DNA from: a virus
Virus record (IMG/VR): IMGVR_UViG_3300042937_000753
Coordinates: 23,483 to 87,482 of that record
Direction: 5' to 3' (one strand)
Length of the DNA stretch: 64,000 nucleotides
Positions 1 to 64,000 of this stretch are shown here, one piece after another. A program made the translations under genes and the position numbers. Within the stretch, counting starts at the first letter, position 1. The number at the start of each line of letters is the position of its first letter. The notes under the pieces are model-generated. The model had not been told where the DNA came from and did not search any database. It saw only the letters and a program-made list of their open reading frames with translations.

Positions 1-2
1 GA

Positions 3-3000
3 GCTATTAAGGATAGACTTGAAACATATAATAAGATTTATCCTAATCCTATTGATCTTTCTAAAATGAACAAAGATGATGCTGATTATGAAGAAGCTTA
101 CATAATGCATCACTCTTGGAACTGGGGAATAAAATCTGCAGTATTTTATAATGAAGTTTTTGATGATGCTAGAGATAGAATGGTTAAAATAATGAATAAA
201 CATTATCAAGAAAGACCATTGCAATCAATGACAAAAAGACAATCAGATGTTATACTTCGTCCAGAGCAAATGAGAAATGAAATGGGTCTTTTAAAAAATG
301 AGGCTGATAGTCTTCTTGCTGTAGGGGATGCTGAATCTAAAAAAGTTGCAAAAGAAAAATTAAAACAGATTGAAGCATATGCAAAATATGTTGAAGCTTA
401 TGATGAATTTAGTGAATACTATCATAGAGATAGATATTTTAATAGAGCTAAATCAATTGTACAGTCAGAAAAAGCTGAAGGAGAACAAGTTACAGATGAA
501 GAAGTTGATCAATATTTAGAAGATAGATTTGGGCCAAAAAATGCAGAGACAGAGCAAGAGATTCTTTTAAACTTAGAAAAGCAATATAATAATTTATTAA
601 AATCAATTTCAGGAAAACCTGATGATTATCTATTTACAAATAAAGTAGATGAAGGATTTGAACTTGTACTTGATTTCTATAAGTTAAATGATGAGTCTAG
701 AGAAATGGTTGATGTAATAAATCTAATGAATGATCCAAAAGGATTCTTAGATGTGTATTACAAAAATGAAAAATGGATGACTGATCTTTGGTTAAAGAGA
801 GGTGACTATTATAGAGACATTGTAACTCAAGAATTATCTCAAATTGAAGATAATGGTTTGCTTAACTATTTAGCTAACCAGGGTATCTATATGAATGCTA
901 ATGACTTCATTCTCTACAGAGATCAAGACATTCCGCCAAAAGAATTCTATGATGAAAAAAAACAGTTAGTAATTCCTGAAGGAAGTTTAGCATATGATAG
1001 ATACTATGCAATACTTAATAGATACAAAGGTCTTAAAACAATTGAAGGTATGGCTAGAAAACAAGCTATGCAAGCAGAACTAGAAGTTAGAATTGCACAA
1101 CTTGCTGAAAGAAGAGATAAAGAGATTGAAAGATTAGGTACTCAGTTTGAAGAAAACTTAGTAGAAACAACAGGAGAAACAAGAGAAGCTTGGGAGAAAA
1201 AAGAACCTGCTACAACTCAAGGTAGAACACAAGAACAAATTGATGAAGACATAAAAGGTTTAAAAGCTAATTTACAACTTATTGAAGATGCTGAATCAAT
1301 AGATGAAATATATCAATTATATGAAGCCTTTGCTGAGCAAGAATTAATTCCTGAAAACTACTTTGCACTTATTGATGAGGCAATGGTAGCTAATGAAAAA
1401 GAAGCTAAAAAATTCTTTAAATCAACAAAAGATTCTGGAGCTGATGTAGAAACAAGACAGAAAGCAACTCAGCATAAAATTACATTGCCTCAAGTTTTAA
1501 AAGATAAGATTGCTGCAGTTACTTCTGAAGAAGCTGTTACTGAAGTAGATGATACACGTCCTATTGAAAATACAGAAGCATGGAAAGATTATCAGAAACA
1601 AGTTAAAACTACAACTGAAAGATACCAAACTTTAATTGATAAACTTAAAGCAGAAAGAATTGATTCTGAAGAAGAGGTTCCTAGACCACCATCTGCTCCA
1701 GCAAAAAGAGATAGTAAAAAAGATGTAGATTTAAATGCTCCTTGGAATGAACTTCCTGAAGATTTAAAAAATGAATTACAGGAAGCCTTTAATATTTTCT
1801 TGACATCTCCTGCACCAGAAGGATTAGGTAAACCAGCTGATTTACAAAGGATTAATCCTATGCAATATGAAATGTTGCGTAACAATTGGTTAGAACAACA
1901 AAAAGGTCTTATTGATGATTATAATAATAGAGCTGTAGATGAAAAATCAGCTCAACCCGTAATTAAATATTTGACTCTTAAGAAACCTATTGATAAATAT
2001 GGTCTTACTCAACTTAGAGCCATGACTGATGAACTTCAATCCATGTTGGATAGAAATTCTAATTATGATGGTACAGCCTTAACTAATTTGGAAAAGGCTG
2101 ATATGAAGAATGATGTAAAAGAACTTCAAAAATATATTGTTTACCGAAGAGCAAACTATATGCCTAAAGATAATACTGAAAGAGTATTTAGAATCTTTGA
2201 GGAAATGGTAGTTAACAAGCAGAATGGAGTCTCAAGAATTCTTGATGCTGCAGGAAACACAACGGGTTATGAATTTCCAGGACAAGATGGTAAACCATTA
2301 CGGGTTACTAAAGTTACTGAGGAGATTGAAATTAAAATGACTGGTAAAGAACCATACTTATATGATGGAGTTAAAGAAACATACATAGGTAAAGATGGTA
2401 AACCTAGAGGTGGTCAGTTATTAAATCTATTTAGAGAACTTAAAAATGATGACTCTATAAAGACAGATGCTGATAGACTGAATTTATTTATGTCCAGTCT
2501 TGAGACTACATTAAAAGATAATAAATTACCTCAGTTAAAAAGTCAAAAGAAAGTTGATGCAATAAGAAAAGCTCTTACAAATAATTTTACAGAACAGACT
2601 CTTATTGCTGTAGTTAAAGATGTTGCTCACAGTGAATCAACTACTGCTGGAAACACTTTAGATACAATGACAAGAGATTCATTTAAAACTAATTCTGATG
2701 GAGGGTTTGTTAAACCTGAAAAACCAGCAAGAATGGCTCAGGATGCATATGATAATTTATTTGGAGATTTTGGAGTAATCACTCAATTACAAGATTCTGT
2801 AATAGATGGTAAGTATGAGATTCTTTCATCTGATGTAATTATTTATGATCCTACTTTACTTGAGTCAGGTCTTGTAGGAGCAATGGACTTAATTGCTTTT
2901 GATAAAACTACAGGTGATATTAAGATTATTGATATCAAAACAGGTAAGCCAGAAAACTGGAAAAACTTTGATACTGAAAGTGAGTACAGTAAAAAACTAA

Positions 3001-4262
3001 ACTATAGATTACAGCAGTCAATTTATAGAGCCTTGTTATTCAACATGACAGGAATATTAGCTAAGAGTATATCAATACTTCCTATTGCTATTACTACTGA
3101 TATGGAAGGTAACATTCTTTCTGCAGAATCTGCAGCTAAAGTTGTAAATGGAAATGCTATTAGAGAACTTAAAACTAAAAAGCTTACATTAGAAAATGCA
3201 TCTAAACCTGATGTAGATAAAATTAATACTTTAGAAAAACAGATTAAAGAGCTAGAAAAAGCAACAACAGTTCCTCTTCTACCAGTAGAAGATAGTGTAT
3301 TAGCTGAGAATGGTATTGTAATGAAAGCACCAAACCTACCTGAAAACTTAAAACCTGAAGGGGTAGGTGAAAAAGCTTCTGAACCTAACTTAACTGAAGA
3401 ACAGAAAAAAACAGAAATTAAAAGATTAAAATCTGAAATTGCTAAAATAGATAAGAAGTTAGCTGGTCTTAAAGATGGTGGGATCATAAATGTTGGAGAC
3501 ATGGTAACAACATCTCCTGCTTATGACAAACTAATTAATAAAAGAAAACAGTTTGAAGATAAGTTATCTGAGTTTGAGACTAAAGAAAATAAAGAAAAAG
3601 ATGAAGATGAAATAAGTGATGAAATCAAAGCCATGAAAAAAGGTGTTAAGGAACTTTTCCCTCAACCTGAAACAATCACTTCTGAAATATTTAAAAGTCT
3701 TCTTGCTAAAATAAGAAATTCTCAAACATTGGCAGACCTTGAAAATGCTTACAATGATGCTATTGTAGAAATTATTGGTGAGTCAGATATTACATTTAAT
3801 GATATGGTTGAGAATGTTTATGAGATTAGAAAATTAGCTTTAAATGTAGATACTTCTCAAGAGGAAAACATTAATAAAGGTGATTATCTTATTAGTAAAA
3901 ATCCTATCTTTACAGGATCCGTAGATGAGATTGTAGTTGTTAAAAAAGTAGCTGATGGTAAGGTTACTATAAAAGAACTTGAGGGTACAAGACAAAAAAC
4001 TTTTACAATAGCTCAGATTGCTGCAGGCTTTAGCAAAACTACAGAAGATGCATTAAAAATTGAACAAGAAGAAACTATGGGCTCTACTCCAGATGAAAAA
4101 TTAAATTCTACTATATCTAAAAATAGTCTTGAAGAGTTTTCTAAAAATGCTGATCTTATAGATAAGGCAAAACAAAATATTGGAACATCAAGAAAAGATA
4201 GATTAGCTGCATTAAAAAATGCATCTAAAGATGATAACATTAATAATTGTAAACCTAAATAA
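3..4262 (+). CDS. Giant virion/ejection protein 1 (5' partial) with a PD-(D/E)xK nuclease domain
   Basis: Frame is open from the window start through the ATG at 66. Contains GAMDLIAFD...IIDIKTG and YRLQQSIY motifs (~2880-3030) and is coiled-coil rich. Lies directly upstream of the vRNAP, as in crAss-like phages. Confidence 0.75.
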   Translation, partial: AIKDRLETYNKIYPNPIDLSKMNKDDADYEEAYIMHHSWNWGIKSAVFYNEVFDDARDRMVKIMNKHYQERPLQSMTKRQSDVILRPEQMRNEMGLLKNEADSLLAVGDAESKKVAKEKLKQIEAYAKYVEAYDEFSEYYHRDRYFNRAKSIVQSEKAEGEQVTDEEVDQYLEDRFGPKNAETEQEILLNLEKQYNNLLKSISGKPDDYLFTNKVDEGFELVLDFYKLNDESREMVDVINLMNDPKGFLDVYYKNEKWMTDLWLKRGDYYRDIVTQELSQIEDNGLLNYLANQGIYMNANDFILYRDQDIPPKEFYDEKKQLVIPEGSLAYDRYYAILNRYKGLKTIEGMARKQAMQAELEVRIAQLAERRDKEIERLGTQFEENLVETTGETREAWEKKEPATTQGRTQEQIDEDIKGLKANLQLIEDAESIDEIYQLYEAFAEQELIPENYFALIDEAMVANEKEAKKFFKSTKDSGADVETRQKATQHKITLPQVLKDKIAAVTSEEAVTEVDDTRPIENTEAWKDYQKQVKTTTERYQTLIDKLKAERIDSEEEVPRPPSAPAKRDSKKDVDLNAPWNELPEDLKNELQEAFNIFLTSPAPEGLGKPADLQRINPMQYEMLRNNWLEQQKGLIDDYNNRAVDEKSAQPVIKYLTLKKPIDKYGLTQLRAMTDELQSMLDRNSNYDGTALTNLEKADMKNDVKELQKYIVYRRANYMPKDNTERVFRIFEEMVVNKQNGVSRILDAAGNTTGYEFPGQDGKPLRVTKVTEEIEIKMTGKEPYLYDGVKETYIGKDGKPRGGQLLNLFRELKNDDSIKTDADRLNLFMSSLETTLKDNKLPQLKSQKKVDAIRKALTNNFTEQTLIAVVKDVAHSESTTAGNTLDTMTRDSFKTNSDGGFVKPEKPARMAQDAYDNLFGDFGVITQLQDSVIDGKYEILSSDVIIYDPTLLESGLVGAMDLIAFDKTTGDIKIIDIKTGKPENWKNFDTESEYSKKLNYRLQQSIYRALLFNMTGILAKSISILPIAITTDMEGNILSAESAAKVVNGNAIRELKTKKLTLENASKPDVDKINTLEKQIKELEKATTVPLLPVEDSVLAENGIVMKAPNLPENLKPEGVGEKASEPNLTEEQKKTEIKRLKSEIAKIDKKLAGLKDGGIINVGDMVTTSPAYDKLINKRKQFEDKLSEFETKENKEKDEDEISDEIKAMKKGVKELFPQPETITSEIFKSLLAKIRNSQTLADLENAYNDAIVEIIGESDITFNDMVENVYEIRKLALNVDTSQEENINKGDYLISKNPIFTGSVDEIVVVKKVADGKVTIKELEGTRQKTFTIAQIAAGFSKTTEDALKIEQEETMGSTPDEKLNSTISKNSLEEFSKNADLIDKAKQNIGTSRKDRLAALKNASKDDNINNCKPK

Positions 4263-4264
4263 AA

Positions 4265-7200
4265 ATGGCTTGTCAACTTTATACAGAAAATGATATAAGT
4301 GCATTATACTCTTTAGTGTATGGTGAGATTATGGATAGAATTCAGGATCCAAAACTTGGTAAGTTTGATAACAAAGCATTAGATAAGTTTATCAAAGATA
4401 TCTATAAAGAGTTTAAAGATGAGCCTAACGGTCTTCTTTATGTGCAGGCTATTCCTGACATGTTGGATATTGTTAAGAATGATCTTCAGATAAAGAAGTA
4501 TCTTCTAAATGATGCTAACTTGGATTTAAATAATGTTGCAAAACTATCTCTTGATTTTGAAGACTTAGATAATGTAATAAAGTTTATAACTCCAAAGACA
4601 GTTCAAAAGACTAAGAAAGAAGTTGACGGTGAAATAAAAAAAGCAAACAAAAATTCTAAGACTGTTGTACAAAATAATAATAACAATGAAATATGGTCTG
4701 CTGTAGAAGAAAAGGCTAAAGTTGATTATCCAGATAAAACAACAGGGAATATTGCCGTGGCAAAAAATCCTGAAGCAATGAGTGAATCAGAGAGAAATCT
4801 AATTGATCCACAAAAAGGGCTTTTCTATAAAGTTATCAAAACTGTTATATGGGCAGCAAGAAGAAGAGGTAAGAGTGATAATGCCATGCTTGGTGATATT
4901 CCAGTTATGCTTAAAGCTCAATCTATAAAAACTTTAGACCCTGCAGATTTGACTGATGATGATATTACTTTCCTTACTAAAAATAAAGGTTATGATATTA
5001 ATGTTGCTATTGTTTCAGATAGTAGTGGTGTCCCAATTAGATTTGATGAAGAAGGTAATGTAGTTGAAGAAGGTGGTAGAATTGTATATCAATATATTAG
5101 ACCTGTTATAAATAGAGCAGGTAAATTATATCTTGGTAACAGATCCGGTTTCTTATATAATCTTGTTCCTGCTGAAACTCTTCTTAAAAGACAATTAGCT
5201 AATGAAGCTAAGGATGGCAAACTATATGGTCAAGTTGAAAGAGAAGCTGAGTTAGCTAAAATTAAGAGAAAGCAAATTCAGAAAATGAATGATTTAGCTA
5301 AACTTAATGAAACTCTATCTCTTCAGGATGAACCAGTAATGCTTCCAATAACTGGTGGTAGTTACGGTATTGTTGAACATAAGTCAGAGTTATTATCTAA
5401 TACAGATTTTGTCAATGATTTAGAAATGATTTATACTCATGACTCAGGTGATCTTGAAGGAATGAGTTACTTTATGACTAATAGAGTAAGTGCTGGTGTA
5501 GCTGTAGATAATAGGATTTATTTACAGAGAATGGATATGCCTAAAGAACTTGCTGCAAATATAGCTAAAGTGTTAACAACTAAAGCATTACTTAATGGAG
5601 AAGCTTTAAGTCCACAAGCAAGACTTGCACATTATGATACTTTTCTTTCTAATAGAACAAAAGGTAATAATATTAAGGTTGAGATTAAACAAGAACTTGG
5701 ACAGAATGTACTTAAAGTTACCTTGATGGATCCACTTACTGGTGATGCCAGCGTTGTTGATTTAGAATCAGAAGATGCAGAAAAAATGATTGCTGATCAT
5801 TTAATGGAATCCAAAAAAATTAAAGATAAAGAAGGTAAAGTTGTAGCCGTGTATCCAGCAAATTTAAGTTATATGAAATCTTTTGCTGTTGATGGAGCTA
5901 TACAAAAAGGTGTAAAATATACTGACTATACTTTTGATATAAGCAAAACAGGAACTCAAGTAATTAAAGAAGTTCAAAAAGATTACTTTGATTTTATTAA
6001 ACCATTAGCTAAAGTAGATTATACTACTGATGGTGCAGCATACTTTGTAGCAATCAATGCTTATTTAGAATTTGCGGTTCCATTTAATTTTGAAACTGCA
6101 GAAGAAAACTTAATTGATATTGGTGTTCCTTCTGATGAACTTTTGACATCTAATGATGTAGATAATGGTAATAAGAAAGCAAAACCTGTTAAAGTTGAAA
6201 TAGAAGAAAAAGATGAAGAGACAGGTAAAGGTTTTACTATTGAAACTAAGGTAAGTACAATAGCAAACGACAGAGTTTTAGTTGCAAATTTAAATGAGGC
6301 TGATGCTGTTTTTGGATTAGGTACAACCTTTGATACAAAAGATGAAAAGATTTCTAGAGATAGATCTGGTAAAGAAAACAAATGGTATGGAGTAAAGCTT
6401 GGTACTAAAGCTAATGCACCTAAAAATTTAAAACCTCCAACAGATGCTATTAATCAAATGGTTAATAATCTATCTCAATTAAAAGGCGGAGTTGTAAATA
6501 TTATAGGTAATGATATTGCCCAACTAACTAAAGAGGGCTATAGTCAAAAAGATATAGATACTTATGTCTATAATATTTTAAGTGAGGTTGTTAAACAATT
6601 TCCTATTACCAAAATCATTAGTAATGGTCAGACTGGAGTAGCTGAAGCATCAATTAAAGCAGCTAAAAGACTTGGTATTCCAGTTAAAATTAGAGCTTTT
6701 CAAGGTTATCAATTAAGAAAAGCAGCTCCATATGCAGCAAGTGGTATTAAAACTACTAAAAATACTAGAGCAGACTTCTTAAGTAGATTCTTTAGTAAGT
6801 CATCTAAAACATATAAGAAAGCTGCCGCTAAGGTAGAAGAAACTAAAGAAGATAAAACTACTACTGTACCTAAAACAATTGAGGTTAAAGCAAGAGCTGT
6901 AGAAGTAACTAAGACTCCAGAACAACAAAAGGTATCTGATGCTAAGATAAATAGATTAGCTATTGATGATTTACTAGATGGTTCAGATATGATTCCAGAT
7001 GTTCCCCTTAATAGAAAGAAGCGGGTATCTGCAGTTATGGATCAACTTTATGGTAAACAAGGGTGGCAAGAAGTACAAAATTGGTGGAAGTCTTCTCCTT
7101 TAAAAAATGTTGTGGATGTTGAAAGACTAGGTTTAGTATTTAACTCTGATGCTTATGCAACATTTATGTCAGCGGGATCTATGCTTGCTGATGCTGCAGT

Positions 7201-10200
7201 TAAATTACGTGCACAAGGATTTGCTGCAAGAATTGAATTGTATGGAGATGCTTTACCAGTAACACTTTACCATGAGGCATGGCATGCATTCTCTCAGTTA
7301 GCACTTACTAAAGAAGAAAAAGCAAAACTCTATAATGAAATACGCACTTATGAAAAGTGGAAGAATATGGAGTATATTGACATTGAAGAAGAACTTGCTG
7401 AAGAGTTTATTGATTATGCTGCTAATGGCAAAAAACAAAAAGGTTTTATTCAGACTATATTTGAGAAACTTAAAAAGTTGATTGATTTCTTTTTTGGTAA
7501 TACAACTAAGAGAGATGTAACAAGACTTCAGGATATTCCTAATGTAAAAAAATATTATAATCAACTTTACACAGGTAAATTTAAAATAAGTACTGAGAAT
7601 GCTGAGCATAATTTAATGCCTGGATTTGAAAGACTTAACAGTGCAAAGAAAACTATCCAGCCTCTAGTAAATACCGCTAAAGATTTTGCAGAGATAACAG
7701 ATGTTCAATCTAATAAGATTGTAGATTTAGTAGACAGCTTAATGGCTAGAACATTCTATCAGTATAACAATAAGTTTAATACTACAGCAGGAGCAGTTAA
7801 ATTATTGGGTGATGTTAATAATAGAGAGAAGCTTTATTATAATTTAGAAAAACAATTAAAAGCTTTATTGGCTGCACAGCTAGAAAGAACTAGAGCTATT
7901 ACAGTTAAAAATATTGAAAGTGATAATCCAGATTATGTAACTGAACAAAAAGAAAGTGCCAAGTTAGATTTATTAATGAAAGCAGTAGAAAATTATGGTT
8001 CGGTTGCTGAAGCTTTAACTAAAAAAACTGATCGTGGTGTTGTAGCATTCCATATGCAAAGATCCAGATTTAATATCTTGAAAGATCTTTATATTGATGA
8101 TACAGAAGATGCTAGTATAGCATTATTCACATCAACTGAAGGTAATTCTATTTCTGCTAAACAGCTAGCAACTGATGATACAATGATGATGTTATCCGGT
8201 ATCTACAAACTAGAAAGGGATGAGAACGGAGACTATATAAAAGAAGAAGATGAGTATGGTGTGAAGGCTTACTCTATAGAGACAGATGACTTCGGGTTGC
8301 CCGTATTGGAACCAGTAGATGTTATGTGGAATAGAGTTGCTAGAACTCTTCAAGGTTCTATGGATTATCAAGATATGCATGATAGAATGACCGAGGCTAT
8401 TGAGAATTATCCAGAGTTTATCCAAGTTTTAGAAATGCTACCAAATCCATATACATTTGGACCTGGAGCATACAACAATAAAACTGAGTTTCAGTCAGAG
8501 ACAAATTTCTGGCAAGATCTTAAAAAACCAGTAATACCATATATCCAGTTGAACATTAATAAAACGGTTTTAGAGAAAGCTAAGAAAATTGATGGTAAGT
8601 GGATAGCTGAAAAATCAAAGTATGAATCTAGATTATCTGCAGCAAACTTTGACATTTATAGAATTGTTGCTGATTGGACAACTAACTTTAACATTGCAGA
8701 TCCTGCAACTAATAGATTTATCATTAAAGATGGTGTAAACAATTATTTGAATACAACAGAAATAATGAAAGAGTTTAGTCAGAATAAACAATTGATTCCT
8801 ACAAAAGCTGCTGAGTTTCTTGCTGCATTAGGTATTCAATTAGACATGACTAGTGCTGATATAAAGTCAATAGTAAATAGTACAAAGAAACCTTTTGCTA
8901 GTTCTTACAATATTGATTACATTTTTAATAATGTAAGACTTGTTCACTTGGCTGGTAAATCAGATGACATTGGTTTACAAGCTGCCGCAGCTCAATTTAA
9001 AAGAGATCCTTTACATTACTTAATGAATGGTCTTCCTGAAGCTATAGAGAAAGCTGCTGGTGGAAAAGCAAGTGATGTTAAAACTAAAGTAAGAGCTCTT
9101 GCTGAATTACAAAACAGATTCTCAGATGGTTATTCAAATTATGCTGTATTAACACCAGAGAAAAATAAAGTTTGGGAGCAATTTTTAGATAATACTGTTA
9201 CTAGAATTATTACTTCACTTAATAGAGCTGAAAACTGGCAACAGTTAACTACTGAAGATGCTGATCCTAATGGTAGATTCCAACACATGAGATGGTTAAG
9301 TGAAGCAAACAATCCTGCTTCAGAGTTCTCTGTAATATTAAAATCTATGTTTGATCTTGATCCAATGTCAGATACCTATGGTGAAAAGATTCCAGGTGCT
9401 AGTATTGTTCTTGAAAATATTGGAGGTACTCAAATTATCAATAGAGAAACAAATGAATCTTTAGGAACTTCAACAGCTAATACAGATGTTACAAGTAAGT
9501 TTCTACAAGAATTACATACAATGTTACAGTCAGGAGTTCAGGAATTTATGAGACATGCATCTAAGCAGACTGCAATGAACCTTAGAGCTAAGAAAGTAAA
9601 TACATATAGTGGTAAAGAATCTTCCAATCTTTATGTAGATATAATGGCATTTAGTCCTGCAAATACCGCAGGTAATAATAACTTGGGTGAATCTCAAGGG
9701 TTTAATATAATGCTTGGATATATTGCTGCTGAGGCGGGAAGAATTTTTAGATTTAAATCTAATGAAGAGTATTTTAAAAACTTCTCTGCATATAATAGAG
9801 ATGTAGTAAGAAAGGATAATGATGAAACTGTAAAAGCCGGTGAGGCCTTTACTGCATTTGATGATATCTTAACTGATACAGTACAAGGTGAATTGTATGA
9901 CATTATTAATAAAGCTATAGAAGATAAATTATCTTTTGATGAATTTAATTTACGTGACATTGTCAATGATAATCCAGCACTTAGAGTTAAAATAAAAAAT
10001 AATGTAATTGAATATTTTAATAAACTATCTCAAGCAAATTATGCAAGATTAGAAAGTGCAAGATTTGTAGACCCAAGCTTGTATGAAATGGTTTCTACTG
10101 ATGAGTTTAGTAAAGATCAAGTAGATAAAATGCTTATTAAAGCCTATACTTATAACTCTTGGATTCATAATTTTGAAACAACCATTCTAGCTTATGGAGA

Positions 10201-13200
10201 TGCGGTACAGTACAACCATGATAAAGAAGAGTTTCATAAGAGAAATGCTGGTTTAGGTTCTGGAGGTAAAAGTTTTAGATCCGATATGAGAGCAAGGATG
10301 TATATAAACAGTCCTATGTTTGAAAGATTATATGCTGATAAAGAAGGTTATAAACTTAATGCATACAACGGAACTTTAACAACAGCTATTATTAAAGAAC
10401 TTACTATTGATAAGTCTGTATATAAAGATGAATACTATGATGAGCATGTAAAAGAATATACGGCTAGATATATTAAGGCTGGTAAACCTAAAGCTGAAGC
10501 TGAAAGACTTGCTAAAGACTTGGCTGATACTGTATTAGCAGATTATTCTAATATGAAAATTGCTGATGGTCAAGGATGGTTAAATTTTGAAGCATACAGA
10601 ATGCTTAAAAACCTTGAAAGTTCTTGGTCAGCACAACAAGAAGACTTATATAAAAAGGTAATTGCAGGAGAAATATTAAATGCTTCTGATATAAAAGAGT
10701 TCTTTCCTCCTTATAAATTACAGTATTTTGGACCTATTAAAACTAAAGGTCTTCCAATGACATCCTTTCATAAGTTTTCATTAGCTCCTTTAATCCCAAC
10801 AGTCCATACTGCAAATATGCAACTTGGTCAAATACATGATATGATGCTTAATCAAAATGTTGATTATGTATTGATGGAAACTGGTGAGAAAATTGGACAC
10901 CTTGGAAACGGTGATGAGATACTTGATAAAAATGGTAATGTAGATGCCTCAGTAAACTTTACTAAAAATGTAATCTATGCTGAGTTCTTAAAAAATCAAA
11001 CTGAAGTTAACTCTAAGTTTAAAGGTAAGTCTATATTCTCTACTCAGTTAAGAAAATTAATTCTTGAAGGTTTATATGAACAAGGAGAAGTTAGTAAAGA
11101 TGTAAAACATCTAGTAGATAACTATGTAAACAGAGTAGGTGAGTATACTGAACTACTTAAGAATGAATTGATTGACCAACTTGGGTTTGCAGAAAATGAG
11201 AATGGTGAGTTTGTTCCTGTAAACAAAGACAGTATTGCAAAACTTGCATTAATGATCAGAGAAAATCTTACAAGAGATGATGTATATAGTGATAAACTAA
11301 TTGACATTATTGATGTAACTGAGGAAGGAGATTTAAGATTTGACTTATCTCTACATCCGGAGGCTGTGAAGATTGAAAAACTTTTGTTGTCATTGATTAA
11401 TAAAAGAATCATAAAACAAAAAGTTAAAGGAGAACCTCTAGTACAAAAGTCTTCAGGTTTCTATGATGGATTAATTGAATTTTCAGTTGATCTTGATAAG
11501 ATGAATCCGGAAGCAAGAGATGCTGCAGTTAAAAAATACATGGGGTCTAACTTTTTACCTACATATCATAAAGGTACAGATGGTACAACAACAGCAATGA
11601 AAGTTGCTATCTCACTTCAGGGAGATTATGAAAACCTTCTTAACCTAGAATATAAAGGAGAACCTATCTCTACTTTAGATAGACTAAATGAAGCTATCAA
11701 AGATGATGAATGGTTAGATGCTGATAATGAAGCTAACAGAAAAGCAACAACAAAAGATCCTATATATGATATAGCTTTTTCTGAATTAAAAAGTACAAAA
11801 GGAGACACTAAACTTTTTATTTTAGAATCTGATCTTACTTCAGAAATTAAAGCTAATCTTATACTAGATGATAAAAATGGAAAACGAGTTAAAGGAAGTA
11901 CTTATCAAGGAATTAAAATATTAGGAGACTATTATTCACATAAAACTTTAAAGTCTTCAGATGGTGATGCATTAGATATAATTGTTGTTAAATCTAAAGA
12001 AGATGCTCAAAAACAATATGATGCTTATATAAAAGGTGGAGCAAAACAATTTACAGGAATTGGAAATGTTATTTTTTCTAATATAGATACATCAGTTAAG
12101 AGTACTAATAGACAAGCAATAACTCTTGTAGGGGTTAGGATTCCGGTTCAGGGTCTAAACTCTATGGAGTTTATGGAAGTATATCACTTCTTACCACCTC
12201 AAGCTGGAAACATAATTATTCCACCTGCTGAGATAGTTGCTAAATCAGGAGCTGACTTTGATATTGATAAGTTATCAATCTTTATGAATAATATTGATGG
12301 AGATGGTAATGTTAGAATGCCAATGTTTGACAATGCTAAAGATTTCTATGAAGCTATTAAAGATCCATCTAAATATGAGATGAGTAAAGAACAAATGTAT
12401 AGCTTACAAAAATCTGGTCTTGAGAATCAATTAATTAATGATATTAGAAGTATTCTTGAGTTACCACAAAACTATGTGTCACTTACAACTCCAAATGGAA
12501 CTTACTTAGTTAAACCTACGGCAGATATGTTATCTGAATATGTATCAGATTATAATCCTTTTCAAAGTTTAATGTCTGATAAAAATAAACTAAGTGCTCC
12601 AGATAAAAATGGAAAACAAAAATCAGTAATCAGTCCTACTAGAATATTTGAAGCAGGTTATAACTTATATAAACATGAATCAAATGTGGTTGGTAAGAAG
12701 ACATTAGGGCTTGGTGCAATTGAAAATACCTTTAATGTAATATTTAATTCATTAGGTGCTTCAATGCCTGCAGTATATAGACATTCTGATGAAGAAGTAG
12801 ATAGAGTTTCATTCTTAGGTTTGAGACATAACACAATGAAAAAAGATGGTCAAGATGTTATTTCTCTTTCTCATCAATTTGATACAGATGGTAATAATAA
12901 AGTAGCAGATATTATCAACCAGTTAATAAACGGTTGGGTGGATGTTGAGAAGGATGCATGGGTATTCTTTGTACAAGGTAATTATGAAGTTGCTCCCACA
13001 TTACTTTACTTATTAAAGGCAGGTGTACCATTTAAAGAAGCAGTATATTTTGTTTCTCAACCTCTTGTAAGAGAGTATGTTAAAGAGAGAAGGCTTGCAA
13101 ATAGTACATTTGCTGAACCTTTAAGAAAAGATCCCGGCTTCCAAGGAGTTAACTTTAAAGCAGCAAGTAATATAATTGCTAAATACTTTAAAAACTTTAT

Positions 13201-15418
13201 TCCTGATGAGCAGTCAAGATATATGGTTGGTCAAGAAATGTATGATAACTATTTAAAGTCAAGAAAAAGAGATCATTTTAGTGAGCAAGAAATGCTTGCT
13301 TTAATTAAAAAAGCAAAAACAAATCCTGAAGTTGGGGCAAGTGATTTATCTAGAACAATGTTCTTACATTATCTCACAATTGAAAAACAAATTCAAGGAC
13401 TTACTGCATTAAAAATGGCATCTAATCCAGATACAGCTACTATGACAGATGTAGGGCAGGCAATTCAAGCTGAATCTGACATGGAAGCATTAGCAGAAGA
13501 AACTAAGATTGATCAAAATCTTAGATTAGCAATGTTAAATGACTCTGTTATTAGTTCTTTCTTTAATACTAAATTGGTACGTGGATTAGCAAAACCATTA
13601 TTTAAATTTAGATATGATGATGATATTCAAGAATATATTCAAAGCTATATGTCTGATTTTAGAAATAGTGGTATTCTTAAATCAAATTTTGGAAGAAACT
13701 ATAGAGACAGATTCCCTGTTGTATTTAGAAATGATGTATTAAGTTATTTATTCCAGAATGCATTAAGAAAATACAATCTTGGTAAAGAATATAGTTCTTA
13801 TGCTATGACAGATTCAATAGGATTAACTCCTGCTGCTGGTCTTAAATTTGGTGCACAAGTGATTGAAAAGGATGGAGTTCCAACTATGGTGGTAGATAGA
13901 GTTCAAATTGAAAAAGAATTCTTTGACAAAGCTTATTTACAAGGTAGTGAAGCTCAGAATAGTTATGAGTCTCGTAGTTTATACCCACTTCAACCAGGAC
14001 ATTTTGGTAATAATTCATCTTCTAATAAGGCAGAATATATCCGCTTTGTAATTGAGAGAGAATATTTAAGACATGTAATGCCTATAACTGAAGTTATTAA
14101 GACTAAAGAATTCCAAATGGAATTAGAAAATATTAATAAAACTAGTATTGAAACTAATGAGATTAAAAATAAAAGATATGCTTATGAAAAAATCATAGCA
14201 ACTAGAGCTTTGGACAATACATTAAATCCTTATAATCTATTTAATGATCAAAATAATGCCTATGCAGTTAGATTGGACAGAATTAAAACAGAATATAAAA
14301 ATGATTTTGTAAAAGATTATCCTGTTTTAGCTAGAATGGTTACTGAAAGTACTACAGATAGGTCAATGTACAGTCTTTATATTGATGACAAAGACATGAC
14401 AACATTTAAATCAAACATGTATAGTAGAAATTTAGAAGAGCTGAGTAATAGAAATGTGGAAAAAGTATCTGACAAAGCAGAAAATGATAGAATAAGTGAC
14501 TTCTTTTCTAAGATGACTTATGTTGCAATGATGCAGGCTGGTACAAACAAAAGCAAATATAATTTCTTAAGTTTAACAGACTTTGATAAATTCATTGATA
14601 TAATGAATGATGAAACTGCTAAATTTCTTACATCACCGCTTAAACTCAAAATGCTTATTGACTTTAAAAATAAGTTTGAGCAAGAGAATAGTCAGGCAAA
14701 TAGAACAAGAAGTAGATTTAAAAATTATCTTACGGCATTGGATGTAGAAAAATCAATTGCTACCCAAAATCTAATTGGAGAAACAGAAGAGGATGCAGTT
14801 ACTGGTGACATGATTACATCAGCAGAAAATTTAGTAGAAAGAAAAAATCTAATCCCTACTATTAATCCTAATGTGTTTGTATTTAATGATCTTTCTGGAA
14901 CTGACAAAGCATATAAATTTATTGTAGAAAATAATCCTGACATCACTTTTGTATATCAATTTAGTCTTGGTCAAAAACAAGCTATTGATAAAATGACTGA
15001 AGCTCAGTTCAACAATAAAAAAATGAAAGGTAACATACAAATTAGAAAGTATGCTAATAGTTCTTCTGTGGGTATAATTACTGGTCAAGATAGTGTTGCT
15101 GATGCATTCTCTAAATTAGATCCAAAACTATACTCAAAAAGAAAAGCGGACATAGAAAAAGCTATTGCTGAAATTAGTCAAGTAGTTGCAAATGGAGGTA
15201 AAATTGCATTCTCTATAAATGGATATGGAGATCCTACTATGATGCCTCAAGAATTATTTGTATATTTAAGCAGAAGGCTTTTTGAAGAGTTTCAGTATTT
15301 AAATCCTGGTTCTGAATTTACTAATGAAGTAAGTAAAGTGGTTGCAAAATACCAACCAGTTACTGATGCCGAAATATTAGCTAAATTTGACGGAGAAAAT
15401 AACCCATTAAAATGTTAA
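4265..15418 (+). CDS. Virion-packaged crAss-like DNA-dependent RNA polymerase (phi14:2 gp66-like), multidomain
   Basis: Motifs RIPVQG...SGADFDIDKL (catalytic DxDxD at 12254-12268), ADGQGW, FHKFSLAPL, STQLRKL and GWVDVEKD. Also an HEAWH zincin motif (7271-7285) and a SLOG-like KIISNGQTG motif (6611-6637). Confidence 0.92.
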   Translation: MACQLYTENDISALYSLVYGEIMDRIQDPKLGKFDNKALDKFIKDIYKEFKDEPNGLLYVQAIPDMLDIVKNDLQIKKYLLNDANLDLNNVAKLSLDFEDLDNVIKFITPKTVQKTKKEVDGEIKKANKNSKTVVQNNNNNEIWSAVEEKAKVDYPDKTTGNIAVAKNPEAMSESERNLIDPQKGLFYKVIKTVIWAARRRGKSDNAMLGDIPVMLKAQSIKTLDPADLTDDDITFLTKNKGYDINVAIVSDSSGVPIRFDEEGNVVEEGGRIVYQYIRPVINRAGKLYLGNRSGFLYNLVPAETLLKRQLANEAKDGKLYGQVEREAELAKIKRKQIQKMNDLAKLNETLSLQDEPVMLPITGGSYGIVEHKSELLSNTDFVNDLEMIYTHDSGDLEGMSYFMTNRVSAGVAVDNRIYLQRMDMPKELAANIAKVLTTKALLNGEALSPQARLAHYDTFLSNRTKGNNIKVEIKQELGQNVLKVTLMDPLTGDASVVDLESEDAEKMIADHLMESKKIKDKEGKVVAVYPANLSYMKSFAVDGAIQKGVKYTDYTFDISKTGTQVIKEVQKDYFDFIKPLAKVDYTTDGAAYFVAINAYLEFAVPFNFETAEENLIDIGVPSDELLTSNDVDNGNKKAKPVKVEIEEKDEETGKGFTIETKVSTIANDRVLVANLNEADAVFGLGTTFDTKDEKISRDRSGKENKWYGVKLGTKANAPKNLKPPTDAINQMVNNLSQLKGGVVNIIGNDIAQLTKEGYSQKDIDTYVYNILSEVVKQFPITKIISNGQTGVAEASIKAAKRLGIPVKIRAFQGYQLRKAAPYAASGIKTTKNTRADFLSRFFSKSSKTYKKAAAKVEETKEDKTTTVPKTIEVKARAVEVTKTPEQQKVSDAKINRLAIDDLLDGSDMIPDVPLNRKKRVSAVMDQLYGKQGWQEVQNWWKSSPLKNVVDVERLGLVFNSDAYATFMSAGSMLADAAVKLRAQGFAARIELYGDALPVTLYHEAWHAFSQLALTKEEKAKLYNEIRTYEKWKNMEYIDIEEELAEEFIDYAANGKKQKGFIQTIFEKLKKLIDFFFGNTTKRDVTRLQDIPNVKKYYNQLYTGKFKISTENAEHNLMPGFERLNSAKKTIQPLVNTAKDFAEITDVQSNKIVDLVDSLMARTFYQYNNKFNTTAGAVKLLGDVNNREKLYYNLEKQLKALLAAQLERTRAITVKNIESDNPDYVTEQKESAKLDLLMKAVENYGSVAEALTKKTDRGVVAFHMQRSRFNILKDLYIDDTEDASIALFTSTEGNSISAKQLATDDTMMMLSGIYKLERDENGDYIKEEDEYGVKAYSIETDDFGLPVLEPVDVMWNRVARTLQGSMDYQDMHDRMTEAIENYPEFIQVLEMLPNPYTFGPGAYNNKTEFQSETNFWQDLKKPVIPYIQLNINKTVLEKAKKIDGKWIAEKSKYESRLSAANFDIYRIVADWTTNFNIADPATNRFIIKDGVNNYLNTTEIMKEFSQNKQLIPTKAAEFLAALGIQLDMTSADIKSIVNSTKKPFASSYNIDYIFNNVRLVHLAGKSDDIGLQAAAAQFKRDPLHYLMNGLPEAIEKAAGGKASDVKTKVRALAELQNRFSDGYSNYAVLTPEKNKVWEQFLDNTVTRIITSLNRAENWQQLTTEDADPNGRFQHMRWLSEANNPASEFSVILKSMFDLDPMSDTYGEKIPGASIVLENIGGTQIINRETNESLGTSTANTDVTSKFLQELHTMLQSGVQEFMRHASKQTAMNLRAKKVNTYSGKESSNLYVDIMAFSPANTAGNNNLGESQGFNIMLGYIAAEAGRIFRFKSNEEYFKNFSAYNRDVVRKDNDETVKAGEAFTAFDDILTDTVQGELYDIINKAIEDKLSFDEFNLRDIVNDNPALRVKIKNNVIEYFNKLSQANYARLESARFVDPSLYEMVSTDEFSKDQVDKMLIKAYTYNSWIHNFETTILAYGDAVQYNHDKEEFHKRNAGLGSGGKSFRSDMRARMYINSPMFERLYADKEGYKLNAYNGTLTTAIIKELTIDKSVYKDEYYDEHVKEYTARYIKAGKPKAEAERLAKDLADTVLADYSNMKIADGQGWLNFEAYRMLKNLESSWSAQQEDLYKKVIAGEILNASDIKEFFPPYKLQYFGPIKTKGLPMTSFHKFSLAPLIPTVHTANMQLGQIHDMMLNQNVDYVLMETGEKIGHLGNGDEILDKNGNVDASVNFTKNVIYAEFLKNQTEVNSKFKGKSIFSTQLRKLILEGLYEQGEVSKDVKHLVDNYVNRVGEYTELLKNELIDQLGFAENENGEFVPVNKDSIAKLALMIRENLTRDDVYSDKLIDIIDVTEEGDLRFDLSLHPEAVKIEKLLLSLINKRIIKQKVKGEPLVQKSSGFYDGLIEFSVDLDKMNPEARDAAVKKYMGSNFLPTYHKGTDGTTTAMKVAISLQGDYENLLNLEYKGEPISTLDRLNEAIKDDEWLDADNEANRKATTKDPIYDIAFSELKSTKGDTKLFILESDLTSEIKANLILDDKNGKRVKGSTYQGIKILGDYYSHKTLKSSDGDALDIIVVKSKEDAQKQYDAYIKGGAKQFTGIGNVIFSNIDTSVKSTNRQAITLVGVRIPVQGLNSMEFMEVYHFLPPQAGNIIIPPAEIVAKSGADFDIDKLSIFMNNIDGDGNVRMPMFDNAKDFYEAIKDPSKYEMSKEQMYSLQKSGLENQLINDIRSILELPQNYVSLTTPNGTYLVKPTADMLSEYVSDYNPFQSLMSDKNKLSAPDKNGKQKSVISPTRIFEAGYNLYKHESNVVGKKTLGLGAIENTFNVIFNSLGASMPAVYRHSDEEVDRVSFLGLRHNTMKKDGQDVISLSHQFDTDGNNKVADIINQLINGWVDVEKDAWVFFVQGNYEVAPTLLYLLKAGVPFKEAVYFVSQPLVREYVKERRLANSTFAEPLRKDPGFQGVNFKAASNIIAKYFKNFIPDEQSRYMVGQEMYDNYLKSRKRDHFSEQEMLALIKKAKTNPEVGASDLSRTMFLHYLTIEKQIQGLTALKMASNPDTATMTDVGQAIQAESDMEALAEETKIDQNLRLAMLNDSVISSFFNTKLVRGLAKPLFKFRYDDDIQEYIQSYMSDFRNSGILKSNFGRNYRDRFPVVFRNDVLSYLFQNALRKYNLGKEYSSYAMTDSIGLTPAAGLKFGAQVIEKDGVPTMVVDRVQIEKEFFDKAYLQGSEAQNSYESRSLYPLQPGHFGNNSSSNKAEYIRFVIEREYLRHVMPITEVIKTKEFQMELENINKTSIETNEIKNKRYAYEKIIATRALDNTLNPYNLFNDQNNAYAVRLDRIKTEYKNDFVKDYPVLARMVTESTTDRSMYSLYIDDKDMTTFKSNMYSRNLEELSNRNVEKVSDKAENDRISDFFSKMTYVAMMQAGTNKSKYNFLSLTDFDKFIDIMNDETAKFLTSPLKLKMLIDFKNKFEQENSQANRTRSRFKNYLTALDVEKSIATQNLIGETEEDAVTGDMITSAENLVERKNLIPTINPNVFVFNDLSGTDKAYKFIVENNPDITFVYQFSLGQKQAIDKMTEAQFNNKKMKGNIQIRKYANSSSVGIITGQDSVADAFSKLDPKLYSKRKADIEKAIAEISQVVANGGKIAFSINGYGDPTMMPQELFVYLSRRLFEEFQYLNPGSEFTNEVSKVVAKYQPVTDAEILAKFDGENNPLKC

Positions 15419-15421
15419 AAG

Positions 15422-18400
15422 ATGTTTTGTGAATCTAAATCTACAGTATTAAAAGATCTTAAGGAAAAAGGAATACTTGGTGAATACAATGATGTACTTA
15501 ATACAATTGAGTTTGAAAAATTTAATAAAGAATTTACCAGATTCATTGAGTTAAAATATAATCTAAACACTGGAGGTGAGCTTGCCTTTAGCACATATGA
15601 AACACAAACACGTTTTCCATATAGTTCTAGATACTATAGAGATGATATACAAACAACCATATATGCTCAAACTAATGAACCATTGTTTGAAGCTCTTGAT
15701 GAGGAAAGGATAAAAGCTGATATCAAAAATGAAGTAAAAGACCGTGATGTTTTAAATGAACCTGAAGCTGAATATCCAGAAGATGATTTAATGAACCCAA
15801 TGTTCATGAGAGAGCCTTCTTATCTTCAACATAGATTTAACAGTGAAACTAAAAAAGCAATGTTATCTTTTATAGAAGGTCTCAATATTAAAGTTGTAGA
15901 TGGTCTTGATGAAATTATCCCTAGTAGCAGAAGAACATGGATAGATAAAAATGGTAATATGCAAACTAGAGAGGATCCTTTAGCTGCATTTGATCTTCTA
16001 CAAAAGTTTTTGGCTTTGAAAGAAAATATATCTGATAAAAATGTTTCTATGCAGACAGCCAATATTATTTATAGTTTTCTTGGTAAAAAATCTAAATTAG
16101 GTATTGAACTTTGGAAAGGTATAAATAGTTGGAGTAAGTATCAAGAAGTCTATGATAAGTATAATAATAAAAAACTTAGAGGACAAGAAGAACAGGTTGT
16201 AGAACAACCTATGCAATATGGTGAGAATAGTTTAGCTGAAGATAAAATAAAAGAAGTCTATGAATATGATCCAGCTAGATTTAATGCATGGGCACATAAA
16301 CAAACTATAATTGAGTTTCTTTCTAGCATGCTTATTATTGGAATTGACAATAATTATATTGGTAAAAAAAGAACTAATCCTGATATTGCTAAAGAATATT
16401 TTGAAAGCCTTGGTTATAAAGATAAGTATGCAAAAGATTGGATTACCCGTATGTTTAATAGATTCATGAATTGGATTAAAGAACATATATTAAATAATAA
16501 AGCAATTACAATTTATAAAGAAGCTGAGTTGAGAGATACTGTACTTGATATTGTTGATGATGTTTATAAAAAGAACTATATCAAGTTTATTAGAAGTTAT
16601 TATGAAAACCCTACAACTGGAAAATTCTTTAATGCTAAGGGTCAGGAGTTTGAACAAAAATTTTATGATGAAAGTCTTAAAAGAGATCCCTTTGCAAAAG
16701 AAATAGTTGATAAATTATTCAATGCTCCATATGAATATTTTTTAAGTGGCTCATTAGTTCTTAGAAAATACGGTAGAGTTATAAGAGCTTTAAGTGAAGA
16801 CTTACATGATATTGATGGTGTAATAAGTCTACAACAATTTGAAAGTGAAAAAAATGCTACTCAGTTTTTAAAATGGATTGAAGAAAGAGGTGTTCCTTTA
16901 AGTAGAGAAAGAACTACTAAAAACTCTAAGCAGTTTATAAAAGAACTGATGCCTTATTTAGAAGGACAATCTTGGTATGAAGATTTGAAAAAACAATTTC
17001 CTACTTGGACTTTTAAAGCTGCTTTCATTGGAAAAGATCATAAGAAAGGTGAATCAGTTACTATTTCTGGATATGTTGAACATCCTACAGAAACAGTTCT
17101 AGTTCAGAATGCAGATGGAAGTGCTGCTACAGATTTCTTTAATGCTGAAGATAATGGTAAAACTCTTCCTAAGAGATATGTACTTGATTTCTTTTTGAGA
17201 ACACAAGAGGGTAATTACCCAGAGGTGTTTGATCATTATTATAAAGACTGGAAACAAATCTTTGAAGCTAAGATCAACATGGGCCGTGGAAAAGACTTGG
17301 CTGATTTAATATATTTTCAACCATTTAGAGAAGATAAATACAAGTATACTAATAAAGGTTTTAGATACTTTACATTTGCTGATGATGTAATTACAAATAT
17401 GCCTGACATAACTGAATTTAAAGTTGATGAGCAAGCTATAAAAAATCAAAGATCTAAAGAAGCAGCTAATGCATTAGGTCAAAAAATTGCACAAGCTTTA
17501 GGAGTACAATATATGTACATAACAGATGCTCAAGCAAAACAGATTCTGGAGTCTAGAAAAAAAACATACAATGGTGAACCAGCTTTTTTCTTTGGAGGAA
17601 CAGTTTATATTGTTGGTGATAATGTAAACTTTGACACTGTACTCCATGAATTATCACATCCTTTATTAAGAGCAATTTTTAAAGAAAATCCAAAACTCTT
17701 TAATAACTTGTATGAAGCATTAAAAGCTACTACAGAAGGGGATATAATAATCCAGCATGTTAAAGATAATTATCCAGAGCTTAAAGAAGAAAGCCCTCTA
17801 TTTAAAGAGGAAGCTCTTGCTTATGCACTACAAAGAAAAGCAGCAAATAAAGTAACTAATCAAATTGAGTCATTAGGTTTTGAAGGATTTATTGGAAAGT
17901 TACTTGATGCATTAAGAAATATGCTTAAAAAAATCTTTGGATCTAAAACTAGAGTATCTGAGATTGATGTAAATACCTCAATTGATAAGCTTGCAGATAT
18001 GCTCTTAGAAGATTCATTTGAATATGAAACTGATTTTGTTACCAATGATGATCTTGTTGCATATGCCAGGGAGATAAAAGAAATGGCTGAAAAGCTTACT
18101 AAAGATGTCAAAGCTGAAAAAATACAAGAGGGTATCAATGAAATGTATGCTACCACTCAATTAATATATGAGAAAGCTATAAACTTTAGAACTAGATCTC
18201 CGCAGTATCAAAGAATGTTAAAAGAAGCATTGTTTGTAAAAGGAGAAACAAATGAATTACTTCCTAAAATTAAAAGAATTTTGTTTGGATATCAGACAGT
18301 GTCGGGTCAAGAAAAATTTACTATTGATGATGCTATCAAAAATGCAGTAGAAGCAGAAAGAATGAGAAATGAAGATCTTATTAATAGAGCCCGCAGTTTT

Positions 18401-21400
18401 GTAAACACAGTTGGAATTGTAAATAATATTGCTAAAAATATCTATCAAGATCTTGATGCTATGGATAGAAGCAATTCATTTAATTCTAGAGATGCTATAG
18501 CCTTATTATTCTTATATAGAAGTTCAATTAGATCATACAATGATATGTTTAATTCATTTGATGAAATGATTGCTAATGAAGAAGGTTTTGATATAAATCA
18601 GACTAATGATATTATTGACCTTATTAATGAGGCTAAGAATAACTTAATGAGATCTGATAAAAAAATCCGTGACATATATAAAGCAAACAGTGTTGATTTC
18701 TATGTAGAGATAACAGGTTATATGAATGATTTCTTAAAGGAAGAGCTTGGTAAGAACTTAAGAAATGCATTAACAGATAAGCTTTCTGAAAAAGAAATAG
18801 ATGACTTGTACAATATTGCAATTACTCAAAAATTAGATGACCAAACTGCTGAAGAATTATATACCAATCTAGAAAAGAAAGGTGTTGAATCTAAATATAT
18901 CAAAAAATTTATTGATGATTATAATGCATTCTTGGTTAATCAAGATAAAATTACTGATGGTTTGTCAGGTAAACTAAGAGATGTAAGTTGGTTTAATAGA
19001 TTCTTTGAGTCATATACATCTAGTAATGATCCTATAGTAGGTGGATTAGCTATTTTTATCAATGATCAAAAAACAGAAGCTTCTCAAAGGGCCCTGGATA
19101 AGTCATATAAATTTAGAAAAGAACTTGAACCTCTCTTACAAAAAGTAGGTTATACAACTTTAAAAACCAGACAGTTAACTGATATGTTAATGTTTAAGGA
19201 TAAACTATTATATATAGATCCTAAAACAAAAAAACCTATTGAAAAAGAAGTATTTACATTCTTAAATGAGTTTGGTAATGGTTGGAGATATAAACAAGAT
19301 TTGCTTGAATATCAAGTTGATGAAGCTTTAGCATCAGAAGATGATGATAAAATTAGAACTGCTACTAATGCATTAAAACAGTTTAAAAAAGATTACATGT
19401 GGGATGATTACATTCCAGAATTTTATGAAAAAGATGCTGTCTTTGAAAAATATGGTGAACTTGGTAAAATGGCATGGCTTTCTAGGAAGATGGCTCTTGA
19501 CAAGTTTAATAATGAATCCAATGAGATTAGTGATGAGCTTGAAAGATTTCAAAAATATTCTACTCTTCAAGAGTTATGGAGAGAATATCAAATGCTTTCT
19601 TCATTAAAATATGCAGACGGAACTAGTAAAGTAGATGACCCTGCTACTGGTGTTTATGATTTGTCAATTGCAAAAATACTTCTTGAACATAAAGAATCTA
19701 CTAAAGATTACTATGAATTTGCTCCAAGACCTGGTTCATTACAAACATCATTTAATCAGTTTTTAAGTTTAGCTGAGTCAAATGGTGAAGATTTAGTTAA
19801 GGCTAAAGATGAATGGATCAAACAAAACATTAGAATTGCATATACTCAAGAGTTTTATGATTCTAGAAAAGAATTAACAGCTAAACTTAAACAAATTCAA
19901 GACAAGGTAAATTCTGTTATTGGTTCTGAGTTTGATATTAGTAATGCATACAATGAGATTTATAATTTAATGTTTGCATATAAAGATCAACAAGGGCAAC
20001 CAATTCCATCTGAATTAGGCGTAGATAAAATGAAGATGATTAAAGAACTTAATCAAAAAATCATTAACTATAAAGCTGCTTTTGATACTAAAACTGGTTT
20101 ATCAAATGAAGATGCTGAAGAACTTGAGCTATATATTGCAATCAATAAGAAAAATCCTGAAAGGTTAACTCCAGAGCAAAAACTAAGATATAGAGAGTTG
20201 TTAATGCAACAAACTAAAACAGGTTTGTCTCTTGCTGAAGTTGCTACTATGCAAAGTGTTTATGCTGAATTATCTTCTCTTACACAAAAAGTTTCTACTG
20301 AATACTATGTAGATTCAATAAATGAACATTTACAAAGATTGAATGTAGCCACACTTACTGTAGATCAAGTAGACAATTTTATTAATAGTGATGAGATGAA
20401 AAATCTTCTTGCTAGTGACGGTAAATTTGTAGATTGGTTTGTAACTAACCATGTATCTAGAAAAGTAAAAAATAGAAAAACCCGTAAAATGGAGCTTAAA
20501 TATGAAAGATCCATGGCAAACTCTATTTCTATTCCTAAGAATGAAAAGTATTATGAAAAAACCACCCTCTTTAATGAGTTAACTGGTAAAGATGAAACAT
20601 TCCGTGGTCTACCAAATGCAAGACACTCTACATATAAAGTAAAAGATAAATACAGAACAGGTTATGATCCTACTACAGGAGAAGTAAAACTAGAAGTGGG
20701 AGTTCATATTGATAATAAAGGACAACCCTTACCAAGAGCTTTTAAAGTAGGAGATAAGAACAGTGCTCTTAATGATGATTTCATCAATAAAGATTACATG
20801 AGATTAAAGGAACAACCAAACAGTCCTAGATTTCAGTTACTTGAATTAATGAAGAAAGCACACCTATCATTCCAAGAAGATAAATCTAATAAGTCTAAGC
20901 TTTATTTAGACATGCCTAGATATGTTCTTAGAGATAATTTATCTAGATTACAAGCTGGTAAATTTGGTGAAAGATACAATCAGATTAAAAAAGGTATAAC
21001 TCAGTCATTAAAAGATAGCTTTGGACAAGCCGTTGATGAGAATGAACTTGAGCATAACTATGAGAGAGATAATAATCTTGAAGAATATAGAATGGTTAAT
21101 ACTGATTTAAATTCTGAAGAAGTTTCTTATATTCCTGTTTCTGGTATGTATAATCTTGAGACAGATAATACTGATCCAGATGTTATTCGTGGAATGTTCA
21201 AATACTTACTTTCTCTTGAGACTCAAAGTAAACTTCATGAAACATTACCTCTTGTTAATTCAATCTTGGAAACATTAGCAGATCCTGCTAATGCACCTAA
21301 GACTCCAAATACCTATAGTAAAACCATTAAGAAAATAAAAGGTAAACTTCAGCATACTGTAAAACCAGGAGCAAGTAATAATAGACTTGGTCAAGTAAGA

Positions 21401-22999
21401 TCTCTTATTGAAAGAGAATACCATGGTAAACAATTCAGCGGGGAAGGAAGCTCTATCTATTTAGATAAATTCATGGGTCAATTACAAAAACTTTCTGCAA
21501 GAGCTTCATTAGCTGTTAATATTTCTTCGGATTTAAAAAATAGATACGGTCAGATTGTACAGAACATGCTTGAATCTGCTGGAGGTGAGTTTATTACACC
21601 AAAAGATTTAGCTCAAGCTAGACTATGGGCTGCAACAACAATGATAGAATGGACATCAAAAAGTGTTTACACTAAAGGAGTACCTGCATTATCATCTCAA
21701 ATCATAGAGATGTTTGACTCAGCATTTAAATTCAAAGATGACTTTGGTAGATCTGTTTCTAGAAACATGGGTAAAGATATGATGAATGGTGAGTGGATGT
21801 ATAACATCAGAAAGAATCTGGAGATGGAGGCTGCCTTACAATTATTTGGGGCATTTCTTAATGGACAAAAAGTAGAACAGAAACTTTCTAATGGTAAAAC
21901 AATCACTGTTAATTACAAAGATGCATGGCAAGTTAATAAAGATACTGGTATAGCTGAATTAAAACCCGGTATTGATCCAGCATGGAGTAATAGAACAATT
22001 ACACATGATTTTCAAAGAGGTCAAACTTTGGAGGATATAGCAGCAATGTATGGTGTTACTGTAGATGAAATTAAAGAAAGAAATAAAATTGTAAATGTTT
22101 TAGAATTTGAAGATAATCAAGAAATAATTATTGCTAAATCAGAAAAATTCAAACAATTTAGAAATAAATTTCAAGGTGTATCCCATAAATTATATGGTTC
22201 ATATGATGACTTTGCACAAGCAGAGGGTAATCTATACTTACCATATAGAATGTTTACTTTCATGAGAAAGTGGTTTGTCCCTATGCTTACAAATAGATGG
22301 GGTGCTCGTGTTGAAATTGAAGATGGTAAATTCTGGTCTCCCAAACTCAATAAAAGATATGATTGGATGACTGGTAAAACTAATCTTGGTTTCTATCTTA
22401 ATGCCTATATTGGAATGAAAGAGTTAATTAAGAGTAAAGGAAAGTATTGGTCTTATATGCCTGAAGATCAAAAGAGAGATCTAATGAAAACATTAGCTGA
22501 ATCATTATTTATTATTACATCAGCTCTCTTAGCTTCAATGTTATTTGGATATGATCCTGATGATAAAGAAAGATTTAAAAAATTAGAAGCTAGATCTGGA
22601 GCTCTTGGTACTGATGATTTTAAAACTTGGGGTTTCATACAAAATCATATGTTGATCTTATTATTAGGTACACAAATGGAATCTTCAGCTTTTGTTCCGC
22701 TTCCAACAATGTTTGGAGTAAATCTTGGAGCAGATGACTATATTAAAATTGCTACAACTACCACATCTTCATTTGGAAATACCGTAGGGTTATATGCAAA
22801 AATGATGGAGGATGTATTTAAATTAATGACTTTTAATGATAAAGCTTATTATAGTAGAAAAGAAGGTGAATATTGGTGGCAACAAAAGGATGTACCTAAA
22901 ATATATGGTAGATTACTTAAATCTGTTGGTATCACTGGTTCAACAGGAGATGTAACTCAATCACTTGAAGGTCTTGAAAATGCAGGTAAACTTAAATAA
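15422..22999 (+). CDS. Giant virion/ejection protein 3 with NTase-like, zincin, LysM and C-terminal hydrophobic segments
   Basis: NTase-like LSGSLVL...HDIDG...KINMGRGKDLADL; HELSH...EEALA metallopeptidase; LysM-like HDFQRGQTLEDIAAMYGVTVDEIKERN; hydrophobic helix ESLFIITSALLASMLFG. Confidence 0.75.
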   Translation: MFCESKSTVLKDLKEKGILGEYNDVLNTIEFEKFNKEFTRFIELKYNLNTGGELAFSTYETQTRFPYSSRYYRDDIQTTIYAQTNEPLFEALDEERIKADIKNEVKDRDVLNEPEAEYPEDDLMNPMFMREPSYLQHRFNSETKKAMLSFIEGLNIKVVDGLDEIIPSSRRTWIDKNGNMQTREDPLAAFDLLQKFLALKENISDKNVSMQTANIIYSFLGKKSKLGIELWKGINSWSKYQEVYDKYNNKKLRGQEEQVVEQPMQYGENSLAEDKIKEVYEYDPARFNAWAHKQTIIEFLSSMLIIGIDNNYIGKKRTNPDIAKEYFESLGYKDKYAKDWITRMFNRFMNWIKEHILNNKAITIYKEAELRDTVLDIVDDVYKKNYIKFIRSYYENPTTGKFFNAKGQEFEQKFYDESLKRDPFAKEIVDKLFNAPYEYFLSGSLVLRKYGRVIRALSEDLHDIDGVISLQQFESEKNATQFLKWIEERGVPLSRERTTKNSKQFIKELMPYLEGQSWYEDLKKQFPTWTFKAAFIGKDHKKGESVTISGYVEHPTETVLVQNADGSAATDFFNAEDNGKTLPKRYVLDFFLRTQEGNYPEVFDHYYKDWKQIFEAKINMGRGKDLADLIYFQPFREDKYKYTNKGFRYFTFADDVITNMPDITEFKVDEQAIKNQRSKEAANALGQKIAQALGVQYMYITDAQAKQILESRKKTYNGEPAFFFGGTVYIVGDNVNFDTVLHELSHPLLRAIFKENPKLFNNLYEALKATTEGDIIIQHVKDNYPELKEESPLFKEEALAYALQRKAANKVTNQIESLGFEGFIGKLLDALRNMLKKIFGSKTRVSEIDVNTSIDKLADMLLEDSFEYETDFVTNDDLVAYAREIKEMAEKLTKDVKAEKIQEGINEMYATTQLIYEKAINFRTRSPQYQRMLKEALFVKGETNELLPKIKRILFGYQTVSGQEKFTIDDAIKNAVEAERMRNEDLINRARSFVNTVGIVNNIAKNIYQDLDAMDRSNSFNSRDAIALLFLYRSSIRSYNDMFNSFDEMIANEEGFDINQTNDIIDLINEAKNNLMRSDKKIRDIYKANSVDFYVEITGYMNDFLKEELGKNLRNALTDKLSEKEIDDLYNIAITQKLDDQTAEELYTNLEKKGVESKYIKKFIDDYNAFLVNQDKITDGLSGKLRDVSWFNRFFESYTSSNDPIVGGLAIFINDQKTEASQRALDKSYKFRKELEPLLQKVGYTTLKTRQLTDMLMFKDKLLYIDPKTKKPIEKEVFTFLNEFGNGWRYKQDLLEYQVDEALASEDDDKIRTATNALKQFKKDYMWDDYIPEFYEKDAVFEKYGELGKMAWLSRKMALDKFNNESNEISDELERFQKYSTLQELWREYQMLSSLKYADGTSKVDDPATGVYDLSIAKILLEHKESTKDYYEFAPRPGSLQTSFNQFLSLAESNGEDLVKAKDEWIKQNIRIAYTQEFYDSRKELTAKLKQIQDKVNSVIGSEFDISNAYNEIYNLMFAYKDQQGQPIPSELGVDKMKMIKELNQKIINYKAAFDTKTGLSNEDAEELELYIAINKKNPERLTPEQKLRYRELLMQQTKTGLSLAEVATMQSVYAELSSLTQKVSTEYYVDSINEHLQRLNVATLTVDQVDNFINSDEMKNLLASDGKFVDWFVTNHVSRKVKNRKTRKMELKYERSMANSISIPKNEKYYEKTTLFNELTGKDETFRGLPNARHSTYKVKDKYRTGYDPTTGEVKLEVGVHIDNKGQPLPRAFKVGDKNSALNDDFINKDYMRLKEQPNSPRFQLLELMKKAHLSFQEDKSNKSKLYLDMPRYVLRDNLSRLQAGKFGERYNQIKKGITQSLKDSFGQAVDENELEHNYERDNNLEEYRMVNTDLNSEEVSYIPVSGMYNLETDNTDPDVIRGMFKYLLSLETQSKLHETLPLVNSILETLADPANAPKTPNTYSKTIKKIKGKLQHTVKPGASNNRLGQVRSLIEREYHGKQFSGEGSSIYLDKFMGQLQKLSARASLAVNISSDLKNRYGQIVQNMLESAGGEFITPKDLAQARLWAATTMIEWTSKSVYTKGVPALSSQIIEMFDSAFKFKDDFGRSVSRNMGKDMMNGEWMYNIRKNLEMEAALQLFGAFLNGQKVEQKLSNGKTITVNYKDAWQVNKDTGIAELKPGIDPAWSNRTITHDFQRGQTLEDIAAMYGVTVDEIKERNKIVNVLEFEDNQEIIIAKSEKFKQFRNKFQGVSHKLYGSYDDFAQAEGNLYLPYRMFTFMRKWFVPMLTNRWGARVEIEDGKFWSPKLNKRYDWMTGKTNLGFYLNAYIGMKELIKSKGKYWSYMPEDQKRDLMKTLAESLFIITSALLASMLFGYDPDDKERFKKLEARSGALGTDDFKTWGFIQNHMLILLLGTQMESSAFVPLPTMFGVNLGADDYIKIATTTTSSFGNTVGLYAKMMEDVFKLMTFNDKAYYSRKEGEYWWQQKDVPKIYGRLLKSVGITGSTGDVTQSLEGLENAGKLK

Positions 23000-23005
23000 T
23001 AAATA

Positions 23006-23149
23006 ATGGCAAAAACAACAACAACAATTTCAACAAGAGCTTACTTTAAACCTAAAGTTTCCCGTCCCGGGGTACATGCTAAGACTAAAACTAGTAAGTC
23101 CAGAAAATCAAAAAACTATAAGAAATCTTATAGAGGACAAGGTAGGTAA
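23006..23149 (+). CDS. 47-aa highly basic peptide ending in KKSYRGQGR (not in the ORF track)
   Basis: ATG is 6 nt after the previous stop. Translation: MAKTTTTISTRAYFKPKVSRPGVHAKTKTSKSRKSKNYKKSYRGQGR. The YRGQGR C-terminus is typical of a small basic phage protein family. Confidence 0.8.
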   Translation: MAKTTTTISTRAYFKPKVSRPGVHAKTKTSKSRKSKNYKKSYRGQGR

Positions 23150-23150
23150 G

Positions 23151-23184
23151 AAAAAAAAAGGGGAGAGCCATTACAGCCCTCCCC
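23151..23184. terminator. Intrinsic terminator at the convergence of the + and - gene blocks
   Basis: A-run followed by GGGGAG-AGC-loop-GC-CCTCCCC hairpin. Confidence 0.7.
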
Positions 23185-23527
23185 ATTCTAATTCAAATAA
23201 CTGCCAAAATAGATCTAGTGTTTCTTCTTCTACTTTTTCTTTTGGCCAAGTTTCTATATCATCCTGAAAATGATTAGTATCAAATCCAAATACCCACCAA
23301 TCTTCAGGTGCATTTTCACCATTTCCAAAATCTGAATAAGTCAATCCGCCATGAATACTTATTTGTTGAGCTTCATCCTCAAACATATAATAAACTTCAT
23401 CATAATGTTTTTTATACAAAATATGGCTAGGTGGTATTGCTACATAACCATTTCCCCAACCTTTTTTCATTACAGGAAATCCATCTCCCCGTTTCCAATG
23501 TTTATTTGGAAGTACATACCATATCAT
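23171..23527 (-). CDS. Conserved phage hypothetical protein (GYV...HGGLTYS...WWVFGFDT type)
   Basis: ORF with GNGYVAIP, HGGLTY and WVFGFDTNH motifs common in phage proteins. Confidence 0.7.
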   Translation of the reverse strand: MIWYVLPNKHWKRGDGFPVMKKGWGNGYVAIPPSHILYKKHYDEVYYMFEDEAQQISIHGGLTYSDFGNGENAPEDWWVFGFDTNHFQDDIETWPKEKVEEETLDLFWQLFELEWGGL

Positions 23528-23712
23528 TCTTCATCATCTTCTTCACAACAATCACATTTTTCTGACTCTTGTTGTCCATATTCATTATCAAACCATTCTC
23601 TAGCTGTTGCTTTTGTTGGTCTTTCATAACAACCACAATACATACTCTCAGCTCCTGACATGTATGCTTCAATCAATGCTTTTTTAAATGCTACTGGATG
23701 CATCTGTCTCAA
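23524..23712 (-). CDS. Small hypothetical protein
   Basis: ORF overlapping neighbours in operon style; the start may be the second Met. Confidence 0.55.
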   Translation of the reverse strand: MRQMHPVAFKKALIEAYMSGAESMYCGCYERPTKATAREWFDNEYGQQESEKCDCCEEDDEE

Positions 23713-24091
23713 CTTTAATAAACTTACTTAACTCTGGTCTGAAGTATCCAGGACCTTTAAGTATCTTTCCATCCTCTCTTAATAAAGGCTTACCATTCTC
23801 ACCTAATTTACTCATATTACTAGCTTGTATTTCATCAAATACATCTTCTATAATATTTTGCATACCATGCTTAAGAATAGTACCACAAAGAATGTATAGC
23901 TGATCACCTAAAGCATCTGCAACTTCTACTATAGATTTATTATAGCATGCCTCTAGATACTCATCATTTTCTTCTTTCATTAGACTATGTCTTAGATCAA
24001 ATTCTGATGTTGGTATTAATGTTGGCCATTTACCATCTTCTTGTCCAAAAGCTTTGTGGAACTTTGCCACTGATTTTAATTGTTTTTCCAT
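23684..24091 (-). CDS. MazG-like / PRA-PH family nucleoside triphosphate pyrophosphohydrolase
   Basis: LMKEENDEY...EVADALGDQLY...SNMSKLG...REDGKILKGP motifs. Confidence 0.9.
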   Translation of the reverse strand: MEKQLKSVAKFHKAFGQEDGKWPTLIPTSEFDLRHSLMKEENDEYLEACYNKSIVEVADALGDQLYILCGTILKHGMQNIIEDVFDEIQASNMSKLGENGKPLLREDGKILKGPGYFRPELSKFIKVETDASSSI

Positions 24092-24102
24092 GTTGTAAAT
24101 TT

Positions 24103-24134
24103 AAAAAAAAAAGGGATAGCCGAAGCTACCCCTT
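24103..24134 (-). terminator. Intrinsic terminator with C(UUCG)G loop
   Basis: Minus strand AAGGGGTAGC-TTCG-GCTATCCCTT followed by a T-run. Confidence 0.85.
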
Positions 24135-24174
24135 ATGTGATAAATCAATAAATCCTTATTGGCTAACAAGGATG

Positions 24175-25443
24175 TCAAAAGAAATCTGGAGTAGTATCTA
24201 CTTCAGATTCCGTGTCATTAAAATCTAAATCAAAATCAGATTCTGTACTGTCAGGTTGTTTTTCCACTATTAAATCTAAGCTAGCTTCATCATCATCTTC
24301 TGGATCTGGAATAACCGGAGCTTCAAATGTATTACCTGCAGGATCAGTATAAACTACAGTTTCATCTTGGGGAAAAATGGACGTTGATTTTTCAGGACTA
24401 ATTTCCCTTTCTATTGGAGTTAGTATTGAACCTAACACAGCATCATCATCCTCATCTATGTCAAATGGAACTTCCTCAGCTTCATCAAGACTTTCAAGTA
24501 TTTCTTCCACCTGGTGCACAATCTCTAACATTTCAGGGTCTTGTTGCACCACTTGATTATCAGCTAGTTCCGCTTCAGCATATTTAACATCTTCATCCAT
24601 TTGATCTGCTTCCAAGTCTGCAATCTGATCTAGTAAACTTAACTGATTAGGATCAACAAACTCTGACTCAGTTACAATTGGTGTTGCAGTATATAACGCA
24701 ACTGGTGCACTTAAAACGGGAACTGGTGCACTAAAATTACCAATGGTACCAATAAAATAATGCAACATCCGTTGATCTTCCATCCAAGTTTTAGGATGTG
24801 ATAACTGTAATGCATTAGTAACAAAGTTATAGAATGCCCATAAACTATCAGTATTAGCAAATACTTGTTGTGGTTTCTTCATTTGATCTCTAATCATACT
24901 AGCTTGCTCCGTAGTAAGAATCTCATACTCTGCAAACAATACTCCTAGAAGCTGAGACTGTTTTCTTCTATTAAGTGTTATAGTTTCCATTGTAACTTTA
25001 TCAGAACACAATTGAGTATAATACATATAAGCATTTGCAATGTATGTATCAATTGTATCTTTTGTTTCTGTATCTGCAGTTCCAGTATGCTTTCTAACCC
25101 ATGAACCAACTTCTCCAGAAATCATAACTGATCCTGTTTGGTTTATGTAAGCACCAACTACACATTTAAACTTTACTTGTTTATTATAACTGTTTGTCCA
25201 AGCAAACATCATTGACAACTCTGGGTCATTATTAAAGTTTAGTTTATAAATTCCCTGAGCAATTTGTCCGTCAGCAGTACATCTGTACTCCTCTTCTACA
25301 ATTCCAAACCCTGCAGTAGCAAGGGCTTGATAAGCATAATCAATAACAAACTGATGGCTAATTACAGTGTAAGTAGCAGCATGGTTTGGTAAAGGAACAC
25401 TAATTAAAGTGGCCTTTGTTGTGTTTTGTATTTTCTTTGGCAT
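24175..25443 (-). CDS. DUF932/DUF945-like protein with a long acidic C-terminal tail
   Basis: YTVISH...NSYNKQ...RKHTG...SLWAFYNFVT pattern, then a D/E-rich tail. Confidence 0.65.
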   Translation of the reverse strand: MPKKIQNTTKATLISVPLPNHAATYTVISHQFVIDYAYQALATAGFGIVEEEYRCTADGQIAQGIYKLNFNNDPELSMMFAWTNSYNKQVKFKCVVGAYINQTGSVMISGEVGSWVRKHTGTADTETKDTIDTYIANAYMYYTQLCSDKVTMETITLNRRKQSQLLGVLFAEYEILTTEQASMIRDQMKKPQQVFANTDSLWAFYNFVTNALQLSHPKTWMEDQRMLHYFIGTIGNFSAPVPVLSAPVALYTATPIVTESEFVDPNQLSLLDQIADLEADQMDEDVKYAEAELADNQVVQQDPEMLEIVHQVEEILESLDEAEEVPFDIDEDDDAVLGSILTPIEREISPEKSTSIFPQDETVVYTDPAGNTFEAPVIPDPEDDDEASLDLIVEKQPDSTESDFDLDFNDTESEVDTTPDFF

Positions 25444-27429
25444 TTAAAATAAACTTAATTGGTTTACTCTTGGATCAAAGTTTTCTATTTCTTTGTTTAC
25501 TTTGTCCAAATAGTAATCATAGTTAATATTATATTGTTCAATGGATTTTTCTTCATGGTCAATATACAATGTCTGCATCCATTTACCTGCTTCAATTTGT
25601 ATTTCTCTATTATCTGACCTATGTGTTTTTATAATTTTGGAGCCTTCTTTAGACATAAAATAACGGAGTGTATGCTGTAATTTTTCAGTTTTATACTCAC
25701 CCTTTACTACTTTATGTTCTATAAACTTCCAATCACCTTTTATCTTTACTCCACCACAAAAATCAAATATGTTATTATTTGATGTAATTGTAATCCAAGG
25801 TTCAATCCCATGTACAAAATAATAAAACAATGTTTTGGATACAACTAGAAAGCTTTTGTTTTTATGAAGAGCTAAATTATGAAATTCAAACCTGCCTTTA
25901 CACTTTGTATTGGCATAATAGAACTTACCATTTTCTTCTTTAAAAAGATCATGTGGATATTCTTTCTTTAATTTTTCATACACATCTTTATTTACATCAG
26001 CATATTCAGAAACTGCTATGTAGTTATTAACGTCACCAATAATAATCTTTTGGTAGGTTCCGTGTTCCAGTTGCAAGCTTGTAAGCTTTTCCCATTCAGC
26101 ACATATTTCCATATACTGATCTACATACTTCCTAGGAATAAGTGTTTCAAGACCATCTGTATTTTGCATTAGTGGAATTGCTCCGGGAATCTTTTCACAA
26201 ATCATCTCATACAATATACTAAGGCTAAGCTGACCATTGATTGTAATCTGCATACCAAACTGAGGATCATACAAAAAACTATTTTCATCTATACTCAAAC
26301 CAAATGTTGAATTTAAAATGATCTTATATACATAATTCTTTGGATCTTTCTTAGGTATCTTCTTTCTTTCTTCAAAGAACCATTCATACAGATTGCAAAA
26401 ATCTTTTTTAGGTAAATGAGCTGGAGACCAACCATTTCTAATAGCAAGATTAGGATAATAACTAACAACATCTGATGTCATTATTACCATATCCTCGTTA
26501 GATGTATAAACACCACTTTCTTTAGCACCATGAATACCACCTAATCCATAATCAGTTTTGATACCTTTATATTGTACAGAATATTTAAAACCTCCTTTGG
26601 TTTCCCCAGGATATATAACTACTTCATTGAACTTATTTAAAAGTCTTTGAAAAGTAGCAGTTTCAAACTTGATATAAGGAAGAATTATCTCTGATACATT
26701 TATTTGATTTCTTTTAGTTCTCATTTGTCTGAGTTCCCATTTCTTAATTCCAGTTTGCTTACTTAAAAAGTGTAAGAATAACTCTTTAGAAATTCTAGGC
26801 TCAGATGCTGAGAATAAATCAATATCATATTCTTCTGTTAAAGTTTTTCTTAAATCAATCTGACTTTTACTCAGATACATAATTTGTTTAGTAGACTTAA
26901 CATCATTAATACAATATTTTATAATTTCTGGAATCTGCTCTTTTGCAATATTTGTAGAATGGTGTATAGGCATATCAATGATATTCCTCCAATCCATACT
27001 AAATTGTATCCACTTAAGACTAGATCTTTTAGCTGGGTTATCCCAGTGATTTAATTTAAATACATCTATCTGTCTAATACTTAATTGCTTAGGAGAAAAT
27101 TCAGAAAATTCATTTCTATTTTGACCATTAATAATATCTTGAGCTTTTCCATATAAAAATTCAGCTATAGTTTCACCATTCTGAATTAACAAATGCTCAT
27201 GATTTCTTATAATATGCTCAGTAATTTGACTGTCAAAGCTTAGACCATTAAAACTAATGTGCCACTCATTTGCATCACGGTTCTTCTTTAGAAAGTTAAC
27301 TAAGTCTTCTATGTCATTTTTAGATTCATGACAGACAAAAACTTCTTGATGTTCAGATTTTACATCTTCAAAAACTGCTATAAAACAGTTTGATAAAGTT
27401 TCATAATCCATTACCCAATGTGTTCTCAT
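25444..27429 (-). CDS. polB: DNA polymerase, family B (phage type)
   Basis: Exonuclease motifs DYET and FNGLSFD; polymerase motifs SDVVSYYPN, KIILNSTFG and QNTDG. Confidence 0.93.
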   Translation of the reverse strand: MRTHWVMDYETLSNCFIAVFEDVKSEHQEVFVCHESKNDIEDLVNFLKKNRDANEWHISFNGLSFDSQITEHIIRNHEHLLIQNGETIAEFLYGKAQDIINGQNRNEFSEFSPKQLSIRQIDVFKLNHWDNPAKRSSLKWIQFSMDWRNIIDMPIHHSTNIAKEQIPEIIKYCINDVKSTKQIMYLSKSQIDLRKTLTEEYDIDLFSASEPRISKELFLHFLSKQTGIKKWELRQMRTKRNQINVSEIILPYIKFETATFQRLLNKFNEVVIYPGETKGGFKYSVQYKGIKTDYGLGGIHGAKESGVYTSNEDMVIMTSDVVSYYPNLAIRNGWSPAHLPKKDFCNLYEWFFEERKKIPKKDPKNYVYKIILNSTFGLSIDENSFLYDPQFGMQITINGQLSLSILYEMICEKIPGAIPLMQNTDGLETLIPRKYVDQYMEICAEWEKLTSLQLEHGTYQKIIIGDVNNYIAVSEYADVNKDVYEKLKKEYPHDLFKEENGKFYYANTKCKGRFEFHNLALHKNKSFLVVSKTLFYYFVHGIEPWITITSNNNIFDFCGGVKIKGDWKFIEHKVVKGEYKTEKLQHTLRYFMSKEGSKIIKTHRSDNREIQIEAGKWMQTLYIDHEEKSIEQYNINYDYYLDKVNKEIENFDPRVNQLSLF

Positions 27430-27471
27430 AGGCTATATGTTCAGTTCAGCTGTTCCCCCTTTTAAGTTTAT

Positions 27472-27507
27472 AAAAAAAAGGAAGGTTACTATACTTCACC
27501 TTCCTTT
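27472..27507 (-). terminator. Intrinsic terminator
   Basis: AAAGGAAGGT/ACCTTCCTTT stem with an A-run (T-run on the minus strand). Confidence 0.7.
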
Positions 27508-27554
27508 CCCCTTCTAAATCATGTCATCCATTATCCATGGCGGGCACAACAATA

Positions 27555-27914
27555 TTACGCTTCTTCTGGAGAAGCTATCATAAACTTCTTATAATCAAAT
27601 TTAGAATTAATACTCATTAGTTTAATCAACTCTTCAATTGCAGTATGATCCTCTACATAGAATTCTTGAAATACTTCAATTTTATGTCTTTCTTGCTTCA
27701 GGCCTTTGGTTCCAGTTACTGGTTGACCATAATCATCAAGTTTAGGTAACATATGTAAAGAAGTTTTCGTGATTTTGGAAATAACCACCAACACTTTGGT
27801 TTCTGGGTCCATTATACATTCTACATAGGGACATGATTCTGTAATTGGAATCATTCTAAAGGTTTGCTTTTCTTGCCATGTGGCTTGAACAAGCATCATT
27901 GATTTTTCACTCAT
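27555..27914 (-). CDS. Conserved crAss-like hypothetical protein
   Basis: 119-aa ORF with its own host-type promoter. Confidence 0.7.
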   Translation of the reverse strand: MSEKSMMLVQATWQEKQTFRMIPITESCPYVECIMDPETKVLVVISKITKTSLHMLPKLDDYGQPVTGTKGLKQERHKIEVFQEFYVEDHTAIEELIKLMSINSKFDYKKFMIASPEEA

Positions 27915-27930
27915 AATTGTTGGTTTTTAA

Positions 27931-27938
27931 CAAAGTTA
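27931..27938 (-). promoter_or_regulatory. Bacteroidota sigma70 -7 element (TAACTTTG)
   Basis: Matches TAnnTTTG, 16 nt upstream of the ATG at 27914. Confidence 0.6.
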
Positions 27939-28502
27939 TTAAATTATTTTTATGTTTTCTAAATCTGCTACCTCTATTAGTAAATTTTCTTTTTCTAAAT
28001 TAGGTTTATCACAGAGTTCACCAACAGACTTGAGCATTGCTATGTCTACTCCAAGAATTTTTGCATATGTTTCATAATGTTTTTCAGGAAACAAATAACT
28101 CTCTACATAGGCATAGTTGCCACTTTTTTTATCAAAGAAATCTAAAATCTTGCGCTTTGTATTTAGTTCCATTTGACTATATTTTCCATTCATAAAGTGT
28201 ACCCAATCAGTACTTAAATCAGAAAAATTAAATGTTACAACTAGAGTTTCATCATCTACTTTAACAAGATCAATCAATCTATTATGTTTAAGAATTATGT
28301 TTTTCTCAAACTGTAGATATTCTTGATCTGTCCTGCAATGATAAACACATACTAGTTTCATATCCTCAGAGTGTACAGTTTTATTCCAACAAACATAAGT
28401 TTCTTTTGGAACAACACTTGTACCCCTTTTTATGCCCAAGAGCGGATAAATAAATATCTTGGACTTTTGGAAATATTTCCTATAAAGCGCATCAATTACC
28501 AT
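27939..28502 (-). CDS. Hypothetical protein in the replication module
   Basis: 187-aa ORF in operon context. Confidence 0.7.
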   Translation of the reverse strand: MVIDALYRKYFQKSKIFIYPLLGIKRGTSVVPKETYVCWNKTVHSEDMKLVCVYHCRTDQEYLQFEKNIILKHNRLIDLVKVDDETLVVTFNFSDLSTDWVHFMNGKYSQMELNTKRKILDFFDKKSGNYAYVESYLFPEKHYETYAKILGVDIAMLKSVGELCDKPNLEKENLLIEVADLENIKII

Positions 28503-28506
28503 AATT

Positions 28507-29526
28507 TTACAATTTTACATTACCAACTGCTAAGTCATATGGTAGATCATATTTTTTATTCTCATAATGCCATTGAGCAATATCAAGAATTTTTCTAAAA
28601 TCTTTTTTCCATAGTGACATAGATTCACTTGACACCTGGAATGGGTAAACTAAATTGTATTTGTCAATTACAATGAAAGTTACTTGAATATTCCATTGAT
28701 GCTTGTCTGGTACATCATTCAAAAACTTTTCTGCAGCTAGTACAAGATAGATAACAGCTTGTATCCAATACTTGTAGTATTCAACAGCTTCAGGAAAATC
28801 CTGAATTGATTTACCAGTTGTTTTTAAATCATTAACAAAGATTGTTTTAGATTCTTTGTCAACAACAACATTGTCAAGAAACCCGTGAAGTCCAAAAGGT
28901 AATTTATCATGATCTATTTTAATGTACAACTCATTAAAAACATCAATGTGATCATCTTCCTCAGTTTTGTCTAGCTGTAATAAAGCTCTTATATCTTTAT
29001 TACTTTTCAGTATTTCAACCTGTGCTTTGCAGCCGCTCAAAGTAGGTTCATCTACTACTGATCTGTCTAAACTATTTTTAAGGAATTCAAAATACTCTTT
29101 GTTCTCTTCAGTGAGAATCTTGTCTAATCTTTGAGCATCTGTTTTAAGATTCTGATAAAGATTTGTTGTAAGTAGTTGTGTGAGTATATCTGTTGAGTAA
29201 TCCTCCAAAAGTAATGAATTATTTCCAATACTACAATGTATACGGAAAATAGTATCAATAATTTTTCTTTGACTGTCTGTAGGAAGTTTACCGGGTAAAC
29301 TTATAAACTTTTTATCATAGTTATCTGGTTCAAACAAGAGACAATGCAGGACACTCCCTCCTACGAGGTGAGCATCCTTACTATCTTCTCTTTGGTTGAG
29401 CACATAATGATTGTAGAATAGTCCAGGTGAATAAAGTAATTTATTTAATCCACTATAACTGAAATAAAATTTGTTCTTATAGAACTTTTCTAGTTCATCA
29501 GAACCATTCAAAATTGTCTGTATCAT
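28507..29526 (-). CDS. PD-(D/E)xK exonuclease (RecE/exonuclease VIII-like)
   Basis: FSYSGL, GSVLHCLL, HGFLDNVV...VNDLKTT and YWIQAVIY motifs. Confidence 0.85.
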   Translation of the reverse strand: MIQTILNGSDELEKFYKNKFYFSYSGLNKLLYSPGLFYNHYVLNQREDSKDAHLVGGSVLHCLLFEPDNYDKKFISLPGKLPTDSQRKIIDTIFRIHCSIGNNSLLLEDYSTDILTQLLTTNLYQNLKTDAQRLDKILTEENKEYFEFLKNSLDRSVVDEPTLSGCKAQVEILKSNKDIRALLQLDKTEEDDHIDVFNELYIKIDHDKLPFGLHGFLDNVVVDKESKTIFVNDLKTTGKSIQDFPEAVEYYKYWIQAVIYLVLAAEKFLNDVPDKHQWNIQVTFIVIDKYNLVYPFQVSSESMSLWKKDFRKILDIAQWHYENKKYDLPYDLAVGNVKL

Positions 29527-30838
29527 TTGTTTGTGTTATTTGATGGTTATTTGATTCTTCTAATTCTTTATTTAACTCAGATTCGGAAACCGGATTTGAT
29601 GCTTCTAATGCTATTAACTCTGACTTGAGTTCATTTCTCTCTATTCTAGTAAATGAATCTTCTATGTCTTCATCAGTTATTTCAATGTCATTAGCAACCC
29701 CCGCAACCCCTGACGTGCTAGAAATAAGGACCTCTAAATCATCAAGGTTTTCTGGTACTTCAGCTTCAATAACAGCTTCAGGAATAAAATCTGGAAAGGT
29801 TTCATGAACATAGTTAGTATTAAGAAGTTTTGCTGCTTCTTCATTAAGAGTTACACTTTTTACTTCAAAGTATTTAGTGCCTCCTTGATCAGCAATTTCT
29901 TGACCATAATGCTTCATGATAGCATCTACTTTTTCTAGATCAAAAACATCTTTTGCAATAAGAGATTCCACTATATCATCAATATTAGTGCCCATATAAC
30001 TCTTATCTTTATTTAGAAAACTAATTAAAGATTTAAAATTCACATGGTTTCTAGTACGGCAGTTACTCATGTGACCAGAATATTTCTCAAATAGCATTTC
30101 AATATAAAGCAAACTATCTATATAATTACAATTAGCCATAATTTCCATTGCAAGAATATGATTATCCTGATCTGAGCTATTAAACATGTCACTGATCTGT
30201 AAGAACATAGTATTATCTATAGTAGCTGCATCATCTCCATTGATATGTTTAAGTAACTTACTCTCATTAAAAAGATCAAGTGACATAAGTCCTGGAAATA
30301 GATCTTTATGCTCTTCATCAACAGTATAATAAACATTAGATGATCTTAGTATATCTCCTGCAATTTTATCAAGTATATCTAAAGTACTATTTCTCAATGT
30401 AGATGCAGAACTATACTCAACAACTACAATAGGTTCTGTGTAAAACTCTAAAGCTTGTCTTAAGTTTTCTCTATAATGATCATCCATTATACCCTCGGAA
30501 TTATCAACTATATCTCTTAAAACCTGAGTATCTAAATCATAATACCAATGATTATTTACTAACTTGTCTTTAGTATTCTTACCACAAAATACATGAGTAG
30601 CTTCATTAATATCTCTAACAGTTTTAATACCGTGTTGTAAAGTTAAATCTTTCAATTTTACTCTTGGGATATTTACACCAGGAAGAAAATAAAGCTTATC
30701 TCCTTTTGTAGGAGTATAATCTTTATCATTAACTGGTAAAAAACTCTCTCTTTCATCAGCACAAAATAAAGGTTCAACCTTCATTATTAGCTCATTTTCA
30801 TTTACATCCACATCATGAATAAACAAGTATGTTTTCAT
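29498..30838 (-). CDS. Hypothetical protein with a possible BRCT-like N-terminus and acidic tail
   Basis: KLYFLPG...IKTVRDINEATHVF; contains the MFNSSDQDNHILA motif shared with two other ORFs. Confidence 0.6.
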   Translation of the reverse strand: MKTYLFIHDVDVNENELIMKVEPLFCADERESFLPVNDKDYTPTKGDKLYFLPGVNIPRVKLKDLTLQHGIKTVRDINEATHVFCGKNTKDKLVNNHWYYDLDTQVLRDIVDNSEGIMDDHYRENLRQALEFYTEPIVVVEYSSASTLRNSTLDILDKIAGDILRSSNVYYTVDEEHKDLFPGLMSLDLFNESKLLKHINGDDAATIDNTMFLQISDMFNSSDQDNHILAMEIMANCNYIDSLLYIEMLFEKYSGHMSNCRTRNHVNFKSLISFLNKDKSYMGTNIDDIVESLIAKDVFDLEKVDAIMKHYGQEIADQGGTKYFEVKSVTLNEEAAKLLNTNYVHETFPDFIPEAVIEAEVPENLDDLEVLISSTSGVAGVANDIEITDEDIEDSFTRIERNELKSELIALEASNPVSESELNKELEESNNHQITQTNDTDNFEWF

Positions 30839-30850
30839 TTTTTAAAGTTT

Positions 30851-30875
30851 AAAAAAGGGAGTTTTACCTCCCTTT
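30851..30875 (-). terminator. Intrinsic terminator
   Basis: AAAGGGAG/CTCCCTTT stem with an A-run; a second weak hairpin lies at 30908-30926. Confidence 0.6.
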
Positions 30876-30934
30876 ATGTTTGTTTTTAATTAAAATAGTG
30901 TAAAAATAAAAGGGGAAAACCCTTTATGTTTCAT

Positions 30935-32104
30935 TTACTTGACAGCCATCTTCACCACCTCTTGATTCATCATTAGTTGTGAGAATTTAACTTTGTTTCC
31001 ATTAACAATCTCTTTGACCATATAATATCTTAAGTCATTGGTAAATGCATCACAGTCTGTAGTAAGCTTGGCAATTCTATCAATCATTGGTTTACCTACA
31101 GAACCTTTATCAGCAACAGTAAGAGAATAATTTATTATTCTTGTTGCAATAATACTTGAAATATCTGCACGGAACTCGTTATCTTTTCCTACTGCATTAG
31201 TAAGAGAGTTCATGACATACTGCTCATCTTTAGTTAGGATGTCCGCAGGACTAATAATTCTGTCAAGTTTGTTATTAATAAACATAGTAAACATTGAACT
31301 AAAATCAGGACCTACTGAACCCTCACCAATCATTTGTATCATAGGTAAGTTATCTTCAAATTTAGGAATAGAACTAATAGCATTAAAAAATGTAGTAATA
31401 GCTCTAGGATTAATTCTTTGAGTTACCAATTCCGGGTGCATCAACATAAAGTTAATACATCTGCCATCTATTCCTGATTTCTCTGCCCACTTAGCCCATA
31501 CATCAGAATCATACTTTAACTCTACAGAGATAAATCTAGTCTTCTGAGCAACATCTAAAGAAGTTACATTGTAATCACCATTGTCCGGATTAGTAGTCAA
31601 GATAACATGCCAGTTCTTTGGTAATTTCCAAGAAACATATTCTTGTCTATCCAAGATCTCCATCGTAGCTTGCATGAATCTTTGATCAGCTCTAGTATAG
31701 TCATCTAAGATTAAGAAACCACCTTCTCCTTTACCCTGAATCCATTCAGGAGCAGCATGTGACATTCTTTTTCCAACAACTTTATAACCTTTTGCACTTG
31801 CTGCAGGTATCTGAGATTCATTAATCCAAGTAGATTTACCCTCTGCATTCTGGATCTGAAATTCTTTAACAGGAAAACCAACCAAGTCACCTAATTCTTC
31901 TAACTGAGATAAATTAAGTTTTACAACTTCCATAGCCATCTCTTTACCTAATTGCATTAATGCTGAAGTCTTACCAAGACCAGCATCACCTTCTATATTA
32001 ATTGCTACAGGAACTTTACCGTCCTTTTGAATGTGTTGGTTATTACCAACCATATGCTTAATAAAATTCTTTAACTCTTCAACATTTAATTGTACTTGAC
32101 TCAT
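30935..32104 (-). CDS. MoxR-like AAA+ ATPase
   Basis: Walker A GDAGLGKT, Walker B LILDD, sensor TTNP, and a TRF arginine finger. Confidence 0.88.
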   Translation of the reverse strand: MSQVQLNVEELKNFIKHMVGNNQHIQKDGKVPVAINIEGDAGLGKTSALMQLGKEMAMEVVKLNLSQLEELGDLVGFPVKEFQIQNAEGKSTWINESQIPAASAKGYKVVGKRMSHAAPEWIQGKGEGGFLILDDYTRADQRFMQATMEILDRQEYVSWKLPKNWHVILTTNPDNGDYNVTSLDVAQKTRFISVELKYDSDVWAKWAEKSGIDGRCINFMLMHPELVTQRINPRAITTFFNAISSIPKFEDNLPMIQMIGEGSVGPDFSSMFTMFINNKLDRIISPADILTKDEQYVMNSLTNAVGKDNEFRADISSIIATRIINYSLTVADKGSVGKPMIDRIAKLTTDCDAFTNDLRYYMVKEIVNGNKVKFSQLMMNQEVVKMAVK

Positions 32105-32116
32105 AATTTTTCTTTT

Positions 32117-33424
32117 TTATAGTTCTAATTTAATCACTTTTCCTGGTAAACTTTCATTCATATAAGATTGTTCTGACAAAACCCATAGAACATTTCCTCT
32201 AGGTTTTACATCTGCTCTACATTCACCATCTGTAAAATACACCAGGCTTGTATATTTATTTAGGTTTACATTAAAATACTCTAGGACGGGATCAAATTCA
32301 GTCCCACCTCTACCTTGTATTGCCATTTCAAATTTACCTTTATAAGGTTCAATTGATCTGATACTTGTATCACATTGTATAACGGTAATATCAACACCAC
32401 ATTTAAAAATATGATGCATCTCTCCCATAAATTCTCTAAGTTCGTTATCACTTACAGATCCAGAAGTATCAATAGCCAACAACATGTGTTGTCTCATCTT
32501 TACTTTAAGACCAGGATTAGCATCAAATCTCTTGTTTTCCTTCCTTCTAATTTTCTTAGTGAATACTTTAGTACTTATACCAGTAAATCTTCTAATGTAT
32601 CCTCTCCAATCAAATTTAGGTTTAACAATTTCTTCAATAATAATAACTCCATCAATTTCTCCAGGAACAGTGCCTCTTTTCTTAACAGTTTGCTCTTTAG
32701 CATCTGAAAGTACTTTTTGTAATTGTCTATCAATTAACTTTTGCTCTGCTTCAGTAAGATCTTCAAACTCATCCCATGTACCGTGATCAGGAATATTACC
32801 AGATTCTATATTATCTAGTAATTCATCCATTGCATCACATCCACAAGTTCCATTCTCCTGTTTTTCCTGTTTTGCTTCTCTAAGCTTATCATAGTAATAT
32901 CTACAACCAGCTCTAGTATCAAGATTCATCTCATCATAATCTTCAATCATGATACCTCTAGACGGAAGTTTACTTGCAATAACTTGCAATTCTTCCTGAG
33001 TAGCATTATTTTCCTTAGCACTCTTTAATTCAGATACTATACTTGCTTTAAGAGTATCAAACTCTTCTTTAGTATAATCTCCACCTGGAAGCCAAGAATT
33101 ATCAATATACTGATTAATTTCCATATCCATTGCAACATTAGCAAGTTTTCTATCAGAAAACTTAAAAAATGTGGTTAAGTGACCAAAAGCAATGTGTAAT
33201 AATTCATGCTTTAACAAACCAAGTTTGTTTAATTCAGATAAACTTTCCCAAAATGTAGGATTAATTGCAAGTTGGTAATTAATACCATTCTTACTTACTC
33301 CTGCAGTAGGAACACGTTTACCGTCCCAAACTTTGTTTAGCATAAGAAGAAAGAATCCATAATAGGGCTCTTTCAACATAAGCTCTTTTGCAATTTTGCT
33401 AAGACTTTCTTGTTTGTCCATCAA
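32117..33424 (-). CDS. DUF2201-type metallopeptidase plus vWA domain protein
   Basis: HELLH zincin, NVAMDMEIN, MIDAS DTSGS, GRGGT and YFTDG motifs. Confidence 0.88.
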   Translation of the reverse strand: MMDKQESLSKIAKELMLKEPYYGFFLLMLNKVWDGKRVPTAGVSKNGINYQLAINPTFWESLSELNKLGLLKHELLHIAFGHLTTFFKFSDRKLANVAMDMEINQYIDNSWLPGGDYTKEEFDTLKASIVSELKSAKENNATQEELQVIASKLPSRGIMIEDYDEMNLDTRAGCRYYYDKLREAKQEKQENGTCGCDAMDELLDNIESGNIPDHGTWDEFEDLTEAEQKLIDRQLQKVLSDAKEQTVKKRGTVPGEIDGVIIIEEIVKPKFDWRGYIRRFTGISTKVFTKKIRRKENKRFDANPGLKVKMRQHMLLAIDTSGSVSDNELREFMGEMHHIFKCGVDITVIQCDTSIRSIEPYKGKFEMAIQGRGGTEFDPVLEYFNVNLNKYTSLVYFTDGECRADVKPRGNVLWVLSEQSYMNESLPGKVIKLEL

Positions 33425-33816
33425 TCTTTTAATTTAATTTGTATTTCAAATTTGTCTGTAGGATAGCCAATAGATTCTAACATCCTTGACATATCCCTAA
33501 TAAAGAATTCCATAAATAGCTCAACCGAAGCTTTAGAACCTTTGTTTTGTGTAATCCAACACAGAGTTTTAGGACTTGTAAGAGGAGTTTTGTCTGTAAT
33601 ATCTAACAACTTAGTTGCTATCTTCTTACAATTTAACATCCAGTTTTCCATAGTGTGTCCACCAAACTTATAGAGAACTAATAGTTCTCCTACATACTTT
33701 TTAAAATCAACATTCTTTAAAGTCTCAAATGCTATGATGTGATTATCTGCATCTTCAGATTTCAACATCATAATTAGATTTCTTGTTTCTTCTTTGTCAA
33801 AAATCATTTTTGCCAT
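33421..33816 (-). CDS. Hypothetical protein
   Basis: ATGA overlap with the vWA gene; MLKSEDADNHIIA motif. Confidence 0.7.
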   Translation of the reverse strand: MAKMIFDKEETRNLIMMLKSEDADNHIIAFETLKNVDFKKYVGELLVLYKFGGHTMENWMLNCKKIATKLLDITDKTPLTSPKTLCWITQNKGSKASVELFMEFFIRDMSRMLESIGYPTDKFEIQIKLKD

Positions 33817-34007
33817 TATACTTCAGTTTTTAAGTATTCATCATCTAAACAATCTAATTCCATTAAGGAATTGTTTAAATCTATCATAGTCATGTATGCA
33901 GGATTATTTAACCTAGCATTATCCATATCATAATTAGCCTCTAACAGCTCTATAGCTTCATTAACTAAAGCTTCTACTTTTTCTTTAATTTGTTCTACTC
34001 TATCCAT
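33816..34007 (-). CDS. Small hypothetical protein
   Basis: TAATG coupling with neighbours. Confidence 0.6.
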   Translation of the reverse strand: MDRVEQIKEKVEALVNEAIELLEANYDMDNARLNNPAYMTMIDLNNSLMELDCLDDEYLKTEV

Positions 34008-34438
34008 TACTTTTCTGTTTTAGATTCAACTATTTTAATTAACTTTTCTAGACAAGCAAGTTCTGCTTCTTCGTAAGAATTATAAGGACTTGTTCCACCT
34101 GTTTTCCAAGTATAATAGCCCCAAAAATCAGCACCTGCTACATTTTTATAGACATAATTATGTAACCCATACTTCTCTCTAAACCATCTAAATGCTTGTG
34201 AGAATGTTGCTGCTAAAATAACATCATCTTCAATTGTCCAGCAGTTAGGTTGATCTGACTCAGTATCATTAAAGATTATATCTTCACCTTCAAAATTTAA
34301 TTTAATAGTTGGATATATTAATGTCCTTAAATCATCATCATTTACTGGATTTGTATTATAACCAGCAAAACAAGATTCATCAAATCCAAGTTCTTTTAAA
34401 GCTAATGCTTCTGTATAAGGTATAAATTCTTTTTCCAT
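34007..34438 (-). CDS. Bacteroidota-phage hypothetical family protein (MEKEFIPY...LKELGFDE...QAFRWFREK)
   Basis: Recognisable recurrent phage motif set; coupled start and stop codons. Confidence 0.7.
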   Translation of the reverse strand: MEKEFIPYTEALALKELGFDESCFAGYNTNPVNDDDLRTLIYPTIKLNFEGEDIIFNDTESDQPNCWTIEDDVILAATFSQAFRWFREKYGLHNYVYKNVAGADFWGYYTWKTGGTSPYNSYEEAELACLEKLIKIVESKTEK

Positions 34439-34785
34439 CAGTCTTCAATTTTTAAAGTTTTAATTGCCCATTTCTCAGGCTTACCACTTGCAATCATATC
34501 CACCCATTCCTTTGCTGTTGGAATGTAATTGTTGCAGTCTTCTTTGATATGCTGTTCAGCAACATATCTAGTGTATACAGTTTTACCAGCAGAGTTAAGA
34601 AAAGATACACCAAAAACTTTTTCACATTCAAAGATACCTTCACTATGGTGACGGAACATTCTATGCATGCTATGACCTATCCATGATTTTGTAGCATCAA
34701 ACCACTCATGAATATGATGATAATTTTCAGGTATTCCTCCAAACTTTTTAGCTGATGATTTTGAATGTTGATAAGGATGTGCCAT
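34438..34785 (-). CDS. DUF6915-like protein
   Basis: MAHPYQHSKSSAKKFGG...IHEWFD...RHHSEGIF...AEQHIKED. Confidence 0.75.
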   Translation of the reverse strand: MAHPYQHSKSSAKKFGGIPENYHHIHEWFDATKSWIGHSMHRMFRHHSEGIFECEKVFGVSFLNSAGKTVYTRYVAEQHIKEDCNNYIPTAKEWVDMIASGKPEKWAIKTLKIED

Positions 34786-34952
34786 TACATTTTGTATGTT
34801 ATATGATCAATAATCTCATGTTTTGCTTCAGCATAACCTAAACCATAAGAATCTTCATATAAAATTTCTACTTTTTCAAGTATTTCTCTTTTTAATTCAT
34901 CTGTTAATGTTTGAGTCTCTAAGTCCTCTAACCAATCTTGAAAATCTTCCAT
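34785..34952 (-). CDS. 55-aa hypothetical protein (not in the ORF track)
   Basis: MEDFQDWLEDLETQTLTDELK...; TAATG-coupled on both sides. Confidence 0.65.
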   Translation of the reverse strand: MEDFQDWLEDLETQTLTDELKREILEKVEILYEDSYGLGYAEAKHEIIDHITYKM

Positions 34953-35137
34953 TATTTCTTTTTTAAATATTCAATAACTCTTTCCCAGTAACTTTTAGCT
35001 TTCATTCTTCCATCTCTAAATGGTGCTAAGGCATGTGTTGCTTTAGCTGTATTTAAAGCTTCTTCTTTAGCTTTTTCAGTTCCATGTAGAACACGTGCAT
35101 AATTATACAGTTCATCAGCTTTTTTTTCTTCAGTCAT
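34952..35137 (-). CDS. Small hypothetical protein
   Basis: Coupled ORF. Confidence 0.6.
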   Translation of the reverse strand: MTEEKKADELYNYARVLHGTEKAKEEALNTAKATHALAPFRDGRMKAKSYWERVIEYLKKK

Positions 35138-35537
35138 TTTCTGCTTTTTCTAGTAAACTACCATCATGAAAATAATCTTCTGTCTCAGTAACTCTTACAT
35201 GATTATTAACAAAATATTTTCCTGAAGGAATACATATACATAAATCTCCAAAGCCACCTTCATTATTCCACCAGTCTTCTATATCATTAAGAATAGTTTC
35301 TTGTGCAAATTCTTCAATTAAAGAATAAGCACTTGAATCCAACTCTGCTAAATTTGAATCATTTTCCCAATCATCTATATTATCATTTACATCTCCTGGA
35401 GTATCACACTTTTCTGTTGTATATCCAATCCATTCTATGGCACCGGAGTCTCCTCCACCATCATATTTTACTTTAATACCTGTAATACCAAGGTCAGCCA
35501 ACTTAAATAGAAGGCCTGTCATTTCATTTTCTGTCAT
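35130..35537 (-). CDS. DUF6878-like protein
   Basis: GITGIKVKYDGGGDSGAIE...WWNNEGGFG. Confidence 0.75.
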   Translation of the reverse strand: MTENEMTGLLFKLADLGITGIKVKYDGGGDSGAIEWIGYTTEKCDTPGDVNDNIDDWENDSNLAELDSSAYSLIEEFAQETILNDIEDWWNNEGGFGDLCICIPSGKYFVNNHVRVTETEDYFHDGSLLEKAEND

Positions 35538-35725
35538 ACTTTTGCTTTTTGAATAAAATATTTTGCTACTTCAGGAATGTGTTTCTTGTAGTAAGGCTGT
35601 TCAGACTTACACCATTGTTTCACTTCATCCTTTGTATTAAACTTTTGGTACGGAAATGTTATTTCCAACTCTTTGATAAAATCATTTACAGTCCAACCTT
35701 CCCAGATGTGTCTGTCATTACTCAT
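35534..35725 (-). CDS. Small hypothetical protein
   Basis: ATGA overlap; IWEGWTV...QPYYKK. Confidence 0.65.
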   Translation of the reverse strand: MSNDRHIWEGWTVNDFIKELEITFPYQKFNTKDEVKQWCKSEQPYYKKHIPEVAKYFIQKAKV

Positions 35726-35726
35726 A

Positions 35727-36152
35727 TTATTTTATTTTAAAGAATCTTCCAAGTATGTTTCCATTTAAGAATTCTTCTTTCTCAAGAACTTCTCTTGTGA
35801 ATTGATACTTAGTTTCATAATATGTAAGTTCCATTTTGGAAAAACATATTTTAACCATAAATCTTTTAATCTTTAAACCAGCTTTATGAGCTTCTTTAAG
35901 AGTTATATTACTGCTATAGTAATTTTCATAACTAGGTTTTGTCACGGTGCTGTACTTTTTAGTTCTTTTATCAGTTATGTTTTCTAAAGCTTTTTTACCA
36001 AACTTCTTTTTAGTTACTGAGTAAAAGTTCTTCTTGCCCACATATCTTACAGACTTTCCATCAATAATAACTTCCATCTCATACACAAAGCCTATAGCTC
36101 CTTCTGGAATCATGCTATCATTAAAAGGTCTTCCTTCATATAACCAACTCAT
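35727..36152 (-). CDS. GIY-YIG-like nuclease
   Basis: GFVY...RYVGKK, YYSS, YYE...NGNI. Confidence 0.65.
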   Translation of the reverse strand: MSWLYEGRPFNDSMIPEGAIGFVYEMEVIIDGKSVRYVGKKNFYSVTKKKFGKKALENITDKRTKKYSTVTKPSYENYYSSNITLKEAHKAGLKIKRFMVKICFSKMELTYYETKYQFTREVLEKEEFLNGNILGRFFKIK

Positions 36153-37129
36153 AATGCTTGTTTTAATAGTGGAATCAATACACTTCTTACAGCATCAATA
36201 CCATGAACTTTTACTGAATCAGATATATCTTTCTCCATAGGAAGATTAATTGTAATTACTCCAAACATTTTCTGATATTTTTGAGCAGCTTTCTGTCCTG
36301 CCTCATCATTATCAAATAACACAAAAACACTTTTATAGTGCTTAATTACATTAACCATGTAATTTGTAGGAATCATTGAATTCTCACTGTCTGGAGAAAT
36401 AGACTCGGCATCTGTAAGTTTTAATTTATTAAATGCCATCAAATCTTTCAAAGAAGATGTAATAACAAGAAACTTTTTATCACCTCTGAGTTGTTCACTA
36501 CCTTGGATATAATCCCGGACTTTTATGAATTTACTATCCTTTACTTTAGGTTGATAAATCTTATACAAAGTTCCATCCTTTTTAAAGTAACCATAAATAT
36601 AGTTTGCACTAATATTCATCTTTGTAGTAATACCTAAGTTATCTTCTTTGGTCATTGTATAAAATCCTAAAGGAGCTACATTATAGTGCTCTAACATTTT
36701 TGATCCAATTCCAAAAGCTGTCCAATAGTTTTGATCTAGGTTATTCCAGTGTCTTATTTCATAATCAGATACACTAAACTTACTATGAGCTTTTAATTCA
36801 ATCACTGGTGCCGGTTCATGAGTTTTAATATACTCACAGTAGTCATCAATAATTTTAAATGAAGCTCTAGCTCTACTTGGTAAATTAAATAGTGTTTGCA
36901 CAAGATTTAATGCATCACCACCATTACCTGTAGAAAAGTCTTTAAACTTATAGGTATTATTGTTATCCATATAAATATACATGGATGCTGTCTTTTCTCT
37001 ACTATTGAAAATAGATTTAATTTTTACACTTTGACCAGATAGTTTTTCTGCTATCTGTAAATAAAATTCAAAGACCCACTCTTTAGGTATGTCTTCTAAT
37101 TTTGCAATTAGATTTTTAGTAGAAATCAT
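36149..37129 (-). CDS. DNA primase (Toprim domain)
   Basis: FKDFSTG N-terminus, SSLKD, LFDNDEAG and KDISD motifs. Confidence 0.85.
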   Translation of the reverse strand: MISTKNLIAKLEDIPKEWVFEFYLQIAEKLSGQSVKIKSIFNSREKTASMYIYMDNNNTYKFKDFSTGNGGDALNLVQTLFNLPSRARASFKIIDDYCEYIKTHEPAPVIELKAHSKFSVSDYEIRHWNNLDQNYWTAFGIGSKMLEHYNVAPLGFYTMTKEDNLGITTKMNISANYIYGYFKKDGTLYKIYQPKVKDSKFIKVRDYIQGSEQLRGDKKFLVITSSLKDLMAFNKLKLTDAESISPDSENSMIPTNYMVNVIKHYKSVFVLFDNDEAGQKAAQKYQKMFGVITINLPMEKDISDSVKVHGIDAVRSVLIPLLKQAL

Positions 37130-37140
37130 AAGAATAAAAT

Positions 37141-37167
37141 AAAAAAGGGGGAAACTGATTTCCCCCT
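37141..37167 (-). terminator. Intrinsic terminator
   Basis: AGGGGGAAA/TTTCCCCCT stem with an A-run. Confidence 0.75.
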
Positions 37168-37182
37168 ATTAATTATTAATAA

Positions 37183-37869
37183 TTAATCTAGACTGAAATC
37201 AGAAGAAGTAGCAGTTGGTGTTGTGAAATCATCATCTCCACCAAAATTATTTACATCTCTTACTTCCAACTTTTTAAGATGTTTGCTTTCATCATAAGGA
37301 ATTATTTTTCCTCCTTCAATTTCACCATAAGCATATTTTCTATTTTCTGCCTTTGGAAGCCACATATCATAAGTTGTATAACCACTTTTGTTTAGATATT
37401 CTTTACCCGCAACACAAAACTCAAGATATAGATCTTTAATTGGTGCTGTAGCATTAAATGCATCAACAAAAGTTTCAATAGTATCATGTTTACCATCTTG
37501 TCCAACAAACCAATCATTAATCCCTAGAGTTTTAGATAAACTCTGTAAAAAGATTAAAACTGATCTGTCTCTTTGAATTTTAATGCCGGATTTTGTTTCT
37601 CCATCTGCATAAGCATATTGACTTGCTTTCACTCTACCAATTTGACCTTCAAAACGGCCTTTGCTTTCATCATCCTTGTCAAGCATAAAACCTTCAAAAC
37701 CTTCAATAGGTGCGGTTTCTACATGTAGAATTAAATGTTTAGCTCCATCAATGAATCTAAAATCTTCTAGATCAATACTGTTAATTTTTAAAACATGATT
37801 ACCTGGAGCAATTGTTTTTGCTAATGATGAGCCACCACCTGAGCCCAAATCTGTTGTACTTAAAGCCAT
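37183..37869 (-). CDS. Putative single-stranded DNA-binding protein
   Basis: Lies between primase and AAA_24; beta-rich with an acidic/aromatic tail (DDDF...DFSLD). Confidence 0.55.
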   Translation of the reverse strand: MALSTTDLGSGGGSSLAKTIAPGNHVLKINSIDLEDFRFIDGAKHLILHVETAPIEGFEGFMLDKDDESKGRFEGQIGRVKASQYAYADGETKSGIKIQRDRSVLIFLQSLSKTLGINDWFVGQDGKHDTIETFVDAFNATAPIKDLYLEFCVAGKEYLNKSGYTTYDMWLPKAENRKYAYGEIEGGKIIPYDESKHLKKLEVRDVNNFGGDDDFTTPTATSSDFSLD

Positions 37870-37891
37870 AATTTACTTTTTTTATTTATTA

Positions 37892-37999
37892 TTACATTAG
37901 TATTGATACCAAATATCCTATTACTATAACGGATATTATAACTGAAATTACTTGTAATGTTGAATCAACACCATCTGGTTTCTTTTCTTCTTGTTTCAT
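37892..37999 (-). CDS. 35-aa single-pass membrane peptide (not in the ORF track)
   Basis: MKQEEKKPDGVDSTLQVISVIISVIVIGYLVSILM fills the intergenic gap. Confidence 0.5.
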   Translation of the reverse strand: MKQEEKKPDGVDSTLQVISVIISVIVIGYLVSILM

Positions 38000-38017
38000 T
38001 TTTTTGTTTTTAAATTG

Positions 38018-38740
38018 TTATACATAAATCTTATCCCAGTGAAACTCAAGTTCACCTTTGTCATTCATTTCAGAAACTACTATTTCTTCATTTCTTAAGT
38101 GTTCAGGTCTTGCACCGCAAGTTACTTCTTCACTAGTCTTAAAACTTAAAATAGTTTTATTTCCTTTTCTATACATGTAACCAATAGCATCTGCATTAGC
38201 ACAAATCAAAGATTTGATTTTACCAGTTAAATCTATATTAGCAGACATAACCATCTCACCCTTATCATCAACTACCTTGTCCTTAATGTGACCAGATAAA
38301 ATAATGTGGGGAGCTAAGGTATCAATAAAATCTAAAACTTGAAAGAATGCTTCTCTAATATATAAATATCCTGCACCATTTGGTAAAGTAACTACAGTAT
38401 CACCATCAAAGTTTTTACCCATAGAAGTTTTTCTATAAAGTTTTACAGCTAAAGGCATTATCATAGTTTCTAAAGCAGTTACAGTATCTATAGTAATATA
38501 CTTATAGGGCTTACCTGCTTCAATAATTGAATTACCGGTATCAATTAATTCTTTAAAAGTATTAGCTTTAATTTTAAGAGCTTCTACATAATCAGAACCA
38601 TTTTCTAGATCAATAATTAAATTATTTTCTAGTCCAGCATAAGCAGTTGTTTTACCAGTTTTAGGTTTAGAATAAACAAGTAATCTTTTTGGATTAACTT
38701 GAGTTGCTTTTACTTTATTTGTTGGAAGTACTATACTCAT
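38018..38740 (-). CDS. AAA_24 / Sak4-like ATPase
   Basis: YSKPKTGKTT, IIDLENG, ITIDTVT and ILSGH motifs. Confidence 0.85.
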   Translation of the reverse strand: MSIVLPTNKVKATQVNPKRLLVYSKPKTGKTTAYAGLENNLIIDLENGSDYVEALKIKANTFKELIDTGNSIIEAGKPYKYITIDTVTALETMIMPLAVKLYRKTSMGKNFDGDTVVTLPNGAGYLYIREAFFQVLDFIDTLAPHIILSGHIKDKVVDDKGEMVMSANIDLTGKIKSLICANADAIGYMYRKGNKTILSFKTSEEVTCGARPEHLRNEEIVVSEMNDKGELEFHWDKIYV

Positions 38741-39408
38741 ATTTCACTTTTTGATTTTCTAATTAAATCATTTAACCATGTTTTATCACTGACAGGTGTT
38801 ACAAGCATAATAGCAGCAAAATCTTTAAGAGAAATATTTGCTAATGTTGTTGTAGTACTTTCTGCTACAACTTTGTCAATGTCAAAATCAGATCCTGCTA
38901 AATCTAATGTAGTTTCTTTCTTAGGAAACTCTTCTTCAAAATCAGGAAAAGGAGCTAAAGACTTTTGAAGTTTTGGTAAACCATCCTGAGCTTTTTTAGC
39001 TTCTTCTTTTCTCTTCTCATAAAGAGAATAAGAAATTTCACTACCATCTGGTTGAATCATTATTAATTCACTAGATGAAATAATATAAACAGAATAACCA
39101 GGTCTTTCTCTTAATTCATACTCTTCCGCATAGAATGGATTTGCTTTGAATTTAAACAAAGGTCTATCCTCTAGCATTGGACTATAATCCTTCTCTGCTC
39201 CTGCATCATCTCTAATTACATCAATAAACTCCATATAAAGGTCTTCACCTTTCTTAAGCTCACTTTCATAAAGTTGAATGTTTCTTCCAAAACGGCCTTT
39301 CTCATAAAATGCCATTTTCAATGTAAAGCTTGGACTTGCCAACTTTAACTTTTTAAAAGTTTCTGCATGGTGTGCAAAATACTCTCTTTCTTTTTGTTTT
39401 CTATCCAT
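38737..39408 (-). CDS. Hypothetical protein
   Basis: 223-aa coupled ORF. Confidence 0.7.
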   Translation of the reverse strand: MDRKQKEREYFAHHAETFKKLKLASPSFTLKMAFYEKGRFGRNIQLYESELKKGEDLYMEFIDVIRDDAGAEKDYSPMLEDRPLFKFKANPFYAEEYELRERPGYSVYIISSSELIMIQPDGSEISYSLYEKRKEEAKKAQDGLPKLQKSLAPFPDFEEEFPKKETTLDLAGSDFDIDKVVAESTTTTLANISLKDFAAIMLVTPVSDKTWLNDLIRKSKSEI

Positions 39409-39419
39409 AATTTAAATTT

Positions 39420-40451
39420 TTACTTTTTTGTACTTAATGAATTTACTGCTTGTGCTGGAGGATTAACTTCAATTATCCTCATGTTAGTTCTATCTAGCTT
39501 AAAAAAGCTCATCTTTGTAAGGCCATTTCTGGATTTCAAAAAGTGAAAAACAAGAAGATCATCATCATCAATGATATACTTGTCTGGTCCATAATGCCTA
39601 ATTTTTCTAATAGAAGGTTTATTGATACCTAATACTACATCAGCATGTTGCAATAAAGCATCTGCCCCAAATAAATCAGAATCTAATACATAGTTTCCAT
39701 ATTCTCCATCTCTTTGTCTGTCAGGGGAATCTATGTTTCTATTGAGTTGACTTAACACTACAAAGGCTATAGGATAATGTTTTTTCATATAAGTAAGGGC
39801 TTCTCCAAGAGCATATAGCATCTCAAACTTATCTTTTTCTTGTCCTTTAGCTACTTTGAATAGTGCGGAGTGGTCAATAGTAACAAGCATGTTCTTGTAT
39901 TTTTTAACCATTTTACCATTTTTATCTTGTAACATTACTGCCCTCTTTTCCATTTCATTATGGATAGTAGCACACATTACATCAACTGTACATGGGTCAT
40001 AAATAACTTCAACAATATCTCTGTCTTTAGAGTTTTTATAAAGTTCAACACACTTATCAAATACTGCTTCATCTAAAGGTTCTGCCTTACTCATTAAAGA
40101 ATTATAATCATACCCTGTATTCAAACTCAGCTTTCTGATACCATTGGTTTCATCAAGCATTTCAAACTGAAACTTTAGCACTGTAAATTCATGGTCTTTA
40201 TTAAGCTTGATGATATCATCAATCAATTGTTCCATAAATAAAGTTTTACCAGTTCCCGGTCTAGCACCTACTACAGTGATAGTTCTCCATTCTAACCCAT
40301 CACAAAATGCATCATTAAATTTAGGCCAAGCACTTTTTAATGATTTCAATAGTCCTTTTCTTCTAGCATCTATCTTGTAGATTGCTTTTTTGAGAGCTTC
40401 TCTCTCACTGACTGGAACCAGAGGTGCTGCTCCATTAAATAAATTTGCCAT
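39420..40451 (-). CDS. dnaB: DnaB-like replicative helicase
   Basis: GARPGTGKT, FQFEM, IDH, LSQLNR, ADVV and KSRNG motifs. Confidence 0.9.
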   Translation of the reverse strand: MANLFNGAAPLVPVSEREALKKAIYKIDARRKGLLKSLKSAWPKFNDAFCDGLEWRTITVVGARPGTGKTLFMEQLIDDIIKLNKDHEFTVLKFQFEMLDETNGIRKLSLNTGYDYNSLMSKAEPLDEAVFDKCVELYKNSKDRDIVEVIYDPCTVDVMCATIHNEMEKRAVMLQDKNGKMVKKYKNMLVTIDHSALFKVAKGQEKDKFEMLYALGEALTYMKKHYPIAFVVLSQLNRNIDSPDRQRDGEYGNYVLDSDLFGADALLQHADVVLGINKPSIRKIRHYGPDKYIIDDDDLLVFHFLKSRNGLTKMSFFKLDRTNMRIIEVNPPAQAVNSLSTKK

Positions 40452-40452
40452 T

Positions 40453-40632
40453 TTATGATTTTTTAATTATTTCTACTTTTGCTAGGTTATACATTTCATG
40501 AAATAAAGTAATTATCAACTCTATAAAAAGAAATTGACAAAACCCTATTGTAATTATGAATGTGTCTGTGGCCAACCAACCTAATACAGTTCCTACAACT
40601 GCTAATGCAATTAAACCTAATTTGTCTTTCAT
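40453..40632 (-). CDS. 59-aa two-TM membrane protein (not in the ORF track)
   Basis: MKDKLGLIALAVVGTVLGWLATD...; TAATG-coupled to the upstream ORF. Confidence 0.6.
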   Translation of the reverse strand: MKDKLGLIALAVVGTVLGWLATDTFIITIGFCQFLFIELIITLFHEMYNLAKVEIIKKS

Positions 40633-41219
40633 TAGTCTACTCTATCTTTAAAATAATTGTTTACTTCATCTATACCACTAATAATAAGCTCACAATAAGT
40701 TGCTAAATCTGAATCCCATGTTTTATCACTATTCTGTTTTCTTACAAAATATTGAGAAGTTCTCATGTAGTCATATCTTTGAACACTGTATTCAGTAACA
40801 TATTTATGTGTAGCTTTTAAAATAGTGTCCCAGGAAAAATCATAAGTTTCAAAAAACCATCTAAATGAATTCTCAAGAGTTTTTGGATTTACTCTTGCAT
40901 ATTTACCACTAGACAATTTTTTATTAGGAAATATTTCATTGTATTTCTTAATGTTTTCAAGAAAATTAACACCCAGTAAATCTGTTGCAGTTTTCTTTTT
41001 AGATTTTCTAAAATAACCATCTATTTCAGTTATAAAGATAATACTTTTGGATGTTAACTGCAACTTTTCATCAAGCCAGCCCTCACTTTGCAGCTTTTTG
41101 CACTCTATTGCTTTGTTAACAAAATTTCCTACAACTATTTTTTCTTTAATACAGTATAGTACATAAAAAGTATTAGGAGATAGACTCTCTTTCATACACT
41201 TACTAAATATTTCTGTCAT
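40632..41219 (-). CDS. Hypothetical protein (possible replication initiator/helicase partner)
   Basis: Lies just upstream of DnaB; winged-helix-like N-terminus. Confidence 0.55.
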   Translation of the reverse strand: MTEIFSKCMKESLSPNTFYVLYCIKEKIVVGNFVNKAIECKKLQSEGWLDEKLQLTSKSIIFITEIDGYFRKSKKKTATDLLGVNFLENIKKYNEIFPNKKLSSGKYARVNPKTLENSFRWFFETYDFSWDTILKATHKYVTEYSVQRYDYMRTSQYFVRKQNSDKTWDSDLATYCELIISGIDEVNNYFKDRVD

Positions 41220-41220
41220 C

Positions 41221-41919
41221 TTACCATACTATTACATTATTACTTGTATTCTTTACTAATTTAGATACCTTAATAAAAATATCATTACTGTCCCATTTAG
41301 AACCGTTATAAGCAGCTGAGGCAGGATGTTTAACACTAAACTTATACTCTGTATTTGTAGTAAGTTCAGACCATTCTTCAGCTTTTTTCCCCATGTAAAC
41401 ATAAATTAATCCGGGATTATAATTATTTAACCAATCTAATAAATAAGCAGTAAAGGGTTTCCATATATCATAATGGCTACCAATCTTACCAACTTCAACT
41501 GTAAGAGCTGTATTAAGCATTAGTATACCTTGATTAGACCATCTTTTAAGATCTAAATCTTCACTTATAACGTGATTGCCATATACAGTTCTATCAACTT
41601 CCTGTAGAATAAACTTAAGACTTGGTTGTAATTTATCTGTATTACTACAGCTAAATGCAATACCATCTGCAACTCCTAATTGAGGATAAGGATCTTGACC
41701 AACTATTACAACTTGTAAGTTGTTATAAGGACATTCTTCAAAGGCTCTAAATACTTGTTTTAATGGAGGAGTAAATCTCTTGTCTTCTTTACTTAGTGTG
41801 TATAGTTTAGTGATAATATCATCAAACTCACTGCTAAATATAAAAGATTTAAAAACCCTATCCCAACCATTATGCTCAAGTTTAGCAAACATTTTTTGTT
41901 TAATTTCTTTTAAATCCAT
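41221..41919 (-). CDS. ung: Uracil-DNA glycosylase (family 1)
   Basis: GQDPY, GIAFS, QGILMLN and HPAS motifs; likely start MDLKEIK at 41919. Confidence 0.92.
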   Translation of the reverse strand: MDLKEIKQKMFAKLEHNGWDRVFKSFIFSSEFDDIITKLYTLSKEDKRFTPPLKQVFRAFEECPYNNLQVVIVGQDPYPQLGVADGIAFSCSNTDKLQPSLKFILQEVDRTVYGNHVISEDLDLKRWSNQGILMLNTALTVEVGKIGSHYDIWKPFTAYLLDWLNNYNPGLIYVYMGKKAEEWSELTTNTEYKFSVKHPASAAYNGSKWDSNDIFIKVSKLVKNTSNNVIVW

Positions 41920-41927
41920 TTTTTTCT

Positions 41928-41935
41928 TATTTTTG
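41928..41935 (+). promoter_or_regulatory. Bacteroidota -7 element (TATTTTTG) for the inverted gene
   Basis: TAnnTTTG, 15 nt upstream of the ATG at 41951. Confidence 0.55.
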
Positions 41936-41950
41936 ATAAAAATTAATATT

Positions 41951-42274
41951 ATGAGTACAATAAAAGTCAAAGAAATTAAAGATGATGTGATCATTCAAAT
42001 TCCCGTTAATAAGCACTATTATGCTATGTGTAAAGCTCTGCTTCATAATCTTTTTATAATAATTAATGAAAAAGGTGTATCTGAAGAAAGTTTAAAAAAC
42101 ATATTAAGTAAAAAGTATGAAGAAATGACTGCATTAGAACAATCATTTTATACAGTTACAATTTTACTTGCTGAAATTGAAAGACAGGCTTCTATAAATA
42201 ATTTTATTGAAGAAAAAGAAATTGATACAGCAAATATTAATAAAGCATTAGATAACCTTGATGCTAAAGATTAA
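41951..42274 (+). CDS. 107-aa hypothetical protein, inverted relative to its block
   Basis: MSTIKVKEIKDDVII...; fills the gap between minus-strand genes and has its own promoter motif. Confidence 0.75.
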   Translation: MSTIKVKEIKDDVIIQIPVNKHYYAMCKALLHNLFIIINEKGVSEESLKNILSKKYEEMTALEQSFYTVTILLAEIERQASINNFIEEKEIDTANINKALDNLDAKD

Positions 42275-42623
42275 TATTATAATTTTCTCTTCCTATTTGT
42301 AAACAAGCTTCAATAGCTAACATAAGATCATCTTTACTACACTCTCCAAAAGACTTGCCGGCTAGCCCGGCTTGTTCTTTTATTACCAGTTTCATTTCTT
42401 CAAATGTATAACCGGATTCTTTTGCTAATTCTCTAATACAAGCATGTACTTTTGCAAGTTGTGCTTTACTGTGATCAGGACCATGTAATTCAACAAACAT
42501 ATCTACCTTATCACCTTCTTGTAGTTTATCTACAAAGATTTCATATGCTAATTTGTCTTGAGGAGTAGCATATGTTAGTTTTCCATTTCTTTTGATAAAT
42601 TTTCCACTTAACATGCTCAACAA
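42264..42623 (-). CDS. Hypothetical protein (NinB/YbcN-like)
   Basis: SKAQLAKVHACIRELAKESGYTFEEMK pattern. Confidence 0.5.
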   Translation of the reverse strand: MLSMLSGKFIKRNGKLTYATPQDKLAYEIFVDKLQEGDKVDMFVELHGPDHSKAQLAKVHACIRELAKESGYTFEEMKLVIKEQAGLAGKSFGECSKDDLMLAIEACLQIGRENYNINL

Positions 42624-42868
42624 GTTATATTATTCATAATTTCTAGAAACTGAACATAATGTTCTCTTTCTTTAATATTTAATGCTGGTATATCAAATGA
42701 TTTTAATGACCAGTTATTGTCTATAACATCAATATTATCTGTACTATGTAAAAGTAAACCTAAACATAATTCTTTATGGTAATAGTAATAATCATATCCG
42801 TTTTGGCTATCAGAATTAAGTACATCTACTTTCTCAAACCCAAGTTCTATTAATTCTTGTTCACTCAT
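42617..42868 (-). CDS. Hypothetical protein (MSEQELIELGFEK type)
   Basis: ORF in operon context. Confidence 0.65.
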   Translation of the reverse strand: MSEQELIELGFEKVDVLNSDSQNGYDYYYYHKELCLGLLLHSTDNIDVIDNNWSLKSFDIPALNIKEREHYVQFLEIMNNITC

Positions 42869-42997
42869 TTTAATCTAAATTTTTATAAAATACAATGATG
42901 ATGGCTACACATATGCAATCAATCATCCCAGTTAGTATGTTCTTCATCACTTAAAGAATAAATTATTAATACTATAATGATAAGAAATATTATTACG

Positions 42998-43189
42998 CTA
43001 ATTATCATTATTTCTTTTTTTAGGTAAATACTTTTTTTCAAACTTTTCCCAACCTTTAGGATCAAACTGTGTAATTAATAAGTTAAGCTTTATTTCTTCC
43101 TCATGTTCATCACACATTCCAATTCCTTTAATATCTAAATCAGGACTATACCTCTTGGTAGCCGGAGCTCCACATTTAACACATGTCAT
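42998..43189 (-). CDS. Small zinc-finger protein
   Basis: CVKC...CDEH. Confidence 0.6.
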   Translation of the reverse strand: MTCVKCGAPATKRYSPDLDIKGIGMCDEHEEEIKLNLLITQFDPKGWEKFEKKYLPKKRNNDN

Positions 43190-43590
43190 AACTTATTACT
43201 TAAAAATGTTTCAGGACTAATTATATCTCTTGTATAATTTATATCCTTATAATTTATATCATCAAGGGTCCATAATCCCATTTCTTCTATCCTCTTAGTT
43301 CTTAAAGTAAGTATAGAATATCCAGTAAGATGAGCATTATCATCATCATCACTAAGTAACATACCTAGCATGTTCTGCTTCTCATCTTCTGTAATATATT
43401 TTGTCTTTACTAATAAGTTTAACTCAGATAGAAAGATAAATGGTCTGAAGTCTCCTTTTTTGTTACCATGGGTATACATATACCATAGGTATCCCATATT
43501 ACTATCTTCTACTTTACATACACCATGGTGCTCATGGCATATTTGTTCTATTAAAGTTTTGATTTTTTGATCTTTAAATACTTTTATCAT
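43186..43590 (-). CDS. Hypothetical protein
   Basis: ATGA overlaps; MLLSDDDDNAHL motif. Confidence 0.65.
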   Translation of the reverse strand: MIKVFKDQKIKTLIEQICHEHHGVCKVEDSNMGYLWYMYTHGNKKGDFRPFIFLSELNLLVKTKYITEDEKQNMLGMLLSDDDDNAHLTGYSILTLRTKRIEEMGLWTLDDINYKDINYTRDIISPETFLSNKL

Positions 43591-44054
43591 GATCTTTTTG
43601 AATATTGAATAACTGTAACTTCACAGTCTTTGAAACCATCAATTATCATCTGTTTAATAACTAACCAATCTCCACCAGCAAGACCAGCACCAATTTTAGG
43701 CAGGCCAATATGCTTACCTTTAAAGAGCGTGTTCATTTCTGAAACAATTTTTTCAAAAGCCTCATAATCAAATGGTTTTCCTCCAAGTCCATATTGAGTA
43801 TATGCATTAACTACAGTAAGTTCTTTTCCATTAACATCTAGTGTTTTATAGTCAATCTTACCAAGTTTACTGTGCACACCACTATATTTTATATCTTCAA
43901 GTGGAAAATCATCACAACCAAAAGCATCAGCCATTTGAGGTGCTATACCAGCACCCATAGTACAAAAGCAATTGCAACCATGTGCAATTACATCAAAATT
44001 TCCTTGTTTAGCAAGATCAATAAGATCTCCTTTAACTTCATTATAATTAGTCAT
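43587..44054 (-). CDS. Macrodomain (ADP-ribose binding/hydrolase) protein
   Basis: GDL, IAHGCNC...MGAGIA, NAYTQ and PKIGAGLAGGDW motifs. Confidence 0.9.
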   Translation of the reverse strand: MTNYNEVKGDLIDLAKQGNFDVIAHGCNCFCTMGAGIAPQMADAFGCDDFPLEDIKYSGVHSKLGKIDYKTLDVNGKELTVVNAYTQYGLGGKPFDYEAFEKIVSEMNTLFKGKHIGLPKIGAGLAGGDWLVIKQMIIDGFKDCEVTVIQYSKRS

Positions 44055-44070
44055 TTTTTCTCTTTCTTTG

Positions 44071-44349
44071 TCATGATCTTAAAAATTTAAACATTGCTTG
44101 TAATTTCTCATGTTCTTCTATTACCCATTCTGGAGTAAATACAGTTTCATAACCATCACATTTAACTATGGTGTGTGAATCTATATCATGAACTATTAAT
44201 GCATACCAAACATTTCCTGATAGTCTAAACTGTATTGATATAGCTCCTCCAGATGTATGAATTCTATAATGTTGATGATCAGTACTAGATCTATAAAACC
44301 CATGCTTTACAAGCTTCTTACCTATTAGTTCTGTGTCTCTAAGTAGCAT
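44071..44349 (-). CDS. Hypothetical protein
   Basis: 92-aa ORF. Confidence 0.6.
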   Translation of the reverse strand: MLLRDTELIGKKLVKHGFYRSSTDHQHYRIHTSGGAISIQFRLSGNVWYALIVHDIDSHTIVKCDGYETVFTPEWVIEEHEKLQAMFKFLRS

Positions 44350-44354
44350 ACATC

Positions 44355-44606
44355 CTATTCTGATTTAAAGGTTTCGTTGTAGTATTGTTCTGTTTCAATT
44401 TCTTTATTTGCTAAAAGATTCAAATATTCTTTCCCATAAGGTAAGTTATGGTCTTTCATAGCACAAGTTAAATATCCACTCATCCAGTTTGACTTTTGTT
44501 CTTGTTTCTCCATTTCTTTGGCTCTTTCTTTCAACTCCTCAATGTCATTGATATAATTGCCTTCAATTAACATTTGCCATAACCATTCTACTGCTGTTTG
44601 TTCCAT
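44355..44606 (-). CDS. Mini-protein of the TAVEWL...AKEMEK...ETFKSE family
   Basis: Shares DNA segments with 45590-45811 and 45813-46046. Confidence 0.7.
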   Translation of the reverse strand: MEQTAVEWLWQMLIEGNYINDIEELKERAKEMEKQEQKSNWMSGYLTCAMKDHNLPYGKEYLNLLANKEIETEQYYNETFKSE

Positions 44607-44866
44607 AAGTCTTCTTCCATTGATTTTTTAATATCTCCAATTGTAAAAATACCTTGTTGACTATTATCTAAAGCATACACTCTAGTATCATCAGGTAATA
44701 ATTTAGCTGAATCACTTAGCCACCTACTATTTTTCATAGTTCTGAACCATACTTTTTTAAATATTTCTGTATTAATATGTTCATATACTCCATCTTCATC
44801 ACCTAACTCTATATTGATAGGTTTTTTTGGTATTCCAAAGGTTGTACTCATATTATTCAATTTCAA
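44588..44866 (-). CDS. Hypothetical protein
   Basis: MSTTFGIP...DNSQQGIFTIGDI. Confidence 0.6.
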   Translation of the reverse strand: MKLNNMSTTFGIPKKPINIELGDEDGVYEHINTEIFKKVWFRTMKNSRWLSDSAKLLPDDTRVYALDNSQQGIFTIGDIKKSMEEDLWNKQQ

Positions 44867-45434
44867 GGTTATAATCTGATAAATATTCTCTTATCAAATC
44901 TCTTACTTTTTCTGCAACATCTTGTTCTTCTGCACTAGCACCTGGTTTTGTACCAATTAAACTAGCTCCATACTTAGTGGTCTCTCTTAATTTTTGGTCT
45001 AAATCCCATACAGCTAATTTCCACTTGTACCCATCCAAAGCATCTCTTATATCTTGTGCTTCTTCTACGGTATCAAATTCTATTGTTACTTTTCCCATAC
45101 TATTTTTTTTATTTTCTTCAAACCATTCTAAATCTTGTTTAAGAAGTAATTCCCTAAAAGGTGTCATAGTAGTACCAAAATGTTTACATCTTGCTGTTAA
45201 TAATTCTATTACTTCTTCCTCACTATACATTCTTTCAGTTTGCCATTTAGCACCTTTAACAATTCCAACTGATTCATTACCTGATTTAGATTCTTTTTTA
45301 ATAAAATCTCCAATTGTTTCAATTTCTTCAACTGTTTCTTGTTTAGGTTCTCTATCACATCCTTTACAATCAATATACCTTTTAATTTGACCTTCAGGAG
45401 TGCAACAATTTTCTTTAAGTTTTTCTTTATTCAT
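44853..45434 (-). CDS. Apparent fusion of an EPKQET/GAKWQ/WFE mini-protein with an MGKVTIEFD protein
   Basis: An internal ATG follows an A8 run; one extra A would create KKK-stop. Confidence 0.6.
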   Translation of the reverse strand: MNKEKLKENCCTPEGQIKRYIDCKGCDREPKQETVEEIETIGDFIKKESKSGNESVGIVKGAKWQTERMYSEEEVIELLTARCKHFGTTMTPFRELLLKQDLEWFEENKKNSMGKVTIEFDTVEEAQDIRDALDGYKWKLAVWDLDQKLRETTKYGASLIGTKPGASAEEQDVAEKVRDLIREYLSDYNLEIE

Positions 45435-45473
45435 CTTATTTCTTTTTAAATTTTTCAAACCATTTTATTAAAA

Positions 45474-45593
45474 TTAATCAAACAATCCTCCGTTATTTTG
45501 ATTTTTATCATTTTTATCAAACAAAAAATCAAATTCTGTAACTATTGCAATTATAAAAAACAACAACAGCAAAAATAAAGGTATAAATCTCAT
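45474..45593 (-). CDS. 39-aa membrane peptide (not in the ORF track)
   Basis: MRFIPLFLLLLFFIIAIVTEF...; ATGA overlap with the upstream gene. Confidence 0.45.
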   Translation of the reverse strand: MRFIPLFLLLLFFIIAIVTEFDFLFDKNDKNQNNGGLFD

Positions 45594-45811
45594 TTTTCAA
45601 AAGTGTATATATAGTATTTCTCTCCGCTTTCATCGTAATTGTGTGAAAATAAATCACCTTCATTAAAAGCTTGTTCAATATGCTCCTTCTCCATTTCTTT
45701 GGCTTGTTCAACCAATTCAGTAATATCTTTATGATGTGTAATTATTGTACCGTAACTTGTTAAATAACTAATTTGTTTAACTAACCATTCTACTGCGCTA
45801 ATTTGTTTCAT
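45590..45811 (-). CDS. Mini-protein of the SAVEWL...AKEMEK family
   Basis: Paralogous segments with 44355-44606. Confidence 0.7.
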   Translation of the reverse strand: MKQISAVEWLVKQISYLTSYGTIITHHKDITELVEQAKEMEKEHIEQAFNEGDLFSHNYDESGEKYYIYTFEK

Positions 45812-45812
45812 T

Positions 45813-46046
45813 CTATTCTGATTTAAAGGTTATATCTTTCCACTCTTTCCAGGTGTCAAAGTCTTGTAACTCTTCTAACATCCATTTAGCACCTGCAATC
45901 CAATTATCTGTTTTACATAAATTAGGATCTGCAAGGTTAGCTGTAATTTCTTCAAGTGTTTCTTGTTTAGGTTCTTCTGAACCAAATTCTTCTTCTAAAG
46001 CATCATCAAGTTCTTTGTTGAGTTTATCCCATTTATTTTGTTTCAT
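45813..46046 (-). CDS. Mini-protein with EPKQET, GAKW and TFKSE modules
   Basis: Shares DNA segments with two other ORFs. Confidence 0.7.
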   Translation of the reverse strand: MKQNKWDKLNKELDDALEEEFGSEEPKQETLEEITANLADPNLCKTDNWIAGAKWMLEELQDFDTWKEWKDITFKSE

Positions 46047-46528
46047 AATTTTCTAAGTATTAAATTTCCGTTTGAGTCAAGTTTTTTTATTTTGTTACCA
46101 CAACATATAGATTTATCTCCATTGAAAATAAAATTATCACATCCTATTTTACATTCCATCTCAATCTCAACTTCAATTTCTGTTGGTTGTTGGAGTAATT
46201 GAAATTTGATAATAGCATCTTCAAAAGAAATATCATGTATTGACATTATGTTCATAATATAAGCCATATCTTCTTTACTAAACACCTTATCTTTATTTAA
46301 CTCCATTGCTTTGTTGAAGCCCTGTTCATACCCAAATGTAAAAATTGGTGATTCAATTGGTTTTATTAAATATTCTTGTGAGGAATCATAAGCCAACTTC
46401 TCAACATCAACTACTCCAAATATCTCATCACAGTTTTGTTTGGATAGTTTGTCATTATCAGTAGCATACATAATATTATCTACTAATAAGACATATCCAT
46501 TGTCTACTTTATTTAGTTTTGCTTTCAT
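46043..46528 (-). CDS. Bacteroidota-phage hypothetical family protein (KLSKQNC...GFNKAMEL...PTEIEVEIEM)
   Basis: Coupled ORF with recurrent motifs. Confidence 0.7.
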   Translation of the reverse strand: MKAKLNKVDNGYVLLVDNIMYATDNDKLSKQNCDEIFGVVDVEKLAYDSSQEYLIKPIESPIFTFGYEQGFNKAMELNKDKVFSKEDMAYIMNIMSIHDISFEDAIIKFQLLQQPTEIEVEIEMECKIGCDNFIFNGDKSICCGNKIKKLDSNGNLILRKL

Positions 46529-46719
46529 AATTTCTTTTTTTGTTCTAAGTAATCAATAATAAATCCTGCAGCAACAATTAAGTTCATACCACAGGATGCT
46601 ATTATTTCATGAATATCTTTATATACATTAACAGATAAGTGAACATGTCCTACCATCCAAAATGGTACAGATAAGTTTTGACTTATCCATACCACTAAGT
46701 ATTTTAAAAAATGTTTCAC
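46525..46719 (-). CDS. Small membrane protein
   Basis: GTG start; hydrophobic segments. Confidence 0.6.
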   Translation of the reverse strand: MKHFLKYLVVWISQNLSVPFWMVGHVHLSVNVYKDIHEIIASCGMNLIVAAGFIIDYLEQKKKL

Positions 46720-46720
46720 T

Positions 46721-46978
46721 TTACCAAGTTCCTACATTACTTACACACATATTATCTCCTACAGCATACTCATACCAAGTACTAGCAGAAAAACACCAGG
46801 TTTTTGAATTACCTGAACAATCATTTCTAACTGTTAGTGAATAACATGTAGAACCATCTGTGTTAGTAGTGAGAGCATCATTAGTTACTACACCACAAGT
46901 ACAGTCTTTTTCAGATTCATACTTTTTACAGCTTAAAAGAGTAATTGTTAAAGCTGTTAAATAAATTAATTTTTTCAT
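46721..46978 (-). CDS. Cys-rich lipoprotein
   Basis: Signal peptide with lipobox LLSC and six further Cys. Confidence 0.75.
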   Translation of the reverse strand: MKKLIYLTALTITLLSCKKYESEKDCTCGVVTNDALTTNTDGSTCYSLTVRNDCSGNSKTWCFSASTWYEYAVGDNMCVSNVGTW

Positions 46979-46983
46979 ATTTT

Positions 46984-47208
46984 TTAAAATTTTAGTTTTT
47001 TTCTTCTGATAATTCTCTTTATATAAGAAAACAGGCAGTCAAAAATAAAATAGTTTACAAAAGCTAATACTATAAGCATTAACCAACTCCAAAGACATGG
47101 ATAACAAGCTGGCAAATACATTAACACAAATCCAGTTGTAGTTAACACTGCAAGTATGTGCACTATAACCATATAGTACAACATCCAGGTTCTAGTCTCC
47201 TTCTTCAT
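46984..47208 (-). CDS. Two-TM membrane protein
   Basis: Two hydrophobic helices and a basic C-terminus. Confidence 0.6.
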   Translation of the reverse strand: MKKETRTWMLYYMVIVHILAVLTTTGFVLMYLPACYPCLWSWLMLIVLAFVNYFIFDCLFSYIKRIIRRKKLKF

Positions 47209-47465
47209 TGTTCACTCCCTTTTTCTTCTCTTGCTTCTCCATATTTTGAGGAGAACTTTTTTTGGACTTGTTCAATCTTTCCAATTTCTCCTGAATTTTC
47301 TGATTGATACTGTTCTGATCTAAAGTTGTTTTGTCTTTTTTCATATTCTTTCCATTCAAAAATTTCTAAATCTTTCATTCTAGCAACATCTGCTATAGTC
47401 ATACCTTCTGGTATTCCTCCATTTGCTTCAATAATGTCCATACATACTTCTTTCATTCTTCCCAT
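47205..47465 (-). CDS. Hypothetical protein
   Basis: MGRMKE... ORF. Confidence 0.65.
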   Translation of the reverse strand: MGRMKEVCMDIIEANGGIPEGMTIADVARMKDLEIFEWKEYEKRQNNFRSEQYQSENSGEIGKIEQVQKKFSSKYGEAREEKGSEQ

Positions 47466-47890
47466 AATTTCATACTTTTTTCTAAAAGAAACTTAATTGT
47501 TGTTCTAATATCATTATGCCCCAGAACAGAACCTGTTGCTTTTAGTTTATTAAAAAACTTTTTATCAAGAACTAATTCAACTGTTTTTAATCTATGTACA
47601 GAAGATGTAGCTTCAATTACACTAAAATCAAATGGAAACATTTGTGCATAAACATAAACATTTTGCATATAAGATTTATCTGTACATAATTGCAAGGCTA
47701 ATTTTTTGTTATAATGAACCTTATCTCTTTTAATACCTACAATATTTGCTATTGCATGTTCTGTCATCATAAACCTATATACAAGTAATCCCATTAAATA
47801 ACTTCTCTGATCAACCAATACTCTTTTTCTAGAGTTAACTGGAATTTGTGAAAGAGCCTTGATTACATCATCTTTAGTGTAATCTTCCAT
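47453..47890 (-). CDS. DNA-binding protein with a DnaA domain IV-like HTH
   Basis: SRKRVLVDQRSYLM...IANIVGIKRDKVHY resembles the DnaA C-terminal domain. Confidence 0.5.
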   Translation of the reverse strand: MEDYTKDDVIKALSQIPVNSRKRVLVDQRSYLMGLLVYRFMMTEHAIANIVGIKRDKVHYNKKLALQLCTDKSYMQNVYVYAQMFPFDFSVIEATSSVHRLKTVELVLDKKFFNKLKATGSVLGHNDIRTTIKFLLEKSMKLWEE

Positions 47891-47891
47891 A

Positions 47892-48170
47892 TTAAATTAG
47901 ATCTAATTCTACTTCTTTTTCCTCAACTTTTTCTTCTTCAGCAAATAAACCTTCAATAGGAAGAAATCTAGTTGCATCATAATATTCATAAGGAAAAGAT
48001 TTTTTAGTTAACTCTACTTCTTTGAGTTTTAAACCAATTCTGCCAGGTTGTAGACCCATATTTACAGATTCAATTACAGTGTAAACTACACCTTCTTGAA
48101 TCCATTCATATGACAATATTTTATTTGGTTTTTTACTTGAATCAATACATATAACTTTCATAAGCTTCAA
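47892..48170 (-). CDS. Hypothetical protein
   Basis: MKVICID...YDATRF. Confidence 0.65.
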   Translation of the reverse strand: MKLMKVICIDSSKKPNKILSYEWIQEGVVYTVIESVNMGLQPGRIGLKLKEVELTKKSFPYEYYDATRFLPIEGLFAEEEKVEEKEVELDLI

Positions 48171-48396
48171 TTTCTGTTTTTAATTCTAGGTCTTCTAAAT
48201 CAGTTTTTAATTCAAACAATTCAAGAAAATCACCGGATTTAACAGAACATTTCCCCTTATTATGGGCTATAACTGCACATTGTTCAGCTTGTAATGGTTC
48301 ATGCCTACAAAATTTAATAAGACATGCTACTATATAAAGAAAGTCATGTTCATTATCATTATACAATACTAATTTATGTGTTTTTGTATCTTCCAT
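48142..48396 (-). CDS. clpS: ClpS N-degron adaptor homolog
   Basis: LVLYNDNEH...QAEQCAVIAHNKGKCSVKSG; likely start MEDTK at 48396. Confidence 0.85.
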   Translation of the reverse strand: MEDTKTHKLVLYNDNEHDFLYIVACLIKFCRHEPLQAEQCAVIAHNKGKCSVKSGDFLELFELKTDLEDLELKTEIEAYESYMY

Positions 48397-48425
48397 CTGT
48401 ATATAATATAATAAAAATCTCGGGG

Positions 48426-49520
48426 TTAATCTAATATAATCCCAAAATCTCTCCACATAATTTTATTTTGATCAAAGTTTTCCAATGCTTCTTTAACCCA
48501 TTTCTCATCTACCGTATCTACATAACATAGTATGTGTACAATAGCTTTATCATCTGGATTTAATCTTAATAATCTTCCAATTCTTTGACTTGCTTTTCTT
48601 TCATTACCATATGCATGCATAATTATACCTTGCTTTAAGTTTGAAATATTGACACCTTCACTTAATTGAAGCACTGTAGATAATTTGGTAATTTCCCCAT
48701 TCTTAAACTTTTGAAGATTATCTTCTGAATTAGAATTATTGCTATGATAACTATGTTCACATAATTTATCAGCTTGATTTTGAGTATTAGCAAACAGGAT
48801 ACACTTACTTTCTATAGAGTTAAATAGAATCTTTGCATACTGCTCTTTACTAGGATATTCCATCATAGCTTTCATCCTCATTACACGAAGTATATGTGCT
48901 GCACCAGAGCCTGTATCAATACGGTTGCTCCAATAATTATAGTTCTTGTCTTCAGAAGTAGGAAACTTCTTTCCTTTTGATTCTACAATGTAATTGTTTC
49001 TATTACTTAATCTTAATTGATGTACTATGATTTGATAATCATTTAGTATTTTATTTGCTATGGCATCATCTGCACCAAATGTAAATACAATAGGACAAAA
49101 CTCAGCTACCAAACGGCCCTTTTCAGAATTCCCATACTTAGGAGGAGTACCGGTTAAACCCAGTATCTTTCCTTTGTAATTTGAAAGAAAACTTCTGTGA
49201 CTGTCTAGCAAGCTGTGAGCTTCATCCAGATAAACCAACTCATAATCATTAGGATTATGCTTGCGGAGACTTAAGTATGTTGTGAATGTCATTCTCTGTA
49301 AAAGAGAACCCATTCCAAACTTTTCTGCATCATCAATCCAAGAAGTAAAAATAGATTTCTTTGGTGCTACAATTAAAACTCTCATTAATTCTGTAGAGTT
49401 TTCATTAATATGAGTCAGGCCGACCAGGGTCTTACCAACCCCGGTCCCTAACACCACACCACACCTAATTTTATTCTTAGTATGTTCTATTGCTTTTGCT
49501 TGAATTTCATCTTTTGTCAT
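48426..49520 (-). CDS. Superfamily 2 DEAH helicase
   Basis: GTGVGKT, DEAH, GLTGT, EGVN and QRIGRLLR motifs. Confidence 0.9.
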   Translation of the reverse strand: MTKDEIQAKAIEHTKNKIRCGVVLGTGVGKTLVGLTHINENSTELMRVLIVAPKKSIFTSWIDDAEKFGMGSLLQRMTFTTYLSLRKHNPNDYELVYLDEAHSLLDSHRSFLSNYKGKILGLTGTPPKYGNSEKGRLVAEFCPIVFTFGADDAIANKILNDYQIIVHQLRLSNRNNYIVESKGKKFPTSEDKNYNYWSNRIDTGSGAAHILRVMRMKAMMEYPSKEQYAKILFNSIESKCILFANTQNQADKLCEHSYHSNNSNSEDNLQKFKNGEITKLSTVLQLSEGVNISNLKQGIIMHAYGNERKASQRIGRLLRLNPDDKAIVHILCYVDTVDEKWVKEALENFDQNKIMWRDFGIILD

Positions 49521-50260
49521 TTTGGTAAATTAAAGATTTGTTTTCTAATATAAACACCTGTTTCATCACCATTAGCCATAAGCTTAACAGTTTTTAGATG
49601 TTTATCAATATTTGCTAATACTTTTGTATGATTATATGTCCCGTAGGCAACCATAAAAGCATTTAGGAACTGAAATTTAACTCCTCTATCAGCCATACCA
49701 ATTTTTAAGAAAATATCATTAAATGCTTTACACATATCTTCTGCTTTTGAATTGCTGATAGTAAATGATCCATTCTTGATAGGTTGAGTACCATATCTAA
49801 TTGAAGGCATGTTGGTAGCAATACATGCTAACATAGAAACTTCTATGTCATACATATTCTTCCATTTAAATAACTTCATATAATCTGGACGGATCATTTT
49901 CCAAGCATTGATATAATTCATTAAATCCCATGATTTACTTGAGTTATTTAAGTAAGCCATTTTTTCAATCAATTCTTCTTCAGAAGTAATATCTATCTCA
50001 ATATAAGGAATAGGAGCACCTTCTCTTTCAAGAGCAGTTGCTAAATGTTGTCCATCAATTATGTAAGTTTTCTTATCACCCTCAATAATGTTTGTTGTTG
50101 TTGTTATAACAGCTCTAATTACACCTATTTTTCTAACAGAGGTGATCATTTTCTGAACATGTTTGCTGTCTATTCCTCTATTCATAGGAAGAATAGCAAA
50201 TTTACTATATTCTATTGTATGTTTTACTTTTAATTCTTTTCCAATTGTTTTCATAATCAT
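49517..50260 (-). CDS. ParB/Srx-like domain protein
   Basis: NRGI...HV...IIDGQH...LNN motifs. Confidence 0.7.
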   Translation of the reverse strand: MIMKTIGKELKVKHTIEYSKFAILPMNRGIDSKHVQKMITSVRKIGVIRAVITTTTNIIEGDKKTYIIDGQHLATALEREGAPIPYIEIDITSEEELIEKMAYLNNSSKSWDLMNYINAWKMIRPDYMKLFKWKNMYDIEVSMLACIATNMPSIRYGTQPIKNGSFTISNSKAEDMCKAFNDIFLKIGMADRGVKFQFLNAFMVAYGTYNHTKVLANIDKHLKTVKLMANGDETGVYIRKQIFNLPK

Positions 50261-50275
50261 AAGTTTTAAATCATA

Positions 50276-50689
50276 TTATTTTAAATGTTTGAGTATTCTA
50301 GCCTCTGCTGGATTTAAATGAATCCAGTTATGGCAATTTCTACAAACAGATAACCAAGTACTTTGAACTAAATAAAAAGCATCTCTGTTAACTCCAGAGT
50401 GTGTATGGTGAACATCAGTGGCACCATGACCACATCCGTTCACCTTCACCACACATAATGGATTCTCAGTAAGAAATCTTTGTCTTAATTTAAGATACTC
50501 AGCATCTTTCTTCTTTCTTTTAGCAGAAACCTGGGGGATCTTATAATCAGTTGGTTTCTGTATATTATCTTTATTCTTGGGATTCTGGCAACTCCAACAA
50601 TATTTGCAATACTTAAATCCCCCGGTTCCACTACTTTTCCAGATGGGTTTTTCAAGACCACATCCATCGCAGATCTTAGTCTTGATCAA
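50276..50689 (-). CDS. HNH endonuclease with an N-terminal zinc finger
   Basis: CDGC/CKYC, DVHH and CRNCHNWIH motifs; TTG start. Confidence 0.8.
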   Translation of the reverse strand: MIKTKICDGCGLEKPIWKSSGTGGFKYCKYCWSCQNPKNKDNIQKPTDYKIPQVSAKRKKKDAEYLKLRQRFLTENPLCVVKVNGCGHGATDVHHTHSGVNRDAFYLVQSTWLSVCRNCHNWIHLNPAEARILKHLK

Positions 50690-50879
50690 AATATTTATCT
50701 GAAAGATTATCTGTTGAAAGTACTAAACCAAATATTTCTGATTCTAAAACAGCTTTACTTTCATCCCACTCTTCTTTAATACTTTCTTCTAGTTCAGGAA
50801 TAGAAGGTAATTCATTTACTAGATCTTCTAACTGTCTAGTTAAGTCTTCAAATTTGTTTAAAAATTCATTTCTTGTCAT
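50676..50879 (-). CDS. Small acidic protein
   Basis: 67-aa ORF. Confidence 0.55.
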   Translation of the reverse strand: MTRNEFLNKFEDLTRQLEDLVNELPSIPELEESIKEEWDESKAVLESEIFGLVLSTDNLSDKYFDQD

Positions 50880-50901
50880 AATCTTAGTTTTTAGTTTTTA
50901 A

Positions 50902-51234
50902 TCATAATAATTCTTCTGGAAATTCACCTTTTGATTTAGTTACTGCTGGTGTGTTACCACTTCTAAACAAAGCTTTAAGACCATCCCAGAAACCAGTAGC
51001 TAAATAACAACTATGAATTCTTACACCTTTTGGAATAACAATGTATCCAATTAGTGTTGTATGATACCTGTCTTCATTATGCATCCAACTCATACCAGCA
51101 TTGTAGTAGTCATCTTTAGATACATAAACAAGCCAATGAGTTTTTGTTTTCCAAATAACTCTTCCTTGTACAGTGTCCATAGTAGATTTATAGCCAGGTT
51201 CTACACCACCTCTCATGTCATAAAATGTTTTCAT
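50902..51234 (-). CDS. Hypothetical protein
   Basis: 110-aa coupled ORF. Confidence 0.65.
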   Translation of the reverse strand: MKTFYDMRGGVEPGYKSTMDTVQGRVIWKTKTHWLVYVSKDDYYNAGMSWMHNEDRYHTTLIGYIVIPKGVRIHSCYLATGFWDGLKALFRSGNTPAVTKSKGEFPEELL

Positions 51235-51719
51235 AATTTTTCATTTTTAAGTCTTGGTAATTGATTTGGGTCCTTATCTAAACTTAAAAAGTTTTTAGGT
51301 AAGACACCTTCTGTTATAAAGATATTAATAATATCATCTTTTGAAATATTTAAATCTTTAAAAGTTAAAGTGTTTTTAAACTTTTCATCAGTTTCAGTTT
51401 CTCCAAGTAAAAGTTGAGTAAACGGGCTTTTTGGAAAAAAAGTTTTAAAAAGCAAGTTGGTATAATGAATTGTTGCTTTTTGTTTTGCAATATTCAAAAT
51501 ACTTTGTGCTCTCTTATAAACATTAATAATTCTTTGTTTCTTTTTGCTACACATAGTAACTAATTCTTTTTGTTCAATTGCATCTAAACCATATAGTGCT
51601 CTTTTATACAAATAGTTTTGATAAGCTGAATACTTATCTTGTTCATATTCTATGTAGGTTTTACCTGCATATAATTGATAATCTTTAATCTGTTGTTTTA
51701 ACTTTTCCATTTTAATCAT
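51231..51719 (-). CDS. Hypothetical protein
   Basis: YKRALYGL...EGVLPKNF. Confidence 0.7.
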   Translation of the reverse strand: MIKMEKLKQQIKDYQLYAGKTYIEYEQDKYSAYQNYLYKRALYGLDAIEQKELVTMCSKKKQRIINVYKRAQSILNIAKQKATIHYTNLLFKTFFPKSPFTQLLLGETETDEKFKNTLTFKDLNISKDDIINIFITEGVLPKNFLSLDKDPNQLPRLKNEKL

Positions 51720-51790
51720 ACATTTTTAAATTCATAAATAATAAAAGGGAGCCATTTCTGACCCCCTCTTACCCGCTACACTAATGTTTA

Positions 51791-52267
51791 CTATCCTTCA
51801 ATTGAAAAATCTTCTTCATCAGCTGAAATAGCTACTTTTGCTGACTGAGCAGCATATGCAGCTTTTAATTCATTAACATTATCATGATCAACAGTTGTAT
51901 CAACTGCAGATTCATTAAAGCTAAATTTAGTTCTACGGTAAATAGGTAATCCACCTAATGTACATATAATACCAGTTTCACCCGCAACTTTTAAGTCACG
52001 TTCTGGATTCTTTTTGTTAAAAGGATTTAATGCCTCTTCAATAATAATTTTACCATCAAGCAATTGACCACCATAAAGGTTCATGGCTTTTAAATCTTCA
52101 ATGGCACCAGGCATTAATGCACTGATTGATTTTCTACGGACAAATCCATTGTCATCAATCATGGTTCTTGTTTGTTGTACACGCACATAACCATACTCAG
52201 AATTGTTTTCTGACATAGTAATTACTGCACCTGTCTCGTCTGCTAATACAAATACTTTTGAGTTCAT
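51791..52267 (-). CDS. Beta-rich protein with an acidic tail, possibly SSB-like
   Basis: YGYVRVQQ...; C-terminus DEEDFSIEG; flanked by a leader pseudoknot and a terminator (51743-51770). Confidence 0.6.
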   Translation of the reverse strand: MNSKVFVLADETGAVITMSENNSEYGYVRVQQTRTMIDDNGFVRRKSISALMPGAIEDLKAMNLYGGQLLDGKIIIEEALNPFNKKNPERDLKVAGETGIICTLGGLPIYRRTKFSFNESAVDTTVDHDNVNELKAAYAAQSAKVAISADEEDFSIEG

Positions 52268-52306
52268 CTTTAAAAGTTTAAATAATTAATAAATAAATTG
52301 TTGTTT

Positions 52307-52350
52307 TGAGTAGATACTGTTCCTCTAAATACTCACTTTAGAGGTAGTGT
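52307..52350 (-). promoter_or_regulatory. H-type pseudoknot in a 5' leader
   Basis: Stem CCTCTAAA/TTTAGAGG (52322-52344); the loop pairs over 6 bp with 52307-52312. Confidence 0.55.
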
Positions 52351-52361
52351 GTAGTTTAAAA

Positions 52362-52643
52362 CTACAAATCCAAATTATCTGATAGATCAATGATATCATC
52401 AAATGGTAAATCATCTGAACATATATCATTTAAAATTTCATCATCCTGTGAAAGGAATTCAAAATCATAATATTTCTCTTTGCTGTTATTTTCAACAGCG
52501 GAACCAGTAAAAGGATCCCTAACGTGTTCACCATAGTCAATTGACATGAGATATTGTACATCTTCATCTGTAAGATCAAGATACTCCTCTATAGAGAGGT
52601 GAACTACTTTCCCATTAGGGAGTTGATATTGCATCACCGGCAT
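52362..52643 (-). CDS. Small acidic conserved protein (YQLPNGK...EEYL)
   Basis: ORF with a strongly acidic C-terminus. Confidence 0.7.
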   Translation of the reverse strand: MPVMQYQLPNGKVVHLSIEEYLDLTDEDVQYLMSIDYGEHVRDPFTGSAVENNSKEKYYDFEFLSQDDEILNDICSDDLPFDDIIDLSDNLDL

Positions 52644-52730
52644 ATATAAATATGCAGATAAATATATAGCATTTATAACTAAGTAAATGGTTTAAACCAA
52701 TAATATTTAGCAATATATAGCTAAACAATG

Positions 52731-52754
52731 AAAAGGGGAGATTACTCTCCCCCT
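52731..52754 (-). terminator. Intrinsic terminator
   Basis: GGGGAGA/TCTCCCC stem with an A-run. Confidence 0.65.
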
Positions 52755-52794
52755 ACCATTTGGTCTGGAAAAGCATATTCACAGAATACACTTC

Positions 52795-53214
52795 TTAAAA
52801 CTCTTCAATCACTTCTAAGTCTTTGTGCTGAACATAAGTAGTGTCTTTTTTTGTAACACCGTTATCTAAAACAGATGTGTACTCAATATGATACTGACTA
52901 TACTCATGATAACCTCTAAATTCTTTTACAATAACTACTACTTTATCATCTTCATCAGCAAATTTCTGTCTGATAGCATCTTTATTACTACCATAACCAA
53001 GATTATTTACAGGTATTTTGCACAATGTACCATTAGGTATTACATTAAATAGTTTATTACCCAACATAAGCTTGAAAAAATATTCAGTTGCATAACTACT
53101 AGTACAAATCATAGGAGTAATCAACTTGATAAACTCCTCAGCATTTGGATCCTTGATAATTTTACCCAATGCTTTTGCTACATCAGTATCATCATATGTT
53201 ACAGATATATTCAT
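52795..53214 (-). CDS. Hypothetical protein
   Basis: 139-aa ORF. Confidence 0.65.
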   Translation of the reverse strand: MNISVTYDDTDVAKALGKIIKDPNAEEFIKLITPMICTSSYATEYFFKLMLGNKLFNVIPNGTLCKIPVNNLGYGSNKDAIRQKFADEDDKVVVIVKEFRGYHEYSQYHIEYTSVLDNGVTKKDTTYVQHKDLEVIEEF

Positions 53215-53216
53215 AC

Positions 53217-53435
53217 TTAACTGTTTAAATTTCTATAATCTCTAATTTTATTTAAGAGAGCTTCATTAAATGATGTAAAGAATCTTCTATCAAACAATCT
53301 AGTGTTTACTTTTTCTGCATATACAATAGGTATTACAGTTTTTCTTACACCCTTAGCTACTAAATTACCTTCTATGTCTCTGATTTCAGCTTTAAGATTA
53401 AATCCTAAAACTGATGTAATTAAATTTTTATCCAT
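53217..53435 (-). CDS. Hypothetical protein
   Basis: 72-aa ORF. Confidence 0.6.
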   Translation of the reverse strand: MDKNLITSVLGFNLKAEIRDIEGNLVAKGVRKTVIPIVYAEKVNTRLFDRRFFTSFNEALLNKIRDYRNLNS

Positions 53436-53760
53436 GTCCTAACATTGATTTTAAATGATTTAATAATTCATTTTTTGAATTTTCTCTGTCAATGACTTTT
53501 TGAAAAATCATACTTGAAAATACTAACTCATTAGTGTGATTGCATTTATCAACAATATTTTCTAATGCTGTATAAAGCACCTGATTTTCTTTATATGCTG
53601 TTAAACATATATGTAAAAGTTCATCAGCTCTTTTATCATTAATACCTAAATTTAGATGAATAAGCTCAGCTTTCTCATCAATTACCAATAATTTATATTT
53701 ATTATTGGTATTATAATCTTTTTTCTTTTTAAATAGTTTTCCAAACAAATTCATAATCAT
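53428..53760 (-). CDS. Hypothetical protein
   Basis: 110-aa ORF. Confidence 0.6.
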   Translation of the reverse strand: MIMNLFGKLFKKKKDYNTNNKYKLLVIDEKAELIHLNLGINDKRADELLHICLTAYKENQVLYTALENIVDKCNHTNELVFSSMIFQKVIDRENSKNELLNHLKSMLGHG

Positions 53761-53780
53761 ATATTTTAATTAAACAATAG

Positions 53781-53854
53781 TGATCCCAACAGGAGTCGAA
53801 CCTATAACCCCTACCTTAGAAGGGTAGTGCTCTATCCAATTGAGCTATGGGACC
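53781..53854 (-). tRNA. tRNA-Arg(TCT), CCA not encoded
   Basis: GGTCCCA/TGGGATC acceptor stem, D-arm TAGCTCAATTGGATAGAGC, anticodon arm CTACC-CTTCTAA-GGTAG, T-loop TTCGACT. Confidence 0.95.
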
Positions 53855-53860
53855 TAGTAA

Positions 53861-54286
53861 TTACATAATTACTACTTTCTCTTCATACTTATTCTTAAGT
53901 ACTCTAGATATTAAGTTTAAATGATACATAATATCTTCACTTTCAATTGAACCTGCTTCTCTTTTAAGTTGAGTTAATGCTTGTGGAAATAAAGCAATCC
54001 ATTTATCTAATTCAGCAAAAATCTGATCTTTTTGAATTGCAGCTTCAGCTCTTAAATACTCAGGATGATCCTCTGGATCATTGTAAACTGGTTCAAATTG
54101 TTTATGTAGTTCTTCATGTTTCAAGATTTCTTCTTGTCTTGGAGTTAAATGTTTTCTCCAATTATAAGCAACCTTAGCTTCTTTCGGAACTCTTGCTTCT
54201 TTTCTTTGTTTGTAAGAGGTTCTTACTTTCTTTTCTTTAACTACTTTTTCAGTAGTTGGGTTCACTGTTTTTGCTATTCTAGCCAT
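53861..54286 (-). CDS. Hypothetical protein with a basic N-terminus
   Basis: 141-aa ORF. Confidence 0.65.
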   Translation of the reverse strand: MARIAKTVNPTTEKVVKEKKVRTSYKQRKEARVPKEAKVAYNWRKHLTPRQEEILKHEELHKQFEPVYNDPEDHPEYLRAEAAIQKDQIFAELDKWIALFPQALTQLKREAGSIESEDIMYHLNLISRVLKNKYEEKVVIM

Positions 54287-54302
54287 CTTTATTTGTTTTT
54301 AA

Positions 54303-54587
54303 TTAATACGCTTCTTCTGCTGTTCCAAGACTCAGCCAGTCACCATCTTCTAGGATCCATGTTTCACCAATGAATCCATCTGGTTTTAATACAACCATAG
54401 TAGAATTAAATTCTATTACAATATGGTTGTCCTTTCTTTTTGTTATCTCTACAACTTTTTCATTATGTACTTTGATAACATTCTTTACAAACTTTCTTTC
54501 TACTCTAGAAAGCCCTTTCATCTTTTGTGAATGTAAATCACTACTTATAAAGCCAATAAGGCTTAATACTAAAATCATATTTTTCAT
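54303..54587 (-). CDS. Secreted hypothetical protein
   Basis: Signal peptide MKNMILVLSLIGFISS...; likely start at 54587. Confidence 0.6.
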   Translation of the reverse strand: MKNMILVLSLIGFISSDLHSQKMKGLSRVERKFVKNVIKVHNEKVVEITKRKDNHIVIEFNSTMVVLKPDGFIGETWILEDGDWLSLGTAEEAY

Positions 54588-54589
54588 AC

Positions 54590-54841
54590 TTAAATAATTG
54601 TTGTGTATGCACAAATCAATAATCCTATTGCTATGACAATAAAGCCATACAACATTATTTTAAATGGTAACATTCTTGTTTCAAAATCTAATACATCTTC
54701 TAATGCTGCAATCTTATATTCAATATCTGATAGAGCAAGGGCTGCATACTCTGCATCTTTCCCTTTATGGTCTCTATGAAGAATTTGTTGTCTGTGATCA
54801 TAAAGTTGATCAATTTTCTGTTTTAATTGTTTTCTTCCCAT
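54590..54841 (-). CDS. Coiled-coil protein with a C-terminal TM anchor
   Basis: Likely start MGRKQLK at 54841; the track's upstream extension runs into the ncRNA. Confidence 0.6.
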   Translation of the reverse strand: MGRKQLKQKIDQLYDHRQQILHRDHKGKDAEYAALALSDIEYKIAALEDVLDFETRMLPFKIMLYGFIVIAIGLLICAYTTII

Positions 54842-54867
54842 TGTGTTATTTTTAAGGTAAATAGTTA

Positions 54868-55122
54868 CCAGGTGACAGAAATATATAGCTAAAAGTAAAT
54901 TCAAATACAAATACAAAGACCTTCTCTTCTACAAAGGCAAATACAAATACCAAGTCTCTTTCACTAGCCAGTTATCTCAATAGAGTAACCTGTCTAATTA
55001 TGGAGTTCTATCTCAGTTTTTTATAATTTGAAGAGAAGCGGTTATTTTAGTTTATGTATATTAAACATTTCTTAGTATGTGGTAATTAGCCACGAAGTTT
55101 ATATAAAATTTCTGTCACTAGG
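54868..55122 (-). ncRNA. Candidate ~250-nt structured ncRNA with hexamer repeats
   Basis: 11-bp closing stem (54872-54882 with 55108-55118), 9-bp inner helix (54921-54929 with 55030-55038), six NNTTTG hexamers and internal hairpins. Confidence 0.7.
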
Positions 55123-55128
55123 CATAAA

Positions 55129-55163
55129 GAGTAAGGGAATCAGCTTGTGCCTATCCCTTACCC
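55129..55163 (-). terminator. Hairpin between the coiled-coil gene and the ncRNA (terminator or processing site)
   Basis: GGGTAAGGGA...TCCCTTACTC followed by a short T-run. Confidence 0.55.
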
Positions 55164-55178
55164 ACCTAATTTAAATTA

Positions 55179-56090
55179 CTAGTTTTCAAGATTAATAAAC
55201 ATGTTTACTATATCTTGGAATCTAGGATCAACATTAATTCTTAATGCTGCGGCATCTTTAATCAACAACTCACGGTTGCTATTAAATTCCATAGTAAGTC
55301 TAAGTAATTCACCTTGATATGCATCCATTGCAATTTGGTATTTACTCATAGCTTCTTTTTCAAGACTTAAGAATACTGCTGCTTTATTAGCATTATCCTT
55401 CTGAATACGTGCATTTTCATCACTTACTAAGTTCTTAACCTTAGCTTTGTAATAGTTTACACGCTGTTCATAGACTCTATGTTGATCAGCAATATTTTCA
55501 TGAATTATCATTAATCCTTGAGATATATGGTGCTTAGTAACTTTAACAGGAGTTTTCTCACCGTCTTTTACCTCAAACCACTCAATACTAGGAGTATTTG
55601 GTAATTCTTTTCTCAATTGAGTAAGCTTACCATTTTTATGGATAAACTGACCTAAATGAGAAGCAATTGCTTCTGCTTGAAGATATTCTGAATACTCTGC
55701 ATCTGTCAATTTAGTCCAACCCCATGAATCTGATACATCATAAAGAATATCATAATCAGGAAGTGAAGGTCTCTCAGGTGCTATAAGATGAGAGAAATCA
55801 GGTCTTGTATCTCTTAATCTATCCATCTCAGTTTCTTTACCTTTGACAGTTTCCATAAGGAAAGCTTGACAAGCATGAAGATTACCTTTGATTTTCAACT
55901 TATCAAGTATATCACCTGGTACAGGAATACCTGTTTGTAGATCATATGCTTGACTACCTACTGTAATAGATTTACCACAGTTGTTGTAAGAGTTTAATTC
56001 TCTTTCAATCTCCTGTGCATTCTGATTGCATAGGTTACTAATACTTTGTGCTTGTGACATAGACAAGCCTTTGTTTGCTAAATTTCTCAT
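55179..56090 (-). CDS. Long alpha-helical coiled-coil protein associated with the downstream ncRNA
   Basis: MRNLANKGLSMSQAQSISNLCNQ...EAIASHLGQFIH...LRINVDPRFQ; likely start at 56090. Confidence 0.75.
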   Translation of the reverse strand: MRNLANKGLSMSQAQSISNLCNQNAQEIERELNSYNNCGKSITVGSQAYDLQTGIPVPGDILDKLKIKGNLHACQAFLMETVKGKETEMDRLRDTRPDFSHLIAPERPSLPDYDILYDVSDSWGWTKLTDAEYSEYLQAEAIASHLGQFIHKNGKLTQLRKELPNTPSIEWFEVKDGEKTPVKVTKHHISQGLMIIHENIADQHRVYEQRVNYYKAKVKNLVSDENARIQKDNANKAAVFLSLEKEAMSKYQIAMDAYQGELLRLTMEFNSNRELLIKDAAALRINVDPRFQDIVNMFINLEN

Positions 56091-56152
56091 AATTTCTGTT
56101 TTAAGTTTATTTTTAAATTGATTTAAATGCAGGACTTTCACCTGCTAGTTTT

Positions 56153-56620
56153 TTAATATTCTGGACTTGAATTTTCTAATGCATTCAAGTCACTTTCATT
56201 CTGCCTATCTTCTGCTGTATATCCTGCTGAATCTGTATAAGGTCCATTATCTATGATAATTTCAGTAACAATTTTACCATCAATTAGTCTTGATACAGAA
56301 CAATATTCTATCTCCACATCAACTTCATTAGCTGTTTTAAAGTTATTATATTGTTCTTCATTTTCTAATGAACCACATTGAGTCCCAATACTATGATATA
56401 CTTTTAATCTATAAGCACCATAAGGATTCTTAAGTTCTTCAATTTTCCAATCTTCCTGTAGTAATTCAGATAAATCTTTATCTCTATTAACAATAGTTAC
56501 TGATTTATGATAACCACAATTGTGACAGTTAATATATTCTTCACCTGTTTTATAGTAAAAGTCACACCATGCTTCTGAGCTGCAATTTGGACATTCAATA
56601 TAATCTATTACACTTGCCAT
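56153..56620 (-). CDS. Zinc-ribbon protein
   Basis: CPNC...CHNCG. Confidence 0.7.
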   Translation of the reverse strand: MASVIDYIECPNCSSEAWCDFYYKTGEEYINCHNCGYHKSVTIVNRDKDLSELLQEDWKIEELKNPYGAYRLKVYHSIGTQCGSLENEEQYNNFKTANEVDVEIEYCSVSRLIDGKIVTEIIIDNGPYTDSAGYTAEDRQNESDLNALENSSPEY

Positions 56621-56651
56621 AATTTCTAGGTTTTAAGTTTATTTTTAAGTT

Positions 56652-56680
56652 AAAAAATGAGCAGTTTGTCTACATGCTCA
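56652..56680 (-). terminator. Intrinsic terminator
   Basis: TGAGCA/TGCTCA stem followed by a T-run on the minus strand. Confidence 0.55.
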
Positions 56681-56716
56681 GGTATACGTAGAATATCACT
56701 ACCTTTCTATTGTATC

Positions 56717-57529
56717 TTAGAATGGTAATGGAAAGAATTTATCTTCTAGTCCATCATTCCATTGTCTTCCAGCAAATGAATGTATTTTCTTTGTAGGAAA
56801 TATTTTCTTTGCACACTCTATGGCAATAGCATCATCATATACACCATAATCACCTGATTTAGCATATAAAATCACATTATCATCTATGATCTTGATCCAA
56901 CCACCATTCTTTGTACCCCAATCACCATCACGATAAATACTACTGATATCACTGTGACCATTAGATACAAAGCCATAAGGATCCCAACAAAATCTGTTGA
57001 TTTTATCATCATAATGATCCTGTTGTATAATAAATTTAATACCCTTGTGATTTTGAAAATGAGTAAAGTCAAGATTCTGAGAATACACTTGACGTGCAAT
57101 ATTTCTCATCTTATTGTTCAATTCATAATTCTTATCAGATTCTTGTCTCCACCACTTTTCATATTCTTCTTTGGTAGGTTCTTCTGGATCACCATCAGGA
57201 TAATCATCTTCATAAGCTTCTGGTTCTTCTTCAACAACAACTGATTGTTGTGCTTTAACAGCAGCTTGAATGATATCTAATCTAGCAGCAAGAGTAAGTA
57301 TTTGATTCTCTTGTTCTACTTGGATTTTATATTTATCAGGTTGAACAACAGATAGAAATGTATCCATCTGATCTTTGGTAACACTAAAATTCCAATTACC
57401 ACCAGCAAATGACTTGAAGTCATCAGTAGGTACTTGGAATGTGGTATGCTTGGTAGAACAAGTAATACTGTTTCTACCATAGGTAACTACTTCATAGAGA
57501 CCTTGTTTTGAGTTTAAGTGAATTTTCAT
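56717..57529 (-). CDS. Hypothetical early protein; C-terminal domain possibly Janus/PHPT1-like
   Basis: H...GGWIKI...ILYAKSGDYG motif. Confidence 0.6.
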   Translation of the reverse strand: MKIHLNSKQGLYEVVTYGRNSITCSTKHTTFQVPTDDFKSFAGGNWNFSVTKDQMDTFLSVVQPDKYKIQVEQENQILTLAARLDIIQAAVKAQQSVVVEEEPEAYEDDYPDGDPEEPTKEEYEKWWRQESDKNYELNNKMRNIARQVYSQNLDFTHFQNHKGIKFIIQQDHYDDKINRFCWDPYGFVSNGHSDISSIYRDGDWGTKNGGWIKIIDDNVILYAKSGDYGVYDDAIAIECAKKIFPTKKIHSFAGRQWNDGLEDKFFPLPF

Positions 57530-57564
57530 TTTGAGTTTATTTTTTGAGTTTATATTTAAGTTAA

Positions 57565-57694
57565 AAATCCCTCTGCACTCAGTTGTAATAGCTCTGTTTC
57601 TGATGCTATTTAAACCATCCCTCCTGTATTACTACAGCTAATGGTACTATTACAACTGCTCACCCTTGGGAAGTGAGTTGTGGTGCATTAATAA
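57565..57694 (-). ncRNA. Twister-like self-cleaving ribozyme (P1 type with a long P5)
   Basis: UAA-UGCA-CC...CUCAC-UUCCCAAGG-GUGAG-[12-bp stem]-AG-UGCA-GAGGG; both pseudoknots (CCC/GGG and CC/GG) can form. Confidence 0.7.
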
Positions 57695-57695
57695 A

Positions 57696-57897
57696 TAAGT
57701 AGTAGTACTCTGTAAAAAGGTTGCGATCCTTTACAATTACATTTCCTTAAATTGCTGCATTTGCAACACAAACCTACTTATTAGTACTCTCACAAGGTTG
57801 CAACCCTTGGTCATCGGTTTGTATTATCAGGAATCTAAACCCAATACCTAAGTATTATTAGTTTATCTATCTGTCTGTACCTGCTTGGATGAGAGTA
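57696..57897 (-). ncRNA. Two tandem tRNA-like (T-arm plus acceptor-like) modules
   Basis: Repeated AAGG-RTYGCAA-CCTT...AGAGTACTA motif; closing stems TACTCTCA/TGAGAGTA and TAAGTAG/CTACTTA. Confidence 0.45.
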
Positions 57898-57899
57898 AT

Positions 57900-57960
57900 A
57901 AAAAAACCACAAGTCAACCCCTGCTTTACAGGATGAGAGGTTATGCCTGAAACCTTGTGG
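57900..57960 (-). terminator. Branched hairpin followed by a T-run
   Basis: CCACAAG...CTTGTGG followed by TTTTTTT. Confidence 0.5.
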
Positions 57961-57978
57961 TAATGAAGCTAGGAGAGA

Positions 57979-58128
57979 TTAATCTCCTAGCATTGGTGTT
58001 AGCATACATGCCCAAAATAGACAAGATATACCAATAGCTGGAAGTATATTATGTCCAAAAGACATTAATACACCCATGAATGTGCCTAGTAATAAGACAC
58101 CAAACAAGTAATGACTTATATTCTTCAT
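57979..58128 (-). CDS. 49-aa two-TM membrane peptide (not in the ORF track)
   Basis: MKNISHYLFGVLLLGTFMGVLMSFG...; the stop lies in the hairpin GCTAGGAGA/TCTCCTAGC. Confidence 0.55.
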   Translation of the reverse strand: MKNISHYLFGVLLLGTFMGVLMSFGHNILPAIGISCLFWACMLTPMLGD

Positions 58129-58259
58129 AATTCTATAATCATTTCGGGAATATTATCTTTACCTAGTATTCTTTTTATTATCTTACCATTAGAATACTTT
58201 ACATATTGTACTGTAGTTAACTTACCAGAGAACAATTCAATCATAGTTTTAAAAATCAT
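58125..58259 (-). CDS. 44-aa hypothetical peptide (not in the ORF track)
   Basis: MIFKTMIELFSGK...; ATGA overlap with the next ORF. Confidence 0.5.
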   Translation of the reverse strand: MIFKTMIELFSGKLTTVQYVKYSNGKIIKRILGKDNIPEMIIEL

Positions 58260-59036
58260 AACTTAATATTTTTTAGTGTGAGGACTGCCTATGCTAGGAA
58301 CATAGGACTTGATTAGTTTTAGTTAAATAATATTGATTGTGCTCAATATAAAAATTAGACAAGAGTATAACAATATCCTACATTGTTACTAGACCGCTGA
58401 GTCATCACTTGAATAAACTGAATTCCACTTCAGTCAGCTGTATTCTCCCAAGTGGAATCTTGTGGAGGAGAATAGATAATTAACATACAACATGCCGGCA
58501 AATCATAATTGCTCCATGAAATGTATGGTAGTTTAAATTAAACTCACATAGCTTTATCAATACTATGTGTAAAATACCTGATTTTTAAGTCTGCACTAAC
58601 TTTGGATTATAAATGACTGCATCAAACAAGGATCATATCTTGTCTTCATTTACTTAGTACTATATACACATTTGCAGAGTGTAAATAGAACCCAATAGTA
58701 GCCCCACAGGTTTGTCACTGTTTACTAACAGTAAAGAGGTACAGCATTATTGGTTAGCTGTACAAGTTGCGGAGAGGATTACTGCCTCACACAATTTAGT
58801 TGTTACATGTTTAATCTGTTCCTATCATTAGTTCAAGGATACTGATTAGTAAATAGACTACCCTGCAAGAGAGTAGTCTGGAGTCATAACTACTACCAAT
58901 CCTACTGCAGGATGTTGGTATTTATGTAGTACTTTATAACCTTCTTTACACTTCATGTGTATAAGGTCATTAATCTCTATGCCCATAGACATAGCTTGAT
59001 CTTCGGTGATTGTAATATCTATCATTGGTTTTATAT

Positions 59037-59306
59037 TTACAAGTTATCAGCAATAATAAGACTATCAAGGTCTGAGTATTTACCAGAATATACTTTTTTA
59101 GATTGAACTCCCTCAACCCATATACTATCTTCTGATACTTCCAAGTAATATTCTATGTCTATATTACCGCCTACATCAGTGTAGTTCCCCGGAGTCTTTG
59201 TTTCTCCATTTGAAACACCAACTACATGTATAAGTAGATAACTTAATAGTAAGAATACTAAGGAACCTGTAATAACTCCAATGATAAATGAATCATTAAT
59301 CTTCAT
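59037..59306 (-). CDS. Membrane-anchored early protein
   Basis: N-terminal TM helix. Confidence 0.7.
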   Translation of the reverse strand: MKINDSFIIGVITGSLVFLLLSYLLIHVVGVSNGETKTPGNYTDVGGNIDIEYYLEVSEDSIWVEGVQSKKVYSGKYSDLDSLIIADNL

Positions 59307-59707
59307 ATGTTTGTTTTAATTGGTTACTAGTCTAGGTTTAGCTATATAAAATCTATATAATACTAAAGTATTATAGTAGTAATTACTAACTAGATACAAG
59401 GTATAAAAGAGGTATAAGTGGGTGTATACATAATAAACACATACATATACTCATCTTTCCGGTTTTTATAACTACTTGATACTCAGTATCAAAGTCACAA
59501 AGCTACACACGGTGGAGACAAGATACTATCAAGTAATAATAAAGAAATATGATACCTGATACCTACAAGTAGCAAGTACATTTCTTTATATAGTTAGCCT
59601 AATGAGCCTGTGTCAGATACATTTCCATACATAAGGTTTTATATATATCCTTAATGATTTCATATTTGTGCTAATAATACTCTATAAAGAGTATAATTGC
59701 ATACTAT

Positions 59708-59733
59708 GTTAGGGGCTAGAAAAGAAAGGGAAA
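59708..59733 (-). promoter_or_regulatory. Repeated early motif, copy 1 (candidate vRNAP promoter)
   Basis: gttaggggctagaaaagaaagggaaa on the + strand. Confidence 0.6.
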
Positions 59734-59746
59734 TATTTCAGGTATG

Positions 59747-59782
59747 AAAAAATAAAGAGTAACCACGCTAGTGGCTACTCTT
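59747..59782 (-). terminator. Intrinsic terminator
   Basis: AAGAGTAGCCAC/GTGGTTACTCTT stem with a T-rich tail. Confidence 0.7.
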
Positions 59783-59797
59783 ATATTTTTGCTATGA

Positions 59798-60337
59798 CTA
59801 CTTAGTAGTCTTAGCCTTTGGTGTTGAAGTTTCTTCAACATCCATAGTGGCATCTTCAGATGCAACTAATGCTTCTTCAGAAGCTTCTGCTGTGAAGTCC
59901 TCTTCATCAGCATCATCTTCATCATCCGAAAGCATAGCTGAGGTTGAGGAAGAGACAGGTGTGCTATCAGCATACCTCTTTGCAGCTTCAGCTGCATAGG
60001 CCTGACCAAAGTCAGCGCCCATACTCTTGGATACAAGAGTTTCAAATTGCAGGTCGGACTTGTCTAAAGTCCAAGACCCTGCATTGTCACCCATTTGTAT
60101 TTGATACAAAGGGTGCCACATATTCTTTCCCGGTAACGGGTAAGAAGTGAAATACAACGGAGTTTTATTTCCACTAGTCAAGATGAGCTTGCCATCAGGA
60201 CTAGATTTAAAGATAGGTTCCCTATCTTTATAGTTGTTGCTAATGAAATTAGCCAACTCATTAGAAGTGCCACGCACTTCATAGATTGCTAAGGTTCCAC
60301 CTTTGCCAATCTTAAGAAATTTTGCTTGTAAAGCCAT
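59798..60337 (-). CDS. Early protein with a long acidic tail
   Basis: 179-aa ORF; DDEDDADEEDF. Confidence 0.75.
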   Translation of the reverse strand: MALQAKFLKIGKGGTLAIYEVRGTSNELANFISNNYKDREPIFKSSPDGKLILTSGNKTPLYFTSYPLPGKNMWHPLYQIQMGDNAGSWTLDKSDLQFETLVSKSMGADFGQAYAAEAAKRYADSTPVSSSTSAMLSDDEDDADEEDFTAEASEEALVASEDATMDVEETSTPKAKTTK

Positions 60338-60369
60338 AATTTATAAATTTAATTGATTTATCAATTTAA

Positions 60370-60395
60370 GTTAAGGGCTAGAAAAAAGAGGGAAA
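60370..60395 (-). promoter_or_regulatory. Repeated early motif, copy 2
   Basis: gttaagggctagaaaaaagagggaaa, about 32 nt upstream of the ATG at 60337. Confidence 0.65.
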
Positions 60396-60411
60396 AAACA
60401 GTTAAAGGACC

Positions 60412-60639
60412 TTAGTCCTTTAAACCTGTTTTATCTTCTGATGAGACTTTGTCATCCAAAGTGTCATCATATTGGAATGAGCCTGTCTCAATCCAATTAT
60501 AGACTTCTGCCTTATAGGCATAGTCTATACATTTGCCATCTTCAAAGAAGATTGCATATGTCTTTCTTCCCTCATGTTCATCTTGAGGGACTACTGTACC
60601 TGTCCACAGGTATAGTACAAAAATTAATTTTGTTAGCAT
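60412..60639 (-). CDS. Early hypothetical protein, possibly exported
   Basis: Hydrophobic N-terminus. Confidence 0.65.
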   Translation of the reverse strand: MLTKLIFVLYLWTGTVVPQDEHEGRKTYAIFFEDGKCIDYAYKAEVYNWIETGSFQYDDTLDDKVSSEDKTGLKD

Positions 60640-60679
60640 AACTAAATTGATTTACTTAAAATGGGTTTATACATTTTAA

Positions 60680-60704
60680 GTCAAGGGCTAGTAAGAGAGG
60701 GAAA
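60680..60704 (-). promoter_or_regulatory. Repeated early motif, copy 3
   Basis: gtcaagggctagtaagagagggaaa. Confidence 0.65.
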
Positions 60705-60716
60705 AAGAAAGAAGAA

Positions 60717-60935
60717 CTATTTGTTCTTCTTTATTGTTAGCTCACCATGGACTTTGACTGCATAGACAAAGCCATTGGTGGCATTAGCCTTAAGATCTAC
60801 AAGGTAGGTCTTACCAGGCTTCAAAGCTTTAGCTTTGGATTTGCTAATCACAAATGGTTTCATGCCATTTGGATAGCAGATCACACTAGTGTTAGAATGA
60901 GGGTTAGCAATAACCCGAGTTATAATACTATTCAT
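60717..60935 (-). CDS. Small basic early protein
   Basis: 72-aa ORF preceded by motif copy 4. Confidence 0.65.
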   Translation of the reverse strand: MNSIITRVIANPHSNTSVICYPNGMKPFVISKSKAKALKPGKTYLVDLKANATNGFVYAVKVHGELTIKKNK

Positions 60936-60961
60936 AAGATAAAATTTAGATTTTAGATTAT

Positions 60962-60973
60962 GACAAGGGCTAG
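60962..60973 (-). promoter_or_regulatory. Repeated early motif, copy 4 (core only)
   Basis: gacaagggctag. Confidence 0.55.
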
Positions 60974-61110
60974 CAGCACAGCTGTCCTATGTCAGAACTT
61001 GTGATGACTAGACAGCTAGTGTGACATGCTCTGCATGGAACAGTCAGTAGAAACATTTCCTGCCAGGGAAATTTTCTTGCAAAAGATGGACAAATTTATT
61101 TGGACAGCTT

Positions 61111-61170
61111 GCAGCACCAGGGGGTACCCCTGCCGAGCGGAAGGGCCGGGGGGCCATGAAGGGAGGCCCC
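61111..61170. other. GC-rich island with a GGGGTACCCC palindrome at the strand-divergence point (candidate terminus, packaging or origin site)
   Basis: cagggggtacccctg at 61118-61132, plus G-runs, followed by A/T tracts. Confidence 0.45.
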
Positions 61171-61232
61171 ATCACTTTCTCTAACATACTACAAAAATTC
61201 TATAGAAAAATTTTTTTTTTAAAATTTATTTA

Positions 61233-61335
61233 TATATTTGTACATGTTCATATCATAATGTTTAAAAGGTTATGCTGGAAGCCCTGGAAATTTTTCCGGG
61301 GTTTCTGGTTTAAATAAAAAAAGTTTTTATATTTG
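61233..61335 (+). promoter_or_regulatory. Two Bacteroidota -7 elements (TATATTTG at 61233 and 61328)
   Basis: TAnnTTTG consensus upstream of the + strand block. Confidence 0.65.
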
Positions 61336-61357
61336 TAGCACCAACAAACTAAGTAAC

Positions 61358-61561
61358 ATGGCAGATAAAATATTAATCTCTATTGTAGAGAAAGAACAAG
61401 GACTAGAAATAATGCTAGGAGATGGGTGTTATGATAACCTAGCTCTTATAGGTTTATTAGAAAAGATTAAGTTAAATCTTTTATCACAACTACCTGAGCA
61501 GGATGGTCCCTTGGAAGAAAAAAAATCAAAAAAAATTACTAATAAAAATTACGATGCCTAG
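61358..61561 (+). CDS. Hypothetical protein
   Basis: 67-aa ORF after the promoter. Confidence 0.65.
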   Translation: MADKILISIVEKEQGLEIMLGDGCYDNLALIGLLEKIKLNLLSQLPEQDGPLEEKKSKKITNKNYDA

Positions 61562-61808
61562 GTATGTAAAGAAACCTATTGAGATAGATGCTATCCAATG
61601 GACTGGTGAAAACACAACTGAGATTTTGAACTTTTGTTCTGACTGTTACAGCTATGTGAGAGATGATACTCCGGTATTAGCTATCAATACTCTAGAAGGT
61701 AACATGAAAGCTTCATTAGGAGATTATGTTATTAAGGGTCTTATTGGTGAATTCTATGCATGCAAACCTGAAGTTTTTACAAAGACTTATGAAGAAGTAA
61801 CAATTTAA
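61554..61808 (+). CDS. Conserved phage protein (KKPIEIDAIQWTG...TLEG...GDYVIKG...CKP)
   Basis: Widespread phage family motif; likely start MPRYVKK. Confidence 0.8.
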   Translation: MPRYVKKPIEIDAIQWTGENTTEILNFCSDCYSYVRDDTPVLAINTLEGNMKASLGDYVIKGLIGEFYACKPEVFTKTYEEVTI

Positions 61809-61817
61809 ATTATATAT

Positions 61818-62105
61818 ATGAAACCGTTTAGTTTATTAAGAGGAAGAAGAATTATTATCAGTGTTCCTGAAAAGAAAGAGTCAGTAATTAAGTTGAGTGA
61901 GAAAGATGAAGATGCTGTAATGTATGAAGCAATGAAGGCTTGGTTAAAGTTGACAGTATATGCGGTAGGTGATAAATGTGAAGATATAAAAGAAGGAGAT
62001 GTAGTTTATATCCCTTATGCTGCACTAGAACATTCTGAAAAAATTGATCTTGACGGTACTGTAAGATTGATCTTGAATGAAGGTGATGTTGCTATTATAT
62101 GGTAA
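61818..62105 (+). CDS. GroES/Cpn10-like co-chaperonin
   Basis: LRGRRIII...VYAVG...IKEGDVV...LILNEGDVAII. Confidence 0.75.
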   Translation: MKPFSLLRGRRIIISVPEKKESVIKLSEKDEDAVMYEAMKAWLKLTVYAVGDKCEDIKEGDVVYIPYAALEHSEKIDLDGTVRLILNEGDVAIIW

Positions 62106-62164
62106 CATATTCCTCTATCTAGTTAGAAAGATATTTATTATATTTACAATAAGAATTAATTATT

Positions 62165-62359
62165 ATGTTTAAGGCAGTTATATTTATTACAGGTCTTGCT
62201 ATTCTAGGATTTTTATTTCTAGTACATAATGCAATGAACAAACCAATTTATAATAAAATGTCCAATGTATGGGAAGATGACCCCATTGGCAGACATTATT
62301 CCAATGTAACAATTGTTGCTATGTTATTCATAGCTTTTATTATGGGGTTGATGTTCTAA
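62165..62359 (+). CDS. Two-TM membrane protein
   Basis: Two hydrophobic helices. Confidence 0.65.
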   Translation: MFKAVIFITGLAILGFLFLVHNAMNKPIYNKMSNVWEDDPIGRHYSNVTIVAMLFIAFIMGLMF

Positions 62360-62380
62360 AGAGTTTTCTCTAGTCAAATG

Positions 62381-62419
62381 AAAAGATCCTTAGAAACTTT
62401 TTTTCTGAGGATTTTTTTT
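62381..62419 (+). terminator. Intrinsic terminator
   Basis: ATCCTTAGAAA/TTTCTGAGGAT stem followed by a T-run. Confidence 0.7.
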
Positions 62420-62473
62420 ATTCAATTATTTTTTGTATATTATAGTGTATATATTTATTAAAACAAAACAATC

Positions 62474-63103
62474 ATGGATATTCTAAATTTTATTTCCTGG
62501 ATTAAGGGAAAAAGACTGGTTACTACAGTAGACCCAGCTAAGGCATTATTACCTGTTGCACTTAAAGACGGCAGGAGAGATGATGATTACAAAACAGGTG
62601 CAATCACAGTAGAAGACTTTGCTGCTGTAGTGGCAGATCCTTCTGTAACTTTTGTGCAGGGTTCATTAGAACCAAAAGTTCAAGCTACAATGACTCCAAT
62701 AGGAGGTACAATAACTAGGAGTAATGGTACTGTACTTAAAAGATACAGAATACAAGGTATTGCTGACCTTGCAGGTTCAAATTTATATGCTCTTTTTATT
62801 GGAGTTGTATCAGGTTCTAATACTTCTCTTAGAGTAAGAGAAGATTCAGTAATCTTAGCACAAAATACTACTGCATATGACACTGTTGCTTCTGCAATGA
62901 ACTTTAATGCTTTAGTAGCTGATACGGCAGGTAATTTAATTTCAACAACAACTGCTTTTATAGTAGATGATAATACAGTTGGTCCTATACAAGATCATTA
63001 TTATACTTTGGTAATGACAGCAGGTGTTACATTTAAAGCTCAAGTACATATTGACTTTACAATAGCAATACCTGAAACAGAAACAGTAGAATTCTTTAAT
63101 TAA
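62474..63103 (+). CDS. Putative structural (virion) protein
   Basis: MDILNFISWIK...RRDDDY N-terminus, then a beta-rich domain. Confidence 0.6.
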   Translation: MDILNFISWIKGKRLVTTVDPAKALLPVALKDGRRDDDYKTGAITVEDFAAVVADPSVTFVQGSLEPKVQATMTPIGGTITRSNGTVLKRYRIQGIADLAGSNLYALFIGVVSGSNTSLRVREDSVILAQNTTAYDTVASAMNFNALVADTAGNLISTTTAFIVDDNTVGPIQDHYYTLVMTAGVTFKAQVHIDFTIAIPETETVEFFN

Positions 63104-63117
63104 TAAACTTAGAAATC

Positions 63118-63240
63118 ATGGAAAAAGAAAATAGATTGTATGCTTTTTTAGTAAGCAAATACGGTGTTGCAGTTGCAGACAAAGCAATGATTAACTTTGC
63201 AGACAAACAAAAAAAGTATGTTGAAAAACCTAAACAATAA
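63118..63240 (+). CDS. 40-aa peptide (not in the ORF track)
   Basis: MEKENRLYAFLVSKYG...; its leader (aaacttagaaatc) resembles that of the next gene. Confidence 0.5.
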   Translation: MEKENRLYAFLVSKYGVAVADKAMINFADKQKKYVEKPKQ

Positions 63241-63288
63241 ATAACATGACTATTTAGTAAAAATTGTTCAATAATTAAAACTTAAATC

Positions 63289-63546
63289 ATGGCTAAAGAA
63301 AAATATAATGTTAACACGGTTAACATTAGAAACGTGTCAAGTTATGTCAATATAATATCTCAGATATTTTTAGACAATCCGGGTGCTAAAGAAGCAGAAT
63401 TAACAACATTGTTTAAATGTCTTTTAAGTGCCGGTATTTATGAATCAATAAATGCTGCGGTGTTAGCAGGTGTACCTGTTGGAACATTTGTAATTATTGA
63501 TGATCCTGAAACTCCAGAGCTTGACTTTGATATTAAGGTAGTATAA
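63289..63546 (+). CDS. Hypothetical protein, possibly structural
   Basis: 85-aa ORF; followed by the terminator 63557-63581. Confidence 0.65.
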   Translation: MAKEKYNVNTVNIRNVSSYVNIISQIFLDNPGAKEAELTTLFKCLLSAGIYESINAAVLAGVPVGTFVIIDDPETPELDFDIKVV

Positions 63547-63594
63547 TACTAACATTACAGCCTCTATAAGGGGCTGTTTTTAAATTTTAAAACT

Positions 63595-64000
63595 ATGTCA
63601 AATAGTATAGGAGACTTAAAAAATAGTGGACTACAAGGCAATAATTGGCCTTGGCAGTACAAAGTATTACTAGGTCTAGATAAAATTGTAAGTGCAATTG
63701 GTGATACTGAGTATGAAGCTCAGATAATACTAGCTACTTGTCCCGGACCAGTTCCTGCATCTGGATATTATCTAGAAGTACGTATATATAATACAACTAC
63801 AGGAACCTTTGGTGCACCTGTATATTACCTTCCAGGTAGTACAACACCAGTTAATCTTTCAACATGTACAAAGGAATATGCAAATGATTCATTAGTACTT
63901 ACACAGATTTTAACTGAGTTACTTGACCAAGGTGTTACATTAGATGCAATTGAAACTAGCGTTCAACTTATAGATAATTGTGTAGGAACAGATGGGGTTA
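63595..64000 (+). CDS. Putative structural protein (3' partial)
   Basis: MSNSIGDLKNSGLQGNNWPWQYKVLLGL...; open to the window end. Confidence 0.65.
   Translation, partial: MSNSIGDLKNSGLQGNNWPWQYKVLLGLDKIVSAIGDTEYEAQIILATCPGPVPASGYYLEVRIYNTTTGTFGAPVYYLPGSTTPVNLSTCTKEYANDSLVLTQILTELLDQGVTLDAIETSVQLIDNCVGTDGV

Follow-up and report, generated by a model that had tools for sequence, protein, structure and literature searches.

Why should three giant phage proteins, encoded one after the other and together 8,363 residues long, contain only four cysteines, and why should every one of these sit at an end that faces a neighbouring protein? The question is raised by a window of 64,000 nucleotides (IMG/VR record IMGVR_UViG_3300042937_000753, positions 23,483 to 87,482), which holds the 3' part of the first gene, p1, and the whole of p2 and p3. 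These three genes make up the RNA-polymerase cargo block of a crAss-like phage from fresh water; its DNA is contained in metagenome runs of lake water, where free virions meet oxic conditions.

The cargo block and its cysteine census

The features concerned are the following.

1..4262, plus strand: 3' part of p1, first of the giant cargo-block proteins; full gene at G000:C1:21379-27744 (whole-record coordinates), 2121 aa, 240 kDa
4248..4250, plus strand: TGT codon of the sole p1 cysteine (..NNCKPK*), residue 2118 (-4)
4265..15418, plus strand: p2, crAss-type virion RNA polymerase, 3717 aa, 421 kDa, two cysteines
4271..4273, plus strand: TGT codon of p2 Cys3 (MAC..), an invariant column in the p2 alignment
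7271..7285, plus strand: HEAWH of p2 (HExxH, zincin-like), residues 1003-1007
12254..12268, plus strand: DFDID of p2, catalytic motif of two-barrel RNA polymerases, residues 2664-2668
15413..15415, plus strand: TGT codon of the last p2 residue, a cysteine (..NNPLKC*)
15422..22999, plus strand: p3, homologue of phi14:2 gp65, 2525 aa, 293 kDa, one cysteine
15428..15430, plus strand: TGT codon of p3 Cys3 (MFC..)
17645-17659: HELSH of p3
22013-22096: LysM of p3

Judged by its motifs, profile match and gene order, p2 is a member of the crAss-type virion RNA polymerase (phi14:2 gp66) family. Among 54 sequences H1003, E1004 and H1007 are invariant, as are D2664, D2666, I2667 and D2668, with F2665 nearly so. 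A single-sequence phmmer search with p2 returned no match to gp66 (PDB 6VR4); the p2 family profile matches 6vr4_A with E 1.3e-18, and in tblastn p2 matches phi14:2 g066, the protein of PDB 6VR4, with E 1e-6. Two giant proteins flank p2 within the structural block that follows the muzzle gene (PF25731 crAss_MUZ, G000:C1:164-2938), and three giants after a muzzle gene are likewise found in the blocks of cultured crassviruses (Cellulophaga phage phi14:2 g067-g066-g065; crAss001 gp47/gp49/gp50). Compared with the phi14:2 polymerase, p2 is much longer (3717 versus 2180 aa) and has the extra HExxH region. The first 85 residues of p3, which has a single hydrophobic helix (residues 2358-2376), align with gp65 residues 1-84 (E 4e-7). 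BLASTP found no similarity of p1 to phi14:2 g067 or to gene 56 of Bacteroides phage DAC17, and the equivalence of these proteins rests on position, size, fused forms and the cysteine rule itself. For phi14:2 and crAss001, passages of PMC10172136 and of the preprint 10.1101/2020.03.07.982082 report packaging of the cargo in the virion, as shown by mass spectrometry.

Where does p1 begin? The window start truncates it, leaving 1398 aa from the ATG at 66 or 1419 aa from base 3. In the whole record its longest ORF has 2136 aa, with a start 15 codons further upstream, 56 nt into the previous gene, and this reading would bring an extra cysteine at residue 8. The true start is most likely METSSEN, giving 2121 aa and one cysteine, because the closest relative starts there, its start matching the position of this internal Met, and because the other relatives have no early cysteine (one within the first 10 residues occurs in 1/52, namely the window's own gene call).

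The earlier note on this DNA had reported four cysteines across the giants, and a count of all translated residues returns exactly these, each at its codon: p1 at -4, p2 at residue 3 and at the last residue, and p3 at residue 3, with none internal in the window's part of p1, in p2 or in p3. At the background frequency of the same record (107 cysteines in 8,851 aa of 39 minus-strand ORFs, or 1.21%), 101 would be expected in 8,363 aa (Poisson P = 6e-38). The chance that all four fall into the 4 outermost residues of the four facing ends is (16/8363)^4 = 1.3e-11, and four cysteines within those 16 end positions at the background rate have P = 3.5e-5. Across 160 giant ORFs (408,238 aa), 179 of the 233 cysteines are at most 8 residues away from a complete end, leaving 54 internal ones, a frequency of 0.013% versus 1.28% in neighbouring genes. 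As far as the sequences tell, internal cysteines have been removed from p1-p3 in the manner of other ejected phage proteins; the avoidance of cysteine by ejected proteins of the N4 type, which the earlier note had taken as known, is indeed in print (in the relevant passages of PMC11445570).

Conservation of the terminal cysteines

Are the remaining cysteines selected for, or simply left over? In relatives of p2, Cys3 is present in 115/120, a cysteine among the last 3 residues in 120/120, and exactly two cysteines in 113/120. Relatives of p3 have Cys3 in 113/120 and a cysteine within the first 10 residues in 116/120, and the cysteine-free C-terminus that had been described for p3 is found both here and in all its relatives (a cysteine in the last 10 residues in 0/120). 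For p1 the arrangement is the reverse, with a cysteine among the last 8 residues in 51/52 relatives and an N-terminus without one in 51/52. The four-cysteine pattern is the same in phi14:2, where g067 has one cysteine as its last residue, the polymerase g066 has cysteines only in MAC.. and ..ECK, and g065 only in MSC... In alignments of 44 diverse 220-aa segments from the p2 C-terminus and the p3 N-terminus, with a mean column identity of 11-12%, the cysteine is the sole invariant column in both, and the terminal cysteines persist even where the polymerase cores are only about 23% identical. Their surroundings are more permissive: the residue between Met and Cys can be V, F, S, A, T, I, L or Q, and the cysteine lies anywhere from -1 to -8 at C-terminal ends and from 3 to 7 at N-terminal ends.

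The partner codons in this window stand at most 25 nt apart across both gene boundaries. Such proximity would suit a view in which the cysteines have no function at all, being either tolerated at chain ends or encoded by a TGT that belongs to nucleotide signals at the boundary (coupling or re-initiation). We find this view barely credible, contradicted as it is by an occupancy near 100% versus the 1.2% background, by the use of both cysteine codons, by the varying distance to the end, and by partners that are kept when endonuclease genes intervene or when they lie on opposite strands. An instance of the latter is DAC17, whose third giant cysteine-poor protein, with its gene on the opposite strand, ends in ..KECLE, the only cysteine standing at -3. 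Since both codons are used (TGT 161 and TGC 18 times among the terminal cysteines) and since this opposite-strand gene retains its terminal cysteine, the sequences place selection on these residues at the protein level.

Gene junctions, fusions and splits

If the cysteines act in pairs, what becomes of them when a junction vanishes or a new one arises? In other crassviruses this block takes the form of one or two fused polyproteins, and passages of the preprint 10.1101/2020.03.07.982082 describe some phages with all three cargo proteins fused. Among the non-redundant junctions of 80 crAss-like loci from IMG/VR, both cysteines are present at 33 p1-p2 junctions and neither at 23, with one discordant case; at p2-p3 junctions the counts are 58 with both and one discordant. 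The p1-p2 junctions with neither are real fusions: in 14 of the 18 long polymerases tested, the N-terminal part is a homologue of p1-type proteins that are separate elsewhere, and a cysteine at the N-terminus or the junction was found in 0/18 (one such fused polymerase, of 5012 aa, has its only cysteine as the last residue). A p2-p3 fusion (locus L048) contains 0 cysteines in at least 4206 aa.

New gene boundaries show the converse. Where p3 is split, the piece that follows the polymerase (258-754 aa) has both an N- and a C-terminal cysteine in 11/12 loci, and in those loci the next p3 fragment begins with MxC or MxxC, even beyond an inserted GIY-YIG endonuclease gene; such homing-endonuclease genes can sit exactly between partner fragments. 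Four loci (L017, L019, L021 and L024) have middle fragments of 289-308 aa tipped with cysteine at both ends, the one scanned (L017) matching no Pfam family. Some fragments carry kinase, ADP-ribosyltransferase or acetyltransferase domains.

Phylogenetically independent gains and losses are few. On the polymerase tree, the p1-p2 state requires at least 5-6 changes and yields 3 independent pairs, all concordant, and the p3 split requires at least 7-8 changes and yields 5 pairs, 4-5 of them concordant and 0 opposite; the independent-pairs tests give p 0.25 and 0.06-0.125, respectively, each alone above 0.05, a level reached only by pooling (7-8 concordant, 0 opposite). There are also exceptions: an 883-aa fragment in L081 has no cysteine in its last 10 residues (the nearest is at -68) and is followed by a fragment starting MSC, a polymerase in L071 has 12 cysteines and no partner in its locus, and the DAC17 and cr108_1 proteins have 1-4 internal cysteines. 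These comparisons support the reading that natural fusions remove both cysteines of a pair and new gene splits add both, and, with the conservation given above, that the retained cysteines are under selection and act in junction-wise pairs. The terminal cysteines are thus conserved and covary, as the earlier note suggested might be tested. Its pairing in gene order survives in part: the junction-wise pairs recur across loci, are absent from fusions and arise at new splits. Gene order as the cause of pairing is refuted by the opposite-strand giant of DAC17 and by the endonuclease genes between partners.

Could each cysteine nevertheless act singly, as an anchor to portal, capsid or tail, or as a 'cysteine switch' that caps the HExxH zinc until ejection? 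Passages of PMC10172136 describe many intermolecular disulfides in tail and portal-vertex proteins of crAss001, p2 and p3 each have a zincin-like motif, and a fusion, by deleting both ends, would remove both anchors too. However, if the anchors were independent, there would be no reason to expect outer ends without cysteine (the p1 N-terminus in 51/52 and the p3 C-terminus in 120/120 are cysteine-free), nor do such anchors fit the middle fragments tipped at both ends, and a switch requires one cysteine per protease, not pairs at each break. Single action seems to us decidedly improbable. We give still less credence to other thiol chemistry, such as a thioester or thioether link, acylation, or covalent ligation or splicing of the pieces. 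Cysteine ends beside homing-endonuclease insertions do recall split inteins, and the N-terminal position is very fixed in p2 and p3; yet a cysteine at -1 to -8 or at 3 to 7 leaves no room for intein halves, a Pfam scan of eight fragments and inserted ORFs found no Hint or intein family, and the varying residue between Met and Cys means that the mature N-terminus is not uniform.

A proposed disulfide-linked thread and its counterparts

How, then, might paired ends be joined? A structural precedent comes from cyanopodophage A4 (Anabaena phage A-4L), in which cryo-EM revealed a disulfide between gp27 Cys1715 and gp26 Cys5 in the virion (PNAS 2025, PMC12002296, in the passages concerned). As in our phage, the A4 genes are adjacent, and the sole cysteines lie near the upstream C-terminus and the downstream N-terminus (NC_024358: gp27, 1717 aa, one cysteine at -3; gp26, 1114 aa, one at residue 5). 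p1-p3 have no sequence similarity to gp26/gp27 (BLASTP best E 0.55), and the likeness would be one of mechanism and not of descent. A4 also has one link, no chain and no polymerase, and an ordered pentameric pre-ejectosome; the passages of PMC12002296 claim neither a general rule nor covariation with gene fission and fusion.

We consider it rather probable that, as in A4, intermolecular disulfides join p1-p2-p3 head to tail in the free virion and are opened by reduction. One bond would form between p1 Cys2118 and p2 Cys3, the other between p2 Cys3717 and p3 Cys3, so that the parts of a split polyprotein become a single, almost linear thread of 8,363 residues and about 954 kDa. Oxidation would follow lysis, and the absence of other cysteines would prevent wrong cross-links. 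The thread could then pass unfolded through portal and tail, each protein pulling the next, such passage being possible with every link only a few residues away from a chain end, and the reducing cytoplasm would open the links to free the polymerase and its partners. In AlphaFold2 models, p3 Cys3 immediately precedes helix 1 of a confidently predicted N-terminal domain and the last 9 residues of p2 form a lower-confidence coil tail on a confident domain, so that both thiols should be accessible. Intermolecular disulfides do occur in a crassvirus particle, as the tail and portal-vertex proteins of crAss001 mentioned above attest.

Many crassviruses inhabit the anoxic gut, a habitat in which oxidation is less obvious. 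Might the paired ends instead share a metal ion (Zn, Fe or Cu)? The pairing evidence is silent on chemistry, a metal bridge needs no oxidising milieu and would suit gut crassviruses, and zinc is presumably around, since p2 and p3 both have HExxH motifs; two junction copies might even form a four-cysteine site, several copies of each cargo protein per virion being considered by Bayfield et al. in passages of PMC10172136. One cysteine per end nevertheless provides only two ligands per junction, neither segment alignment has a conserved His, Asp or second Cys beside the cysteine, and the only solved case with this signature, A4, is a disulfide (passages of PMC12002296). A metal link is in our estimate unlikely.

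Few phages of the human gut are as abundant as crassviruses, which, as the present phage shows, occur in lakes too. We found no description in the literature of terminal cysteine pairing for them; the word 'cysteine' is absent from the text of PMC10172136 and of the preprint 10.1101/2020.03.07.982082, and the 'disulfide' passages of the former deal with tail and portal-vertex proteins. In passages of PMC10172136 and PMC13434306, the transit through the tail of about 1 MDa of protein, among it the polymerase with which infection starts, is called an open question. The conserved end-to-end rule suggests a definite answer: a single thread that leaves in order and is taken apart by reduction. It also accounts for the fact that cargo genes tolerate fusion, splitting and invasion by homing endonucleases with their function intact, and it offers a sequence signature by which chains of ejected proteins can be recognised in phages not yet cultured. 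More tentatively, and with considerable doubt, cysteine-tipped ends may serve injected phage cargo in general as a redox-cleavable 'protein suture', a solution that arose independently in A4. Any break in the crassvirus cargo polyprotein, including those made by homing endonucleases, would then be healed at the protein level by a terminal disulfide, new effector modules, such as the kinase, ADP-ribosyltransferase and acetyltransferase domains of some fragments, could join the ejection train with genes of their own, and roughly 1 MDa of protein, polymerase included, would enter as a single thread to be cut by the reducing power of the host.

Two further systems place this arrangement in context. 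The products of split phage genes otherwise generally reassemble non-covalently, and a split intein has an N-half of about 100 aa at one C-end and a C-half of about 35 aa at the next N-end. The Schitoviridae (N4 gp50, DEV gp71-gp73) likewise eject a giant virion RNA polymerase along with partner proteins and show strong suppression of cysteine, which passages of PMC11445570 put at 0.00075% in gp71 homologues versus 0.865% in proteomes. There the N-terminal, polymerase and C-terminal parts are one chain, as in the fused crassvirus forms, and the polymerase fold is T7-like, in contrast to the two-barrel fold of crassviruses (passages of PMC13434306); unlike that single cysteine-free polypeptide, p1-p3 keep four conserved terminal cysteines. 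Genes split by free-standing homing endonucleases provide the other comparison, for their pieces, too, need reunion at the protein level. Unlike split inteins, the crassvirus pieces have no intein halves, and their reunion is proposed to occur through a single pair of cysteines at the new ends.

Three giant genes and their cysteines

The window covers bases 23483-87482 of an 87,482-bp viral record (completeness about 74% by CheckV). Three giant genes, 2-3 nt apart, lie on its plus strand and encode the successive proteins (p1, p2 and p3) of the RNA-polymerase cargo block:

Window, end at 4262; + strand; p1, 3' part (the whole gene lies partly outside the window)
4265-15418; + strand; p2, 3717 aa
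15422-22999; + strand; p3, 2525 aa

Judged by its sequence, p2 is the crAss-type virion RNA polymerase: tblastn matches to crAss-like phages, phi14:2 g066 among them, are confined to its core, residues 2664-2668 read DFDID (with D2664, D2666, I2667 and D2668 invariant and F2665 nearly so in 54 relatives), and a p2 family profile matches PDB 6VR4 (E 1.3e-18), a match found by this profile only, as PDB searches with the single sequences of p2 and p3 returned nothing. Residues 1-85 of p3 align to the start of gp65 from phi14:2, a cultured Cellulophaga phage (E 4e-7); further features of p3 are an HExxH motif and, as its only hit in a Pfam scan, a LysM domain. Pfam has no family for p2, in which PHROGs matches a single family of unknown function; full-length p1 matches no family in Pfam or PHROGs, p3 none in PHROGs, and BLASTP detected no significant similarity to phi14:2 g067 in either p1 or gene 56 of the Bacteroides phage DAC17. 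The record also encodes, upstream, a homologue of the crassvirus muzzle protein. The phage DNA is present in lake-water metagenome runs (nine with at least half of the sampled words, four of these nine a possible source), and the sequencing-run search listed no RNA runs containing it.

The earlier note's count of cysteines is correct: one in the part of p1 inside the window, four residues from its end, two in p2 (residue 3 and the final residue) and one in p3 (residue 3). The longest ORF of p1 starts 15 codons further upstream (adding 21334-21378 of the record), overlaps the preceding gene by 56 nt and comprises 2136 aa with an extra Cys8; the database gene call (P0241, 2136 aa) adopts this start. 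Because of the overlap, and because an N-terminal cysteine occurs in no other p1 relative, the start most likely lies 15 codons later, giving 2121 aa with one cysteine, and Cys8 of P0241 is probably spurious. At the 1.21% cysteine content of the other genes of the record, 101 would be predicted in these 8,363 residues, versus the four observed, and the chance that all four fall within four residues of facing ends is about 1e-11.

Several further features of the region deserve mention. An HExxH motif (HEAWH, residues 1003-1007, window 7271-7285), whose H1003, E1004 and H1007 are kept by each of 54 relatives, is present in p2 far upstream of the polymerase core, and that of p3 reads HELSH (17645-17659); zincin-like motifs therefore occur in both proteins of this phage, whereas in phi14:2 a protease-like domain has been reported for gp65 only. 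Seven nucleotides past the p3 stop begins a very basic, cysteine-free 47-aa ORF (MAKTTTTIST..., 23006-23149, + strand). Two more giants with zero cysteines and no family in Pfam or PHROGs, of 2293 aa (4896-11777 of the record) and 1102 aa (18081-21389), precede p1 in the same operon; they may also be ejected, or reside in the tail lumen, without belonging to the chain. The sole tRNA gene found in the window is a tRNA-Arg (anticodon tct) at 53780-53854 on the minus strand.

Conservation and pairing of the terminal cysteines

Relatives in the databases nearly all keep the MxC start (p2 and p3) and the C-terminal cysteine (p1 and p2). Among those of p2, Cys3 is present in 115/120 (the five others being shorter or differently started gene calls), a cysteine stands among the last three residues in all 120, and 113 have exactly two cysteines. 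Relatives of p3 have Cys3 in 113 of 120 cases and a cysteine within the first ten residues in 116, with a C-terminal one in none; the remaining four contain zero cysteines, none of them starts MxC, and three fall below every other listed p3 relative in length. In p1 relatives, a cysteine lies within the last eight residues in 51/52. The identical four-cysteine layout is found in g067, g066 and g065 of phi14:2, which belongs to a different crassvirus family, and cysteine forms the sole invariant column in alignments of the p2 C-terminal and p3 N-terminal segments (44 diverse). Across 160 non-redundant giant ORFs (408,238 residues), 179 of the 233 cysteines fall within eight residues of a complete end, and internal cysteines have a frequency of 0.013%, versus 1.28% in neighbouring genes. 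Could cysteines simply be tolerated at chain ends? Such neutral tolerance is contradicted by near-100% occupancy against a background of about 1.2%.

An alignment of the polymerase core, used to scan IMG/VR, retrieved 80 loci (23-78% identity), at which ORFs were called mechanically (first ATG, table 11). Covariation of the terminal cysteines, which the earlier note had raised along with its proposal that they link the giant ejection proteins head to tail, is supported over these loci, with pairs mostly concordant at junctions, absent in fusions and present at new splits. At non-redundant p1|p2 junctions, cysteines flank both sides in 33 cases, neither side in 23 and one side only in 1; at p2|p3 junctions, 58 have both and 1 is discordant, a locus (L032) where two ORFs are inserted and the following giant protein again begins MANC. 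The 'neither' class at p1|p2 consists of long polymerases, whose N-terminal part is homologous and colinear to separate p1-type proteins, p1 of the window included, in 14 of the 18 tested; on this sequence evidence, these 14 count as genuine p1-p2 fusions. A cysteine at the N-terminus or the junction is absent from all 18, each of which retains the C-terminal one facing p3. Likewise, a p2-p3 fusion (L048) has zero cysteines in at least 4206 residues, and the position aligned to a relative's Cys5 falls in continuous cysteine-free sequence. Conversely, p3 is split further in 12 loci, and in 11 of them the piece after the polymerase (258-754 aa) bears a cysteine at both termini and the next fragment begins MxC or MxxC. 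In L025, a fairly close relative of the window, the two fragments correspond to residues 1-133 and 644-1992 of the unbroken p3, and in several split loci a GIY-YIG homing-endonuclease gene (Pfam PF01541) sits exactly between the fragments.

These endonuclease genes, found between cysteine-tipped cargo fragments, form one family (L025:15976-16569, L043:1513-2313, L045:10024-10641, L060:17339-18124, L074:7625-8293 and L081:19107-19772). An N-terminal module of about 350 aa (MACK..), common to L043, L060 and L025, opens the fragment that follows the endonuclease, and module and endonuclease may travel together. Two domains, one AAA_33 kinase-like (E 2e-20) and the other an ART-PolyVal ADP-ribosyltransferase (E 1e-9), occur in the p3-type fragments L025:16572-18071 and L074:8283-9317 of relatives; both are proposed here as putative effector-like modules in the injected chain.

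Independence of the events and exceptions

A Fisher test over all adjacent ORF pairs gives P = 5e-20; as it ignores relatedness, no conclusion is based on it here. Most of the 26 discordant rows in this test are junctions interrupted by an endonuclease gene, the others being ordinary genes past the p3 end. A quick maximum-likelihood tree was built from the polymerase core (77 rows, three loci with short matches left out). On it, the fused or split state of p1|p2 requires at least six changes over 60 rows, and five over the 47 rows with a homology-checked state; three independent pairs on well-supported branches all agree with the cysteine pair being present or absent. For the p3 split there are at least 7-8 changes and five independent pairs, of which 4-5 are concordant and none opposite. 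Neither independent-pairs test falls below 0.05 alone; pooled by us, 7-8 pairs agree and 0 disagree.

The exceptions are an 883-aa fragment in L081 that has no cysteine in its last ten residues (the nearest being at -68), a polymerase with 12 cysteines and no partner in its locus (L071), and 1-4 internal cysteines in DAC17 and cr108_1 (L003). In cr108_1 (6960-18550), the polymerase annotation comprises two ORFs, of 2967 aa and 798 aa, with a 290-nt gap between them; the second starts with Leu and alone ends in the conserved cysteine. An intron, a frameshift or an annotation break may account for this arrangement.

A putative disulfide-linked thread and its parallels

Does the signal reside in the protein? 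Terminal cysteines are encoded by both codons (TGT 161, TGC 18), their distance to the end varies (-1 to -8 at the C-terminus, 3 to 7 at the N-terminus), partners stay conserved across inserted genes, and the third giant cysteine-poor gene of DAC17, whose only cysteine is at -3, lies on the opposite strand, all of which speaks against a nucleotide-level signal. Split inteins are likewise disfavoured, as cysteines so close to the ends leave no room for intein halves and Pfam shows no Hint or intein domain in the eight fragments and inserted ORFs scanned; a cysteine switch is rejected as well, since it needs one cysteine per protease, not pairs at every break.

Most simply, the pattern can be read as a single disulfide at each junction in the virion. 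Such bonds would rejoin what other crassviruses make as a single chain, giving a nearly linear 954-kDa thread that could be extruded unfolded and would come apart in the reducing cytoplasm. Confining cysteines strictly to the neighbourhood of chain ends and purging the others would make sense for a thread that passes a narrow channel without wrong cross-links. In AlphaFold2 models, the N-terminal domain of p3 is confident, with Cys3 immediately preceding its first helix; p2 ends in a nine-residue coil tail attached to a domain that is likewise modelled with confidence. It is also possible that facing cysteines share a metal bridge, that each end is anchored independently, or that other thiol chemistry operates there. 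Thioredoxin and glutaredoxin families had no match in the record, itself about 74% complete.

How does a disulfide-linked chain compare with known systems? Our searches found no published description of terminal cysteines in the crassvirus polymerase block; the word 'cysteine' occurs 0 times in a word search of PMC10172136 and of the Drobysheva preprint (10.1101/2020.03.07.982082), although extended-data tables of the former (disulfide list; reduced/non-reduced mass spectrometry) could bear on the matter. The preprint does describe the three proteins as fused in some phages, and in virions of the cultured crassvirus crAss001 several intermolecular disulfides have been described among the tail and portal-vertex proteins (PMC10172136). 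Cysteine is reported to be entirely absent from the ejected polymerase of Schitoviridae and from its partner proteins (PMC11445570). The one observed case of a head-to-tail disulfide between ejection proteins comes from cryo-EM of cyanopodophage A4, where gp27 Cys1715 is bonded to gp26 Cys5 (PMC12002296); the A-4L record shows no further cysteine in either protein (1717 aa and 1114 aa). Neither protein has sequence similarity to p1-p3, so A4 is a parallel rather than a relative, and the putative conserved multi-link chain, which would include the virion polymerase and track gene fission and fusion, is new to the literature as far as searched.

Follow-up and report, generated by a model that had tools for sequence, protein, structure and literature searches.

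The stretch of DNA that follows a 303-aa minus-strand gene in this virus record raises the question of whether it encodes a functional RNA and, if so, how that RNA relates to the gene beside it. The window is the whole stretch of DNA that was analysed (64 kb), part of an 87-kb record in which the core model of the RNA (R1) finds one copy. A first-pass annotation, made from the sequence alone, had described the stretch as a closed, non-coding RNA of ~250 nt with two perfect long-range helices and tandem hexamers, and every sequence element that it named was found again on the minus strand (Table 1), including the 303-aa ORF (p303) with its ATG at 56090. The 11-bp stem is formed by GTGACAGAAAT at 55118-55108 pairing with 54882-54872, and the 9-bp long-range helix by CTTCTCTTC (55038-55030) pairing with GAAGAGAAG (54929-54921). 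The opposite strand is A-rich as described (43% A on the 5′ side from P1 to P3, and 77% A in J3/4), and the hexamers flanking the 3′ strand of P3 are present as tracts of four and five units. The 11-mer GTGACAGAAAT and its complement occur once each in the 64 kb, with 0.06 matches expected and 0 of 100 shuffles reaching 2.

Table 1 Features of the gene and the RNA (positions in the window)
Feature	Coordinates	Strand	Basis and remarks
Whole structured RNA, ~309 nt	~54861..55169	minus	ends inferred from the outermost covarying helix
p303 gene, 303-aa ORF	55179..56090	minus	translation, ATG at 56090
Terminal helix Pt	55164..55169 with 54861..54866	minus	covariation in the 88-sequence alignment
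P0 hairpin, 10-bp stem with conserved inner mini-stem and loop	55129..55163	minus	9/9 outer pairs covary (alignment A2)
P1 closing stem, 16 positions	55108..55123 with 54867..54882	minus	15/15 pairs changed on both sides
P2a variable hairpin	55079..55093	minus	relatives have a hairpin at the same place with other sequence and length; no covariation score
P2b variable hairpin	55054..55068	minus	fold and relatives; no covariation score
P3 helix	55030..55038 with 54921..54929	minus	8/9 pairs changed on both sides; 99.3% of cells paired
Anchor block of the family, 14 nt, CTGAGATAGAACTC	55003..55016	minus	invariant; first two bases nearly so
P5 stem with variable terminal hairpin P5a	54963..54998	minus	6/8 pairs changed on both sides; 99% of cells paired
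5′ tract, four phased hexamers, consensus NNUUUG	54932..54955	minus	G at every sixth position
3′ tract, five phased hexamers, starting with the invariant GGUCUUUG	54890..54919	minus	G/U conservation; Tandem Repeats Finder

The closure of the RNA held and its length did not. The closing stem covers 16 positions, and the hairpin that had been taken to separate the gene from the RNA (P0) is not a separator, being enclosed by a covarying terminal helix (55169-55164/54866-54861), so that the RNA measures ~309 nt and not ~250 nt. Among the 88 aligned sequences, column pair 15-304 of this helix has a corrected mutual information of 0.71 and is 99% paired with four pair types, and column pair 14-305 is 82% paired with five pair types. 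P0 was considered as an intrinsic terminator and rejected, as it is absent from the minus-strand terminator-like sites, lies within the covarying outer helix and has a conserved loop. Inserts in P5a occur in some relatives, and an insert of ~160 nt in two loci (L020 and L021) gave no Rfam match and a fold z of -1.36. The gut branch of the family has a shorter motif related to the 14-nt block CTGAGATAGAACTC.

Several measurements establish that a genuine structured, non-coding RNA is present. The fold energy is -81.5 kcal/mol (z = -4.15), and 0 of 100 shuffles were as good. Alignment A2, which holds 49 distinct sequences, has compensatory changes in 41 of the 49 predicted pairs; 94.8% of its cells pair, while shuffles give 79.0% (none of 500 gets to 94.8%) and slid controls 35.9-52.3%, and its covariation score is 0.539, compared with 0.088-0.174 in the slid controls. 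Both helices named in the first-pass annotation covary, as do further helices. A gut-type set (A8), independent of A2, gave the same plan with compensatory changes in 38 of 45 pairs. G.U cells outnumber A.C cells 177 to 27, which identifies the gene-sense strand as the folding strand, and the variable-length hairpins keep their stems among relatives. In the resulting architecture Pt, P0 and P1 enclose a junction, and the 3′ strand of P3 is flanked by the two hexamer tracts.

The RNA was compared with described families. Rfam 15 covariance models gave no match over the RNA in the window region at E ≤ 10, nor over the RNA in the loci of 13 relatives at E ≤ 1, and no described family was therefore matched. 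The RNA had been said to be unlike a tRNA, tmRNA or riboswitch, and this agrees with the Rfam result and with ARAGORN, whose single match in the window is a tRNA-Arg at 53780-53854. RNase P, tmRNA and 6S RNA were rejected since no model matched, a retron since there is no reverse transcriptase, and a group I or II intron since the flanking ORFs are separate and the gene that comes next is not the same at every locus. A boxA-like motif past P0 is not conserved in divergent members, and a Bacteroidota promoter motif does not fit. GenBank phage DNA gave no match to the 1.9-kb region, and a prior description of the gene-RNA pair was not found in the literature. The candidate RNAs of PMC10690425 are 29-151 nt long in its accessible text, and pieces of the present RNA may be among its supplementary lists. 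The accessible part of another preprint (bioRxiv 10.64898/2026.10.21.760802) gives 5, 18 and 60-79 nt as repeat periods, besides a few more, with the word "hexamer" absent from that part; the cluster could be in its database.

The hexamer tracts are the most conserved single-stranded feature of the 88 sequences. G is found at each sixth position with frequencies of 0.94, 0.95, 1.00 and 1.00 in the 5′ tract and 0.95, 0.92, 0.91, 0.77 and 0.60 in the 3′ tract, where the U two bases ahead of each G has a frequency of at least 0.98. The single row that Tandem Repeats Finder gave in the RNA has period 6, and both window copies of the pattern TTTGNNTTTGNNTTTG lie in the RNA (54947-54932 and 54917-54902), with an expected count of 0.12 and 2 of 100 shuffles reaching 2. 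The tracts are kept in the gut branch despite its reduced central domain. These conserved hexamers fit putative repeated protein-binding sites. A hexamer phase kept across P3 was rejected, at least one relative having a spacing of 19 nt, counted by eye, where the window has 18 nt. Membership of VIPR, a phage-encoded system of protein and repeat RNA, was also considered and rejected: the period is 6 with a fixed UUG, in 4 + 5 units within a 309-nt RNA; the N1/N2 positions, as candidates for hypervariable target positions, change at rates not above the core by much (0.07/0.004 in the 5′ tract and 0.09/0.09 in the 3′ tract, with a core mean of 0.06, in 65 close pairs); and for the accessory vap gene, 0 of 8 neighbouring window genes are kept in 27 divergent loci.

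The p303 family comprises 2144 homologs (clusters at 90% identity) in 392 representative clusters, none of them named, and the homologs use the same start Met. Searches of p303 and 65 family members against Pfam and PHROGs gave no consistent match; at E ≤ 0.1 the sole Pfam match of p303 was DUF4635, judged to be chance, and searches of the PDB by sequence and by profile gave chance helical matches only (E ≥ 0.022). Neither a recognisable RNA-binding domain (Pfam and profile sequence searches) nor a RAMP signal (by sequence against Pfam, PHROG and PDB) was found in p303. GenBank phages gave no match to p303 by tblastn, and 2 records when a gut homolog was the query. The protein is mildly acidic, with a pI of 5.95 and a family median of 6.29. 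This acidity and the lack of a recognisable domain count against p303 as the binder, and the GUCUUUG core of the hexamers, the preferred site of a host-type cold-shock protein according to the accessible part of the source cited below, counts against it as the partner and would favour a host protein.

Linkage of gene and RNA held in both search directions. Starting from the protein, 22 of 22 loci carry the RNA, and in a further set the RNA core lies downstream in 78 of 80, the two misses being truncated sequences that stop 124 and 217 nt past the matched part of the gene. Starting from the RNA (loci retrieved with a word of the RNA and then verified with nhmmer), a p303 homolog of 38-79% identity lies directly upstream on the same strand in all 45 loci. 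Among 64 loci of distant homologs, 44 have a model match, always in the same position and on the same strand, and a further 10 have a hexamer tract, so that 54 of the 62 testable loci have the RNA; the background for this search was 1 of 64 upstream regions. The other 8 of the 62 (L232, L248, L250, L251, L269, L282, L283 and L285) are apparently without hexamer RNA within the 900 nt searched downstream, and p303 can thus exist without the full RNA; in L248, L269, L282 and L285 a P0-like hairpin is followed directly by tRNAs. None of the 8 other window neighbours was detectable in the 27 divergent loci. At most loci the RNA starts 10-30 nt past the stop codon, and in L059, L033, L123 and L138 another ORF or 300-750 nt lies between gene and RNA, the form of the RNA being kept. 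Since all relatives come from one phage assemblage, synteny passed down from their ancestors could account for some of the linkage.

The module lies among genes for other stable RNAs. A same-strand tRNA is found within 2 kb in 58 of 99 distinct RNA loci, the gut phages have a tRNA that starts within a few bases of the 3′ end of the RNA, a tmRNA adjoins the module in L235, and a Hatchet ribozyme lies within the window. Contigs of the relatives range from 87 kb to >400 kb; their sources include lakes and gut collections, and one is a GenBank genome obtained from rodent faeces (small-share sequencing runs were left out of habitat naming). A 58-aa ORF is annotated across the RNA in the one public record examined. 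Bacterial and archaeal genomes gave 0 matches to a first pattern and 1 match to a second; this is a full RNA core in an Omnitrophota-labelled MAG, where it lies on a contig of 3.7 kb and offers no host clue. Contigs from 3 RNA libraries (3 studies) cover the RNA, one of them, of 252 nt, lying wholly within it; this cover does not by itself prove transcription or discrete ends, and gaps in the contig cover over the gene are uninformative.

With the structure of the RNA, its conservation and its linkage to the gene demonstrated above, the reading that we prefer, at a probability of about 0.45, is that of an uncatalogued phage ribonucleoprotein module consisting of the ~300-aa p303 gene and a dedicated structured RNA of ~310 nt, whose binding, stoichiometry and role we infer. 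The RNA would be transcribed in the direction of the gene, probably on the same early transcript, and the transcript would then be trimmed to a closed molecule with paired 5′ and 3′ ends. The hexamer tracts would form a periodic platform on which several copies of a single-strand RNA-binding protein could dock, one per six bases, with the co-inherited p303 as the most likely candidate. The particle may act on RNA or on processes related to translation at an early stage of infection, a role suggested by the phage tRNA, tmRNA and ribozyme genes around the module. A putative role as an anti-defence sponge, raised in the first-pass annotation, is possible.

Other readings divide over whether the tracts act as RNA at all and, if they do, on what they act. 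As DNA, the tracts could be an iteron replication origin or a promoter cluster beside an initiator-like gene; short direct repeats beside a gene recall iteron origins, and Bacteroidota promoters have a TTTG-like -33 element which the hexamers resemble. The strand-specific pairing, the long-range compensatory changes, the stems kept in hairpins of variable length and a 6-bp spacing unlike that of helical-phase iterons make this extremely improbable. A cis-acting 3′ UTR element of the p303 mRNA, serving stability, processing or protein feedback without a separate RNA species, would agree with the short distance to the stop codon at most loci and with the lack of an identified promoter between gene and RNA, the sigma-70 scan being at background (25 found, 23.9 expected). 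We regard it as very unlikely, since the outer helix pairs both ends as in processed stable RNAs, the form of the RNA is kept at the four loci with intervening sequence, the gut-phage tRNA begins within a few bases of the RNA, and known 3′ stabilisers are far simpler than this element. An RNA that stands alone, self-assembling or a ribozyme as proposed for ROOL and GOLLD, with the gene linked only via shared transcription or processing, would likewise be phage-borne and near tRNA genes (PMC12286853, accessible text); the unpaired blocks that do not vary might serve tertiary contacts or catalysis, and the gene occurs without the RNA at the 8 distant loci. None of the 45 RNA-first loci lacks the gene, all other neighbours turn over, and the RNA is far smaller than ROOL or GOLLD and has no Rfam match, which leaves this reading quite unlikely.

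The remaining alternatives concern the protein that occupies the tracts. Tandem GYYUUUG units could act as a decoy or recruiter that binds host cold-shock or S1-type OB-fold proteins early in infection, one per 6-7 nt, and p303 would have another role, such as the processing, loading or stabilisation of the RNA. B. subtilis CspB prefers the heptamer GTCTTTG/T (PMC1904285, accessible text), which is matched by the invariant GGUCUUUG and by GCCUUUG and GUYUUUG beside it, and a cold-shock domain binds bases at six subsites, with a preference for strands rich in pyrimidines (PMC7825780, accessible text). Moreover, p303 is not basic, and no cold-shock domain was found to be encoded by the phage record in a search that finds one in control genomes. 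The motif match is nevertheless weak evidence because the selectivity of cold-shock domains is limited and RNA is bound ~10-fold more weakly than DNA (PMC7825780, accessible text). The decoy reading also leaves the inseparability of p303 and the RNA across 25-100% protein identity without explanation, and we consider it doubtful. Alternatively, the fixed UUG of each hexamer could seat a polymer of p303 protomers that leaves the remaining three bases free to read a gapped target, constant and not programmable, e.g. a site in the host or in the phage's own genome. For this analogy with VIPR speak a phage protein and a co-purifying tandem-short-repeat RNA with fixed and variable positions (accessible text of bioRxiv 10.64898/2026.04.26.720920), a filament of protomers along the RNA in the accessible part of a companion preprint, the reported existence of non-canonical fixed trinucleotides, and the alternation of fixed and variable positions with period 6 found here. 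It is rather improbable given the 6-nt UUG unit in place of a 5-nt GGY unit, the division into 4 + 5 units within a 309-nt multi-helix RNA, positions that are not hypervariable in the 65 close pairs, and the absence of a conserved accessory gene and, by sequence, of a RAMP signal. A wider form of the idea, which we hold to be unlikely, is that lake and gut phages share a new kind of protein filament scaffolded by RNA, in which p303 protomers, one per hexamer, would sit on two tracts that P3 holds in a fixed geometry and the exposed non-fixed bases would capture or read a nucleic acid or a host factor; its logic would be that of VIPR and Cas7 backbones at a period of six bases, with an unrelated protein and a code that is constant and not programmable.

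If the ribonucleoprotein reading is true, an RNA-protein machine that has gone unrecognised is encoded by a large assemblage of uncultured phages, in the midst of their tRNA, tmRNA and ribozyme genes. Phage RNAs that are both structured and protein-linked are rare, and those that have been worked out (CRISPR RNAs, phi29 pRNA, ToxI and VIPR) opened fields. Through the phased hexamer tracts the function can be approached readily by binding assay, point mutation and cryo-EM.

Among known systems, type III toxin-antitoxin loci (ToxI) share with this module a phage-related locus and a protein gene with a repeat-containing RNA, and ToxI forms a particle with its protein. Type III antitoxin RNAs consist of tandem ~35-nt repeats and lie upstream of the toxin gene. 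The present RNA lies downstream of its gene as a single folded unit with hexamers only, without ~35-nt repeats and with no ToxN-like Pfam match for the protein, so that the type III antitoxin reading of the first-pass annotation was not borne out. TRAP and HutP offer a parallel in that they bind short fixed triplets, evenly spaced along single-stranded RNA (TRAP a (G/U)AG triplet array and HutP UAG repeats), each triplet being taken by one subunit of the oligomer. These are small beta-rich ring proteins that act on cis-acting leaders of bacterial operons, whereas here the tracts belong to a stand-alone phage RNA, are spaced by 6 nt and have a candidate protein unrelated by sequence. We know of no natural tandem sponge RNA for cold-shock proteins; the likeness to their sites lies in the invariant GUCUUUG, which equals the CspB consensus in the accessible source text, and in a site size of 6-7 nt equal to the repeat period. 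ROOL and GOLLD RNAs are ~580 to >800 nt long. According to the accessible text of PMC12286853 these are phage-encoded structured RNAs, often beside tRNA islands, with profiles held in Rfam and no known protein partner, whereas the present RNA has ~310 nt and a strictly linked gene. VIPR, in the accessible text of its preprint (bioRxiv 10.64898/2026.04.26.720920), has a Vipr protein with a RAMP fold (RRM core, G-loop and thumb) and a vrRNA of ~100 nt with 9-16 tandem 5-nt YNNGG units and a 3′ tail, whereas the present module has two tracts, variable positions that are not hypervariable, and no conserved accessory gene. It is like the present module in being phage-encoded, with one protein gene beside a non-coding RNA whose tandem short units combine fixed and variable positions, and in that its protein presumably forms a polymer on the repeats.

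All elements of the structured RNA that the first-pass annotation described downstream of the gene for p303, a 303-aa minus-strand ORF product, were found in the sequence where it had placed them. The 11-mer of its closing stem and the complementary 11-mer each occur once in the 64 kb (0.06 matches expected), and the triple-hexamer pattern occurs twice in the window, both times within the RNA element (0.12 expected). The 341-nt gap holding the element folds with z = -4.15. From 17 close sequences RNAalifold derived 52 pairs, of which 20 show compensatory changes; from 49 distinct sequences, with protein identity down to ~40%, it derived 49 pairs, of which 41 do. In the 49-sequence structure, 94.8% of 2389 cells were paired compared with 79.0% in column shuffles, none of 500 shuffles equalling the observed value, and with 35.9-52.3% in six slid registers. 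The covariation score was 0.539 versus 0.088-0.174 in the slid registers, a comparison that flatters the unslid register since the scored structure was derived from the same alignment; despite this bias, a gap this wide and the numerous pair types within columns support a structured RNA unambiguously. G.U cells outnumber A.C cells by 177 to 27, so the folding strand is the gene-sense strand, and such strand-specific pairing is expected of a transcript and not of duplex DNA.

A mutual-information scan, run on 88 distinct sequences, found the known helices again together with one further, outer helix (table). Four pair types occur at the central column pair of the latter, which is 99% paired. 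Because this helix encloses P0, P1 and the rest, the RNA is about 309 nt long with its two ends paired: the closed element proposed at first stands, with its ends redefined and its length of ~250 nt revised. P0, initially taken for a separating hairpin, is thus part of the RNA, and the 9-bp long-range helix seen at first is P3 and is borne out by covariation. In a subset of divergent members (L025, L133, L081 and L060), a conserved insert of ~45 nt stands in place of the simple P5a hairpin (columns ~62-115 of the RNA alignment A4) and may be an optional extra domain at the P5 tip.

Features of the RNA and of its surroundings (window coordinates unless a locus is named)
Feature	Coordinates	Strand	Remarks
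Outer helix	55169-55164 with 54866-54861	-	mutual information, 88 sequences
P0 hairpin	55163-55129	-	nine outer pairs all covary; loop conserved
P1 closing stem	55123-55108 with 54882-54867	-	
Two variable hairpins		-	after P1
P3		-	covariation in 8 of 9 pairs
14-nt block	55016-55003	-	invariant from the third base on; bases one and two almost invariant
P5		-	tip variable
tRNA-Arg (anticodon tct)	53780-53854	-	~1 kb downstream of the RNA, same strand
Hatchet ribozyme	58576-58738	-	81.1 bits; Rfam gathering score 51
tmRNA and two tRNAs, locus L235	1661-2044, 1179-1252, 1371-1442		

The 3′ strand of P3 is flanked by two tracts of phased hexamers (NNUUUG). Across the 88 aligned sequences, a G occupies every sixth position of both, at frequencies of 0.94, 0.95, 1.00 and 1.00 in the tract 5′ of this strand and 0.95, 0.92, 0.91, 0.77 and 0.60 in the tract 3′ of it. 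The base two ahead of each G is U at a frequency of 0.90 in the first of the nine units and of 0.98 or higher in the other eight, and positions one and two of each unit vary. Both tracts are formally unpaired; no covariation between them and any partner was found among the 88 sequences, in which tract conservation is too high for the test to have power.

Relatives were gathered by two independent routes, a protein query and a 14-nt RNA word. The protein query returned 22 viral contigs at 65-80% identity, all 22 with the element directly after the gene, while the next gene downstream varied. The RNA word returned at least 117 stretches, an RNA profile recognised 68 loci overall, and every RNA-word locus confirmed by the profile (45/45, several of these contigs also being in the protein-first set) was immediately preceded, on the same strand, by a p303 homolog of 38-79% identity. 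Searching with a small alignment built from mid-distance homologs added 80 loci, 78 of which had a match to R1, the RNA-core covariance model, downstream on the same strand; in the two misses the sequence ends 124 and 217 nt past the matched part of the gene. None of eight other window genes flanking the module (the p303 gene plus the RNA) was detectable in the 27 divergent loci, so that conservation of the neighbourhood is limited to the gene-RNA pair. The spacing between gene and RNA reaches 300-750 nt in four loci (L059, L033, L123 and L138). At 3604-3765 of L020, and likewise in L021, a ~160-nt insert of higher G+C separates the p303 stop codon from the RNA; it had no Rfam match, and its folding (z = -1.36) did not surpass that of shuffled sequences. 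At 1853-2047 of L222, a 3.7-kb contig assigned to a MAG with the label Candidatus Omnitrophota, the RNA core is complete (140 bits); this contig is probably phage DNA swept into the bin and is no evidence of host.

A third set comprised 64 loci with homologs 23-47% identical to a distant member, many being ~95-100 kb contigs from one large collection. R1 matched at E <= 1 in 44 of the 64, always ~150-170 nt past the gene and on its strand; of the other 20, two are cut at the gene, 10 have a downstream tract with three or more tandem hexamers and eight show none. Upstream control regions contained such a tract in 1 of 64. By eye, tRNAs directly follow a P0-like hairpin in four of the eight, and the gene can therefore exist without the full RNA. 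In one sub-clade (L248, L269, L282, L283 and L285) the order is gene, P0-like hairpin and then tRNAs directly, with no hexamer RNA within 900 nt of the gene. Gut-type RNAs, aligned separately, have the same plan of P0, an 18-bp P1, a hairpin and a hexamer-flanked P3, with compensatory changes in 38 of 45 pairs and hexamers that read NUCUUG or NNAUUG. The sole annotated public genome found with the module was Bajarodcaudo virus 1 from rodent faeces (GenBank PQ006092.1, our L287), whose p303 homolog is annotated "hypothetical protein"; the 58-aa hypothetical CDS called directly after it (4933-5109) is probably a mis-called ORF, the RNA model matching at 5019-5135 (E = 0.0067).

The window, which is AT-rich (31% G+C), covers the last 64 kb at the 3′ end of a virus record of 87,482 bp, estimated by CheckV to be 74% complete. 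Lake-water metagenomes contain near-identical DNA: of 24 runs listed, 12 matched a fraction of 0.2 or more of the sampled words, and five of these may be the source. A long minus-strand block encodes replication proteins (a family-A-type DNA polymerase, primase, helicases and an exonuclease), and the module sits in a small-gene region upstream of it, together with the tRNA-Arg and the Hatchet ribozyme. No function could be assigned to three giant plus-strand ORFs (1419, 3717 and 2525 aa); for the latter two (4265-15418 and 15422-22999), a family search matched only a PHROG of unknown function, at residues 675-818 of the 3717-aa ORF. The Hatchet ribozyme lies upstream of the module in a long stretch with few ORFs and was the only Rfam match over 57400-59900 at E <= 0.1, leaving a twister-like element earlier suggested at 57565-57694 without Rfam support.

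The lone tRNA-Arg near the module is common to most close relatives, and a tRNA lies on the same strand no more than 2 kb away in 58 of 99 RNA loci, distinct by matched sequence with some contigs possibly counted twice. One locus has ~25 tRNAs ahead of the gene and another after the RNA; in gut phages the start of a tRNA is often only a few bases from the RNA 3′ end. In the gut phage L235, a tmRNA (76.1 bits) and two tRNAs lie just upstream of the p303 homolog and, by eye, a tRNA directly follows the RNA. The tRNAs and tmRNA around the module thus place it in phage RNA-gene islands. Upstream of the L271 homolog, twister-P1-like (1091-1165; 44.8 bits, gathering 67.2) and hammerhead-like (713-771; 26.3, gathering 34) matches fell below threshold.

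Transcription of the RNA is weakly hinted at by contigs of relatives in three metatranscriptome runs from three studies. These cover the RNA at word depths of 12.7-50.3, one 252-nt contig lying wholly within it, and parts of the gene at 2-5.7; strand, ends and level are not readable from such contigs, the libraries possibly contain DNA, and the conserved core sums several strains.

p303 is mildly acidic and has 2144 relatives at 90% clustering (392 representative clusters), all unnamed. Neither sequence nor profile searches found relatives in Pfam, PHROG or PDB; weak matches that recurred were to helical-repeat proteins only, at residues ~190-300. Its conserved motifs include the block His-Arg-x-x-Glu-x-x-Val-Asn-Tyr-x-Lys-Ala.

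On the favoured reading, the module is a ribonucleoprotein in which the two tracts would serve as a periodic docking platform, since they are the invariant heart of the RNA family in both branches and their fixed and variable positions alternate with the periodicity usual for a protein that places one unit on every six bases. The main rival would place a host protein on the tracts: the invariant GUCUUUG is identical to the heptamer that a bacterial cold-shock protein is reported to prefer (PMC1904285), and cold-shock domains are described as having six base subsites (PMC7825780). On the favoured reading p303 would be the most likely occupant because the RNA was never seen without the gene. Type III toxin-antitoxin (the first-pass annotation had suggested a type III antitoxin-like RNA), intron, retron, terminator and DNA-origin readings all fail on the features tested.

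No described family, system or paper covering the RNA or p303 was found, though the supplements of two large surveys may list the RNA anonymously. VIPR, a phage protein (Vipr) with an RNA of tandem 5-nt units (bioRxiv 10.64898/2026.04.26.720920), is unlike the module in unit length and fixed bases, and the hexamer RNA is three times the length of VIPR's RNA and far more structured. A programmable guide of the VIPR type is ruled out by these differences and because, between close relatives, the variable hexamer positions show unremarkable change rates (0.004-0.09 versus 0.06 for the core); a fixed-code analogue of VIPR is a possible though unlikely reading.
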